From contig CM120640.1 in NCBI GenBank assembly GCA_051362555.1, positions 26,274,225 through 26,338,224 on the forward strand: a DNA stretch of 64,000 nt, written 5' to 3'. The first letter of the stretch is position 1. The number at the start of each line of letters is the position of its first letter. The notes beneath the pieces were generated by a model. It saw nothing but the letters and a program-made list of their open reading frames with translations, had not been told where the DNA came from and searched no databases. This document shows positions 1 through 64,000 of this stretch, piece by piece. Origin of the DNA: Lingula anatina. Taxonomy: Eukaryota > Animalia > Brachiopoda. Made by a program: the position numbers and the translations under genes.

Positions 1-59
1 ATTAGGCATATAGGTGCATGATTTCTCTTTTATCAATTTTTTTTTCCAAATTGGCGACA

Positions 60-650
60 CATAATGTAAACATAATGCAAGACTCTATTTCCTCCATCAA
101 CTGAAACGAGCTAAGCTTTACCAAAGTATTGTGCACTCAATTCTAGAATATGCCTGCCCTGTGTGGCATCCAGGACTAACTATAGAGCAATGCAAACTCT
201 AAGAGACTGACCAAACTCGTGCTTTGAAGATTATTTTCCCTGACCTATACTATGATGAAACCCTGAACCTGGCATATGTGTACTTTAGATAAACGAAGAG
301 ATCTGTGCAAAACTTTCTTTTACAAAATAACTGAATCCTCTGACAAACTGAATCACATCTTTATTGATCAATCCAATCGTCTCTTAAGATCAAACAATAG
401 TACCAAAGTGCCACAATTTAAGACCGACAGATTCTGATGCTCTTTTATTCCGTATGCACTTTTAAATTTCCAATAGTATTATGTTGTCTTTTATCCTAAG
501 TACAATAATTTTAAAGTTCAATTAGCAGTCTTTTAACTCAGTTTTATTCAAGCAAATATTCACTTTATTTTCATTATAATTTTCTTAACACTATGTACAA
601 CTTCAACCCACTGGGTTGCAATCTTAATAAATTATTATTATTATTATTAT
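60..650 (+). mobile_element. Degenerate 3' end of a non-LTR retrotransposon (CR1/L2-group LINE): RT C-terminal region, 3' UTR and (TTA)n tail
   Basis: Frameshifted translation gives RLYFLHQLKRA..ILEYACPVWHPGLT..QTRALKIIFPDL..VPQFKTDRF, typical of the post-RT region of CR1/L2-type LINEs; ends in AATAAA followed by (TTA)n at ~626-650. Confidence 0.8.
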
Positions 651-668
651 TTTGATTTGCTTTTTTAG

Positions 669-699
669 ACATAAAGGTTATGAGCAACTGTCAGTATGA
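669..699 (+). CDS. Possible terminal coding exon (..HKGYEQLSV*) of a gene upstream of the window
   Basis: Polypyrimidine+AG acceptor at 667-668; short frame ends in a GYxxL-type sorting motif; UTR-like sequence runs to an AATAAA cluster near 1760-1785. Frame cannot be confirmed without the upstream exon. Confidence 0.3.
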
Positions 700-1804
700 T
701 GTCCTGAAGAAGAGTTTTTTACATGGAAGAGGAACTCCATGGCTCTCCACCAAAAAAAGATGAACTTTTCTTGAGGGTCCAAAGCGGGGACGAGTTGGAT
801 AGTGAGAGACTTTTCCTGACTTTCGAGTGCTGCTTACAGGATATATTCAGTGAACTCATCTTGCCAATGTGACAAAGCATAATCTGCTGACTTCAAACCA
901 TCTAGCACTTACATGTATGCTATAATGCAGACAGATTGGAAATCAAGGTGGTCTTTCCTCCCAAACCTAAGTCATATGCCTGATATTGAGAATGAACCAT
1001 TTTGGTCCAGCATTTACTTCTTAAGTCTAAATGACATCAAATGTATTATGGAATATGGTACTGGTGGCATATTGTGATTTCAACTTGATTTTAAACCAGT
1101 GTGTTGTTAGATTTTGTAAGATCACCAGTTGCAGTTTTGTGACTTTGTTACAGCATAAAATTCTGTATTTGGCAAATGACTGCATGTCATTTCTTTTAAG
1201 ACCTACAAAAATGGTTTGAGTGAACACTTGTGCCTGTATTCAATTCTCCACTCAGCCATTATTTAGAATTCATGCAGGGAAGCTATGCCTGTATTTTTTA
1301 AAGAAATATTTATACCTTTCTATTTATAGAATATCTTACTGATGAAACAATTTATGTTTGTGTAAGTTGGGTTGGTCCTTTCTTATGACACATCCCTTTG
1401 CATGGAGACGGCTCACATGAGTCAATACACTGACAGAGAGGGGGATAATTTGTTGATCTGCAATCCTCATGGGTCTGCATGTACATCAGACTCTTAACAT
1501 GATAGCCTGGCTATTAATAAGTCTCTCTCAAAAATGTTATCATACTATAATGTGTACTGCACAATGTGAAAGTTTGTGAATGCTTGAATAGAAGGCTTAT
1601 TTATGAAGATGGCATTAATGAGTATGAAAATAATTATGCATTCTAGCTTACAGAATCTGTGTATGTCTTATTCATTACATGTGACAGGTAATAATAAAGA
1701 TGATTTGGCCAAATTCCAAACTTATGTAGCAAACTTTGTTTATTCTTGTATTTTTGCCAATAATAAATAAAAATATAAATAAAAGATGTTTCAATATTTA
1801 AACT

Positions 1805-3400
1805 TTTATTTCATTCATAATCTCTACCCAGTTAATGCTTCATTGATACTGCAGCTTATGCTTTGTACATAACAATTTGTTAATTAATAATAACAGTTGG
1901 ATAGTACATGTTAATTTACTAAAGGGCTAGTTCTTAGAAAAACATGTTCGACATTAAAATATATTCTAAAAAAGTTTTCAAGTATTGCATTAGAATTGAA
2001 TCTTTGGATGTACTTGACAAAATTATAAAATTATTGAAGAGTTGACAATGCACAGAAAATAAAAGCCTTGAGGCTGTCGCTGATCTCAGTCTTGTCACTT
2101 TAAATACATATACATGGGCATTATAATATAAAACTGTTCACTCGGTTTTGGTAAAAGGTGGTTGATCATGTGGTCATCGCTGCAAATTTTTGTAGCAGTC
2201 TTTTACACAACTTGTCACACCGACATTGAAGTGATGCAGTATTGTAAGATTGGAGTGCTTCCTGGTATGAGTTTTCCAGACATAACTTGAGGCACTGTAA
2301 TAGTAAAATTACATAAAATGGTTATAAAGAAAAAAATGTATTGATATTATCATAACAGCACTATTCTTTAACAAAAATCAACAAATTAGAGGGCATGATC
2401 ACTACATGATAACCAGCTTATTATAAAGAAGCAAGTCTGATTATGGCAAAAAAAAAAAAAAATTAAATTTAAATATCTGCAGCTGCATTAAATCATAAAG
2501 GCCACAAGAAGAAATAACATAATCACACATGGTTTCAAAGAACTGATGTAAAAAAATCACACTAATATTCCCCACTTGGAATTAGAATTTTGACTAGCTA
2601 ATTTACTACAGTAAAGTGCTAAACCGTACCAAATGGCACTGTTCACCCTCTAAAATACCAAAGTTTTAAGCAGGCCCAGGACCCCACGCCAACTAGGGGG
2701 GGTCGGCTTTGCATCCGCGGACCCCCCCCCCCCCCTTTCAAATAATCCTGGATCCGCCCATGTTATACTGCTAAAATTATTAACATACCTGATCTCTTCA
2801 CTCGTGCTTGAAGGGGTGTATCACCCAATTCCTCCTCTGAAAGGCTAAAAAATCATTCCTTATAATCATATTCATTGACAATATTATTAAATTTACAAAT
2901 AAGCTAACGTAGTTACGTGCCGTACAAAGAACACCCTCTAACACCACTAGTACTCGAGTTACATTGTATATCTCATGGGATTCCCCTGCGAGAATATGGT
3001 GTGAGGTTAGTCTGTAAGTACTGGTAGATGACCACATTGAGCAGAAAAGGGTATTCCTCCTGCTTTACAGAACTATACACCTCAGGGGTAAAGTGCACTA
3101 TCTCGCTTCATATAACTAGTAGTACGTACCCAGTGCGAGTGATTTGGCTGCGAGTGCGTTACCCGAGGAAACGTTAATTATTAGCAGTTATCTACGCTTT
3201 TTAACTTCCTCTGCCAGACATTTTGATTTCCATTGCCATCTTCCCATTTTAAAGTACTTTTGGTAAATATAACTCGCTTACCTGCAAAGATTCGGTGAGC
3301 AATTCCTCTTCTCCTTCACGTCCACGCTCACCTTCGAAACGACATGCTGTCTGCATTGTTTACATCTCGTATCGGAGTCGAGAAGCCGCGTTATTTCAAA
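1805..3400 (-). ncRNA. Short spliced transcript divergent from NUDT6; snoRNA-host-like lncRNA
   Basis: Canonical minus-strand splice sites: exon 1 ends 3282 (CAG|GTAAGC), exon 2 2836-2789 (TTTCAG| ... CAG|GTATGT), exon 3 starts 2294 (TTACAG|), AATAAA at 1810-1805. CpG-rich 5' region with YY1-like GCCATCTT motifs. The ORF from the first ATG (3356) is only 37 aa. Confidence 0.55.
2962..3110 (-). ncRNA. Candidate intronic H/ACA-like snoRNA
   Basis: Lies in intron 1 of the transcript above. H-box-like AGACTA at 3013-3008; 3' hairpin CTCA/TGAG with an internal loop and ATTCTC/GGGAAT upper stem; ACA box 3 nt from the end (2967-2965); flanking complementary intron sequences. Confidence 0.4.
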
Positions 3401-4100
3401 CTGTGTCAAGATGGCTGACGCCCGGGGTTCGAAAGTGGACGGTGAATATGATTCTTTTTTTCGATATTGATTAAGGCCATTTACCTGCCATTTTATGCTT
3501 TACCCATAGCAATTGTTCTCAGATAAGTTAAAAAAGAAGCAATCCATGCACTAAAAAGGCGTTTTTAATCCTATTTTTTGTCCCTTTAAGTTATCAATCT
3601 ATCAAAATGTTGCAATGCAGATTTTGAGAAAACTATGCTGCACAATGTGAAAGAGCGCCTTTGTGAAGACTGCAGTTCTCCAGGCTTGTGGTTGATATTG
3701 ACAAGGAGCTTGTTAAAACTCCCTGATATTGATAAAAACCAAAAATCGTGGAGATTATATCTTCAATTCTATAAACTGTATCAGATACTTATGTCTTCCT
3801 ATAAAATATTGGGGAATTATCATGATACATACCATGTACAACAAGTAAGTAGACATCATAAGTATGTTTTTGAAAATGCTCTTTTAATGCAAAAAATATT
3901 GCACAGAAAAGAACAGCCTCCTCTCTCATAATGCCAAATTCTCCCCTCTCTGCAGGATCTTATGAATGGTTCATTTTTCAATTGCCCTATAAATGAGAAA
4001 GTGAATTATTTTACACATGAATAAGTTTTAACAAATACTATAATTTTATACTTAACAAGTTTAGTTCATGCATGATGCATTGTGTGTGGACAGTGCCACT

Positions 4101-4164
4101 GGGTGTGACTGAAATGCGCAATACACTGCAATATAGCGCAACACAGCGCAATACAGTCACACCG
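4101..4164. mobile_element. 64-bp Mutator-like miniature element in the bidirectional promoter region
   Basis: 10-bp TIR GGTGTGACTG/CAGTCACACC, internal ~10-bp tandem subrepeats, perfect 10-bp TSD CAGTGCCACT (4091-4100, 4165-4174). Confidence 0.7.
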
Positions 4165-4644
4165 CAGTGCCACTTACTGTAGCGCAGTTTTCATCTGAGC
4201 CGAACCTAGAAAGGTCTTAAAATGAGTCAAAGATGAGTTTCGACTTTAACTAAACCGAATTAAGTGTTTTACCTTTGCAGTGTATGATTAACCTCTGAAA
4301 AAAAGCACCATCTTTTTCTTGCGTTACTCTCTACATTCTAGCAAGGAGTTCTGTAAAAAAGCTAAAGCTAAGACTGTCTGCCGGATGTGGAAATCGCAGT
4401 TACAGAGCGATACTGCACATGTAAAATAGTTTCTACGAAATTTAGAAACCTTATTTGAAGAAACTGTAAATTTTAGCATTATAATCTTAATTTATTATGA
4501 TTTAAATCTATTATTTATGGTTATTTATCAATAATTCAACCGATAATTCGGAAGGTGTAACTGAAATTGCGAAAATATCATAACTCTGTCTTTGTTTTTG
4601 CTGGGTACGAAGAGCAGCCGACACACAGCGGTAGGACGGCAATT

Positions 4645-7600
4645 ATGGCAGACTATCATCCAAACACACTTCCTGCAAAGAGAGATAGGTAGGTTTGACG
4701 GTATGTAAGTTCAGAGTAACCTTTTTAAACAAAAACTGATGAAAATGTTTACGACTCTTTCGGACCAATGAACCTTTGGACAATCGAGACGTACATCTGT
4801 AGACCTACCCTACTTCAGTTTAAAGAACCCATCAGTTAATTACATGTACATGAGGTACAGTAGTGTAGGGCCTTGCAGCTTGATAACGTTTTTATTCTAT
4901 TAATTCCATTTATGCAGTAGTGCTACCACTGTTTTTAGTATTGAAAAGGGCTTGTATTCCACGACTTTTGTCCATGTCCACGTCCTTCAGTTTTATATCC
5001 AAAAATTATGTCAAAGATTATTTCAAATCTAATATTTTTACCCTGAAAATAGACAAAAAATTTCTGAAGCTGTGATGTGGAGAACACCCGTTTTGCACAT
5101 TATTTTATTTTTTGTATTCAAGTGTAACGTTGTGGTAGCACATCAATTGTGTTTAATCAAAATTAAAAGTACTTTGACATACTATATTAAGTTAAAAGAA
5201 CCTAGGTTAAAAGAATGTGTTAATATGCAGTATTTCAATTTCAAATTTCAAACAAATGATTATGGTATGAATATTTATATTCTATTTATTTATTTGTTTT
5301 TATTTTAGATATGATGGAGTGATCATCGATATAAACAAGCAAACATATGAAACTGAGGAGGACTTTGAAAAAAAATTAGTCAGTATGTACTGTACGGTAA
5401 AGCAAAAAAAAAAAAAAATGATTTGCAATAATAAATTAGGCCACACTTTTTTATTTTTATGGATGACATCCTGCGCGCGCACCGATTTTCGCCCGTTCTC
5501 CAAAAAAAAAAAAAAATCCAGCCCCCAACGAAGTCGGTTGTCGCAAAAGTCGTTATTGAATTTGCCAGGATATGAGCTTTCTGCGCATACGTATTATCTC
5601 CACATGGAAATGTGGCCGCTTTGCCGTCATATTTATCTCTAGGATTACTTTCAAATTACACAACAATAAAAGTCATAAAGAGAACGGGCGCCGTCGTTTT
5701 GGATTGGTATGCCATTGATATTGGGCATGGAGATATCACCTTTTTACAATTGTGCTAAAGACTGGCGGTGGCCAGCAATTATCGCCCGAAAAATTTCTGT
5801 GACATTCTGTACAAAGCAGCACATTTTTACCAGGTTTTCTGTAGCGAAAAAAGGGTCGACAAGGGCGTTGAGGTATTTGGTGGGCTGAAGGTCGGACAGG
5901 CCACCTGAAAGTTTGGCTGCTTCGTGTGAGTTGAAGTAGACAAAATGGCATCATCCGAAATGACCTTTAATAGATTTGATAGTATTAAGCATATCTTTGC
6001 ATCATTTTTTAAACATTTCTGTGAAGTGTTCAAAATGCTTTAATATTCTGAGAATACAAATAAAGACACACTGTTTGATTGATATTTGTTTTATTGATTG
6101 CTATACCAACTAAATGCATGAAATAACCTTAAATAGATTTGGTAATATGAAGTATACACATGTATCTATTCATGACTTTTTTTTTTTACATTTCTACATA
6201 GTATTCACAATGCTTTAATATTTTGAGAGCATGGATAAAGACATATTGTTAGTTTGATACGTGTTTCTGTGGTAAAATTTGTGTTTCCAGCTGTGTACTG
6301 ACAGCATTCCTTTACTTAAGAATTTTTTTTTTTTTTTGGACTGTTTTTTTTTTTTTTTTTGCCCTCTCGCACCGATTTTCGGGTACACAGAGGATGTCAT
6401 CCATAAAAATAAAAAAGTGTGGCCTTACTAGTATAACCCTCTTGCTTATGTTTTAATTGACAGACACAGTATGTCGGGAGACTTGTTTTACTTTGCTGAA
6501 TGTTCATAACTTCACTGATAGCATTTGGAATTAGCATTCTTGCAAAGGAATGTTTATAGAAATGCCTGATTTACTTACAGATATTTCACATAAGATGATG
6601 TTATATAAGTATGCTATTGAAAAATATTAATGAATGTGAACTGATTTTTTGGTCAGATTCTTTGTGTAGTTGGTCAAAGGAGGCTGTTCGGGGTGTGTGG
6701 GTGAAAATACCCCTAGATATGGCAACACTGGTGCCAATATGTGCAAAGGTAAGAGCATAAACTTACATTACATTATATATGATTTATGAACCTCTACAGT
6801 TCATGCATTATTTTGCACTCTGTATTATAATTGCTAAAGAATTTTGAGAGATAATAACAATCAGTTTGTTTCAAGTTGGCAGAGTGAGGCTCATTTTCAG
6901 AGGGGCTGGGTGGGTGGAGGGTTTGAATTGTACATATGAGTACCTTTGAGTTGGAACACACCTAAAACAACCCACTATGTGACCAGTGAAAATGCAGCAT
7001 AAGAAATATAGACCAGATCTTGTCTTGTCTTATATCTTGATTGTCTTATTTTTTTGGCTGGATATTTTCCCCTTTTCACTTCTGAAAAATTAGAATGAAT
7101 CCCACAGGTTGAGGGGTTATTGTCCCAGATGTGTTTGTAAATACTGTTGAAATATTTACTCTTCAGTTAATTTCAAGATGTATGTCATATTACTGACCTG
7201 TTTTTATGCATATAAGTTGTTAAATGCCATGCATTCCGTACTCATGGAAAACCAAAATTGACTACTTATAAAATTTCTTAGTGTGTGTCTTTACTCTAGC
7301 TTCCTCTTTCCACTTTGCATAGCATTTACTGGTGCTCAAATTGAACATAATCTCCTGTGTATTCCAGTTTTTTGTAAATTATTGATTTTATTTTTTGTAG
7401 CATAAATTTGTGTACAACCATGCTAAACCTTCTTATGTCATGATGACTAGGTGGCTACCTCAAGATGAAGAAAACTGCATTCCACCATATGCAAACCAGT
7501 ATTTAGGTAATGCAAAGTTTTACCAAATAAAATGCCTTTGTTCTTGTATGTATGTCTTGATTTTTCTTTTGCAGAAAAAATTCTTATGTAAATTGTTTAT

Positions 7601-9045
7601 GCAAAACAGCCTTTTTTCTATAGTAAAAAGGAAAGTAAATTATAGAATAATTACCAAATTGTATATCTCATGTTTACCATGCTTGAACCCCATTGACTGA
7701 AGTAGAGACCATTAACTATAAGATTTTGGCTGTAGTAATTTGGATGAAAGGAAAAGGTGAAATTACATTTGGCATCAATGTTTCATAAGAATAGGCAAAA
7801 TTTGATGTTTTGTGTCATTAATGAGAACCAATTCTTTTAAATTAAATATTGATTTTATTAAAAATTTTGATATACCTCAGTACTGTTATTTATGTGGCAC
7901 AATATTTTCAGTTTCATCTACTTTCAAACAGGTTGTGCTGGGTTTGTTGTAAACTCTGAAAAGAAATTACTGGTAATACAGGAAAAGTACCATGTTCAAA
8001 AAACGTGGAAGTTACCTGGTGGAATGGCTGATACAGGTATGGGCGCATATAGCATACAGATTTGGTTAGTACTAAGAATTGAAGTTACATTGTGTTCATA
8101 TCTATGTGGTATTTTATGACCCTGAACAATTTTATTGTGCTTGATGTGATATTAAAATACCAACCATTCTAGATTAAATCATCAACAATGTTAGAAAGAT
8201 ATTTCTTTTCCAAAACAATGAATATATGTTTGTCTGAAGACAAGACTTAAAATATATGCTAAAAGCTTTTTTATCCTACATGTTTTTTAAAGGAGTTGCA
8301 AAATAAGCATCTAAATTGGCCACTGACTGAAACCTTATTTAAAAGATGAAATATTCAAAATTTGCCTGTGAAATTTTATGAAAAAAGCATATATGTGTGT
8401 TCCATAGATGTCATAAAATTAAACATTCCATGCACCTACTAGGTGAAGACATTGGTGAAGCAGCAGAGAGGGAAGTGTTTGAAGAAACTGGGGTACGCTG
8501 TAAATTTCAGTCAATAATTTGTTTCCGACATCAACACAAGTTTCGTCATGGATTGGATGACTTCTACTTTATCTGCCTAATGGTGCCTTTGTCAAAGGAA
8601 ATAACCAAGTGTGACAGGGAAATTTCTGCCTGCTGTTGGATGGATGTAAGTGGCACAGCTTTGCAGTATTTTTTTGCACATTTAAGAGGTGAGAAATGTA
8701 AACATAAACTAGAATGGAGTACAGATTTGAAATTTGGAGTTTACAGGTTTCAACATTTGTAGAGGAGAGAAAATGGTGTATGCTTTAGTCAGGATAATAT
8801 TACCTGTTTATGATTTGTTTTGGCATTTCCAGTTAGATGAATATATCAACCATCCAGATGTAAGCCATACCAACAAAAGGTTTGCCCAATGCTACCTAGA
8901 TATGATAGACAGGAAAGAAAAGCTATCAATACAACCAACTGTTGTTCCACATTTCTCAGGAACCAAGAATGACTTGCTTTATAGTATGCTACCGTTTCCT
9001 GACACTAGTAGTAGCAGTAGTAGTAGCCAAGAACAAAAACAGTGA
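4645..9045 (+). CDS. NUDT6: Nudix hydrolase 6-like, complete, 278 aa
   Basis: Exons 4645-4688, 5309-5382, 6657-6748, 7401-7506, 7932-8036, 8443-8645, 8833-9045; all GT-AG and phase-consistent (837 nt). N-domain RDRYDGV..RGVWVKIP..YNHAKPSYVMMTRWLP..IPPYANQYLG; intact Nudix box GGMADTGEDIGEAAEREVFEETGV. Confidence 0.93.
5439..6424. mobile_element. Non-autonomous PIF/Harbinger-like DNA transposon (986 bp) in NUDT6 intron 2
   Basis: Perfect 34-bp TIR GGCCACACTTTTTTATTTTTATGGATGACATCCT (5439-5472 / 6391-6424); TTA TSD on both sides; subterminal GCACCGATTTTCG near both ends; no transposase ORF. Confidence 0.85.
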
Positions 9046-11837
9046 AGAAAAGAGGCGAATGGAGAGGTACAGACCAACTTATAAGTGTATGTTGATGTAC
9101 CACCAGCCATTTCCATGTATTTAAAGACATTTTATGAAGGCATGTATTCAGAAAAGCTTATTGAAGCATATTCCCATTGAAATAATATCTTAATTTAGGC
9201 CAAGTCATATTAGCACAACTGCATTGTATTTCAAACATATTTCCTTGCTCCAAAATTACTCGGATGTCATTTTTATCACAAATAACTTTGTGTTCCACTT
9301 TCCTGGTATCAAGTCAGCTGTGTGATTGGGAAGATGTTGCACTGCAGTAGGAAAGTATATCCAAACTGATGAGAAAAGCAGCTGTTTGTATTCAGATCAT
9401 TTAGAAAAAGAAAATTTGGTGACTTCTTGGCTTCTCTCTCCTCAAGGTCTTATTCATTGGCACTTCCAACACCTTCCCTAAACAAAAGCAGTGTTGACAT
9501 TTTTCTTAGTCATTCATTTATCATTTATTTTATTTTCTTGTCACTGTATTTCTGTGCATGTCACCTTTTGTTTGAGGGGTCCTTGGATTGCTTCTTGACC
9601 AAATGAGACTGATACCCTCTTCAGCGAGGTTATACATTTTGCTGTGGCATCTTGTTTAGCATGTAACCAACCCCTGCTCTGAAGTAACATGCTCATCCTC
9701 AAGTCTCTCCAAGAAATAAAATGCAAATGAAAATTTAATCTTTATATTATGCTCAAAAATGGGAAATTACATCTGTAAGAGTTATTCCATGGTTTATGGT
9801 AACTGTCAGTCAATTTACTAAATAAACCATCAAAACAAAGTTTATAGATAATGTTCGGCCTACTCATGCTTCAACAACACACAGAAAACTGAACTTTCTA
9901 GTCAGTGATGATGAGACAACATAATTGTTGAGTGGGGACTTTTCTGTTATTTTTAAAAACACTGACTTATTTTTAATCAGGACTGGTGGTCTGCATCTCT
10001 TGCTCTGTGGTATTTGACTGATGGTAACTTGGCTTCCGTTGGGAGGACTGCTTGACTGGAGTTCAGCATTCGGTGGAGGTTCGCCATTATGGTCTTTTTT
10101 CTTTTAGAACTACCAGTAGATGGGGCATTTGTAGGTGTTGACTCTGCCATATGCTGTTACTCCATGTTTACTCCGTGAAGGCTAAAAGGGAATACATGTC
10201 TCTCAGAAGAGAGTTTTTAATATAACAACCACGTCTAAAAAACTGTATTTATCTGTCACCTCATTCATTTATTCTGAATATTGTGTCACAAGCATTCACT
10301 TGAAGATTTTAGCATCTTTTACATAAAAATCATTTTCTAATCAGTGTATATAATGTACTGGCAAGGATATGGACTTGTATACATTCATACCCATATTAAT
10401 TGTCTTGTTTTAAGCAGTGCCTTCCCTGTTAAAAAGGAGTTACATGGGTTGGGATTACAATCAGGCAGCCAAGTAATTATCATTATAAAACATACTCTTA
10501 AGTAACATTTTAAGGTGACATTATACATTATGCAATTTTATGCATATTTATGTGAATTATGAGTTTAGATTTTTTTTTTTTTTTGACAATTTCTATATTT
10601 TAAAGATATATTATACAATTAGTGACTTTGACTGAGGCCATTATGTTGTTTTGCTGACCTCAGAAAAGTGATATGGACCAAGGTGCTTTCCTGGAAAGTA
10701 CTCAGCATGATGATGTGTTGCTATTTTGAGGAACTTGACAAACCAGGTCACAGGACATTTCATAATGTCTGAAAAGTAAACCAATACAATATAAGGTGAA
10801 TGCCAATTATAATATTATATAATGATGTATAATAATTTTAAAAAGCAATACAGTGAAAAGATATTTGAAGTTGTGATTCTAATATTAAAGCATTAAATAT
10901 ATTTACTTGTAACATTTTACATGGTGAATGAATAAAATAATTGCCTACATTGTATGCCTTGCATTCTTGATGTGTTACCCACATTTGTATGTTGGTGCTA
11001 AATGCTTAGACCCAGAAGTATTGCAAAATAGCCAAATATTCTTTCAAAGGAAGAAAATAAAGGGAAAATTTGTGTTATTTTCTGTATTCAAAGCATTGAA
11101 AGTTGTTTTCTGAAGATATGTATTTAAAATTTTTATTCCACAAGAAGCATTGGTATATGTTCAATTCAATATTTATATGGAAATTTATGTATGTATAATT
11201 ATGGTGATCATCCATCATTACTACCCAGCACTGTAACAATGCAGGGAAGCAATGCTGGGGGAGGGAGGCATACTGATATGCGTAATGCCATGATTTTAGT
11301 AACAGGTAGTTATTATCAGGGAAGTAATGACGATCCCTTACCATTAGCAATGAAAAACTCAGGGAGTTAGTGAATACCTTTACATTGTACAGTAGTATCA
11401 CTTGAGCAAAACCACTCACAGTGCATGTGATAGTTTTTTGAAATGCAATATTGAATGATACATATAACAATCATCTGACATGGATATTAAAATTTTGATT
11501 TGAAGAAACTGCTTCATGTCATGCTCTATGTTGAACTCTTTGTTAAACTGGGATATTTCAATTTCTGCACAAAGAGCAGTCATTTGTGTGGTACCTGGAC
11601 TATGCACAATGTTCCATTCTTGCCTTCTAAGCAAGTCTGCACAATAAATTGCATACCTGCTGGTAGAGTTCACACTTTCAAGTCGTACGTGACTTCTATC
11701 ATTGATGATGAGAATTTTAAAACGTTGACCAACTCTAAGAATTTTAAAAACCATCCACCTCTAAAATAGGCAGTCTTCTACTTGAATAGACCATCCAAAG
11801 GAGGACTGGATGGCTCACCTTTGATCAGAATGAAATT

Positions 11838-13090
11838 AACAAGGCAGCAAAGCTGTCAAATGTACAGACAAAAAACAGAAAATAAAGATGCAAAATAGGT
11901 CATTTTGTCAATTTTGATGCAATAATAAATAATGCTTATAATAGCACTGTCAGTCAACACTGAATTTTAATCATGCACAACAGGTAACATGGTCAATAAC
12001 AGGAGTGGACCCAGAGATATTGCAAAATTTACCTGCATAATTATCACTGCTTCCTTATTATTAATCTAGCAGACTGGCTTAATCTTTGGGAGTTTACAGG
12101 GAAATATCAACAACTGTGCTTTATGTAATCTCATTTAATAACCTATTAATTAGGCAAATGACTTTATAACTCTGAACTTAGCTTAGTGATACCCAAGGGA
12201 AATTTACAGACTGACCCTCTCAAAGGTCTTTCAGGCCCATAAGTCACATCTGAAGAAAAGCACAAAGTAATAATGCACAAAATAGGATGCTGTCAATTCT
12301 GATGCAATAATATATTACGCTTAACTGCAAAGTCAACATCAAATTTAAATTATGCAAAACAGGTAATACCGATGAAAGTAAAAGCAGGCCCATGAGAGTT
12401 CAAGTTCATACTTAGAAAATGCCAGAATGAGAAAAATGAGAATTTCACAAAAAGTTGCATAATTCAATATAAAATGATAATCCAATAGAGCTGGTTTTCT
12501 TATTTAAGCTGTATGTCAATCCTAAGAATCATTCTTTTACGCTAAAAAAAATAATAAGTAACACAGTTTGCTTTTTATCATAACGTTTGTGATGACAGTG
12601 CACGAAGTTGGCTTTTTGTCAATTTTGATGCAATATTACATAATGATTAACTATGATTACCACCATTTATTTTCATTAATAACGTGGTCATTTAGAAAAT
12701 TTGATTACCACTGGGCTTCATGACCATGGGAGTTCCAAATCCCACATTGAAAATGCCAATATATGAAAGAAAACAACTTCACAAACATGTACAACAGAAA
12801 AAGAAACCAATTAGATTGCTTTTCCAACACAGGCTGCATTTTAGAACTGTGTTTCTTTCCTGTAAGTTTTAGGAAGAGTAAGTAACATGGTTTTTCTTTA
12901 ATGGTCACTATAAAAGCAGTGTCCAAAATAGAGGTTTCTTCATTTTCGTTGCAATATTACATAATGCATAATGACCATCAATTTTAATAATGAAATAAAA
13001 TTATCATGGATATTCAGACTAGCAAAGGTCTTCAAACCCATGGAAGTTCAAAGTCACACCTTGAAAATGTCGATATGTGAAAAATTTAAG
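11838..13090 (-). mobile_element. HINE (Helentron-associated) 3' terminus plus internal repeat block
   Basis: AACAAGGCAGC-AAA-GCTGTC hairpin and subTIR ATGTACAGAC at ~11838-11872; 12023-13090 is homologous to 31826-32900. Confidence 0.7.
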
Positions 13091-16000
13091 GATGAGTGCA
13101 GATAACCATTGGCAAAGTGCCCATCGTCAATTTTTTTAAATAATTTGCTATTATAAAGTTTATGCATATATTGGTTGTGTGAAAAAATATTATTTGGTTT
13201 GAGGCATCGTTTGAGGCATCGTATTTTTAATGAGTTATATGTGGGGGTGGAGGTAACCAGATTTACCTGTTGTATGGAGTCTAATATGAATCAGAGCAAG
13301 TTATTTCAGCATATATATTGCATAAATAATTTTTTCTAATGAAACTTGTCTTGTGGTGAAAAAAAGAGTTATATGTTAAATAATTGCGATGTGGCACAAG
13401 TAAATGGGAAAGTAATTGTTTTTTTTTTTTTTTTTTGTTTGTTTGTTTGTTTGTTTTTTATTAATCCTAGCGAAGAGAGGGAGGGGTGGTGTATTACAAT
13501 ATTTTCTCACAGAAACCATCACTGATTTCACTTAACTGTATAAAAGTCTTGTAACTAGAAAAACTTGTATCAGCGTATTTATTAATTTTATATAACTTTT
13601 CTCACAGACCAGCATTTGTTGGTATAAATAATTATATTGTTAACCAATACACATTTTGTACAAAGCCCTATAGAACAGTAAAAAATGCTAAAAGCAAAAG
13701 GCTGTTACAGTAACACAAAAAAATCATGTGTTAAAGCACTCTAAACACCTATTTGGAATGTTTCCATTAACCATACAATAAACAAGGTATAAATTGTACC
13801 AAAATAATGATAAGGTAAAAGTAAAAACTAAATGAAAATATAGTACTCATAATAACAGTAATGGCCAATAATCTGTATGACAATGAAAATAAATCACCTA
13901 AAAAGTACTTCATATATGATAATGTATGTGATAAAGAGCTTGTATAGAAAGCAATGCAAGAGTTATTTTATACAAAATATATAAATATGAGAATAAAAAA
14001 TGTATAATAAACAATAGATAATTAATCAGATGTGCTGTCTGAAACACTTTCTGCCTCGCTAATACTCTCACCACTTGATGTTGGTAAATGCAAGAAGTTA
14101 TAATGAGACTCTTTATAACTTCTTGGTAAATGTGAGGCATCCTACCTCCCCCCCCCCCCACACGCACACACACACAAACACACACGCGAAAGTTTTTTTA
14201 AACCATGCCAGTTCTGAACTGTGAATAGGGGAACTATGGGTCGCTGCATGCCATCTTCTTTCAAGCAAATCAAAGAAATGTTAAGATATTTAAGCAATTA
14301 TAAATAGTAACTAAAACATTTTAATTTAAAAATCACACCAAGCATATTATCTTTTCGTTATCCTTTCTCCTTGCAAAATCAAAGCAACCAAAAAAACTGG
14401 ACAACTCCACATAAATATTAATAGCAAAAATGTATTATCACTTTATCTTTATTGTCATCATCTGTGAAACAAGATATGAAATGAAAGTTTCTTCAAAGTG
14501 CATTGTGGATAAGTGTTCCAGTGTACGCGGACAAGGTCGTTCAATGACGGCCTGGGGCAGGTTAGTAAACTTCAAGTTGATATCATGTCAACAAGATGCA
14601 AGGACACTGTCAATCACAATTAGGGGAGAGGCATGCGTGGTTTCCCTTTAAAAACTATTATAGCCTAACATTGATTCTTCCCTCCGAAGTAAATGTGTGA
14701 TTTTTTTCTTTTTAAACAAAAAAGTTAAGGTATGAAAACGCTGAATGTATTTCAAACGTAGGTGTATATACAATAACACAAATAATGAAATCTGTGTCTC
14801 ACTCTCACACGACACCCCCGCGTCCAAACTGACAGGATGGTGGCGACAGCAACGCCCCCAGTCGACAATCTAAGATTGGAAGTCTATGAGCGATAGACTA
14901 ATTAATGCCAAATTTCCGCATGACAACGATTTATAGACTCCCGGGAATTATTTTCCCTCAACGCTCTTTGTCGCGCTGGCGGTCAATGCAGCATTTATTT
15001 CAAAACAAGTTGACCGCAAATTAAGCACGATTTTGCACCTTCAGGTTCCGTGTCACGTTTTCATATCATGCATCTTTTATTTCTACAAGTATTCTCTGCC
15101 CAAAATGCGTAAAAAAAGAGAGTTATCTTACCAGGTTGTTTAGAAAACTTCTTTTTCCTCCGACTACACGTCTTCTCTCCCGTTCACCTCCAGGTTAAAA
15201 TGACCACTCAGCTTCGCTTCTAACACCACTACACGTCACTTCTGGGCACAATCAGTCTTCTCCGATTCCCTTTAATAAACACACGTAGGAACTGCAAGTC
15301 TTCAAAATGGTTGAATACATGTAAGTTTAAATCAGTGAAAAGGGATCCAAAAAATATTTTTTCATTTTAATACTTATCATTCATCAGCTTTTGCATTTTC
15401 CATCTATTTTATCTCAGATGCTTATGATAAGTGTCTAAATCATCAATTAATTCTCGTAAAATATAAATAGTTTAAGTCATGAATAATCCTTAGATATACA
15501 CCCAATGCATATTTTCAAAGATGCCAGTGTGTTATTGTGATGTTATACAAGTTGTTATTATTTTAACAAAAGTTAAAAGAAAATGATAAAAAAACACCAG
15601 ACTAAGATATGGGTCCCGTGGCAATCTTCCTTCTACAATTTAAGTGTGAATTACTAGTAACTATGAAAACAGGAACTCACAAACAATATTACAATCACCA
15701 TTTACCGAATCTGTATTAATTATTACTTTCAATCTTAAAACATTTAAGTCAACCATGAAACAATCTATAAGAGAATTGAATTGTGTTAATGGTATGGCAA
15801 CTCCTGAGAACATCTTCAGTTATAATATAATGGCAGTGTTCCAAAACCACGATACATATTAAATACAGGCTTGCTTAAATCTTAAACGGAAAGGAAGTAT
15901 TATCAAGTGTTGCACCTGCTCAGCAAAGCTGCAAATTTTATTTTGCAGCATCACAATTTCACTAGCACAAATCAGTAATAATTGTTAGTATATTTGTAAC

Positions 16001-16197
16001 ATATTTAATATTCGTCATTTGCCTCTAATCTTCGCTAAACATTATTAAAATATTACCACACATATTTATGATAAATGTTTGCATATTTGTAATAACTAAA
16101 TTTTGTCATTTGCTACGGGAATGGGGGGGGGTCTTAAAAATAAAAATTTTGGGCCGCAATTCCCACAGCAAATATGAAGGAGTACCAGTAGATAAGG

Positions 16198-16360
16198 CCG
16201 GTGCCATGAAACTGAGGGTCCGTGTGACAGAAAGTCCGTCCTCCATATAGTTAGGGTTAGTTTGACCTAAGTAGGTCAAAATCTAGGGCGAGGCTCACTT
16301 GTACAAATGAATGGGAAGCGGACTCTCTGTCATGGGGGACTTTCTGGTACATGTCACCGG
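16198..16360. mobile_element. 163-bp MITE containing a telomere-like TTAGGGTTAG motif
   Basis: Termini CCGGTGCCATG...CATGTCACCGG with subterminal GAAAGTCC/GGACTTTC; inserted in the first copy of a 3-copy degenerate tandem repeat (~16125-16740). Confidence 0.6.
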
Positions 16361-16817
16361 TGATGGCACAGAAATGGGAAAATTCTTGGTTTTGTCTAGT
16401 TTTGCTTGCATTATACATTTATATAAAATCTGATTCTCAAAATAAATGCAATCGGCAAGTATTATGCTACAGGGATGGGAGTGAGGTGTTCTTAAGAATA
16501 AAAAAATTGGGCCTTAATTCCCTCAGCAAATATAAAATAGTGCCAGTAGATAAGGACAATAATGGCACAAGGATGGAAAAAAATCTTGGTTTTGTCTAGT
16601 TTTGCTTGCTATATGCATTTATATAAAAAATTGGGCCTCAATTCCCACAGCAAAAAAAAAGAAAAAATAGTGCCAGTAGATAAGGATAACAATGGCACAG
16701 GAATGGGAAAAAACTAGTTTTTTTCTCGTTTTACTTGTGTTATAGTCAAGAACATATACATTTATACACAATGTACCCCTTCGTTAACATTAAGAGGTGT
16801 TGGGTTCTTAAATCTAC

Positions 16818-17255
16818 AGTGAGATTTATTTAAGTAAGATAGTTACTTCTCTAATTTGACTCAGGAAAGTCTAGGTAACGGCTCGAGTTATTCCTGGGGC
16901 TCCGTAACTTTAAAGCATCGCGTGTTGCGAACGGCGATATCACATAGAGGCTACAGTATATTACATGGGGCGAGCATGGGCAAGTAATGGAATCGAGACG
17001 CTTGCGCTCGGTCGCAATGCGCGCTGCTTTCGAGTTACGGGGCCCGGGAGAGCAAAGTAACGCAGCACCACAGCTTTGTATCCAAAAACCAAAATTCAAC
17101 TCATTACCTGGACATCGGCTAGTTTTATGGAAGAAATTGGAGTGACAGAAATAGTGACGAGATTGTAAAAGTTTAAGTGAGAGGCGAAAGAGGACAATTT
17201 CTACGAGCATACATGCGAGTCCATTTAAATTTATTTGCAAGTCTCGCTTTTTTTT
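16818..17255 (+). ncRNA. Unclassified ~430-nt highly structured RNA candidate
   Basis: Nested stems 16819-27/17239-47, 16849-57/17134-42, 16869-78/17104-13 and 16891-936/17005-50. Non-WC pairs are mostly G.U on the plus strand. Ends in T8, followed by a long poly(A) at ~17285-17340. Confidence 0.45.
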
Positions 17256-17283
17256 AGCGATCTGTACACGACCACTTTTTTTA

Positions 17284-17327
<44 letters not shown>

Positions 17328-17470
17328 AAAGAAAAAGAAAATTATAGAATATTTTTTATTCAACTATTATGTACAATTTTGAATATTTACAGTTGATTTA
17401 AAAAGGACTAATAATCAGTAATGAACTACGTAAACGTAATGAATTAATACATAGCAGTATTATCAAAAGT

Positions 17471-17730
17471 TCTAAGATTTTCCATCGTCTTCATCTAGCG
17501 TCGGAACGCACACAGTCCGATAATGCAGGTCTTGTGGTCGGAAACTGGTACCAGATGCTCTCGGGCCGTGGGGAAAAACCCGTCTAAACCCTTCGTGGGG
17601 AATGCCGGGAAAGTGCCCACGCCCGGATAATTCGGTCCTTATAACATGACAAAATCGGTTTCTATTGGCACGGCGCTGCGTACAGTTCAAGAATCGTCCC
17701 GTTTTAGACAGCATTGTGTGACGGAATAAC
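17471..17730 (+). ncRNA. Second CpG-rich structured domain
   Basis: Stems 17471-78/17701-08, 17497-503/17671-77, 17540-49/17654-63 and 17562-72/17616-25, again with plus-strand G.U pairs. Confidence 0.35.
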
Positions 17731-19989
17731 CTTTGCCTTGACTAACTATTCTCTATATATACTATACACGAGGTGAAGCCTAAAAACTTATTAAAGTAAT
17801 TCTTACAGAAAAAGGCACTGAAGCCAATAAAAAACTAACAAGAGACATAACAATTAAACAGAATCATTTTGACTTTATCTTGGAGAATTAAAACCATAAA
17901 TAAAGTTAATCATTTTACAACTGCAAGCATCTTTCAAAACTTTATTATAGTTCTCTTTATGATAAAATGCAAACAGATTCAAGTAATATAATTATAACTC
18001 GGGAAAATCAAGGATTTCAACTAAACTTTGATATATAATTCGACTTAAAATACCAGGTTTTTAAAATGTAACTTTGCACTGAAATCGCAACTACCTGCAT
18101 GATACAAGTACAGAATAAAGAAAGCTTGCTTCAAAATATTTCGGATCTCACATTACACTGTATGACCGCCCATGTAAATTTCAATCTGAATTTTTTTTGA
18201 TCCGGAGAAAAGGTGCATTTGTGATGAAGTGGATGTATTTGTCAACTATAACACTTGAGAAAATCTGAATATTAGTAATGTGATCTCTATCTTGAGAGAT
18301 GACAGCATCTCTCAAGAAGAGCAGACTGTACAAAAAATATAATGAAATATTTTCTCACACGTAAAATATTTCATTACAGATTTTGCACAATCTATCAATG
18401 TAAAATCTCTTCATGTAAAAGCGTTTACATGAAGTCAGATTTTACAAAGATGTGAGGGTTTGTTAGTAAGGTTAGTGTGCAGGTTAAGACCTTTTCAAAT
18501 GCCATACTGACAAACAACTCCACATCATCAAAAGCACAAATTTGAAAAATGACCATCTCAGATTGAAACAAAACACAGACGACCACAAGTGGTGGGAATG
18601 TTTTTGTGAGCAAAAAACTATCTGCATTCAGAATGTGGATAAAGCAACTCTATATTCAAATTTATTAATATAATAATTATAGCAACTGTAGAGGTAGACT
18701 TTTCCTACAGAAGCACACATCTTATTCAATTGATCTTGTATGGAATGAAGAATTATCTTGAACCTCAGTTTTCTCTTCTGTTATTGAAATAAAATGGTTC
18801 ACTGCATAAGGCATAAAATACAAATGAAATTTGATGCAATTTCACCTGACATGTTTGTAATCCATGAACCCCAAATATTCTCAGTATCCAAAAGACATAT
18901 ATTATTAGACTGTATTCCCACTACATTCAGTACTGTATATTGCCTTCATTACCATTCCACATTCTTTATATTTGTTTGCAGAACAAGCCGTGTCCTTCAA
19001 CACCAAAACTCGTGGGATGTCCGAACATCCATGAAAGTGTCCACAGGGCTCCTTGCTAACGCTGTACAGTGTTCAACATCTTGGACATTTGGTCTTGTGT
19101 CGACGTTATCTGACATCATGCAGGCGTAATTATTGGAAAACTCCCAATTCGTAGCCTACAAATGAAATCCAACTTTTACTCAAAAGTATGAAAAGCTATA
19201 TCGAAAGCTTGCAGTACCTGCAACAAAGAAAGTATATCACTGGTATTTACACACCGTTAACATTAATGATAAGTTTGGTTCTTAAAATGATCAGAGCGTT
19301 ATTTCCAAATGTACAGTGAAATATGCTTCCTTTATTGAAATATATATATTAACTTTTTAGAGTAAGTAGACAGCAGTCTTCAAAAAATAAATTATTTCAA
19401 ACATTTGACAAAAAAGTAAGAAAAGATGTTGCTATATTGAATATTGTAATGTTAGCCTACATGTTAAATTGTTGACCGTCTGTGCTACTTCTAATTCTAC
19501 TGTTTGTTTACATAGGATATAGTTTTTGATCACTGTCAATAATAAGAAACGCCATAATACACCAATAATAATACTTAAAAAATTCAGAACCACTTTTCTT
19601 AAGTTGTTGATCCCCAATAACTTACAAAGTTATCTGTATAAAGATCCCTCAATCCTGAAGAAGTGTTTCATCTGGAGGTTTGGTAGTTGCAATCTTCATT
19701 TTTAGTATCCACCACTTTTGGTAGCCTGCAAATTTAAATTATTACTTCAAAATGTAATAAAAGTCAACCATTTGTATATGAAATGTGTTTTTAAAGTTTC
19801 AGCAGTTTGATGGGAAATAAATATCAAAAGCACTTTTGTCACAAACTTGGAAAAAACATTCAAGCGAAATATTTTGACATGCCACTGGCGACCTTCAGAC
19901 TTCATGTCACAATGGGGTATTGCACAAATTCGTTTTAACGAAGGAAAAGGAACACTAACAGCATTCAAACGACTCTACTCAAAGACAAG

Positions 19990-20320
19990 TTTAAGTAAAG
20001 CCTATCTAGATCCAGCGGGAGGAGTGTACTAGTATTCCATCAAGTGTTTAATTTGTGAAGGATTTATATAGGAGAGACAAAGAGAAAGTTGAACGTTAGA
20101 GTTAAAGAACACGGGAAGGAATAAGAAAGGGTACCCGAAGAGGGAAAAATACACTACAGCCCAAGGTAGCCTCCTGCTACAACGAACCATCACAAAAAAA
20201 CATTGATTGGGAGAGTGCCAAGATTCTACAAAAAGAAAGTGACTGGAGAACAAGAGGCGTAAAGGGAGGCATATAAACCAGGAAAATGCCTAACAATCTG
20301 AACAATATAGAGAGATGGAA
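19990..20320 (+). mobile_element. Penelope-like element remnant (GIY-YIG endonuclease)
   Basis: Broken translation GVY*YSIKCLICEG..YIGETKRKLNVRVKEH..IDWESAKILQKESDWRTRGVK..NNLN..RDG; lies antisense within an intron of the lncRNA candidate. Confidence 0.8.
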
Positions 20321-20403
20321 ATTAATACTCACTTCTACGGTGGCCTTTTATTACCACAACCACAGCACTGGAGGTGGGGGTGGTAGCTGCTAGTATACAA
20401 TTT

Positions 20404-20772
20404 CTGGACCAGTGACAACGTCCCGGAGTCACATTGGTGGCGGTGGGTGTTGGGGGCGATAGCTCCAAGTAATCTGGACCAGTAACCACGCCCTGGAGTC
20501 ACATTGGTGGTGGTGGGTGGTGGGGGCGGTAGCTCCAAGTAATCTAGACCACTGACCACGCCTCGGTGTCACATTGTTGGTGGTGGGTGGTGGGGGCGGT
20601 AGCTCCAAGTAATCTGGACCACTGACCACGCCTCGGAGTCACATTGGTGGTGGTGGGTGGTGGGAGCTGTAGCTCCAAGTAATCTGGACCAGTGACCACG
20701 CCCCGGAGTCACATTGGTGGTGGTGGGTGGTGGGGGCGGTAGCTCCAAGTAATCTGGACCATTGACAACGTC
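20404..20772. repeat. 70-bp G/C-skewed minisatellite, ~5.3 copies
   Basis: GGAGTCACATTGGTGG recurs at 20425, 20495, etc.; unit contains GGTGGTGGTGGGTGGTGGGGGCGG. Confidence 0.95.
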
Positions 20773-22225
20773 CTGCAGAATATTGAGACTGTTGAGGATC
20801 TGAAAGTTGACGAATGGCATGTCAAAATATTTTGTATGAATGATAAGGTTTTTCCACATCTGTGGCAAATTAAAAGAGCTTTTTACCTGTGAAAAATGAG
20901 CACTGAATTTGCTAGAGTAAATTGTAAATGGAAAACAAATGCCTGCACCGAGTGACAGGTCCCAAACATTCTTAAAACAATTGTCTAAGACCTTGCACAA
21001 AATGCTCAGTTTGTTGGAGTTGCACTGATAAAAGATTTGTATTATCTATCTATGAATGACAATCTAGTTCATTTACCCTTATCCTGTCCCACAACTTACC
21101 TTGAATGCTCTCTAATCACAACTATTGAAGGGCTCTTGAAACACTATATGATATAGCTGACACGGCTTTCTCCATTTTAGCCTTGTTAACCTTGTTAAAA
21201 TGGACCGTCATCAGGACAGGCGCTCGCCAATGCTATCTGCCTCAACTACAAAATAAAAAAAAATTATAAGTCAAAAGTTTCCCTCTTTACTTCTCCCACC
21301 CAAATCCAATCTACTAACCATAAATATCTTAATCCTAGGAGTGGGTCATGGGTAAAAGACATTGCCTTCTGAATTTGAGCTGTCAAATTAATGTGGCTAA
21401 CGGTTTTTAGTTTTTCAAGGTATGAAAAGTCACTTAAATGTTTTGTTTTCCCCAAAAAACATGAGTGATATGTACCTTTTAAGGGTTTCCATCTCTGTGA
21501 AACGCCATATGCTTCTGATGCTCCCCCATGCAGCCCCCTAACATACAGACCATGGCAGGACTCAACCATGCACCAAGGATTGAATGTGACCCTCTTCTTG
21601 CACCCCTTTCAAAAAAGCGGGACTTTATCAGGAATTGCCCTAATTGAGTTCTGTAAATAGAAAGGAAAATTTGATTAGTTTTCAAAAATTGTATATCAAA
21701 AGCAGACTGCAGCCAGAAAAATTGTTGGAATCGGTAGATTTCCAGAATGTGTCAATTTGGTGACATGGCTGTTAGATTTTTTCTATAAGTATGAAAAAGA
21801 GCTTTTGATTTATTTTAAATGTAACTGTTACATCATGATTCGAGAAAAATGTCAAGGTCTTGTTAATACAAATATTAATGCAATCCAGTCTAGTCCTATT
21901 GAACTTTGTATTCGAACCAGTGAATCAAGATTCAGACATCTATATCTAGTTTTTAGGAAAGAAGGTGGACTGAATGGCCAGTAGGGTGAAAAGTTTATGG
22001 CATAGACTGCTGCTGAAAAATTAATTTTAGTGTATTGTTCTCGCCAGTAACACGGGTTACCTTGCAGGTTTTTCCGCCTCAGTGAAACACCATATGCTTC
22101 AGACGCTTCTCCAATGCAGCCTCCTCAACAGACCGTGGCAGGACTCACTGGCACCAAGGATTGAGGGATGTATCGGAAGTGTGCACGTGGCCCTCTTCTC
22201 CTTGCAGTTGCCATGAAACGTTGGA

Positions 22226-23040
22226 CAGGACTCGCTGGACGCTTCCTAGTGCAGCCACCTCGTAGACAGACCATGGCAGGACTCGCTGGACGCTTCCCCA
22301 GTGCAGCCACCTCGTAGACGGACCATGGCAGGACTCGCTGGACGCTTCCCCAGTGCAGCCACCTCGTAGACGGACCATGGCAGGACTCGCTGGACGCTTC
22401 CCCAGTGCAGCCACCTCGTAGACGGACCATGGCAGGACTCGCTGGACGCTACCCAAGTGCAGCCACCTCGCAGATAGACCATGGCAGGACTCGCTGGACG
22501 CTTCCCCAGTGCAGCCACCTCGCAGATAGACCATGGCACGACTCGCCGGACGCTTCCTTAATGCAGCCACCTCGTAGACAGGCCATGACAGGACTCGCTG
22601 GACGCTTCCCCAGTGCAGCCACATCAAAGAGACGGACCATGGCAGGACTCGCTGGCACCAAGGAATGGTCAAAGTAGCTTAAGTGTAGATGTGGGACGTC
22701 TCCTTGCAGTTGTGTTCTGTCAACAGAAAGAAAAATGAATTAATGACTTTTCATACTATGTCAGCACTCTGCAGTCAGGCTTACCTTTAAGTGGTTTCCA
22801 TCTCATTGAAACACCACATGACAAGACTCGCTGGACGCTTCCCCAGTGCAGCCACCTCGTAGACGGACCATGGCAGGACTCGCTGGACGCTTCCCCAGTG
22901 CAGCCACCTCGTAGACAGACCATGGAAAGACTCGCTGGACGCTTCATCAGTGCAGCCACCTCGTAGACAGACCATGGCAGGACTCGCTGGACGCTTCCCC
23001 GGTGCAGCCACCTCGTAGACAGACCACGGCAGGACTCACT
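22226..23040. repeat. 52-bp minisatellite in two blocks (~8 copies 22226-22660; ~4 copies 22824-23040)
   Basis: Unit CGTAGACGGACCATGGCAGGACTCGCTGGACGCTTCCCCAGTGCAGCCACCT, period 52 (22261, 22313, ...); diverged single copies near 22100-22160 and 21520-21580. Confidence 0.95.
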
Positions 23041-23100
23041 GGCTCCAAGGGATGGTCGAAGTAGCTTAAGTGTAGATGTGGGGTGTCTCCTTGCAGTTGT

Positions 23101-24808
23101 GTCCTGTAAACAGAAATAAAAACGAGATTAGATTTCTTTCATTTCTCAAACCCCCCTTCCAAAAAGAAAAAAGATTACATACCTTAAGGAGTGTAATCGA
23201 AGTCCCACAGGTGGCGCCCATCATCTTCTATGTCCTGTAAACAGAAATAAAAACGAGATTAGATTTCTTTCATTTCTCAAACTTCCCTTCCAAAAAGAAA
23301 AAAAGATTACATACCTTAAGGAGTGTAGTCGAAGTCCCACAAGTGGCGCCCATCATCTTCTATGTCCTGTAAACAAAAAATAAAAACGAGATTAGATTTC
23401 TTTCATTTCTCAAACCCCCCCTTCCAAAAAGAAAAAAGATTACATACCTTAAGGAGTGTAGTCGAAGTCCCACAGGTGGCGCCCATCATCTATGTCCTGT
23501 ATACAGAAATAAAAACGAGATTAGATTTCTTTCATTTCTCAAACTCCCCTTCCAAAAAGAAAAAAAAGATTACATACCTTAAGGAGTGTAGTCGAAGTCC
23601 CACAGGTGGCGCCCATCATCTTCTATGTCCTGTATACAGAAATAAAAACGAGATTAGATTTCTTTCACTTCTCAAACTCCCCTTCCAAAAAGAAAAAAAA
23701 AGATTACATACCTTAAGGAGTGTAGTCGAAGTCCCACAGGTGGCGCCCATCATCTTCTATGTCCTGTAAATAGAAATAAAAACGAGATTAGATTTCTTTC
23801 ACTTCTCAAACTCCCCTTCCAAAAAGAAAAAAAGATTACATACCTTAAGGAGTGTAGTCGAAGTCCCACAGGTGGCGCCCATCATCTTCTATGTCCTGTA
23901 AACAGAAATAAAAACGAGATTAGATTTCTTTCATTTCTCAAACTCCCCTTCCAAAAAGCAAAAAAATTGCATACCTTAAGGAGTGTAGTCGAAGTCCCAC
24001 AGGTGGCGCCCATCATCTTCTATGTCCTGTAAACAGAAATAAAAACGAGATTAGATTTCTTTCATTTCTCAAACTCCCCTTCCAAAAAGAAAAAAAAGAT
24101 TACATACCTTAAGGAGTGTAGTCGAAGTCCCACAGGTGGCGCCCATCATCTATGTCCTGTAAACAGAAATAAAAACGAGATTAGATTTCTTTCATTTCTC
24201 AAACTCCCCTTCCAAAAAGAAAAAAAGATTACATACCTTAAGGAGTGTAGTCGAAGTCCCACAGGTGGCGCCCATCATCTTCTATGTCCTGTAAACAGAA
24301 ATAAAAACGAGATTAGATTTCTTTCACTTCTCAAACTCCCCTTCCAAAAAGAAAAAAAAAAGATTACATACCTTAAGGAGTGTAGTCGAAGTCCCACAGG
24401 TGGCGCCCATCATCTTCTATGTCCTGTAAACAGAAATAAAAACGAGATTAGATTTCTTTCACTTCTCAAACTCCCCTTCCAAAAAGAAAAAAAGATTACA
24501 TACCTTAAGGAGTGTAGTCGAAGTCCCACAGGTGGCGCCCATCATCTTCTATGTCCTGTAAACAGAAATAAAAACGAGATTAGATTTCTTTCATTTCTCA
24601 AACCCCCCTTCCAAAAAGAAAAAAAAGATTACATACCTTAAGGAGTGTAGTCGAAGTCCCACAGGTGGCGCCCATCATCTTCTATGTCCTGTAAACAGAA
24701 ATAAAAACGAGATTAGATTTCTTTCATTTCTCAAACCCCCCTTCCAAAAAGAAAAAAAAGATTACATACCTTAAGGAGTGTAATCGAAGTCCCACAGATG
24801 GCGCCCAC
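23101..24808 (-). repeat. ~132-bp tandem array, 13 copies, each a 52-nt exon plus ~80-nt intron
   Basis: AAG|GTATG donors at exon ends 24770, 24637, 24504, 24372, 24237, 24108, 23975, 23844, 23712, 23578, 23448, 23315, 23183; each intron has a CTAAT branch site, pyrimidine tract and TACAG acceptor. Confidence 0.95.
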
Positions 24809-25191
24809 CAGTTTGCAGTCTGCTTCCTGGACCTGTAATAAAAAGAAACCTGGAAAGCATGGGAATGTGCAATGACACTACGACTCCAGCCCACGACAGC
24901 AAAAAGGTGAAGTATCCTGCGAAGATGACCGAGCGACGATTCCTCGTGGGGAGAAGCGAAGATTTTAGCTGGCCAGCTAAGAGAAACGCCGAATCCACCG
25001 TCTTTACGTCTGCGTGTGCAGGGAACAATATGTCGAAGAGCGATGCGTTGACGTAGGATGAGTAGAAGATTGGGAGAAATGGGAGTCGACTCCCGTGTCC
25101 TTTGTTCTTGATACAGGGCGCAGCACATGGCATCCGTCCTGTTGCTCTAGATCTGTCCGCTGTTGAGAGAACGCACTTTTAAAATTTTGCG

Positions 25192-25250
25192 CTTTTATAC
25201 CTTTGTTGACGTATAGTCACATGATGGCGTTCATGTTGTCACCAATGGTC
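25192..25250 (-). promoter_or_regulatory. TATA-box promoter for the lncRNA candidate
   Basis: TATAAAAG at 25199-25192, with nearby E-box CATGTG, CGCCAT and CCAAT motifs, at the edge of a CpG-rich island. Confidence 0.5.
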
Positions 25251-25761
25251 AACTTGTTCAAAGGGGATGGCCTTTGATAGTGATGCGCAAAGTTGGTAAT
25301 AATATCTTATCAACATATACATTTTCTTTTATATTTTATACTTTGATTATTCTGCCTGTCAGTTTGTTTATAATAAGAGTAATAAGTTCTAAGCAATGTC
25401 TGTGAAATGTGCAGGCAAATTTGATGAAAATTTCTGAGCAACATACCTTCTCCCTAAAATTTTTATAGGTACGATGTCCGTTAAGCTGGTAGCTGTGAAC
25501 TTCTCGCAGGCTACTTTAGCGTGCGTGTATTTGAACACTGATCCAAAATGTGGATAATGTAATTTGGCGTAGGGTGACTGCATTTTTGAGGCAGCCTGAG
25601 GGAGTATGGTTGTTCTGATTGTAGTGAATTGTAGAGAGACAATTGGAAGTACACTGGGCTTAGCATGTTCAGTCACCCAAGTACTCTGAAACACATTTTG
25701 TAATCAGCTGACTTGTTATTCTGAAAAATGAAAAAACAAATTATATTGATTTACAATCTGC

Positions 25762-26085
25762 AAGATAGAAGCAGTGGATCATATTACTTATGCCAGGCAG
25801 AAGAAACGACTGAATGTATATTTTTATATTCAAAACGTCTACTGATTTAGGTAATAATTAATAGCCTGGAAGATAGCAGCAGTGGATCATATTACTAATG
25901 CAAGGCAGAAGAAACGAGTGAATGTATATGTCTATATTCAAAACGTCTACGGATTTAGGTAATAATTAATAGCCTGGAAGATAGCAGCAGTGGATCATAT
26001 TACTAATGCAAGGCAGAAGAAACGAGTGAATGTACCTGTATATGTCTATATTCAAAATGTCTACTGATTTAGGTAATAATTAACA
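25762..26085. repeat. 108-bp tandem repeat, 3 copies
   Basis: GATAGCAGCAGTGGATCATATTACT at 25872 and 25980, with a diverged copy at ~25764. Confidence 0.9.
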
Positions 26086-26613
26086 ACTGACGTCTCCCTT
26101 CATGGCGTCGGGTTATCAGTACTCCCACACCAGTAACATGAGTTATGAGTTGAGCAGAAACAGAAAAAGATTTTTTATAAAGATAATGCAAGTATATGTG
26201 TAGGCCCATTTATCTTTTTTTATATTACTAAACGTAAGAATTGTTTGTCCAAGTGAAACTTTACTTACATCAGCCTAGCAACTAAATCTGACGTTTTAAC
26301 GTCTCCGAAAATAACTAGAATTTTTCGAATAACGCAATAATGCGGCCACCTTCGAGGTGTCGCCCGGTTTTTAAAAATTGAAAAAAGAAACTTTTCGGGG
26401 CGTCTTTTGTCGCGGGTCATTATTTTCAGTTGTTTGATGTTTTTTTGTAATATTTTAGCCATTGATAGAATCTATAATTCAGTTACATCCACGATTAGCT
26501 AGACGAAATGGTGACAGGGAAAAGTCAAATTTTTAAACGGCAAAAACTGCATTCTCTTAGAAAGCAATTAGCAAACATTCATTACCAGGCACTGTGAAAA
26601 ATTCAACCGAAGT

Positions 26614-26918
26614 TGAAGACAAAATGTGTCAAAAATAAACGTGCATGTCGTAATACCTATTTAAAGCAGTATAATTTTTGTTAGTATTAAAAACGTGTAA
26701 ATATTATCCACATAGGATATTTTTAAAGCCTTCGATATTTAAAATATTTAAACTTCCCATACTTTGAGGCATGCATGAGTCGGAAAATGTTTGCATAATT
26801 ACATAAAAAACTAGAATTATCTCTTTATGTGACCACAGTTTACTCATGTGCCTTACATCATTCCCTTAAACCCTTTCCCAATATCGATTTCAGATATTTT
26901 TGACACATTTAGTCTTCA
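26614..26918. mobile_element. Possible MITE bounded by ~24-bp inverted repeats
   Basis: TGAAGACAAAATGTGTCAAAAATA versus TATTTTTGACACATTTAGTCTTCA (one mismatch); no clear TSD. Confidence 0.45.
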
Positions 26919-29283
26919 TCTGAATCACGTGAACGTTATCAAGTGTCATAAGGCGTACATTACGAAAATATTTAGGTCTTGGAACGTGATTTGATGACTT
27001 TTTTAAATGCATGTATATACAATTATAAATTTATAATTAAGTTATTTAATATCAAATTATAAGTTCTGACCGAGTTTTAAAATTTATTTTAGGAGGGGTA
27101 AAAAACCCCAACCCCATCTAATATATATTGGATACATCCGTAGGCCTTTGTCCTTAGAACTAGGCGTACAAAATGTGTCTTCTAGCTAAAGTTATTATTA
27201 TGGTGTACGTGTAATTTAAAAAACTACGTAAGAGTGACAATAGGTCATGTGTTTCGAATGCACCCCCACTCTCCGATCAGACATTACTTTTGTATAATTC
27301 ACAGTCCATCTTCGTTGTAGTTTGTGACTTAATGTCATTTCTTAGTGAAGCGGTGTTGTCCTCAATTTACCTTAAATGTCCAAATTACTAAGAAGAAACC
27401 ACTTGCAAGAATTATAAGGCTTTTTATACTGCTAGGTCTATATATGTAGACGTGATACACACGATATTTTGCAACCCCACAAAATCTGTTTCTTAAAATT
27501 TTGGTTCCACCACAAAGCTTAGCACTATCATTCTTTTTTGCTTTATTGATATATTTTCAGTACATAAATAACCATTGTCTGTTGCCCAATTTTGCACAAA
27601 ATTAAGATAATCCCCAAAACCTCATTAATTGTGTTTCCTCCATCCCAAAAAATATTAAAAATTTCTCCTCATAATTTAGTAGTGCACTGGCATCTACACA
27701 GTACATAAATGTATCATTATAATAACATCTTGTTCTTACTGATAACATAATTAGCTTAATTCCATAACAATTCTAAAATGTTAATAACAATGAAAATTCA
27801 AAGTAGATGGCAAGATTCTTATTGTGCTGATAAAGATAAAATATGTAAATTCAATACTGATTAGGTACTGTATACTGGCTCATTGAAAAAAGGGAACCAT
27901 TTCACAAAAAAATTAAGCTTAGACTGCTTAATCTGGATAGCCAACTATACAAAGTCAACTTTGCAATATTGTCTTACAACTACAATTTTTTAAGAATGAT
28001 TGGTCCACAGTTGATGAGTAGAATATACATAAATGGGCTACTGACACCACTGCAAGTAAAAGACTTGCCAAGACAATCAAAATGTAAATCAAAGGAAAGT
28101 GAAAAGAAAGTAAAAAGACTGGAAAAAATGAGGCAAAATTGATAACTTGGTTAATGAGCGAACAATACTCTAGTTTTGATTAAATCAGAACTTTTCTTGC
28201 ACCTACATCTGTATTTTTATTTTTGCCATTTTGTAAGTGAAAAAAGGGGAATAGGGGATTGGTGTAGTGAAAGCCCAACCTTAACCTTTGGATGCTATTC
28301 TCATTAAACATATGCATAAAAGACAAAATTTAGACCACAAATAGATTCATGCAATCTACCAACCTTTTTTACAGTGAGTCATTGCAACTTATCAGTTATT
28401 TCTGGCCTAGGCTATCTGTAAGATTCTTACAACTGTGAAGTGCAACTTAGCCAGCTAAGTCTTTATAGGCTCAGATTTTAGACTACAAACCAACTTCAAA
28501 CATTTAGTAAAGCAAGTGCCAAGAATAGTTAGTTTGAAGGCTCTGCCTCCCCATAGAGTGAGAACAAACACAGTCACACTGTATGATACATTACAGAAAA
28601 CATTGGTTAAAAATATACTCTGGAATTTTACATTTTCACTAGTATAGAATCAATTTGATTTCTAAAACTGACTTATTATAAAAATACTCCTGTCAATTTA
28701 AAACTTTTTCATAAAGCATATCTGAAATACACTGATAAAATGTTATTAAAAATATTAAAATTTGATATTCACAGATAAAATAGGCTCAAGTCAAAATGAT
28801 TAAGACAATTATTGAAGCATTATTCAAACCCCAATTTTGATTATTTTCATACAATTAGTGATTCACAAGTTTTTTAACAGAGTTGTACCTAATCTGACTA
28901 CATGATATCTATCAAAATCTCTCTAAAATCAAGTGACAAAAAATGCCCACAGTTTCAAGCACCATAAAATATGGCTTAAGTAAGTAATATCCTCAATTGT
29001 TTCATAATAAACGTCATGTCACTTGAATGTACCATTCTCCAGAAAAAAAGATGAACTTGCAAGGTTTGATAAGTCTGCGTTTACAGGTAGATGTCATAGT
29101 TTAATATACATGAGGCAGCGTGGTCAACAATATTATATTATATCAGTTTCTCTAGCCTCCATGTCTTATTCGTCATAATATTTTGATTTTCAAATTCAGG
29201 GTCCCCTAGTAAAAGATCTTGCATTTCTTCTTGATCACAGAAGAATCTGAGTTGAGAATACAGTTGAGAATACAGAGTTAAAA

Positions 29284-29389
29284 TTAGGCCTCTCCTCTCC
29301 ACTCGGGGTCCTCTTGCAACTGAACCTGGCTGACATCCATGGTTACATCTTGAAAAATAATATATTCCCAAAAAAGTTTAAATGGTGCA

Positions 29390-29424
<35 letters not shown>

Positions 29425-31324
29425 TAAAATCAATAAATCTTGGACACATTACTTGTCGTACGTCTGAATAACATGACAGACAAGAAGAAAATAGTTGCTC
29501 TTGAAAATGGACTTTAAGTAATGAAAATGCAAGATGACAGCTAGTAGATAGTACATGTGCATGCAATTTATTTGAAATTCTGACTTTTCAGTCCTAATGA
29601 TTTAGATTATTTATAGCCAATAATCTGAGAAAATAAAATATTCAACAGAGAAATTGATTGCAATAAATCCTGCTCGTACATGACTGCTTAATATTCACTG
29701 CAACAAACCTCTCTACGACATCGTCGAGCTGATCAGTAGGGTCATCGTAATCACATCCTGTGTACGCTTTTTTCTCGAGGCAGTACTTAAGGAAACTACA
29801 CCAAAGAGAAGTTGAAAATAAAGAAAGAATTGCCTACTTTCTTTTGTCTTTCTGTATGGACTTTCATTCACAATAAAAGAAAGAATTCCCTAGTAGACAC
29901 TATTTTGTCTGTCAGTTTGGAGTTTAATTTACATGTTTTTTAACTTTCCTTTTTTTTTCTATTTTTTTTTTTATTTAACAGTCTGTCTGAACTAAAACAT
30001 GATAGCTTTCTCTTTTTAATCTTTCTATCCTCTTTGTTTTTTTTTTTTTTTGTCAGTCTGTCTGAACAAACATTAAAAATTTAATTTATGAACTTAATTA
30101 AATCCTTAACATTTCTTTTTTTGTTGGTCTGTCTGTCTGTCTGAACAAGAGTTCTTAGAAACAATGAGATTAAATAAAGATTAAATAAAGGAAAAAAATC
30201 TTGAACCTAACATGGCTGATCTGTGTTTGGTTTGAAAAAGTCTTATAATTTGATTGAACTTTTTTTGCTTACTGATCAAATAAATTAAAATAATTCACTT
30301 CACCTGTTCCAATGTTCATCTTGCGAAAGAAGAAACGGATTCCCTACAACAATCAATAGGGCCTTTGCTCTTGTGATCGACACATTAAACCTCTGAAAAA
30401 AAATTAATCCCACATGTAACTGTATGTGCGGGTGAACACTGAAGACAGTATAGTCTGAGACTAACTGTTCATATCTCTTCTGTGAATTCCGCATCACATG
30501 GCATAGTCTCCGCAGTGCCATAGTGGAAAGAAATGGTGATGAAAATAGTATGGACTCTAGCTGTTTAAATAACCTTACATTTCAAAATATGTGTGTGCAC
30601 ATCCACATGTACAAAGTCTTATGAATTATGTGTTCAAGCATATACACATGCCACAGCACAATCATGGTAATGACACTATCTTTTCAATGGGCAAAAATTA
30701 TCAAACTTTCAAATGTATACCTTTATAAACACATAAAGTATATAGTATTAGTGGTACTCTTACTGCACAGATTAGAACTATAGAGTAGCTTACTTTTTTA
30801 TTCTGTTGTGACCATCCAATAGGAATTGGGTAGGAGTATTAAAATTTTAAAAATTAATGGCCTAAAAAATACCGCATCTGTAAAATTCACGATTTCCCCC
30901 CCACTGAAAAAAATCAAGTTATTACCATATGCTGAGGTGGCACTAGCAATTTTTTCTAAAGCCAAATTACTACTTTTTCATCACTTTTTTCTCCAAAATG
31001 GTTTAAATTTGACTAAAATAAGTCAAATCAACCCTATTTTGTTTAGCCAATTGAAGTCAGTTTTAGCATTTGGCTTAATTGGGCAGTGTTAACTCTACCC
31101 CAGTTTGTGTGTCCACATGCATAAGTGTACAAATGACTGACCTTTGGGTTCTTTAAAAAGCCCTTTAAAAGTATCATACAAGCGTCCAGAGCCAGGTAAT
31201 CGGGGTTACTCCTCACGGTGGAGACCATGATGACCCGTCTCTCCTGACCCTGAAATTCCTCCACACTGCCCACCTTTATGTCCCGAAAGTTTTTCTTGAA
31301 CAGCAGTTGCTTCAGTTTTTGAAC
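29284..31324 (-). pseudogene. MOV10: 5'-truncated MOV10 RNA helicase gene fragment (last four coding exons, 150 aa, frame intact)
   Basis: Exons 31324-31142, 30392-30304, 29795-29680, 29348-29284. Encodes SF1 motif V (KVGSVEEFQGQE), [26 protein letters not shown] (motif VI), FLKYCLEKKAYTGC and C-terminal QEDPEWRGEA* (cf. MOV10 EPEWRNEL). No upstream helicase exons seen before the tomosyn 3' end. Confidence 0.8.
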
Positions 31325-31463
31325 CTGTGGAGAGAATAAAAAGGGATGTCTGTGCATTTACAGGCCCGTAACCAGCAATTTCAAAAGGGGGATTATTTTT
31401 CTGAAAAAGTGGACCTTTTTCCATAAAAACTTTGAGAAAAAATTAAAAAGGAAAACATAACAA

Positions 31464-31693
31464 AACTAGAAAAGCACTCTGAGAGCGCAGAGCTCTGCCA
31501 AGGCAGCTATTTTTGATAATTATTGATTTTTGATAGATTATTGATCCAAACCACCACCAAAAACTAATCATTGTCTTTTTGACCCACTTCTGACAGTTCC
31601 TGAAAATTTCATCAAAATCGGTCCATAACTTTTTGAGTTACGTTGATGACAGACAAACAGGGGTGAAAACATAACCTCCTTGGCAGAGGTAAA
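31464..31693 (-). mobile_element. Short HINE-type element, second family
   Basis: AACTAGAAAAGCACTCTGAGAGCGCAGAGCTCTGCCAAGG ... GACA microsatellite ... ATAACCTCCTTGGCAGAGGTAA; same family as 52600-52832. Confidence 0.75.
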
Positions 31694-31738
31694 TATAATT
31701 CCAATGAAGCTGCTATTCAAACTTTTAATCTTTGAGTT

Positions 31739-31740
<2 letters not shown>

Positions 31741-31803
<63 letters not shown>
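31741..31803. repeat. (AT)n microsatellite, ~31 units
   Basis: Directly visible. Confidence 0.98.
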
Positions 31804-31807
<4 letters not shown>

Positions 31808-34800
31808 TTATTTGCAATATAAAACAAAATTTACCTGCATAATTTTCACTGCTTCCTTATTATTAATCCAGCAGAGAGCTTAACCTTTGGGAGTTTACAG
31901 GGAAATATCAACAAGTGTGCTTTATGTAATCTCATTTAATGGCCTATTAATTAGGCAAATGACTTTATAACTTTATAACTTAGCCTAGTGAGACCCAAGG
32001 GAAATTTACAGACTGACCCTCTCAAAGGTCTTCAGGCCCATAAGTCACACCCTTAAGAAATGCACAAAACAATAATGCACAAAATAGGAGACTATCAATT
32101 CTGATACAATAATAAATTATGTTTAACTGCACAGTCAACATCAAAGGTTTTAAAATTATGCACAACAGGTAATGCCGACGAAAGTAAAAGCATAAGGCTT
32201 CAGGCCCATCAGAGTTCAAGTTTATACTTAGAAAGTGCCAAAATGAGAAAAATGAAAATTTCACAAAAAATGCATAAATTTAATAAAAGTGATAATCTAA
32301 TAGAGCTGGCTTTCTAATATGAGCTGTATGTCAATCCTAAGAATCATTCTTGTAAGACTAGTTGAAAAAATAGTAACAGTTTTCTTTCTATAACGTTAAT
32401 GGTGGCAGTGTACAAAAGAGGTTTTTTGTCAATTTTGATGCAACATTACATAATGATTAACTGTATAAATACCACCAATTTTTAAATATCTACTATTAAA
32501 AACATGGACATTAAAAAAAATGTGATTACCACTGGGCTTCATGCCCAAGGGAGCTCTAAGTCCCACATTGAAAATTCCAGTATGTGAAAGATAAAAATTT
32601 TCACAAAAAACCTCTATAACTTCCAGAAAATTAACTAATGAGACAGATTTTCCAACTGAAGCTGTATTTCAGTCCTATGTTTCTTTCCTTTAAGTGTAAA
32701 AAGAGCAAGTGACATGGTTTTCCTTTCACGGTCACTAAGGAGGCAGTGCCTAAAATAGGTTTTTGTTCAATTTTGATGCAATATTACATAATGCTTAACA
32801 GCATAATAACCATCAGTTTTTTAATGATAAAATAAAACTATCATGGATATTCACAAAATGAGTCTAGCCCATAGAGTTCAGAAACACTTTGAAAATCCCA
32901 AAATCTAAACAAGAGAAACTGTATTAAAAAGAGTTTATTTCCATTTTCAATACCTTTTTTACATGAAAAAAAATAATCGATTTACTGTCATTTTTATATG
33001 ATCAATTAAAATATGTTGTCGAAGGAAAAATATCAATAGAACAAATTTAAATGTCCAACTTGCTCCATTCTGAGATTCTTAACTTATTGAATGATTGAAT
33101 CTGACGAACTTCAATGATATGAGTTCCCTTCCATTTTTGATACTTTATTACACAATGCACAATAAAAGGTGTACTGTCATTTTTATATAATCAACTAACA
33201 ATATTTTTAAGAAGCAGAAAATGTCAAAACAACACTTTTACATATCTAATTTGTTCCATATTGAGACTGTTAACATGCCTAAGAATTAAATCTGAAGAAA
33301 AGCCACTTATATGCAAAAAGGCTAATAACTTCATCAAAACTTAACTGATCAAGCTTATTTTCAAACTTGATCTGTATATTAGTCAGACTGATCCCTCCTG
33401 TAAGTTTCAAGACAAAAGGCTGATTGGTTTTCCTTAAAATGAGTTACCAGTGTTGCATATATGCTGAATAATGGAAAAAAACAGCAAGTTTGTTTATCCA
33501 TCCTACATTTTTGATGGTCTTCCAACAGAAAAAAACAGATACCCATCAATATGAACTTTAAAATATGAAAGACCCAGAAGACGGCCTCAATCCACCCCTG
33601 CAATAAGATTACAGTTTCAGGACCAAATTCACATAATGAAAATCCCAATATTTGAATAATGATGACAATGCATAAAATAATATTACATAATGTTTAAAGA
33701 CATAAATGCAACTGTTTATGTGGAAATACAGAGAATGTGAAGAGCTTCAGGTGGATGGGAGCTGAAAATGCCAGTGTTTGAAAAATAAATTAAAAAGAAA
33801 ACACAAAAAAATATCCCATTAAAGCTGCTATTCAAACTTTTAATCTTGCTGTAATAACATGATATGAATAACCCCAATGTGTTTGAGGATAATAAGGCAC
33901 TGTTATTCAAATATTTTTTTTTCTTTTGTTAACTTATTTGCAACATTAAACATTTACCTGCATAATTATCACAGATTCCTAATTATGTGACACAGTTAAG
34001 AGAGCTTAACCTATGGGACTTTACTTTACTCAACGTGTTTTATGTAATCTTATTAAATGGGCACTTGGAAATTAATTAGGCAAATGATTTTATAGCTCTG
34101 AATTTAGCTTGTGATACCCCAAGGGACAATTACCACCATCCATAAACAGTAGCCCCATATAGCTCTCTATAGAGCTGCATTGCTTCCAGAACAGAAAACA
34201 ATCACTCTGATTTTCCAACACAAACTGCACGTCAGTCTTACAAAACTTTTCAGTAAGTTTGAGTATCATAAGTAACATGGTTTTTCCTTAATGGTCATTC
34301 CGGCAGCCATTTCCAAAATAGGGTTTTCTTTAACTTTTATGCAATATAACATAATGACCATCAATTTTTAATAATAAAAGAAAAGTATCATGGATATACA
34401 GAAAATGTGACATGGAAAGGTCTTCAAGGCCATGGAAGTTCAGAGTCACACTTTCAAAATGCCAAAATGTATACAAGAGATAACTGTATTAAATTGATTT
34501 TCTTCCATTTTCAACACCTTTTTTTCATATAACAAAGTAATCAATTTACTGTCATTTTTAAATGAACAACTGAGAAAATTGTTGACATAGGAAAAATATC
34601 AATAGAACAATTTTAAATGTCCAGTTTGCTCCATTCTGAGATTCTGAACATGGTGAATGATTGAATCTGACAAACTGTAAAGATATGAGTTTATTATTAT
34701 TTCCATTTTTTGACACTTTATTACACATTTACAGGTTTACCATCTTTTTTATATAATCAACTAACAATATTGTTAAGATGCAGAAAATGTCAAAAGAACA

Positions 34801-36663
34801 CCTTTACATATCTAATTAGTTCACATATGAGATTGTTAACATGCCTAAGAATTAAATCAAAGGAAAAAACACTTATATACAAACAAGGCAGCAAAGCTGT
34901 CAAATGTACAGACAAAAACCAGAAAATAAAAACGCAGGAAATAGGATACTGTCAATTCTGATGAACTAATGTATTATGCTTACTGTAACTGCATAGCCAA
35001 CATCAAATTCTTATTCTGCATAACATTGGATTAGGATGAAAGTAAAATGTGTATCAAGCATTAGACTAAGTTCCCATACCTAGATCAATCTAACAGGATC
35101 AATGCAACTCCAAGGGGTTTCTCACTAAATTGCTTTCAGTTTGTGAGTCTTAGGATTCTGGCATGCCAGTTTCAGTAGGCGTGACAGACAACTAAGCCAC
35201 TTACAATGATTGCAATTTAGCGAGAATTTCCATGGAGATAGATCGATATATATATATATATTATAACTATATATTATTAATTTTTTTTTGGGGGGGGGGC
35301 TGTATGTCAATCCTAAGAATCATTCTTGTAACTTAACAAAATACAGAAAATGTTACAAAGTAAGAGTACAGGGCTCCTGGCAGATGGGAGTGATAAGTCA
35401 CAACTTGAAAATGCCAGTATAGCACTCTATAAACCTGCATTGCCTCCAAAACAGAAAACAATCACACTGGTTTTCAAACACAAGCTGCGCACTTCTGTTT
35501 TACGAAACTTTTCACTAAGTTTCAGTATCGTAAGTAACATGGTTTTCCCTTAATCGCTATCCTGGCAGCAGTGTCCAAAATAGGGTTTTCTTCAACTTAC
35601 ATGCAATAAAACATAATACTTAACAGCATAATGACCATCAAATTTTTTATAAAAAAATAAAAGTATCATGAATATTCAGAAAATGTGATTTGGGAAGGTC
35701 TTCAAGGCCATGGAAGTTCAGAGTCACACTTTCAAAATGCCAAAATGTAAACAAGAGATAACTGTACTGAAATGATTTTCTTTCCATTTTCAACACCTTT
35801 TTTAAAACAAAATGATCAATAAACTGTCATTTTTAAATGTTCAACTAGGAAAATTGTTGACATAGGAAAAATAGCAATAGAACAATTTTCAATGTCCAAT
35901 TTGCTCCATTTGCAGATGCTGAACATAGTGAATGATTAAATCTGACAAACTGCAATGATGAGTTCCTTTCCATTTATGATACTTTATTACACAATGCACA
36001 ATATTATAACAGGTTTACCGTCATTTTCATATAATCAACAAACAATATTATTAAGAAGCAGAAAATGTCAAAACAACACTTTTACATATCTTATTAGTTC
36101 CATAATGAGACTGTTAACATGCCTAAGAATTAAATCTGAAGAAATAACAATTATATACAAAAATACAGAAAATGCACAGCACTTCTGGTGGATGGGAGTA
36201 TAAAATCACATCTTGAAGATGCTTGTGTTTGAAAAATAATTTTAAAAAAATTTTTAATAAAACGTAAAAAATTCCAAAAAAGCTGCTATTCAAACTTTTA
36301 ATCTAGCTGTATTAACTTGATTTTAATAACCCCACCAAGTTTGAGAAAAATAAAGCACTGTTATTCATCTATAGCATGTTGGCATAACACATTCTTTTTG
36401 TTGTAAATTTATTTGCAATGTTAAACACCATTTATCTGCACAATTATCACCAAATCCTTGTGACACAGTTAAGAGAGCTAAACCTATGGGACTTTACAGG
36501 GAAATCTCAAGGAGTGTTTTATGTAATCTCATTTAATGGCCAATTGAAAATTAATGAGTAGGCAAGTGACTTTATAGACCTTAATTTAATTAGTGATCAC
36601 CCAAGGGACAATTTTATAGACTGTCATCCATACAGTACCATCATACACCCCATTCTCATAGAT

Positions 36664-36840
36664 TAGATCGACCTACATTGGATCGACCTAACTCCCTGGG
36701 GGTTCACGCTAAATAGCTGTCAGCCGGGCGGACACGAAAGTTAATTACCCCTTAAAGCTTGTAGTAGGCGGGGACGGACACTTAAGGGGGATTATCTGAC
36801 AGTAATCTAGTGAGACTCCCCGCGGTGATAGATCGATCTA
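36664..36840. mobile_element. Palindromic MITE-like insert; related copy at ~35081-35248
   Basis: TAGATCGAYCTA at both ends; arms GGGGTTCACGCTAAATAGCTGTCAG / CTGACAGTAATCTAGTGAGACTCCCC. Confidence 0.55.
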
Positions 36841-38494
36841 AAAGTTGTGAGAACAGAGCCATATAGCACAAAGGTGTTGTATACATGCTGAAAAAAGTGA
36901 AAAAACAGCATTACTTCCCTAAAAATGACCCGATGATGCTGATTTTCAAACTTGACCTGCGTATTATGAATATTCATTAGTTCTGCAAGTTTCAAACCAA
37001 AAGGTTAAATGGTTTTCCACTTATCGTGTTATCGGTGCTGCATACATGCTGAAAAAAGTGAAAAACAGCATAACTTCCCTAAAAATGACCCAATCATACT
37101 GATTTTCGAACTTGACCTGCGTATTATGAATATTCATCAGTTCTGTAAGTTTGAAACCAAAAGGTAAAATGATTTTTCACTTATCATGTTATCAGTGTTG
37201 CATATATGGTGGAAAAAGTGAAAAACAGCATAACTTCCCTAAAAATGACCCAATCATACTGATTTTCGAACTTGACCTGCGTATTATGAATATTCATCAG
37301 TTCTGTAAGTTTGAAACCAAAAGGTAAAATGATTTTTCACTTATCATGTTATCAGTGTTGCATATATGGTGGAAAAAGTGAAAAACAGCATAACTTCCCT
37401 AAAAATGACCCGATCATGCTGATTTTCGAACTTGACCTGCGTATTATGAATATTCATCAGTTTTGTAAGTTTCAAAGAAAAAGGTAAAATGGTTTTCCAC
37501 TTATCTTGTTATCGGTGCTGCATATATGCTGAAACAAGACAGCACTGTTCTGCAATGGGTTTACTTCCATTTTTAAAACACTTTTTTAACATAAAACAAA
37601 ATAAACAGTTTTCTACCATTTGTATATGATCAACTAAGAAAAAAAATTGATGAGATGGGAAAAATATCAATAGAACAGTGTTAAATGTCCAATTTCCTCC
37701 ATTCTGAGATAATGAATATAGTAGATGATTGAATCTGACAAACTGCAATGATATTTGTTTATTTCCATTTTTGACACTTTATAACATAATACACAATAAC
37801 AAGTTTACCATCATTTTTACATAATCAACTAACAATGTTATTAAGATGCAGGAAATGTCACACAAACACTTTTACGTATCTTATTAGTTCAATAATGAGA
37901 CTGTTTATATGCCTAACAATTGAATCTGAGGAAATGTAAAAAAACAGCATAACTTCTAAAAGAATGGCCCGAATATGCTGATTTTGGAACTCAACCTGCG
38001 TTTTAGTTAGTTTGACTACTCCTGTGAGTATAATGACAATTGGCCTATCTGTTTTTCTTATATTGTGTTATTAGCATTGCATATATGTTGAAAGAAGTGA
38101 AAAAACAGCATAACATCCCTAACAAGGCAGCAAAGCTGTCAAATGTACAGACAAAAAACAGGAAATAACTATGCACAAAATAGGCTACTGTCAATTCTGA
38201 TGCAAAAACACATTATGTTAAACTGCAAATTCAACATCAAATTTTAATTATCCTCAACAGGTAATACCAATGTAATTAAAATATGTGACAAGTTTACACT
38301 TTGAAAATGTATAACTTCCAGAAAAAGAAGTCACTTAGACTGCTTTTCCAACTCAGACTGCATTTTAGTCCTGTATTTCTTTTTTGAAAGTTTGGCAATC
38401 ATAAGTAACATGGTTTTCCCATAATGGTCATCATGGCAGCAGCACCCAAAATTGTGTTTTCTTCTAATCTGATGCAATATTACATAATGGTTAA

Positions 38495-38674
38495 AACGGG
38501 GGCGTCTCGATAGTCCGAAGGTTCATTGGGCCGAAGGTTCATTGGTCCGAAAAGTGGTAACATTTTCATCGATTTTTTAATCAAGGGTTCATTGGTCCGA
38601 AGGTTCTATAGTGAACATTCGGACCAATGAACCTTCGGACTATTGAACCTTCGGACTATCGCTACGGCCCCCAC
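38495..38674. mobile_element. 180-bp foldback-type element with TIRs built from tandem 15-mers
   Basis: (GTCCGAAGGTTCATT)n facing (AATGAACCTTCGGAC)n; interrupts the satellite consensus with TTAA on both sides; a related fragment lies at ~4759-4790. Confidence 0.7.
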
Positions 38675-41600
38675 TTAACAGCATAATGACCGTCAATTTT
38701 TAATAATAAAATACACATATCATGGATTTTCACAAAATGTGACTAGCATGGGTCTTCAAGCCCGTGGAACTTCAAAGTCACACCTTGAAAATGCCAATAT
38801 GTGAAAAATTAAATTTTCACAAAATAACTCTTTAACTGGCAGTAAGAATTACCAAACAGACTGTATTTCCTACTGAAGCTGTATTTTAGTCCCATGTTTC
38901 TTTCCTATAAGTTTGAGAACAGTAAATGACATGGTTTTTCTTAAATGGTCATCATGGGAGCAGTGCCCAAAATAGTTTTTTTTTCAAATTTTGATGCAAT
39001 ATTACATAATGTTTAACAGCATAATGACCATCAACTTTAATGGATATTCAGAAAATGTGAATAGCAAAGGTCTTCAGGCTCATGGAACTTCAAAGTCACA
39101 ACTTGAAAATGCCAAAATGTAAACGAGACAGCACTGTTCTGAAATGTTTTTTTTTTTTTTTTCATTTTTAACAATTTTTAACATAAAACAAAATTAACAG
39201 TTTTCTGCCGTTTTTATATGATCAACTAAGAAAATTGATGAGATGGGAAAAATATCAACAGAGCAGTGTTAAATGTCCAATCTCTTCCATTCTGAGATTC
39301 TGAACATAGTGAATGATTGAAACTGACAAACTGCAATGATATGAGTTTATTTCCATTTTTGAAACTTTATTAGACAATACACGATAACAACTTTACCATC
39401 ATTTTTACATAATCAACTAATAATGTTGTAAAATTGCAGGAAATGCCAAACAAACACTTTTACGTATCTTATTAGTTCAATAATGAAACTGTTTACATGC
39501 CTAAGAATTAAATCTGAGGAAATGTGAAAAAACTGCATTTCTTTAAAATAATGGCCCGATTATGCTGATTTTTTAACTTAACCTGCGTTTTAGCAGGAAT
39601 GACCACTCCTGTGAGTTTAATGACAATTGGCCTATCTGTTTTTCTTATATTGTGTTTACAGTGTTGCATATATGCTGAAAAGTGAAAAAAAAAAGCATAA
39701 CTACTAAAATAGTGGCCCGATCATGCCGATTTTCGAACTTGACCTGCATTATAGTAAGATCGATTACTCCTGTGAGTTTCATGACAAAAAGCTTATCGGT
39801 TTTCCTTGAAATGTGTTTACAGTGTTGCATATGCTGAAAAGTGAAAAAACAGCATAACTTCTACATTAATGGCCCGATCATGCTGATTATCGAACCTGAC
39901 CTGCATTTTATGAATATTCATCAGCTCTGTAAATATACAGCCAAAAAGTAAAACTGCCTTCCACTTATCGTGTTTACAATGAAAGTGCATGGCGCCGGCG
40001 ACAGCGACAGTGACGGCAACGACGGTGACGACAGACGCAGGTGATGGCAATATGTACAGACACATCTGTACATATTAACTGTACTGTTTGAGAACAGTAA
40101 GTGGCATGGTTTTTCTTAAATGGTCATCATGGGAGCAGGGCCCAAAATAGGTTTTTTTCAAATTTTGATGCAATATTACATAATGTTTAACAGCATAATG
40201 ATCATCAATTTTTAATAATAAAATATTAGTATCATGGACAAATAGTAAACGTGACTAACAAAGGTTTTTAGGCCGCTGGAACTTCAAAGTCACGCCTTAA
40301 AAATGCCAAAATGTAAACAAGACTGCACTGTTCTGAAATGGGTTTATTTCCATTTTTAACACTTTTTTAACATAAAACAAAATTAATAGGTTATTGCCAT
40401 TTTTATAAGATCAACTAAGAAAATTGATGAGATGGGAAAAATATCAATAGAACAGTGTTAAATGTCCAATTTCTTCCATTCTGAGATTCTGAACATAGTG
40501 AATGATTGAATCTGACAAACTGCAATGATATGAGTTTATTTCCATTTTTGACACTTTATTACACAATACAAGATAACAAGTTTACCATCATTTTTACATA
40601 ATCAACTAACAATGTTGTAAAGATGCAGGAAATGTCAAACAAACACTTTTACGTATCTTATTACTTAAATAATAAGGCTATTAACATGCCTAAGAATTAA
40701 ATCTGAGGAAATCTGAGGAAATGTGAAAAAACAGCATAACTTCTAAAATAATGCCCCGATTATGCTGATTTTCGAACTCAACCTGCGTTTTAGTAAGACT
40801 GACCATTCCTGTGAGTTTAATGACAGTTGGGCTTTCTGTTTTTCTTATATTGTGTTTACAGCGTTGCATATATGCTGAACAATGAAAAAACCGCATAACT
40901 ACTAAAATAGTGGCCCGATCATGCTGATTTTCGAACTTGACCTGCGTTTTAGTAAGATTGATTACTCCTGTGAGTTTCATGACAACAGGCCTAACGGTTT
41001 TCCTTAAAATGTGTTTACAAGGTTGCATATATGCTGAAAAGTGAAAAAACAGCATAACTTCTACAATAATGGCCCGATCATGCTGATTTTCGAACTTGAC
41101 CTGCGTTTTATGAATATTCATCAGCTCTGTAAATATAAAGCCAAAAAGTAAAACTGCCTTCCACTTATCGTGTTTACAAGGAAAGTGCACGGCGACGGCA
41201 TCGGCATCGGCATCACCATCGGCGACGGCGACGACAGACGCAGGTGATGGCAATATGTACAGACACATCTGTGTCTGTACATAAAAATGACCCAATCACG
41301 CTGATTTTCGAACCTGACCTGCGTATTATGAATATTCATCAGTTCTGTAAGTTTCAAGCCAAAAGGTAAAATGGTTTTCCACTTATCGTGTTATCAGTGC
41401 TGCATATATGCTGAAAAAAGTGAAAAAACAGCATAAATTCCCTATAAGTAACCCGATCATGCTGATTTTCGAACTTGACCTGCGTCTTATGAATTTTCAT
41501 CAGTTCTGTAAGTTTCAAGCCAAAAGGTAAAATGGTTTTCCACTTATCGTGTTATCGGTGCTGCATATATGCTGAAAAAAGTGAAAAAACAGCATAACTA

Positions 41601-43719
41601 CCCTAAAAATGACCCGATCATGCTGATTTTCGAACTTGACCTGCGTATTACGAATATTCATCAGTTCTGTAAGTTTCAAGCCAAAAGGTAAAATGATTTT
41701 CCACTTATCGTGTTATCGGTGCTGCATATATGCTGAAAAAAGTGAAAGAACAGCATAAATTCCCTATAAGTGACCCGATCATGCTGATTTTCGAACTTGA
41801 CCTGCGTATTACAAATATTCATCAGTTCTGTAAGTTTCAAGCCAAAAGAAAAGACAGTTTTCCACTTATCGTGTTATCGGTAAAAGTGCACGGCGACGGC
41901 GACGACGGCGACAGCGACGGCGACGACAGACGCAGATGATGGCTATATGTACAGACACATCTGTGTCTGTACATAAAAAGGCATAACTTCACCAGAACTG
42001 AACCAATGGAGCTTATTTTCGAACTCCATCTGTATTTCAGTAAGACTGATCACCCCTGTAAATTTCAAGACAATTGGCCAATTGATTTTCCTTGAAATGC
42101 GTTATCGGTATTGAATACATGCTAAAAAAAGTGAAAAAACAGCATAACTTCCATAAAATGGGTCCAATCACGCTGATTTTCAAACTTGACCTGTGTATTA
42201 TGAATAGTCATCAGTTCTGTAAGTTTCAAGCCAAAAGGTAAAACGGTTTTTCACTTATCGTGTTATCAGTGTTGCATATATGCTTAAAAAAATGAAAAAA
42301 TAGCATAACTTCCATAAAATTGGCCCGATCATGCTGATTTTCAAACTTGACCTGCGTATTATGTATATTCATTAGTTCCATAAGTTTCAAGCCAAAAGGT
42401 AAAACGGTTTTTCACTTATTGTGTTATCGGTGTTGCATATATGCTGAAAAAAGTGAAACAAGGCAGCAAAGCTGTCAAATGTACAGACAAAAAACAGAAA
42501 ATAAAGACGCAAATAAGTGAAAAATCAAATTTTCACAAAAAACTGTTAAATTGCCAGAAAAATTTACCAAACAGACTGCGTTGCCTATTGAAGCTGTATG
42601 TTAGACCCATGTTTCTTTCCTGTAAGTTTAAGAACAGTAAGTGACATGATTTCCCTTAAATGGTCATCATAGGAGCAGTGCCCAAGATAGGGGTTTCTTC
42701 AAATTTTGATGCAACATTACATAATGTTTAACAATAAAATGACAATCAAATGTTATTAATAAAATATTAGTAACATGGACATTCAGAAAATGTGACAAGC
42801 AAAAGTCTTCAAGATCATGGAACTTTAAAGTCACACCTTGAAAATGCCAATATGTGAAAAATTAAATTTTCACAAAAAACTGTTTAACTGCCAAAAAAAA
42901 AAAAAAATACCAAACAGACTGCATTGCCTACTGAAGCTGTATTTTAGTCCTATGTTTCTTTCCTGTAAGTTTGAGAACAGTAAGTGACATGATTTTCCTT
43001 AAATGGTCATCATGGAAGCAGTGCCCAAAATAGGGGTTTCTTCAAATTTTGATGCAATATTACATAATGTTTAACAGCTTATCACAGATATTCAGAAAAT
43101 GTGACTAGCAAAGGTCTTCAGGCCCATGGAACTTCAAAGTCACACCTTGAAAATGCCAAAATGTAAACAAGACAGCACTGTTCTGAAATGGGTTTATTTC
43201 CATTTTTAACACTTTTTTAACATAAAACAAAATAAACATTTTACTGCCATTTTTATATGACCAACTAAGAAAATTGATGAGATGGGAAAAGTATCAATAG
43301 AACAGTGTTAAATGTCCAACTTCCTCCATTCTGAGATTCTGAACATAGTGGATGAATGCATCTGACAAACTGCAATGATATGAGTTTATTTCCATTTTTG
43401 ACACTTTATTACACAATACATGATAACAAGTTTACCATGTTTTTTACATAATCAACTAACAATGTTGTAAAGATGCAGGAAATATCAAACAAACACTTTT
43501 AGGCATCTTATTAGTTAAATAATGAGACTGTTAACATGCCTAATAATTGAATCTGAGGAAATGTGAAAAAAAAAAACAGTATAACTTCTAAAATAATGGC
43601 CCGATTATGCTGATTTTCGAACTCAACCTGCGTTTTAGTAAGATTGACCACTCCTGTGAGTATAATGACAATTGGCCAATCCGTTTTTCTTATATTGTGT
43701 TATCAGTGTTGCATTTATA

Positions 43720-44190
43720 TTGAAAAAAGTGAAAAAACAGCATAAATTCCCTAAAAGTGACCCGATCATGCTGATTTTCGAACTTGACCTGCGTATTATG
43801 AATATTCATCAGTTCTGTAAGTTTCAAGTCAAAAGGTAAAATGGTTTTCCACTTATCGTGTTATCGGTGCTGCATATATGCTGAAAAAAGTGAAAAAACA
43901 GCATAAATTCCCTAAAAGTGACCCGATCATGCTGATTTTCGAACTTGACCTGCGTATTATGAATATTCATCAGTTCTGTAAGTTTCAAGTCAAAAGGTAA
44001 AATGGTTTTCCACTTATCGTGTTATCGGTGCTGCATATATGCTGAAAAAAGTGAAAAAACAGCATAAATTCCCTAAAAGTGACCCGATCATGCTGATTTT
44101 CGAACTTGACCTGCGTATTATGAATATTCATCAGTTCTGCAAGTTTCAAGTCAAAAGGTAAAATGGTTTTCCACTTATCGTGTTATCGGT
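43720..44190. repeat. 161-bp satellite, homogeneous 3-copy block (further blocks at 36880-37530 and 41285-42455)
   Basis: CATAAATTCCCT at 43741, 43902, 44063 (period 161). Confidence 0.92.
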
Positions 44191-46716
44191 AAAAGTGCAC
44201 GGCGACGGCGACGACGGCGACGGCGACGACGGCGACGGCGACGACAGACGCAGATGATGGCTATATGTACAGACACATCTGTGTCTGTACATAAAAACAG
44301 CATAACTTCCATATAGATGGCCATATCATGCTGATTTTCGAACTTGACCTGCATATTATGAAAGCTCATCAGTTCTGTAAGTTTCAAGCCAAAAGGTAAA
44401 ACGGTTTTTCACTTATCATGTTATCGGTGGTCAAAGTGCACGGCGACGACGACAGACGCAGGTGATGGCTATATGTACAGACACATCTGTGTCTGTACAT
44501 AAAAATCATAGAATTCCGAGGGAAATGCTCAGTTCAAATTTTCGAGAACAAAATTTGAGTGTAATTTTCATGTCTAACTGAACCAACATGCAAATTGTTT
44601 TGGGATTGGACATTCCTTAATGCTGAGAAATATATTACCATCTATATCACCTTGTATCACTAGGATCCATTTCCTTATCCTTTTCTCTTTATATTTGTAT
44701 AAGAGCAACCTTGCTTTAAAATAAATAAATTTACCGTTTGCAAATGCACAAAGTCTTAATTCAGTTCCATTTACGTACAACAATATCAAAGAAAAGGTCA
44801 ACCCCTACACATTTAATACACCAATCTTTATTTCAATTCAGTTCATATGCTACATCTCTGTACAAGTTTTATTGGCTTCATTCAAGACAAAGATGAACAC
44901 CAGGTTAACAACAAGTAAGGTGATCCGCAACTGGAATTAATGCTACTATATATATATGTTCAATATTGATGAAGAAGAAAGCAGCATATAGTACTTGTCA
45001 AATTACTGTGAATATTCTTTTGAGCTGACCACATGAACCTACAAAGTAAAGGATGAGAAAATGATGCAATGGTGATTAAAATTACTAATAACAACGGAGT
45101 GAAATTTGATATGCTTTCGCCAGACTAATTTACACTTATATTAATTTTTTTCTTGTGATTGACAGAGCAATATTGTTTTAAGACAGGCATACCAAATTAA
45201 CATGCCACCCTTCCCTTAAATTATGCAAAAATCATTTTTAATGGAATGTCTTGTACATTACCTCAAAATGAAAAAGGGGAGAATTGATTTTGAAAAAGTT
45301 ACTACATCAATTTTAAACAAAATGATTTGACCTGATAGGAACACTAGTACCTGCAGAGAAAGCAGCTGGACATACTTGTAACCAAAAAGAAAGTTGGAAT
45401 ATTCCATCAATGTATTCCATACAGCAAAAAAAAAAAAAGGTAACAAATTGCAAAAAGAAATATTTTATATTGCACACTAGCAGTCACTCATGCAGATGAA
45501 GATAATGACTCTTTATCTGTACAGGAATACATGTATGACATCAAAGTTATTTTCTTCAAGTCCATTCACAGTATACATTTGTTTAAAGAGTAAGGTAAAC
45601 CATCAAAAAAAAAAAAAAAAAAATGATACTTTCAATCATAAATAAATTATACACTTCCACCTTTTGCAAAATTCATGATGCCCAAAATGCACATTATGAG
45701 AAAAAGATGCGTAGTTTACCTTAAATCCAAAAAGGAAGTAATAGTATGCAACAAACAATACAAAGAAGGGGGATTACAACACCTGTTACCAAGGAAAAGC
45801 AAAAGTCACAACTGACAGAGCTTTAAGTGGTATTACAAACAATGTCCTTTTGAACCGTACTGCAAGATTATATGGCCAGTAGGTTTTTTTCCAACTAAAG
45901 ATTGCATGAATAATGGCATTTGTAAATGACTGCTGCATATAAAAGCCACAAAGGCAATACACATTTGGTTACAGGTACAATATACAGCACGTTGTACCAT
46001 TTCAAATGGTAGAAGTATATATTAATATGTTTAAATGATCACAACTAATGAATACATTCATTCTAGAAATCATTTCCTTAAATAATGTTCAACTAAATAA
46101 ATCTCAAATGAACCATTATTTACAATAACAATAAAACTTGCACTTTCCCCTTTGGCAATAGAAAGAATATTACTTAGCATGAAATATATCATTAATAATT
46201 CGTAAATTTGCACTGTTGGGTATGTATGTAGTCTTTGCAATTTTCTACAGCAATTTAATACTACATGCAGAAAGAAACTTAAACATTATACAACATTATT
46301 TCATGCCTTAACAGAGTAATGTTCAGTTTCACTAGTAATAGTTAAAATTGCTTCATATTAGATGTTCATTCTATATAAAGTATAGAAACAGCATAAAAGG
46401 AAGTGGTAGATTTACAATATCAGAAATGTATGACATCTTCCTCTTGACTAGAACCAATCATAACTTGTTAATATCTGCAATAACACACAAACCCAAATTC
46501 AACTGCTGACATAAACTGCACTGGAACACTATTGTTTGATGGAAACAGAAGATCTCTCCCATCACATCTGCTCAGTGTTTTCTTCAATCACAAATCGTGT
46601 ACCAAACTTTGAGCAATGCTCCTGAAGTCTCAGTCTTCAGCTAAGATCTTTGCTCCAGCTAATCTCTACTCTCCTGCGGCATGTCTTAGACAATTCTACG
46701 ACTGCAAAATGAATTC

Positions 46717-49700
46717 CTAGAACTGGTACCATTTTTTGTCTTTGTAATGCTGAGACAAGGCATGTGCTGAATCACGATAACTCTTAGCCTTGTCCATCAT
46801 GGCTGCCGTACGCATTTCTAATTCTCCCAATTTTTCGCCCCTCTCCATGGCAAGCTGTAATAAAGAGCATTATAATAAGTGTCTATAGCTTAACAAGATG
46901 AAACAAATTCCCTTCATCCTGAGAAACTGACACAAAGTCTGTACCAATGTGAAAGAGAGAATGTAACATAGGAGGACCAGAGGAATGATTAAATGGATGA
47001 AAGTTCTTAATGTGAAAGGTGATAAACCTTAGTGACATGAATCTACTGTGAAGAACCATTATATATTACCATTTTTGCTCTCCCAATCTCTGAAGTTGCT
47101 GAAGCAGCTGATGCCTGTGCTGAGGCCATGCCACCAGGTATATGCTTCGCAAGACCTTTAGCTGCCTTTCCACTCGTTTCTCCAACTGAAATGGAAAATA
47201 TAGGATCAGTGTACTGTCCCTTTTTCAGGTTTTAACTTTTTAACAAGTGCATGTAATGAAAATGATTCACTTAATTTTTACCATTGTTCAGAACGAAAAA
47301 AAAAATCCTGCAGTTCATCAGTATAATCTACTTTTTTTCTGATATAAAGAAATTTCCCCATTACACACAGTCAAATCAAGATGGCATCCTTCTAAGTTTA
47401 CAACCTAGCTAGTTACTTACATAGCTGCTCCCTGTCCAATGTCTGTGTTCCACCACTAAACAGGTTCTTGAAAAATCCTTGCTTTGGCTGTTCAGGGGTC
47501 TCACAGGGAAGAAACAAATCACCCAACATTTCATTTAGACTTTCCCTGCAGAGATAATAAAATATCATAGAGTAATTATAAATCAAAAAATATTCTTTTT
47601 AACTGGCAATACGCATTAAAACACAACCTTCTTGTGTAATATGTTAAAATGTACAACACCTCACACATGCATATATTACTAACATGTCTGTAAACTATGG
47701 CATATATAATCTTTAGTAATTGACATATCTTACGTGATTTCAGCAGAGAAAGCCACTTTCTGTACTTCATTGGGTGAACACATGTAGAGGGCATGACCAT
47801 TGTTACTGATGCAGAAAGACCTGGCCATTCTATAATAGACAATTAACACATAGAACTAAATCAACTCTTCAACTATTATTGGATATAAAAGGGTATAAGA
47901 GCTATTATTGTATTCAACGGTATAAGAGCACTTGTGCTCATTATATCGCTCAATAAATCAAATGATTCACACCCTGAATATGGTTATACACCATCTTCTC
48001 ATCTGATAGATTTGTTGTGAATCTTTTTCACCAATAAACAAAAAAATTAAGTTGCTACATTTTCCTTCTCAAATGTACTTTTACATTATACACTGGTTCT
48101 AAGACTATGCTATACATAAATATAGATCATCACAGAAACTGATGTCTTAATAAAATATGATCTTAATGGAGAACTAAGAAAATTGTATTATTCCTATAAT
48201 ATATATATAAACTCCACCCAAAGAAGCAGTAACAATAAAACAGTATGCAGTAACAACCATGTTTACTATATTATACAGAATGTCTTAAAACAGAAAGCAT
48301 TTTACTAGAATCTAACAAAAGAAAAATAACATTTAGTATGCAGATTTGCTTTTCATACAAACATTTAACATATATAAAACCTAAAATGATGGCAAAAGAG
48401 GTGCAAATATACCAAAATATGTCAACAAATAATTTTCAAAAACAACTAGAGGAGTATCTTACGTACAGGGTCAGCCCTTCCTCATAGGCAGCCATGTCAG
48501 AGTATGGTTGACTGTTGAAATAAATAAAAAATAAACAACAGGTAACAATCAGGGTGGCTAAAAAGGATAACTAAAAACCAAATGAAAAAAACAGGTGTGA
48601 ACATCTGAAGCATACACGTAGTAACATCCAGTTAGATCTTGAATTCCTATCAATTAGTTGATTGAATTGGCATCATTAAGGAGATTACTGAGGTGTACAA
48701 TATACTTTGAAATTATTATACTAACATACAACTGAGTGAAAATCTACAATACATGTGTTGAGAGACTCATGTGCTCTTATCTACATGGCAAGTCAGAAAG
48801 ATGGCACTAACAATAACACATTTCTCAGCAAAAGAATAAATAAAAATCCAACCTAAGTCCATATTGAAATCTGTGCATGTGTGTGCTATTCATGAAACCA
48901 CACGTTGAAATTTTCTATATATTTCATTCGTCTATTGTATTATTCTAATAAGCGAGTATTGCAATGCATTTAACAAAAAGGCAAATAACGAAAAAAAAAA
49001 AATGTAAACCTAAAATGAAACAAAAATAACATGTAATGTACCTAAGTAAGACTAACATCAAAATAAGTGATTTTTGGATGGAGCACGATTCTATTCGGAC
49101 TAGAAATATCTTAACAATTACAGAATCCCAGATGATGATTCTTGTGACATATAAAACTCCCATACTTCACAACTTCACCTGAGATCAGTCAGTGATAAGA
49201 AATCCATATCCATCAAAACTCTGAGGCTCGGCAAACTGAAGACCATTAGACGGCCACTGGCAATGAAACATACCAAGCATACGCTATCTGGAATGCACAA
49301 ACAATATAACACTAATATAACAAGATTTAACAAACATCTCAATCTTCAATCTTTAAGTTTTTCTTTAACAGTTGTATACATGTGGTATAGGCTGTTACAT
49401 TTCAACTGTATATGTATGCTGATCTGTGCAACTAATTGGAGTCATTCTTCATTTGTAACTATACTGTTCATAAGTGAACTTCTCCTAGTCTGTATATTGA
49501 TATAAAATACAAGTACACTAATCAATTCATGCTGACAACTATGCACACAACTCAGACAAATCTTGAACTACACTGTAATCTTAAAGAAATGTCAATTTAG
49601 AAACAGTAATAAATTAAAGCAGTTTTTTTGTCAAACAGCACTTCCCATTACTATAAAAAACCCATAAATCATTATAAACCCTTCACCCCTCACAGCAAAA

Positions 49701-52700
49701 GATAGCTGGTCATTTTTTAGTATTAATTACTCATTAAAAATATTTTTTAAAAATATTTCAAAAAATATTTGAAAAAGGGATTTTCAATACATGTCAACTC
49801 AAACATGCACATAAAAAATAACCAAAATGGAACAGAATAACGAAAGCAATAATATATTAAACTGTATCCAGTCTTTAAACCAAAGAAGGTGAAGGTTGAG
49901 ATTGAAGGTGATCTTCACTGTATACAATTTTATTTTTACCTTTTTTTTTTACTTAAAACATGCAACTTCGAAGACCAATGATGTGAAACATTCCCAAAAG
50001 TCAGCAAACAAGTTTCTCACTACATGACCTCACTATCAACAAGTTCTAAACAAATTCAAGAAAGCACACAAAAACATGCAAATGGATGAAAAAATGATAC
50101 CTTCATCAAGTGACCAGCCTTAAGAATGAAAAACAACATTTACAACAGTTTTCAGCCATTGGCAACTATTCTCTGTGCAGGTACTAAGCTAAAAATCATA
50201 ATGATGCTTCATGCAGAGATGAATATGTTTACTTTTAGTGGATTAAAATTTGTACCATTGCTTTCATTTTGTTGTTGTATGCCATGCAAAATGTAATACT
50301 TTAATTACTATCATTTTTATTTCTACTCTTGAACTGTTTTGCTTCACTGTAATTGCTGTGGTAACATTAATTCTTTTCATTACAGATGGTAAAATTCACA
50401 TCACAGATAAGGTGCAACAGGGTTAGCAGGTTGGTTTCATGGTTGGAGTGTTCTTGAAGGCTACTGCAACATTTCACTGTGGGCGCTCACCACAACAGAC
50501 TGTGTACATGCAGTGACACAACCTAAGTTATGCTAACAATGTTGTCAGCATTAACTACATAAAACCACATCACCATGTTAATGGATACTGGGTATTAGCA
50601 TACATAATTTTCATTTTATACTACCACATGGTGAAACAAATACACTTTATACAATGGACATTGTTACCAATTCACCCTCCAAACAGCACATTTATCTATT
50701 TGTTTACCTTTCATGGCTACCACCTCAGCTTTGGCCACATATGAGGTCTCTGTGACTTTGACTTTATATGCACATGTCTGAGAGGGTAGAGACATCACCT
50801 TAAAAGAACAAAGAAACATTACAATTATGCAGCTGTAGGCAATGCCAACATATATTATGTCCTCATCTAACTGCACTAGGCTGACAAGATCAAATTTTAA
50901 GTATTTACGTAATGCAGAGGGTGAGCTTATACAGTATCACCAAATTCAGAGCGCAGAAGTGTCTCACGGAGCTCTTGAATATGTTTAAAAACCTTGGGTC
51001 TGCTTTTTAAGGTCACCAAATTGTTGTCTTTATAAAAACGGTTTGTATTTTATGTTCATTGCTTTGTATTAATTTCTTTCAGCACATGCATCCTACCCTG
51101 GCCTGTTTTTCTGAGCAGATAATAGCAAACTGTCTATCACACATCTCAGTTGAGGCAGTTGGAGACATCCTGGGCTTATTTCCACTCAGTGATATTTGCC
51201 CTACAATGATAGATACAAAACAATTAAGATCAGTAGAGACAAAATCATACTTAAGAACAGATCACACAAAGACATTTCATTCAAAATTCATATTATACTT
51301 CTGCTTCTAAAAGGTACTCTATATGGGATTTACATGCCAAAATGAATTTTTCTTGAAAGGGGGGAGGGGGGTCCCCTGCTCATGAATCACTTCTCAACCT
51401 GTCTCTGCACTTGGATTCAACATTTTATTTCATTTACTGATTTACAAGGGCGAATCCAGAGATATTTTCTGACAGTCTTCCAAACTATCTTTGTTGATCC
51501 ATCCTCCATTTTTGACTGTCTTCCGATAAAAAAGGTAGATACCCGTCAATGTAAACTTGAAAATCTGACTGTCTTCCAGAAGACCCAGAAGACTGCCTCA
51601 AACCACCCCCGATTTAGTACTAAATGACTGGCCAGTCAAATAAAATGCCATGTCTTCCTGTGCACTTCAGAGGGAACTATCCAAGTCAGATACTTATATT
51701 TCAGGGGGGTTTATGGGAAAGTAAAGTAGCTTTGCAGGATATGTAAACATAGAATATATGACTTCAGGAAATTTCAAAATCATACAGTATACCTTCAATT
51801 GTGGTCCTGAAGTATTTACTGTAGACATGTGAACTTACTGTCTGTCTGTGGCCTATTCCTGGCTTTCTCCTCTCTGCCAGCATCCCTCCACTGCTCTGAC
51901 ACCGCTGGGATGAGAATACCATTGCAATCCAGGAAAGACATGGCCAGAATTGCACCTTTTAAACGAAATATTGTACCTAGAAGAGGAAAAAATCTTTCCT
52001 TTGAAATCTGGTCTTCAACAAGTTAGAATACTTTGAGAACTGACAATAAGATTATGCGTATCTTACAGTGTATCACTTGTTTACTTTTATCTTTTAAAAA
52101 AGATGTCAGATTTTTTTTTTTTTACTTTAGATGTGAGATAAATATGAGAGTACAAAAGACAAGTGAAAAAACCAATATCCAATTTTTTAAAATAAGGTAT
52201 TCCTTTACCTTAAACAGAATACTTGATGAAACAATGACACATATATGCACATGAATGCATATGTTTACACAGGTGCACGCACACGCACACACACACACAC
52301 TCACCACTGGGTGATACAATAACAGGTTGGTTAAGCCTCTGTTCTCCTGGTGGTGGAAGGTTGAGGACAATTACTATCACAGATCCCAGGCTAGTGCCTA
52401 CCCACAAACATGGACATGTGAAAGCATCTGGAAGATCAACAGGTATTGTTGAGATATTGTGGTTTTACAATTTTACCACTATAAAACAAAGTACTGTATT
52501 TTTTGTCTCCCTGTTCTTGTATTTGGTTACAGTATATGACACATAGAAAAACCTATGTAAAAACTATATTATTTCATGTTGGGTAATGGTCACTTCCTAT
52601 TTATCTCCGCCAAGGAGGTTATGTTTTCACCCCTGTTTGTCTGTCTGTTTGTTTGTCTTTAACATAACTCGAAAAGTTATGGACCGATTTTTATGAAATT

Positions 52701-55700
52701 TTCAGGAATTGTCAGAAGTGGGCCAAGGAAGAGATGATGTAGTTTTTGGTGGTGATCCGGATCAATAATCAATCAATAATCAATAATAATAAAAAATTGC
52801 TGCCTTGGCGGAGGTCTGCGCTTTTCTAGTTTTACCTGTTTTTCTTGTGTAGGAATCAGCAAACACAAGGCAGCGGACGCCTTCCTGACTGACGTTTTCC
52901 AGACTAGACATGCTAGAACTACGCGATCGTGAAAATGAAGAGGACTGTCCTTGATCTGTAACATGACCAGCAGATTAATTTTCAAAACAAATATTAAAGA
53001 GTATGATTGTGAATAATGCTTTAATTCTGATAGTATTCTTCACTAGTGAAAAGTTCACAAAAAAACTGATTGAAGACATGCTACTACCATTAGGGGACTT
53101 ACAAATCATGCTTTTAGTGTGTTCTAGAAAAATAAACAAAAATTGTCTATACTTTTACCGAGATACTTTACTTTAACCATGCCTTTAGTAAATCCAATAA
53201 TAAAACTTAGGAGGAAAATATATGCTAAAATAGGTTCATACATCCAAAGCACACCAATCCCCAAATAAAAATTCATAAGAAAAATGTGCCAGCGTGTTAA
53301 GAGAACTAAAAGAATAAAAAAATATTCAATATTTTAAAATATTTTCAAATCTAACAGCCAAATTGTAAAATATAAAAATAAAATAGAGATAATCCACTAA
53401 ACAATTAACATGAAAACAGAAAAAAAAAAAAAGAATTCTACTTATGTAAATGATCAAATTTTGTCAACATGCAAAGTGCTTTTGCAAATTATTGGAAAAA
53501 AAAACTAAAAAAATTGAAATACATACATTACTGTATTGTGAAAAATAATCCATATAAATGGAATGGGATTTATTGCAATTTTGAAGTTGCTTTGCATTTT
53601 TCTGGAGCTCTGTTATTTTTATTGAGAAGGCAAATTTGTAGAATGTATGTTTTCTTTGAAAAAGCTAACCCTCCAAACACCCATATGCAGTAATGGAACA
53701 GTCCAGACAAAGTAGTGATGACTAGAAATGTAGAATTTAGTTTATGGACTGGTTGAATCTCATTGGAACACACATACTATAATGCTTCAAAAGCAAATAA
53801 CACTAAAACCTAAATATGTATATTCACTTTAAAATTTGTCACTTGTACACATTAAAATAAAAATGTTAATTTCTTAATAAATTTTAACTTCAACATATGA
53901 ATAGAGTTGAATAATTTGGATATTTAAGGATGTTCCAAAATGGACTGAAAACTATCAATTTCTACACTCCATTTCATTTATCATAACTCTTCCACTTGTT
54001 TGCATATTGGCAAATGAACAAAGAAACAACAATAAGTAACAAAATGTGCAAATTACAGTGAACTTGTCTCACACAATAAAGGAAAAAAACCTGAAAACCA
54101 AAACATCTGATGAGACAAACCAAATACAAAAGAAATCCCACCCAAAAAAGGACAACATAAACATAGCCAATGCAACAACTAACACAACAATCATGGATCC
54201 ACAAAATTCAGGTCGTTCTTGGTGCTGGACTGGACCGTAGTAAGCACATTATTTCACAAGAGGGTGCAGCACAAAACCCAGGAAGAGCTCATACCAGTTT
54301 CAGTGCTCTTGGGAACTTTCAGGGAATATCAAACATGCACCTTTCTATGGCATGCATAACCCTTAACGATTTTGGAAGGGATAACGATACTGTGTCTGAT
54401 AATTTGTTAGAGTACATCCTATCTCTGGTGGTGGTACGGTGGTGTGCTGTTAAAGGTTAGTGTTCAAACAAGTTGCAGAATTAATGTAAAAATAAGTGCA
54501 GTGAAGCAATGTTATTGTGATATAGGGAGTTGAACAGTGGAAGTGATTGAAATTAATACCTTTTTTTATCAAAAATGTTGTAAAAATTGATCATAAAACC
54601 AACGAATCCAATCTACCCAAAGTAAAAGAAAAATTATGATGCAAAATTTAACTTTGTTCATGAGTAAAAGTACAGATATTTTAAAAAGGCCAACAGCAAT
54701 GAGCTTTAGCTTTTTTTTTTTCAATTCAATAAAAATATCAACATCCACTGTTCAAGAGCATAGTGGCTTGCCTTGAAATGGCAATCAGATTTGAAGTTAG
54801 TAAAACATAATTTCAGAGCAGTTCACTAAGTCAAATAAGAAATGCTTAGACTTATTTTAATATAAATATGGCACTAAACAAAGAAAATGATTTAAATGTA
54901 AATTTTTAACTTTTTGAAAGAAAAAGAAAAGAAAATTGAATCTGTCACATAACACATCACACAGGGCATTTCTTTTGGTAGTCATTGGAGAAAAACTAAT
55001 TCCAGGTGATCAGACAAGATTATTACAAGGCTTCATTGGTATACTGGAACTAGAATGAGTTGTGATTTCAAGTCTCTCCAAGTAGACACCAAAAGTAATG
55101 CCTTGCATACAAATGTTGCCTTGGAATGGCAGCTGCACAGTTACAGAAGAGTATATCACTGACCCATGTGCCATGAGGAGCACCATGCAGTGTCACACCA
55201 TCCATGTATCTGTTACACAAGTTCTTGCCATATACAACTATCTTAACTAAGACAAAAGAATTAATATACCTAAAATATACTGCAAAAAGCTTGAAAGACA
55301 AATAAAAGCAGCAATGTTGTAGTGTGTCACAAAGTCATGAAAAGAGATATTTTGTTAAAGTGCCACAAAAGCACAAACATCCTTGTGTTCCCCCCCTTTT
55401 CTGTTGGTGTTAAATACAATGCCATAAGTGTTATTAAAGGTAGAAAAGCAACAATGCACCTCCGCCACCACCATTTGCATCCATGTCCAACGATGCTGTA
55501 CTTTGCATTTTCTGAATTTTGCGGATACCTTGGGACTTAGTCCGTCTCAACTCAGGAGGATGTTGTCTCTTTTGTTTAGTACCTGTAGGACTGAGACACA
55601 CCCCATTGATCTAAAAAGCAAGCAAAGATGATTAATCATGTGAGGTCTGTGTTAAAACTTTCAGCAGTGAAGGAATATTAGTTGTGTATATGCTGCCAGG

Positions 55701-58700
55701 TGCAATAAGGGCATGCTAAAATGCTGGCAATATACACATGTGCAAAAATCTGGTCATGCTCAATTTTCAAGTACACGGCATGCGGAGTGCTGAAAAAAGA
55801 AATTATCAGACATAAAACTGGATGCTGTGAACAAAACCCTTGCCCAGCATGTCATGCAGCCAGTGGAAATAGCCCTATTTCTAAGAGCTGCAAAGCTGCA
55901 AGCATCCATATCAAGGTTTTTTGCTACATACCGCCAGTTCCATTGCGAACAACTATGCTTTTCTTTGAGACCCCTGGCTCCTCACTGCGTAGATCAAGCA
56001 CTGCAACCCCCTTTGAGTCTCTTTTTATCAGACCCCGTCGTTTTTGTTCACCATCCGCCGTTGGTACTGACAGGTAATTATCTGATGGGCTCTTGCACTT
56101 GGGACGAGTTGTCTTTACAGAATGAAATTTTTTCTTAACCTTGATACTAAACCGGCGAAACTGACTCATCCCACTTTTATCATCAGTTTCATCACAATTC
56201 AGATCATATTTGACTGTTTCTTGGGACCTTGAGTTACTTCCTGCCATTTTTAGACTATTAACAACATGGTCATCTTCATCATCATCATCCAGTGCTGGTA
56301 CTAGAGGCTTATTGGAGACAGGCATCGATATGGCACGACGAACCATCGTAGGTCTTTCCTCAGCAGCAGGATGAGGAATGAGAAATTTACTTTGCAATTC
56401 TCCAGTCTCAATGCTCTCCAGCTCACGTATCATCTCCCGTTTTTCCATTTCAAAGGCTTCAAGAGCTGTCTCAATCTCCATAGAGCCATCGGACTCGGTG
56501 CCGGAAACATCATCCTGGTGGTTTAGGTCCAGGTTCTCAGTGGCGGACACTGTAAGTAATGTCTGAGTTCTTTCGTTCCTGGGGGTCCCAGGCGAGCGTG
56601 GAGACCTGGGGCTACAAAGATTACTAGATGCTAGGCCAGGGGAGGGTGGAGGCTGCAAAAACAATCAGCAGTTAACCAAAACAAAGGAAAATTTGAACTT
56701 AAACACAAGCACCAGACAGAAAAAAAAAATGCAAAAATAAATCAGTAAGACACCCTCACTGAGGTCCAAACTCATTATGTTATCATACCTCAGCATTGCC
56801 ACTTCTATTATACAAGAAGTAATGTAGCAGAAAAATAAGGATAATGAAGGGATTCAACTAAAATCAGAAACCAAGTGTTACTTTTTTAGATGAAGGAGGT
56901 CATATAGGTTGTTGTGGATAAGAATAGCTAGATCATTATGTTGTACACACGTAGGAAGCTAAGCCAGGGTGCCATATACAATGCAAGGCAGAACCTGACA
57001 ATGCACTGATAGATCGGCATGTGAAGAAGGGTTGGAAGCATGCTCAGACACAATATCTGCTCAGGTTTGGTGATACATTCAGCATACAAGGAGTCTATTG
57101 AATCTAAAGAATGCTGCCCATATTTCTACCCAGCATACATAATACACAAATAAACATCAAGTAGCATCAGTTGTTCTTAAGTGTGATATATTATAATCCA
57201 AACACTACTTTTTCACCACAACATCAACGCTTTGGACAATTTGCGTCGTGGATTCCAGAAAGATCTTAACATTGAAAATATTTTTAAATAGACAAGAGGT
57301 TCCCTTTCAATAAATGCAAGTATCTGCTATACACAGGATGCTCACAGTCTAACATTAAGTGAGTGTATAGTACACTTTCACTTCTCACCAAATTGATGCT
57401 CACAAGAGTCACAAGGCGATCTTTAAGCTAATGAAAAAGAAATGAATTATTTATGTATACTAGTCTGAGTAATTAGTGTCAAATGTAAGCTAAATTTTTT
57501 TCAAAACCTATGCACTTTCACTGGTGAGATAAGTAATCAAACACAAAATTAATTTCTATGAAAAGGCATAACATTCGATGAATACCAAGTTTTTTTTTTT
57601 TGAGCTGTGATTCTGACTCACATAAACAATACTAATGAAATTATGATATAACATCATTTACAATATTACCTATATAACAGTATAAGTGAGATTAATAAGC
57701 AAGAGTAACTGAGCAGCCAAACCAGCATGATGATGAAGTTAACTCAGCTTTCAATGAAATTTAGTGGACAATTATATATATATATATATATATAAGGTCA
57801 GGGAGAAAATGTTTTATGTTCATGTCCATGTTATTGCACAAACAAGGAAGGTCTGGTTTGATAAAGCTTTGATAAACTAAGATCTTTTGTTTAATACCAC
57901 ATTAAATCAACTTCCATATGCCCCATGGCTAAATAGGTTTGGGGGAAAAAGGTCCCGGTTCACTTGTTAAAACACAATCAAATATCTATGCCTACATTAA
58001 GGTAAAGTATAATATGCCTTTTCATAAAAAATGAAAATAAATGTGCACAAATGACTGTATAATGCTCTACCTGTTCACTAGTTGGCGATTTACAGTCCTC
58101 TGAAGTGGTGGAGTTCTGCGCCTGCACTCCCTGAAGGTCATTAGGCCGTGACTTGGTTGTCTTGGGAGATCGTGGCACTCTTTGGTAAGGGTCCATAGAA
58201 CCTGTGAAATGAAAACATTAGAAGCATAGTAACTATATCACACATCTTGCAAATTAATCTTTAATACAAGACAACCCAAAAAATACAAAAAAAAGTTCCT
58301 TTAATAATACCTAGGCTTCATTATACAAACAAATATGCTAGCCGTCTTTATATCCACATACTTGTAGCTGAACAAGAACAATCGTTGCTATCATTCTGTC
58401 TGTGCTGCTTATAATAACATTGTTACAATGGAATCAGAAAGCATACAACAGATTATAACCTGTAAGTATTCATTCGTATTAAGTTAACAATGTTAATGTC
58501 ACATTGTTTCTGTAATCCCAGAGCTTACCATACAAATCTGGTGTTCCCATGTTTAACAGACATGTCTTCTGCATATAATCCACTATAGCCAGCCCAGTGT
58601 CATTGCCAAATGCGAGTCTGGAAAAGAGAAACCTCTTTCAACAACAAAATCCAACATGCCATCTTATAATTCACAGAGTTGTCTTCTGCCTGACTATCAC

Positions 58701-59909
58701 TTTACCAGGGATGAGGCTGCCACTTAGTGACAAAGTCGGAAAATTCGGCGCTAGGTCCAGGGGGCCCCTAGGCCAATTATATACCTGGCTCCCAAAAAGC
58801 AAGAAATCTGCCAAAAGTTGGAAAAATCTCATCCCTGCTTTACGGATAAAACTTTTAATCAATTCTCAGAACTTACAGATGAAACTTTTAATCAATTCTC
58901 AGAACTTTGCAATGCACACATGTACAGGTAATGTTAGACATATCCAGTTTATCTTATTTCACTACTTCAAACGCTTTTCAAACATCTGAGTACTCACAGC
59001 CCATACGAAGAGTTGACACTGATACTGGTTATGTTTCCTGGTTTTTCTCCCTCCACACTTCCTAAGACACAGACCAATGTTGGTTGATAGCCTGCTGAAA
59101 ACTTTCTAGAGCCTCCTTTAACTTTCACGCTGGTAAACAGCTCCTAGAGAACAATACATATTAATTTTGTTAGAGAGAAGGCTACAGAATCCTTTAGCCT
59201 GCTGAAATGATTTAAAATAAAACTATAATCTTAAATATTAAATGATCAGTGGAAATGTTTTATCTTTAAAATGTACATTAACCTGTTCAAAAAATATTAT
59301 AAATGATAACTTATCATCAGAACTTTATACTATATGAAATTTTCAGCCTTCATATTGTTTTCCAATTGCCATCTGAGCATCAGTAAGTCATGATTTGAAG
59401 CTCAGTTATTAAACAGACAAACAAAAGCACTTTCAGGAAATATTTCTTAATTTATAATTCATTTTTGTACTATCACAAACACTCGTAATGTCTGTACTAT
59501 TCAAATGGCATTTACAACTATCTAGCACCACTAAATAATCTATGACAACATATAACCATGCAGACCAAGTTGCCACATAATAAGGGCAACCAGTTTCAAA
59601 TCCAACTCTGTATTTTAGCATAATAATCATCATATTCTTCATTCACATCAGCACAGACATTCCAGTCATCTAATGCAGTCTCCTGCCCCTTGGAAACATT
59701 TGAAATGCATGACACATTCACATCATAGTGATTATCATACATGTACTTCATCAAAACCATAGGGAAAGTAAGGTTTGAAATGAAGCAGAACATCCATTAT
59801 ACCACGCATCACCACTAGGGATATGATACATTCACAGAGAGAAAGAAGTCACAGAAATTTTCATTTTGGAACCAGAAATGGATATCACACAGTGCTTAAT
59901 GCTTTTAGG

Positions 59910-59944
<35 letters not shown>

Positions 59945-62900
59945 ATTGAATTAGTACTAAAAGTGTTTGAGTTATAAAAAAATCAAAAAGCTTCACAGAT
60001 GATAGAGATACACTGAACGTACTAGTAACTAACAAAGCATTCATACTCACAGTTTGATTTTGCTGCTGTTGATGTTGATACTGTCATACAACAGAAAAGC
60101 AGTAAAATCAAGGCTCACAAAAACATATTCAAACAGACAAACAATAGAATAGTATAAAACATGCTCCGTATAACTATTATTGTTCAAATTACTATACAGC
60201 AATATCAATGTGCAAGAGAAAGACCATTCAATACACTAAGGAAAAATAAAGTGCACAAAATCTATCATGTCTTAATACTGTGATCTACTATGCCTGCACA
60301 TCTAAGCACATGATTTTTTAAAAAAGCACTACATGCTAAGCAATTGTATCATGAAATCGAAATGTCCTTCTTCTTTCACAGCTCAAGATACAATTCCACC
60401 AAGATAGCATCATCATTTTTCAAATGATTTTTATTAGAAAAGATCACTGAAGATGTAAAAAAAAAAATTGGATAGTTCTGCTTTTTTTTTTTAATTATCT
60501 AATTCCTTTTTAGTTGACCATGATTCAATCACCAGCAGCACCTGGCAAATCATTTCAAAAACAAATCCTTCAACCTGCATGGAAATTTTCTCCTTGTTTG
60601 AGAATCCCTGATGATTTTCATAAAAAGTTTTGGCTAGTGCAAATCAATATTGTCTTAAGTAATTTCTGCTGAATATTTTACTGTTATTCTGGTTTTTGTT
60701 TTCAAGGCCATGTTCACTGTGTGTATTCTTACCTGCTTTGCTGTGTCTGAAGCAGAGCTGGAGTAGGAGCCCACACTCCCACTTTTCTGTGATGTTAACC
60801 CAATAGAGGGGCGAATAGGTGGGAACTCAAACTCAGGTGTCTCTTCTACTTCATCAAATACTTCATATACAATGGAAATCTCAAGACTCTAAAATACAAT
60901 AAAAAAATATATATATATACATACAATCATCTTAACACTGCAAATTTGTAAATTATCACAAAATTATCTGATCAAGTTATATTTAATGTTTTTGTTTTTA
61001 ATATCAAACTGATTTCACTTGGAAAATGACTAATGCTTTTTATAAAATTATACGGTATATATACATTCAAGTAGATAGAGTAGCAGTTAAATATAGCATA
61101 ATGAAGTTATGTTTTTACTAAGTACTGTAACTATCACTGAAAATGAGAAGAACTCGATAGACAAAAAGACAACCCTATGGTAGGATTCCAATTCCAGTAA
61201 ATTTGAAATATGATATAATTTAAGTGCTGATCTACAAAATTGCTCTGAAAGCCCATTAGAGAGGATGAGATGTGGATCTTATAGGAAATAGCAAACTTTT
61301 TCCAAGGCCTGAAACTGAAAGTGCTTATTCATTTTCTTCTGACAGTTATTGAATTTTCAGGTGAGAAGGCAGTAGCAATGCTTATCAGATTCAAAAGGGA
61401 AGAAAGTAGTAAGCCCTGGTGCAAGGCTAAATTATGAACTTATAATGTGCCTCAATCATCATTAATAAGGTTATACGGATAATGACCAAAAGCTGACATT
61501 CACATATGGAGAGCATAGAAGCAGGCTTCCAGATTCAAAATCGAATTAATCACTGGCTTCGAATAATGTGCATACCCTTTCCTAGTCCTAGACTTCACAA
61601 ATTCCCAGTGTTTCCCTCTTGAGATGTGCTGGCATTTCTAGGCTTATTGATTCAAAATACCTTACAAAATTACTCAATTCTTTGTGGATATCCTTCAAAT
61701 CACCTTAGCCTGCTAAGTATATTTCTTTATGCAGTAAGGTGGTGTCTGTATGTCTGCATTTTCTTAATAAACCACTGCTGCTTTTTTCCAAGGAAGGCGT
61801 GATTGTGACAATTAATTTCTCAATGAGACTCAGCATTTGAAAGCAAACCAATTAAACAAAAGTACTATAAAGAAAAAAAAAATTGTTGCAAAAATGATCA
61901 AGTCACAAAAAAGGAGAAAGTTCACTGATAGCAGCAGTTCAATTCATGTCTCTTCTTGGGGTTCTCAAAACTAATAAAACTGCCCAAATCACTGACTCAG
62001 GATTGAGATAATGTGAGTTTGGAGAAGGGTCCCTTTGAGGTTTAATCAATTAAATTTAGGGAGACATAGTGAATTCAAATCATCTGAAACTTTGATCATA
62101 TGAAACGGGGATAATTTTCAGGATGAAGTGTGATAAACCTACCCTTCTAGATGCAAAGAAGCAATCAGCCTCATCCTGATAATAAATACACAAATATAGG
62201 AAAAAAATGCATGCTGCTCTTCTTATTACAAGAACATTCAGTTTATCTGCTCACATAAAATGCACATATCATACATTATTCAGGAACCACCAATGGAATA
62301 GTCCCAATACAGGCTGACAAAAGTGTCCAGGATCAATACACTGACAGCTTGCCAACAGGCTTTAACATAAGTGCTTTATACATTGGCACAAAATTTCAAC
62401 ATAAATAAGAACAAGGGTTGATTTTACTTCAGAGATTTCCAAATGGTATTTACAATTTTGCAATCATCATAGCCTGACCATTTTTTAAAATGTTGTTACC
62501 TAACACTTCTGTAGGAGCTAAATCAATTGCATGGCACTTGTCCACATATAATTATTCACATAAAACAAGATTATGTTACCCTTACAACTACCTCAGAGCC
62601 AAATCATTACCCTTGAATAATAGGTATAAGGACAAAAATCCATAAATTATCAAAATGACAGCACTTGAGAAGTGGCAATAAGTAGTTCCTCTTCACTAAC
62701 TTCAAATATCTTAAACATGTACAAAAACATTTTAAATACGAATATGTAATCTCATCTCTTGGCAATATTACATCTCAGTGCTCATTAATGTGGTATAATA
62801 TTATCATTAAGAATCTGCCAAAAGCAAATTGGTGTGGTTTGGTTTCAGTCTCCAGTACTTACCGGCACCTCCAGCACCCCCTCCTGTTTACTGTACTTGA

Positions 62901-63900
62901 GTAGAACAACATGTGTCCTGCCTGCTACCACTAACATCCTACTTTCTGCCTCCAGGTACAACTGCTGTATTGCAAATGGCCCCTCCTCTGCCTCGCCAAC
63001 ACCACCGCTGCCATTCTCTGAACACTTGTTTTTATGGTGCTTGTCAAATATTTTAGCAGTCTTCACTTTGTACAGCACCTGCAGTGTTACTGCAGACGCA
63101 TCCCAGAATTTTATGGAGCCATCGGCATGACTAAAGAGAAAGGCATACTATCCATTATCAACAATGAGGTCTGGGATTTATGCAGTGTTTTATTGTTGAT
63201 GAATGCATTGCTGTATGATATGAAAAACACATCATTTAATTAAAAATGTTTACTCTTTTATTCAAATCTTACCCAGTAATAATAATTTCAGGGTAGCTGC
63301 ATGTAGTTGTGCCCCATTCTCCACCTTTTACTGGCCACTCCTAAAATGGGAATCAGAAATAGTAACAAAAATTAAATCTTTCTGCAAAACAGCAACGGTA
63401 TAATTTTTATCCATACAAGATACTTATCTTCCATAAATCTGCAAACCTTGAAAAGAAATATAAATATAAATACTCTCATTTGTTTAACTTTTCAGTATGA
63501 CAAAATTCAAAGTTACCACTTATTAATTTATGTATAACACTAAATTCTGTGTTTGCATTGGCAATATATTAATGACAACAACAATTACAACAACTATGAC
63601 ACATTAAAACCAAATGACACATTAAATACAAAACAAATCCAGAGAAAAAATAAAAACTACTTAAATGGAGGACCACAAAAACTATTTATTAACAAACTGT
63701 CCTCATTGATCTATAACCCTCACAGTACAATAGTTCATTTGATTATTACCTTTGTACTAAATCCAGACTTCTTCTGCTGCTTAGAGCCAACTGAGTAGAA
63801 GGCTGGTATGAGATCTGGTGGGCAGTCTGCATAATACTGGCAGCAGGTTACAGGAGATTCATGCAGATCCATAGGGTACGGATTCTCAAAACACGGATAT
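46717..63900 (-). CDS. STXBP5: Tomosyn / syntaxin-binding protein 5 (WD40 plus C-terminal R-SNARE); 5' part lies outside the window
   Basis: Exons 63900-63750, 63340-63273, 63130-62863, 60888-60733, (60080-60051), 59143-58998, 58617-58529, 58201-58071, 56652-55932, 55582-55460, 52955-52836, 52427-52305, 51976-51839, 51200-51097, 50798-50708, 49287-49179, 47829-47734, 47545-47421, 47185-47070, 46854-46717; phases consistent. Motifs ENPYPMDLHESPVTC, IITGHADGSIKFWDAS, FSRSRSSS, LWVGTSLG, ERGEKLGELE, YKDKKWYQF*. Confidence 0.95.
52600..52832 (+). mobile_element. Short HINE-type element in a tomosyn intron
   Basis: TTTATCTCCGCCAAGGAGGTTATG + GTCT/GTTT microsatellite ... CCTTGGCGGAGGTCTGCGCTTTTCTAGTT. 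Confidence 0.8.
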
Positions 63901-64000
63901 CTGAAACCATATATTATACAAATTAACAGTAATAGATATATAAGTTTCCATTTCAAGGTCAAGCTTCAAAATTCAGGCAGGAAAAACTGTAATTGAAAAA

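What the first reader, a model, noticed from the sequence alone, without database searches (positions are those of the whole stretch)
18660..25250. TATA-driven ~20-exon non-coding unit built from three different repeat modules
Seen: all strong splice sites over 6.5 kb are on the minus strand and chain from a TATAAAAG promoter to a poly(A) signal. The mature RNA would be module A (52 nt x12), module B (52 nt x~12) and module C (70 nt x5). All unit lengths are 3n+1, and two unrelated modules share a 52-nt period. Inference: a modular architectural lncRNA of Xist/roX/FIRRE style, or a small-RNA precursor. It could also be a decayed gene or transposon transcript with unstable minisatellites.
Basis: partly seen in the sequence, partly recalled or inferred. 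Interest (0 to 1): 0.8.

Follow-up and report, generated by a model that had tools for sequence, protein, structure and literature searches.

The report
Spliced repeat-built brachiopod non-coding RNA family
Next to the MOV10 gene of what is likely a Lingula lamp shell, a gene built from three repeated modules is transcribed and partly spliced, shows no sign of coding for a protein, has look-alikes at three other Lingula loci, and likely works as an RNA held in the nucleus when its short introns are left in.

Summary
The unit is real. Stranded poly(A) reads show minus-strand RNA that rises just below the TATA box (near 25,165). They also show GT-AG splices at exons C-Y and Y-Z and between module-A exons.

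- Module-A introns are mostly retained in one run (7 of 61 joints spliced) and mostly removed in another (10 of 16).
- Same-strand RNA also lies in the C-Y intron and beyond the proposed poly(A) signal.
- The 3n+1 rule and the shared 52-nt period carry little weight.

No coding signal was found. The first-exon ORF has a stop in 10 of 10 reads, there is no credible Pfam hit and no Rfam hit, and no element ends were seen. Module B matches three Lingula anatina gene models on other contigs, read in changing frames, so this is a multi-copy family. Older exon duplicates stay 68-75% alike while their introns sit at chance level, which hints at constraint on the RNA.

Best reading: a lineage-specific lncRNA family grown by exon-intron duplication, likely nuclear when unspliced. 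An Xist- or Firre-like role is untested. Hairpin and snoRNA precursors are not supported.

The parts
25192..25246 (-). Pol II-type promoter: TATAAAAG at 25199-25192, CRE-like TACGTCA at 25213, inverted CCAAT at 25246 (motif names recalled)
   Evidence: RNA depth rises just downstream in X1
24770..25165 (-). Exon 1 (5' end approximate); its last 40 nt match the module-A exon. Holds two overlapping ORFs of about 120 codons that read variants break
23104..24769 (-). Module A: 13 GT-AG introns of 79-83 nt alternating with 12 exons of 52 nt (two of 49 nt). Introns mostly retained in X1, mostly spliced in X7
22785..23103 (-). Exon B1 (predicted): head + 52-nt module-B units + tail
   Evidence: 5 X1 reads run from an A acceptor into a B-type head
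22061..22716 (-). Exon B2 (predicted): two fused B-type cassettes, the first with most of the 52-nt units
   Evidence: matched by three L. anatina gene models
21476..21650 (-). Exon B3 (predicted): older, single-unit B-type cassette
21100..21245 (-). Exon X (predicted), unique sequence
20333..20799 (-). Exon C: five 70-nt C-rich units. Donor 20332 shown by reads; acceptor uncertain (20799 or 20772)
19850..20256 (-). Transcribed part of the C-Y intron: retained intron, alternative last exon, or reads from another copy
   Evidence: depth up to 32 (X1) and 42 (X2), 0 to 2 in X7 and X8; ATTAAA at 20052
19626..19725 (-). Exon Y, 100 nt, both splice joints seen
18661..19155 (-). Exon Z, acceptor shown by reads; coverage tapers toward AATAAA at 18666-18661
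17500..18420 (-). Two further transcribed blocks (18012-18420, 17500-17800): longer 3' end or separate repeats; AATAAA at 17946 and 17360
   Evidence: no joint to exon Z seen

Best explanation
This is a transcribed, minus-strand, partly spliced RNA gene with no detectable coding signal and with look-alikes in three other Lingula gene models; it likely grew by unequal crossing-over of exon-intron cassettes and likely works as a nuclear, protein-binding RNA whose location would be set by whether its thirteen short introns are removed. SHOWN: transcription, strand, an approximate start under the TATA box, three kinds of splice joint, heavy retention of the A introns in one run, loss of the exon-1 ORF in reads, and more than one copy. 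INFERRED: a B-type exon cassette was duplicated several times (B1, two halves of B2, B3). A 52-nt piece then expanded inside it, and the 132-bp A cassette and 70-nt C unit expanded recently. The unspliced form carries 13 tandem AAG/GUAUG 5' splice-site motifs; in mammals such motifs hold RNA in the nucleus and on chromatin through U1 snRNP. The poorly folding B units and C-rich C units would then be repeated docking sites for RNA-binding proteins. Partners, targets and phenotype are untested.
For: Stranded X1 depth over exon 1 is 8-16 on the minus-RNA side and 0-1 on the other, roughly 7 fragments per kb per million pairs. GT-AG joints C-Y (4 of 4 runs) and Y-Z (2 of 4 runs). A joints spliced: 7 of 61 in X1 and 10 of 16 in X7 (Fisher p 8e-5). 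Exon-1 ORF1 carries a stop at codon 44 in 10 of 10 X1 reads. Of the 21 listed substitutions tested in exon 1, 5 are silent in frame 1 (6.1 expected at random); in frame 2, 7 of 19 are silent (4.8 expected, p 0.17). No homologue for that ORF among proteins of 66-210 aa. Twelve stop-read-through frames of the unique flanks gave only 2 sub-threshold Pfam rows. Module B matches 3 of 7080 candidates, all L. anatina 'uncharacterized' models on contigs of 36, 346 and 687 kb; homologous exon tails are read in different frames within one model. B1, B2 and B3 are 68-75% alike over 40 nt at the exon end (shuffled 48-49%, p<=0.003) but 47-57% in the next 40 intron nt (shuffled 50-53%). B folds worse than 150 of 150 periodic shuffles (z +2.2). 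U1-motif retention: PMC4380460 and 10.1101/310433, abstracts only.
Against: No localisation, binding or loss-of-function data. Retention may be slow splicing of a crowded array or nascent RNA rather than regulation. X7 reads are fewer (41), unstranded and more diverged (19 of 41 at 90-95%), so the splicing difference may reflect other copies or alleles. The exon-versus-intron test rests on three non-independent pairs, and duplications that carried little intron, or a coding past, would give the same pattern. Within A, exon columns vary less than intron columns (2 of 52 vs 13 of 80), but about four of the 13 come from one slipped homopolymer, so this is not decisive. The B folding result is one of three modules tested; A and C were unremarkable. 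The 3' end and four middle introns are unresolved. The U1 mechanism is known from mammalian cells only.
Confidence: 0.45

Rival explanations
1. A real but functionless multi-copy transcript: a promoter fires into sequence whose minisatellites and exon-intron cassette expand neutrally, and splice sites look perfect only because the copies are recent.
For: A copies are 96% alike, so their splice sites need no selection. Most A introns are left in X1. Coverage is patchy and runs past poly(A) signals. No match outside Lingula except period artefacts. Unchecked notes from this scan describe similar spliced arrays in other genomes, which suggests they arise easily.
Against: Older B-type exon ends keep 68-75% identity with working-looking donors while introns are at chance. 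Y-Z splicing is nearly complete in X1 (16 joints; intron depth 0-0.5 over 19236-19541). The same head-unit-tail exon plan persists in three other gene models.
Confidence: 0.25
2. The transcript of a non-autonomous mobile element (for example Helitron-type) or of a decayed coding gene carried by one, which would explain the dispersed copies.
For: Look-alikes on three other contigs. Reads with 8-11 differences and loose ends in exon 1 and exon Z point to diverged copies. A 70-nt imperfect inverted repeat brackets exon C (19835-19899 / 20799-20869) and palindromes lie at 18323-18446.
Against: No long direct or inverted match between the flanks 9100-18700 and 25170-29300 (best 14 nt; none among the 25 longest of 664 inverted pairs). 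No transposase, helicase or other Pfam domain in any frame with stops read as X. Module-B patterns were absent from viral and metagenome contigs.
Confidence: 0.17
3. A tarsal-less-like polycistronic mRNA: once A introns are removed, each exon junction creates one more identical 29-30-residue ORF (11 copies), so splicing would set peptide dose.
For: In the predicted spliced A region every exon has ATG-ATG, the second in a good start context, and stops at the end of the next exon. The 49-nt variant deletes one codon in frame. Spliced A joints exist. Repeated similar short ORFs are the tal design (PMC1852585, passages).
Against: The ORFs overlap each other and lie behind about 400 nt with two upstream ATGs, which suits re-initiation poorly (inference). 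A 3n+1 repeat with one ATG and one stop gives such ORFs automatically. No protein homologue of the exon-1 ORF, which ends in the same 12 residues (length-limited). Most A introns are retained in X1.
Confidence: 0.08
4. A host or precursor for small RNAs: repeated intronic snoRNA or miRNA, or a piRNA source transcript.
For: Tandem exon-intron repeats in a non-coding gene are the plan of the SNORD115/116 and Bsr arrays (PMC3413130, passages). The unit lies 4 kb downstream of a MOV10 helicase gene.
Against: No Rfam match even at E<=1 over 17400-27000. The 81-nt intron has no RTGATGA or CTGA box (read from sequence) and folds no better than shuffles (z -0.16). None of 10 pieces folded better than z -1.4. 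The neighbour is MOV10, not the piRNA-linked MOV10L1, by its best-identity hit.
Confidence: 0.05

Closest known systems
Firre lncRNA with its exonic repeat RRD (PMC4820808; start of abstract and 12 passages seen)
   Same: Spliced non-coding RNA whose exons hold a repeated module; a candidate nuclear-retention role for the repeats.
   Different: Firre's local repeats occur within one locus only, whereas module B is in at least three other Lingula gene models. No sequence relationship was sought beyond Rfam (no hit). Nuclear retention and hnRNPU binding are shown for RRD and untested here.
Tandem exon-intron snoRNA host arrays SNORD115/SNORD116 and rat Bsr (PMC3413130; passages seen; the exon-intron layout of the hosts is partly recalled)
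   Same: A non-coding gene made of head-to-tail exon+intron cassettes, with nuclear-retained long transcripts.
   Different: Their introns carry box C/D snoRNAs. The 81-nt A intron has no C/D boxes, no Rfam match and no special fold.
RNAs retained by unspliced 5' splice-site / U1 motifs (PMC4380460 and 10.1101/310433; abstracts only)
   Same: The intron-retaining form holds 13 tandem near-consensus 5' splice sites.
   Different: Shown in mammalian cells. Here both splice sites of each intron are intact and are used in part of the RNA.
Xist, roX and hsr-omega repeat-rich lncRNAs (recalled, not read)
   Same: Several distinct tandem-repeat blocks in one long non-coding RNA.
   Different: No Rfam match, no conserved hairpins, multi-copy rather than single-locus, no evidence on sex bias or chromosome coating.
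tarsal-less / polycistronic small-ORF mRNAs (PMC1852585; passages seen)
   Same: Repeated near-identical short ORFs in the predicted spliced form.
   Different: tal ORFs are separate and their peptide motif is conserved across arthropods. Here they overlap, arise from splicing of a 3n+1 exon, and have no known homologue.

Membership tests
Repeat-rich spliced lncRNA (general class) | Transcribed, longer than 200 nt, spliced at GT-AG sites | tested here: met
Repeat-rich spliced lncRNA (general class) | No conserved coding frame | tested here: met
   stop in 10 of 10 reads, neutral silent fraction, no homologue, frames change among gene models; translation of small ORFs not testable
Firre/Xist-type architectural lncRNA | Repeated modules lie in exons | tested here: met
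   A exons and exon C are joined by splices in reads; B exons are predicted
Firre/Xist-type architectural lncRNA | Repeats local to one locus | tested here: not met
   module B in three L. anatina models on separate contigs; diverged reads
Firre/Xist-type architectural lncRNA | Nuclear retention, chromatin foci, binding of hnRNPU-type proteins, sex-linked action | not testable with these tools
   needs fractionation, FISH, pull-down and labelled samples
Firre/Xist-type architectural lncRNA | Match to a curated RNA family | tested here: not met
   0 Rfam matches in the window at gathering score and at E<=1 over 17400-27000
Tandem snoRNA host array (SNORD115/116, Bsr) | Head-to-tail exon-intron cassettes in a non-coding gene | tested here: met
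Tandem snoRNA host array (SNORD115/116, Bsr) | Each intron holds a C/D or H/ACA snoRNA | tested here: not met
   no boxes in the 13 introns, z -0.16, no Rfam hit
miRNA or hairpin-RNA cluster | Long stable hairpins | tested here: not met
   10 pieces folded, best z -1.36; periodic controls z +2.2, +0.2, -1.4
piRNA precursor | 24-31-nt reads with 1U bias and phasing | not testable with these tools
   no small-RNA run among the 9 listed
tarsal-less-type polycistronic mRNA | Several similar short ORFs on one RNA | tested here: met
   11 ORFs of 29-30 aa in the predicted spliced A region
tarsal-less-type polycistronic mRNA | Peptide-level conservation and translation | tested here: inconclusive
   no homologue of the exon-1 ORF that shares the peptide's end (66-210 aa only); too few variants; no ribosome data
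Non-autonomous transposon | Dispersed copies | tested here: met
Non-autonomous transposon | Terminal repeats or target-site duplication bounding the unit | tested here: inconclusive
   none found between flanks; ends cannot be defined without other copies' DNA, and Helitron ends are too short for this test
Pseudogene of a coding gene | Alignment to an intact protein | tested here: not met
   only same-family Lingula models and 52-residue-period artefacts

The most novel reading that the evidence does not exclude
A splicing-switched, dual-use gene family. With its 13 short introns retained it is a nuclear RNA studded with U1 sites that gathers splicing factors or scaffolds chromatin at several dispersed loci. 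With them removed it becomes a cytoplasmic message in which every exon junction creates one more copy of a 30-residue peptide, so array length and splicing set the dose.
Probability: 0.06. Interest if true: 0.85.

Novelty: new member of a known kind. Interest (0 to 1): 0.45.

Why it matters
Repeat-built lncRNAs with known jobs come almost all from mammals and flies (recalled). This is an expressed, multi-copy example in a brachiopod lineage, and its history can be read at three ages of duplication. Its identical introns are spliced to very different extents between samples. That makes it a clean case for asking whether exon-intron cassette expansion builds functional RNA scaffolds or is neutral churn, and whether U1-site retention acts outside mammals. 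No paper naming these loci was found: 0 hits for the six locus or protein ids and 3 unrelated listings for Lingula + lncRNA + tandem repeat. The 20 of 27 listings seen for brachiopod + Lingula + non-coding RNA were not on this, and a 2026 Lingula genome paper has 0 main-text mentions of lncRNA, non-coding or tandem repeat. Supplements were not searched and subscription papers are outside the library.

Tried and rejected
No whole genome was held, so copy number, element ends and flanking synteny stay open.

The run search listed no indexed RNA holder ('no RNA holder listed'). Six of the 9 raw-read runs were laid (X1, X2, X4, X5, X7, X8; not X3, X6, X9). X4 gave 2 reads and X5 none on the 5' stretch; with no control gene laid, these are no test of tissue specificity.

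An upstream candidate exon (25720-25447) is not joined to the unit: no joint was seen and X1 depth is 0 at 25316-25467. This also argues against continuous read-through from MOV10.

A RING-like Cys/His stretch in exon Z (18908-19105) gave no Pfam hit with stops read as X; its Atlas search did not complete.

Nine further hits to the module-B ORF (P0124-P0132) are unnamed, 25-38% identical and mostly repeat translations with a matching period, so they were rejected as artefacts. The Atlas gave only 'hypothetical protein' clusters at 0.84 or below for P0121.

A common origin of the A exon and B heads was tested: only one of the B heads reached p 0.01-0.02 among many pairs, so it is left unproven, although the acceptor flanks are 70-81% alike.

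A hammerhead ribozyme was considered by eye (one CTGATGA in B, no matching GAAA core) and Rfam found none. Module-B patterns gave 0 matches in viral and metagenome contigs.
Full report
Setting. The window is AT-rich animal DNA. The gene upstream on the minus strand is a MOV10 helicase whose last exon ends near 29,285. Among 904 hits to one exon, the highest identity in the 120 rows listed is Lingula anatina MOV-10 at 87%, and four exons match that protein at 83-97%. The source is therefore likely a lingulid brachiopod. A NUDIX gene ends near 9,045 on the plus strand. No whole genome was held.

The observation. Module A is a 132-bp cassette: 12 exons of 52 nt (two of 49) and 13 introns of 79-83 nt with AAG/GTATG donors, a CTAAT branch-like motif and TACAG acceptors. 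B is 52 nt (spacings 52 in 8 of 13 anchor gaps) and C is 70 nt in 5 of 5 gaps. TATAAAAG lies at 25199, with CRE-like and CCAAT-like motifs upstream (names recalled). The strand bias of splice sites is real but is mostly one cassette counted 13 times. The A exon and B unit do not align, so the shared 52 is likely chance and the 3n+1 rule is weak.

Expression and splicing. Nine raw RNA runs with the same species label were offered; six were laid on two stretches. On 24632-25750, stranded run X1 gave 214 reads, X7 41, X4 2 and X5 0. X1 RNA is minus-strand, depth 8-16 over exon 1, falling to about 2 above 25164 and 0 at 25316-25467. This fits the predicted start and argues against read-through from MOV10. 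Joints across A units are spliced in 7 of 61 X1 reads and 10 of 16 X7 reads (p 8e-5). X1 intron depth equals exon depth and is about 40:1 stranded, so it is RNA, not DNA. X7 is unstranded and more diverged, so the contrast may reflect tissue, library or other copies. On 17400-20450 (X1 393 reads, X7 92, X2 390, X8 108), the C-Y intron is spliced in all four runs (6, 2, 1, 2 reads). The Y-Z intron is spliced in X1 and X2 (16, 10), using the acceptor at 19155. The same runs show minus-strand RNA inside the C-Y intron and in two blocks beyond the 18666 signal, without joints. Depth correlates with GC (rho 0.72), so a longer 3' end, alternative ends and reads from other repeats all remain possible. 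Three X2 reads join module B directly to module C, a layout not in this window.

Coding potential. The fully spliced model has no ATG-started ORF above 159 codons (that model had the Y and Z boundaries slightly off, corrected). Exon 1 has two ORFs of about 120 codons. In X1 the first has a stop at codon 44 in 10 of 10 reads. Listed variants also hit both start codons, and frame-shifting indels occur in 4 of 15 and 3 of 10 reads. Silent fractions do not exceed chance (21 substitutions from the 40 rows shown, 17 more rows were not shown, and two rows due to A pile-up were left out). There is no homologue at 66-210 aa. Pfam found nothing credible in the nine unit ORFs among the 15 scanned or in 12 frames with stops read as X.

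A family. The module-B ORF matches three L. anatina 'uncharacterized' models (LOC106164805, LOC106153014, LOC106173768) on contigs of 36, 346 and 687 kb; the MOV10 match is on a 1.67-Mb contig. They repeat the head-unit-tail exon plan. They read homologous tails in different frames within one model, and one appears to run through an A-like intron, as expected of ORFs called on a non-coding RNA. The wider search returned two of the three plus nine period artefacts. Reads with 8-11 differences and loose ends also point to diverged copies.

Constraint and structure. The older duplicates B1, B2 and B3 are 68-75% alike near the exon end and at chance level in the next 40 intron nt. This suggests constraint on the exon RNA but rests on three linked comparisons. 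No piece folds unusually well. B folds worse than all 150 periodic shuffles, while A and C do not differ. Rfam has no match. No element ends were found between the flanks.

Mechanism. The best-supported reading is a lineage-specific lncRNA family that grows by unequal crossing-over. For function I commit, at 0.45, to a nuclear protein-binding RNA. The retained form carries 13 tandem 5' splice-site motifs, which in mammalian cells block export and tie RNA to chromatin through U1 snRNP (PMC4380460; 10.1101/310433; abstracts only). The B and C units would be repeated binding sites. Transcription, partial splicing, non-coding status and multiple copies are shown; localisation, regulation of splicing and any function are inferred. 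Rivals are neutral expansion (0.25), a non-autonomous element or decayed gene (0.17), a polycistronic peptide mRNA with 11 junction-made ORFs of 29-30 aa (0.08) and a small-RNA host (0.05).

Comparison and novelty. It may work like Firre (exonic repeat as retention signal; PMC4820808, passages) but fails the single-locus feature. It is built like the SNORD115/116 and Bsr arrays (PMC3413130, passages) but its introns hold no snoRNA. It is filed only as a repeat-rich spliced lncRNA. Literature searches found no description of these loci (supplements not searched). The scan's own notes hold no look-alike by place or sequence. They do describe similar spliced repeat arrays in other genomes (unchecked), which makes the architecture less singular. 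Verdict: real, new member of a known kind, interest 0.45.

Noticed in passing
window 25580-25750 and beyond, + strand: X1 shows plus-strand RNA rising to depth 14 at the edge of the laid stretch, divergent from the TATA promoter and heading into a 108-bp x3 repeat (25758-26083) that has minus-strand acceptor-like sites. Many of these reads differ from the window at 3-4 places.
   Followed up: partly
window 19835-19899 and 20799-20869: A 70-nt, 75% inverted repeat brackets exon C. X7 and X8 hold many reads in which 19819-19855 sits in another context, so it is probably the end of a dispersed small element.
   Followed up: partly
window 17500-17760, - strand: GC-rich block with depth 44-48 in X1 and X2, a TATA-like GTATATATAG at about 17761, three Rel/Dorsal-like GGG(W)nCC motifs (recalled consensus), AATAAA at 17360 and a 57-nt A/T run at 17285-17341. 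Parts occur in other contexts in X7 and X8.
   Followed up: partly
window 9900-15330, - strand: A further apparent multi-exon gene. One ORF (11419-11760) scores weakly against Pfam Pox_C7_F8A (E 0.013, below cut-off); the hit did not recur when the longer frames were scanned.
   Followed up: partly
window 29283-31357, - strand: Last four exons of a MOV10 helicase. The exon at 31142-31324 has two more residues and several changes against the L. anatina protein just before GFLKNPK.
   Followed up: partly
window 36873-44250: Several arrays of a 160-bp unit interleaved with ACGGCG microsatellites, resembling non-autonomous Helitron-type repeats of marine invertebrates (recalled).
   Followed up: no
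window 55927-56664 and 62848-63147, - strand: ORFs that look like exons of a tomosyn/STXBP5-type gene (recalled from sequence; no Pfam hit).
   Followed up: no
window 31860-36400 and 11850-13070: By eye, long degenerate duplicated blocks in the MOV10 intron, with related sequence in opposite orientation at 11850-13070.
   Followed up: no
window 18323-18446 and 26611-26921: Two palindromes (71 and 48 nt) downstream of the unit and a 27-nt inverted pair 260 nt apart upstream.
   Followed up: no

What the first reader, a model, noticed from the sequence alone, without database searches (positions are those of the whole stretch)
23101..24808. Tandem repeat whose unit is a complete exon plus intron: 13 near-identical splicing cassettes
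Seen: each ~132-bp unit read on the minus strand is TACAG|52-nt exon|GTATG + ~80-nt intron with CTAAT branch point. Splice signals are intact in all 13 copies; variation is mostly homopolymer length, plus two 49-nt exon variants. The exon has stops in all three frames, so it is not a coding repeat. Inference: splicing would turn the genomic array into a clean 52-nt RNA repeat with an exon junction every 52 nt. This could give a length-tunable scaffold, identical excised introns, or circRNA ladders. The closest known analogies are repeat-exon lncRNAs such as FIRRE.
Basis: partly seen in the sequence, partly recalled or inferred. Interest (0 to 1): 0.85.

Follow-up and report, generated by a model that had tools for sequence, protein, structure and literature searches.

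The report
Mostly unspliced exon-intron repeat in lncRNA
One small intron with bits of its neighbouring exons is copied 13 times head to tail inside a transcribed, spliced gene that likely makes no protein, in what is likely a brachiopod (Lingula); RNA reads show these copies are spliced only part of the time, so the RNA is likely a mixture of forms rather than a clean 52-base repeat, and no function is shown.

Summary
The array is real: 13 introns (79-83 nt) and 12 exons (ten of 52 nt, two of 49 nt) follow a 63-nt first exon on the minus strand. RNA reads show minus-strand transcription and the predicted exon-exon junction in 2 of 4 runs (7 and 8 reads; the other two runs had 2 and 0 reads in all). 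The junction is absent from the window's DNA. However, in the stranded poly(A) run most array introns are retained (about 6-16% spliced), while two of three downstream introns tested in the same gene are removed cleanly. The array lies in a multi-exon, repeat-built transcript (further 52-nt and 70-nt repeats) with no conserved reading frame. Two related gene models exist in Lingula anatina. The unit arose by tandem duplication of one intron with flanking exon pieces and grew by unequal exchange (a five-unit block is duplicated). Intact splice sites are expected by chance in so young an array (P 0.4-0.7). I found no small-RNA payload or unusual structure. Verdict: a compact, payload-free, mostly retained variant of repeated-exon noncoding genes (C19MC-HG, SNORD115/116 hosts, FIRRE); most likely a near-neutral expansion, possibly a detained-intron module.

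The parts
24770..25170 (-). 5' region / first exon of the transcript, ending in the 63-nt exon-like piece (24832-24770) whose last 38 nt are the template of the repeated exon; CpG-rich; holds a 120-codon ORF (25133-24771) with no homologue
   Evidence: X1 depth 10-14 on the minus strand down from about 25170, 2 reads up to 25320; last 38 nt differ from the 52-nt exon at 2 places; ORF search blank; CpG o/e 0.78-0.92
23100..24807 (-). 132-bp tandem array: 13 introns of 79-83 nt and 12 exons of 52/49 nt; introns mostly retained, sometimes spliced
   Evidence: junction reads and intron depth
22785..23103 (-). Exon D1 (319 nt): module with about 5 copies of a second, unspliced 52-nt repeat; its first 4 nt are the first 4 nt of the array exon
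   Evidence: GT-AG signals; 5 X1 reads run from the last array intron into a D1-like start (loose end at 24685); boundaries predicted, not read
22061..22716 (-). Exon D2 (656 nt): two fused modules with about 10 copies of the unspliced 52-nt repeat
   Evidence: donor at 22061 read in 29 (X1) and 19 (X2) junction reads; collapsed repeat depth 188-227; 88.6% alike to D1; acceptor predicted
21476..21650 (-). Exon D3, an older copy of the same module (75-79% alike to D1/D2 ends)
   Evidence: junction 22061-21650 with canonical ends
21100..21247 (-). Exon D4
   Evidence: junction to D5 in 30 and 30 reads; junction from D3 in 5 and 11 reads with that intron partly retained (depth 4-8)
20333..20799 (-). 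Exon D5 with a 70-nt tandem repeat (20403-20770, 5.3 copies); AATAAA at 20352 and a possible donor at 20333, so the 3' end is not fixed
   Evidence: collapsed depth 161-194
25470..25750 (+). Opposite-strand RNA beginning just upstream, suggesting a divergent promoter near 25200-25500 (inferred)
   Evidence: X1 first-mate-minus depth rising from 3 to 14

Best explanation
The array is a young tandem multiplication of one real intron inside a polyadenylated, multi-exon RNA that is likely non-coding, and its introns are spliced only in a minority of molecules, so the gene likely makes a ladder of partly spliced forms, most likely as a near-neutral by-product rather than a selected device. Shown: transcription on the minus strand, exon-exon junction reads, majority retention in X1, clean splicing of two downstream introns, lack of a conserved frame. 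Inferred origin: a duplication with breakpoints in the two exons flanking the original intron made a chimeric 52-nt exon (first 4 nt from exon D1, last 38 nt from the 63-nt exon); unequal exchange then expanded it, including a five-unit block duplication. Inferred mechanism of retention: 52-nt exons between 80-nt introns crowd adjacent spliceosomes, and a purine-rich mid-intron stretch can pair with the pyrimidine tract. Inferred fate: retained forms would stay in the nucleus, and fully spliced forms, with many junctions behind any stop, would be removed by nonsense-mediated decay.
For: Junction reads 7 (X1) and 8 (X7) of 4 runs laid; no such 18-mer in the window, best match 4 mismatches. Intron depth 131-143 on the RNA strand against 2-4 on the other, so not DNA carry-over. 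Spliced share in X1 7/55 to 7/117, depth excess about 16%. Downstream junctions 29/19 and 30/30 reads with X1 intron depth 0. None of 105 ORFs at 17-27.5 kb reaches a Pfam cut-off; repeat periods 52, 49 and 70 are not multiples of 3; two Lingula gene models carry the same DNA module read in shifting frames. Five-unit periodicity of variants: one intron variant in units 2, 3, 7, 8 and the 49-nt exon in units 5, 10. No exon-versus-intron constraint after removing homopolymer artefacts, 2/52 vs 9/81, p 0.20. Pyrimidine tract predicted 0.31-0.43 unpaired in three array acceptors against 0.68-0.79 in the two cleanly spliced ones.
Against: The raw alignment count (2/52 vs 13/81) gave p 0.046 for exon constraint before I removed homopolymer columns by hand. 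The spliced share differs between X1 and X7 (p 0.001), which could be regulation, though libraries and probably alleles or loci differ. Expression is strongly sample-dependent (215 reads in X1, 42 in X7, 2 in X4, 0 in X5). One ordinary downstream intron is also partly retained. Helicase-gene acceptors span 0.40-0.78 unpaired, so the fold argument is weak. Short reads do not show that retained array and spliced 3' exons sit on one molecule. Longest ORFs (160-172 codons) lie a little above the 95th percentile of base shuffles (124-152), which I ascribe to stop-poor GC-rich repeats.
Confidence: 0.55

Rival explanations
1. Functional detained-intron module: 13 identical, poorly spliced introns keep the RNA loaded with U1/U2 and splicing factors, holding it at its locus as an architectural RNA or sponge; splicing them would release or destroy it.
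For: Selective retention of array introns beside clean downstream splicing in one run; consensus-like donor, branch and acceptor in every copy; different spliced share in X7; a family of related loci; precedent for tandem-repeat RNA that recruits splicing factors (LL2R, 10.64898/2026.03.19.712899, abstract read).
Against: No sign of selection in the array; mean pairwise divergence 2.5% points to a young age; modest expression (depth 10-30 in 6% of a run); localisation untested.
Confidence: 0.2
2. One reading: the point is the spliced 52-nt repeat, the identical excised introns (a stable intronic RNA or mirtron) or circles.
For: Junction reads exist; an 81-nt intron of the EBV W repeat is a stable RNA (PMC3751371, passages); repeated-exon hosts give exon-length ladders (PMC2691840, passages).
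Against: Splicing is a minority event in X1; intron fold z -0.16 with no end-to-end hairpin, exon z 0.57, three joined exons z -0.49; no Rfam match at E up to 1; no box C or box D motif in the intron (sequence).
Confidence: 0.08
3. A protein-coding gene: the 120-codon ORF that stops one base before the first donor is translated and the array is a junction-rich 3' UTR tuning decay; or the downstream modules code for a repeat protein.
For: The ORF ends exactly at the first donor; NCBI models two related Lingula loci as uncharacterized proteins.
Against: No homologue for the 120-codon ORF among proteins of 66-210 aa; read variants in that frame are 5 silent, 14 replacing, 2 touching stops of 21, counted one at a time, and reads show 1-nt indels at 24839 and 25065; the two NCBI models are singletons of 147 and 108 aa that follow different frames through the same module.
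Confidence: 0.07
4. The element acts as DNA: each exon carries a CTCF-like site on the plus strand, giving a cluster of 12 sites (insulator or boundary), with transcription incidental.
For: A recalled CTCF-like consensus matches 11 of the 12 repeated exons and the 63-nt exon at 2 mismatches; 17 hits in the window against 2.8 expected; P about 0.01 for one exon against shuffles.
Against: Post hoc choice of one motif among hundreds; the copies count as one event; two mismatches in 14; the other repeats do not match (P 0.25 and 1.0); the motif is from memory.
Confidence: 0.05
5. The junction reads come from an intronless DNA copy or another locus, and this array is never spliced.
For: The tool gave no check of the joined form in DNA runs (table 5b); X7 reads differ from the window at many places and barely cover the unique downstream exons; one loose end joins the exon to an upstream sequence not in the window.
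Against: The joint falls exactly at the predicted donor and acceptor; the same gene splices canonical introns in X1; an intronless copy would itself imply earlier splicing.
Confidence: 0.05

Closest known systems
C19MC-HG (primate microRNA-cluster host; PMC2691840, passages read)
   Same: Non-coding transcript made of tandem exon-plus-intron units; repeated exons give an RT-PCR ladder in exon-length steps; completeness of splicing uncertain.
   Different: Units of 400-700 nt bounded by Alus with a microRNA in each intron; here 132 nt, no payload found, introns mostly retained, invertebrate.
SNORD115/SNORD116 host RNAs and rat Bsr/RBII-36 (PMC3413130, passages read)
   Same: Long non-coding RNAs of repeated exons with repeated introns.
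   Different: Each intron carries a box C/D snoRNA; the 80-nt intron here has no C/D boxes and no Rfam match; imprinting and nuclear retention untested here.
FIRRE and its RRD repeat (PMC4820808, passages read)
   Same: lncRNA in which one repeat makes up many exons (7 of 13 in human).
   Different: RRD copies are dispersed local repeats, not head-to-tail near-identical units; nuclear-retention function and hnRNPU binding are shown there and untested here; sequence relation was not tested and none is claimed.
EBV IR1 (W repeats) with ebv-sisRNA-1 (PMC3751371, passages read)
   Same: Tandem repeat containing exons and an identical 81-nt intron in every copy.
   Different: W exons code for EBNA-LP in frame, the unit also holds a 2791-nt intron, and the short intron is a proven stable RNA; not tested here.
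LL2R tandem-repeat RNA of chicken oocytes (10.64898/2026.03.19.712899, abstract read)
   Same: Single-strand transcript of a tandem repeat rich in splice signals and thought to be poorly spliced.
   Different: Excess of donors over acceptors, poor in poly(A) signals, shown to form condensates; here donors and acceptors are paired and the RNA is seen in poly(A) libraries.

Membership tests
Repeated-exon non-coding RNA (general kind) | Transcribed from one strand as a spliced RNA | tested here: met
   Stranded reads in X1 and X2; canonical junctions downstream
Repeated-exon non-coding RNA (general kind) | Repeated exons are joined by splicing | tested here: met
   7 and 8 junction reads in 2 of 4 runs; minority of molecules in X1; DNA control not given
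Repeated-exon non-coding RNA (general kind) | No conserved protein-coding frame | tested here: met
   no ribosome data, so by sequence only
Small-RNA host arrays (C19MC-HG, SNORD115/116-HG, Bsr) | Each intron carries a snoRNA or pre-miRNA | tested here: not met
   No Rfam match, no C/D boxes (sequence), no long hairpin; an undescribed small RNA is not excluded
Small-RNA host arrays (C19MC-HG, SNORD115/116-HG, Bsr) | Small RNA detected from the intron | not testable with these tools
   Only poly(A), oligo-dT or unspecified RNA-seq runs were listed
FIRRE-like lncRNA | Exonic local repeat dispersed over a long locus | tested here: not met
   Units here are contiguous 132-bp tandem copies; FIRRE repeats are discontinuous
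FIRRE-like lncRNA | Repeat acts as nuclear-retention signal and binds hnRNPU | not testable with these tools
   needs FISH, fractionation and binding assays
Mirtron | Intron folds end to end into a pre-miRNA hairpin | tested here: not met
   Two short local hairpins, -12.5 kcal/mol, z -0.16; definition recalled
Detained-intron RNA | Specific introns retained in otherwise spliced poly(A) RNA | tested here: inconclusive
   True at gene level in X1; same-molecule linkage not shown by short reads; definition recalled
Detained-intron RNA | Nuclear location and regulated post-transcriptional splicing | not testable with these tools
   share differs between X1 and X7 but samples are not matched
Coding exon-intron repeat (EBV W repeats; collagen-type exon arrays, recalled) | Spliced unit keeps an open frame | tested here: not met
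   52 and 49 nt are 3n+1; stops in all frames

The most novel reading that the evidence does not exclude
A brachiopod lncRNA family uses a copy-number-variable row of 13 identical detained introns as a tunable splicing-factor scaffold and timer: retained, the RNA nucleates a nuclear body at its locus; stage-specific splicing of the row collapses it to a 52-nt repeat and sends it to decay.
Probability: 0.17. Interest if true: 0.8.

Novelty: new variant of a known kind. Interest (0 to 1): 0.46.

Why it matters
It is a fresh, RNA-verified case of introns multiplying by tandem duplication inside a non-coding gene, and a natural experiment: 13 identical introns between 52-nt exons, with consensus splice signals, are mostly left in while other introns of the same gene are removed. 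That makes spliceosome crowding, order of intron removal and nuclear retention testable on a built-in ladder. Repeated-exon non-coding genes are described mainly in mammals and carry small RNAs; my searches found no report of a payload-free one in a spiralian. If the array is neutral, it is a neat but modest curiosity.

Tried and rejected
No whole genome is held for this window, so genomic paralogues and copy number could not be counted. The run search listed no indexed RNA holder, only 9 raw-read runs by species label; I laid 6 of the 9 (X1, X4, X5, X7 on 24637-25750; X1, X2, X7, X8 on 20700-22290). X5 gave no test and X4 2 reads. Transposon ends: no inverted terminal repeats among the 25 longest of 696 pairs shown for 9-36 kb (they were poly-A/T runs). 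Rfam: 0 matches at 14-30 kb. Pfam: 5 of 105 ORFs gave weak hits below cut-off, dismissed. Exon pattern in metagenome contigs: 0. A search with a putative tomosyn exon for taxon placement found nothing; the Nudix exon did. Nine of the 11 hits were not Lingula records; the four of them I read are unrelated sequences, mostly repeats cycling through frames. The protein-atlas look-up did not complete. Two loose-end motifs are not in the window. The lag-distance table was mis-scored and is not used. The sigma-70 scan is irrelevant to an animal and is not used. Homology of the array exon to downstream modules is weak: p about 0.004 for one of four module starts, not significant for the others. Earlier-finding look-ups by sequence and place were empty. 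The Lingula genome paper PMC13121700 gave no passage for six terms including lncRNA and tandem (main text only, supplements not seen, and they may hold annotation of this locus).

Full report
Observation. The repeat is as described: 23100-24807, period 132, 12.9 copies, 96% matches. On the minus strand a 63-nt exon-like piece (24832-24770) is followed by 13 introns of 79-83 nt and 12 exons, ten of 52 nt and two of 49 nt; the last acceptor opens a different exon at 23103. Joined exons have stops in all frames. A full donor-branch-pyrimidine-acceptor cassette occurs in 3 of 3100 other 132-base pieces of the window, so the cassette is not chance. Its perfect state in all copies is, however, expected: mean pairwise divergence is 2.5%, about 11 of 133 columns vary, and the chance that none hits GT/AG is 0.71, or 0.41 for ten core positions. 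Exon versus intron variation gave p 0.046 on the raw alignment and p 0.20 once homopolymer columns were removed by hand.

Organism and neighbourhood. A Nudix exon of the window is 95% identical to a Lingula anatina protein, the next hits being 56-65%, so the window is most likely from the brachiopod Lingula. Upstream on the minus strand lies a helicase gene with AAA_12 matches (I call it MOV10-like from recalled motifs) that appears to end near 29280. Between 17 and 27.5 kb none of 105 ORFs reaches a Pfam cut-off and Rfam finds nothing at 14-30 kb.

RNA evidence on the array. Nine raw-read RNA runs were listed. I laid four on 24637-25750, which holds one unit, so all copies collapse on it. X1 (stranded, poly(A)) gave 215 reads, X7 42, X4 2, X5 0. 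In X1 depth over the unit is 100-140 on the minus-strand RNA and 2-4 on the other, so this is RNA and not DNA carry-over. The exon-exon joint (24688 back to 24637) is read 7 times from 7 starts in X1 and 8 times from 4 starts in X7; four further X7 loose ends show the same joint behind a variant exon. The junction 18-mer is absent from the window's DNA (best match 4 mismatches); the tool gave no check in DNA runs. Unspliced reads dominate X1: intron depth is 131-143, 48 reads step from unit to unit through the intron, and 62 more cross the donor without a joint. The spliced share is 7 of 55 to 7 of 117, or about 16% by depth excess; in X7 8 of 12 to 8 of 26. Reads carry the copy variants at shares comparable to the reference, which argues against an assembly artefact.

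The gene around it. Minus-strand depth of 10-14 continues up to about 25170. Downstream (20700-22290; X1, X2, X7, X8) two introns are removed cleanly with canonical ends, 22061-21650 (29 and 19 reads) and 21100-20799 (30 and 30), with intron depth 0 in X1; a third (about 21476-21247) is spliced in 5 and 11 reads and partly retained. Exons D1 and D2 hold a second, unspliced 52-nt repeat (15 copies) and D5 a 70-nt repeat (5.3 copies); both are expressed (collapsed depth 160-230). D1, D2 and D3 are older copies of one module, 75-89% alike. The gene has therefore grown by exon-intron duplication at several depths, the array being the latest round. X7 and X8 hardly cover the unique exons and their reads diverge, so they may come from other alleles or loci. 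Two singleton NCBI models from Lingula anatina (LOC106164805, LOC106173768) carry the same module and the same D2-D3-type junction at about 76-78% identity, pointing to a small family; whether either is an allele of this locus cannot be told. Short reads do not prove that retained array and spliced 3' exons lie on the same molecule; five X1 reads do link the last intron to a D1-like start.

Coding potential. Repeat periods 52, 49 and 70 are all 3n+1. The 120-codon ORF that stops one base before the first donor has no homologue among proteins of 66-210 aa; of 21 read variants 5 are silent in its frame and reads show 1-nt indels in it. The NCBI models pass through different frames of the same DNA element. 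Longest ORFs of 160-172 codons slightly exceed base-shuffled controls (95th percentile 124-152); they run through GC-rich, stop-poor repeats. I read the RNA as non-coding, without ribosome data.

Origin and mechanism. The 52-nt exon shares its first 4 nt with D1 and its last 38 nt with the 63-nt exon (2 mismatches), and the TRF limits fall on these points. The simplest history (inferred) is one duplication of the intron with breakpoints in both flanking exons, then unequal exchange; variants repeat at a lag of five units. Retention is not due to poor consensus signals. Likely causes (inferred) are crowding on 52-nt exons and pairing of the pyrimidine tract with a purine-rich stretch: predicted unpaired fraction 0.31-0.43 in three array acceptors against 0.68-0.79 in the two cleanly spliced ones, but 0.40-0.78 in three helicase-gene acceptors, so this is a hint only. 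From general knowledge, poly(A) RNAs with retained introns tend to stay nuclear (PMC6199362 and PMC10158996, search listing only) and RNAs with junctions far behind a stop are decay targets (recalled). No unusual structure was found in exon, intron, unit or concatemers.

Comparison. Non-coding genes built from repeated exon-intron units are known: C19MC-HG (passages), the SNORD115/116 hosts and Bsr (passages), and, with dispersed repeats, FIRRE (passages). EBV W repeats release an identical 81-nt stable intron (passages). This locus shares the layout but fails the payload test, is far more compact and is mostly unspliced. Searches combining Lingula or brachiopod with lncRNA, repeated exons with non-coding RNA, and exon-intron unit or minisatellite terms (the last returned 0 papers) showed no description of this locus or of a spiralian equivalent; the library lacks most subscription journals. 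Unchecked notes of this scan report similar arrays in fungi and another animal, so the layout may arise repeatedly.

Verdict. Real, transcribed and spliceable; a new variant of a known kind. Most likely a young, near-neutral intron multiplication in a repeat-built lncRNA (0.55), with a functional detained-intron scaffold as the main rival (0.2). Interest 0.46.

Noticed in passing
window 22226-23042 (-): A second, unspliced repeat with the same 52-nt period, nearly stop-free in all three frames; unrelated in sequence to the array exon (p 0.65) and folding worse than shuffles (z +2.55 for three copies), which could mean an exposed binding motif.
   Followed up: partly
window 20403-20770 (-): 70-nt C-rich repeat in exon D5, highly expressed when collapsed, with length variants in reads; AATAAA at 20352.
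   Followed up: partly
window 25470-25750 (+): Plus-strand RNA in X1 rising towards 25750, divergent from the repeat gene and heading for a 108-bp x3 repeat (25758-26083); CpG o/e above 1 at 26-27 kb.
   Followed up: no
window 24694 and 24908 (loose ends): Reads join the array acceptor, or the 5' exon, to sequence not found in the window: likely paralogous loci or structural alleles.
   Followed up: partly
   Followed up: no
window 36873-44190: Several tandem arrays of a 157-161-bp unit, with ACGGCG-type short repeats beside two of them, probably inside introns of the helicase gene; looks like a satellite or miniature mobile element.
   Followed up: no
window 17285-17740: A 57-base A run beside a GC-richer 250-bp block, possibly the end of a retroposed element.
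   Followed up: no
window about 29280-31360 (-), 7870-9045 (+), 55900-63960 (-): Ordinary flanking genes: an AAA_12 helicase (MOV10-like, name recalled), a Nudix hydrolase and a tomosyn-like gene (name recalled, not confirmed).
   Followed up: partly
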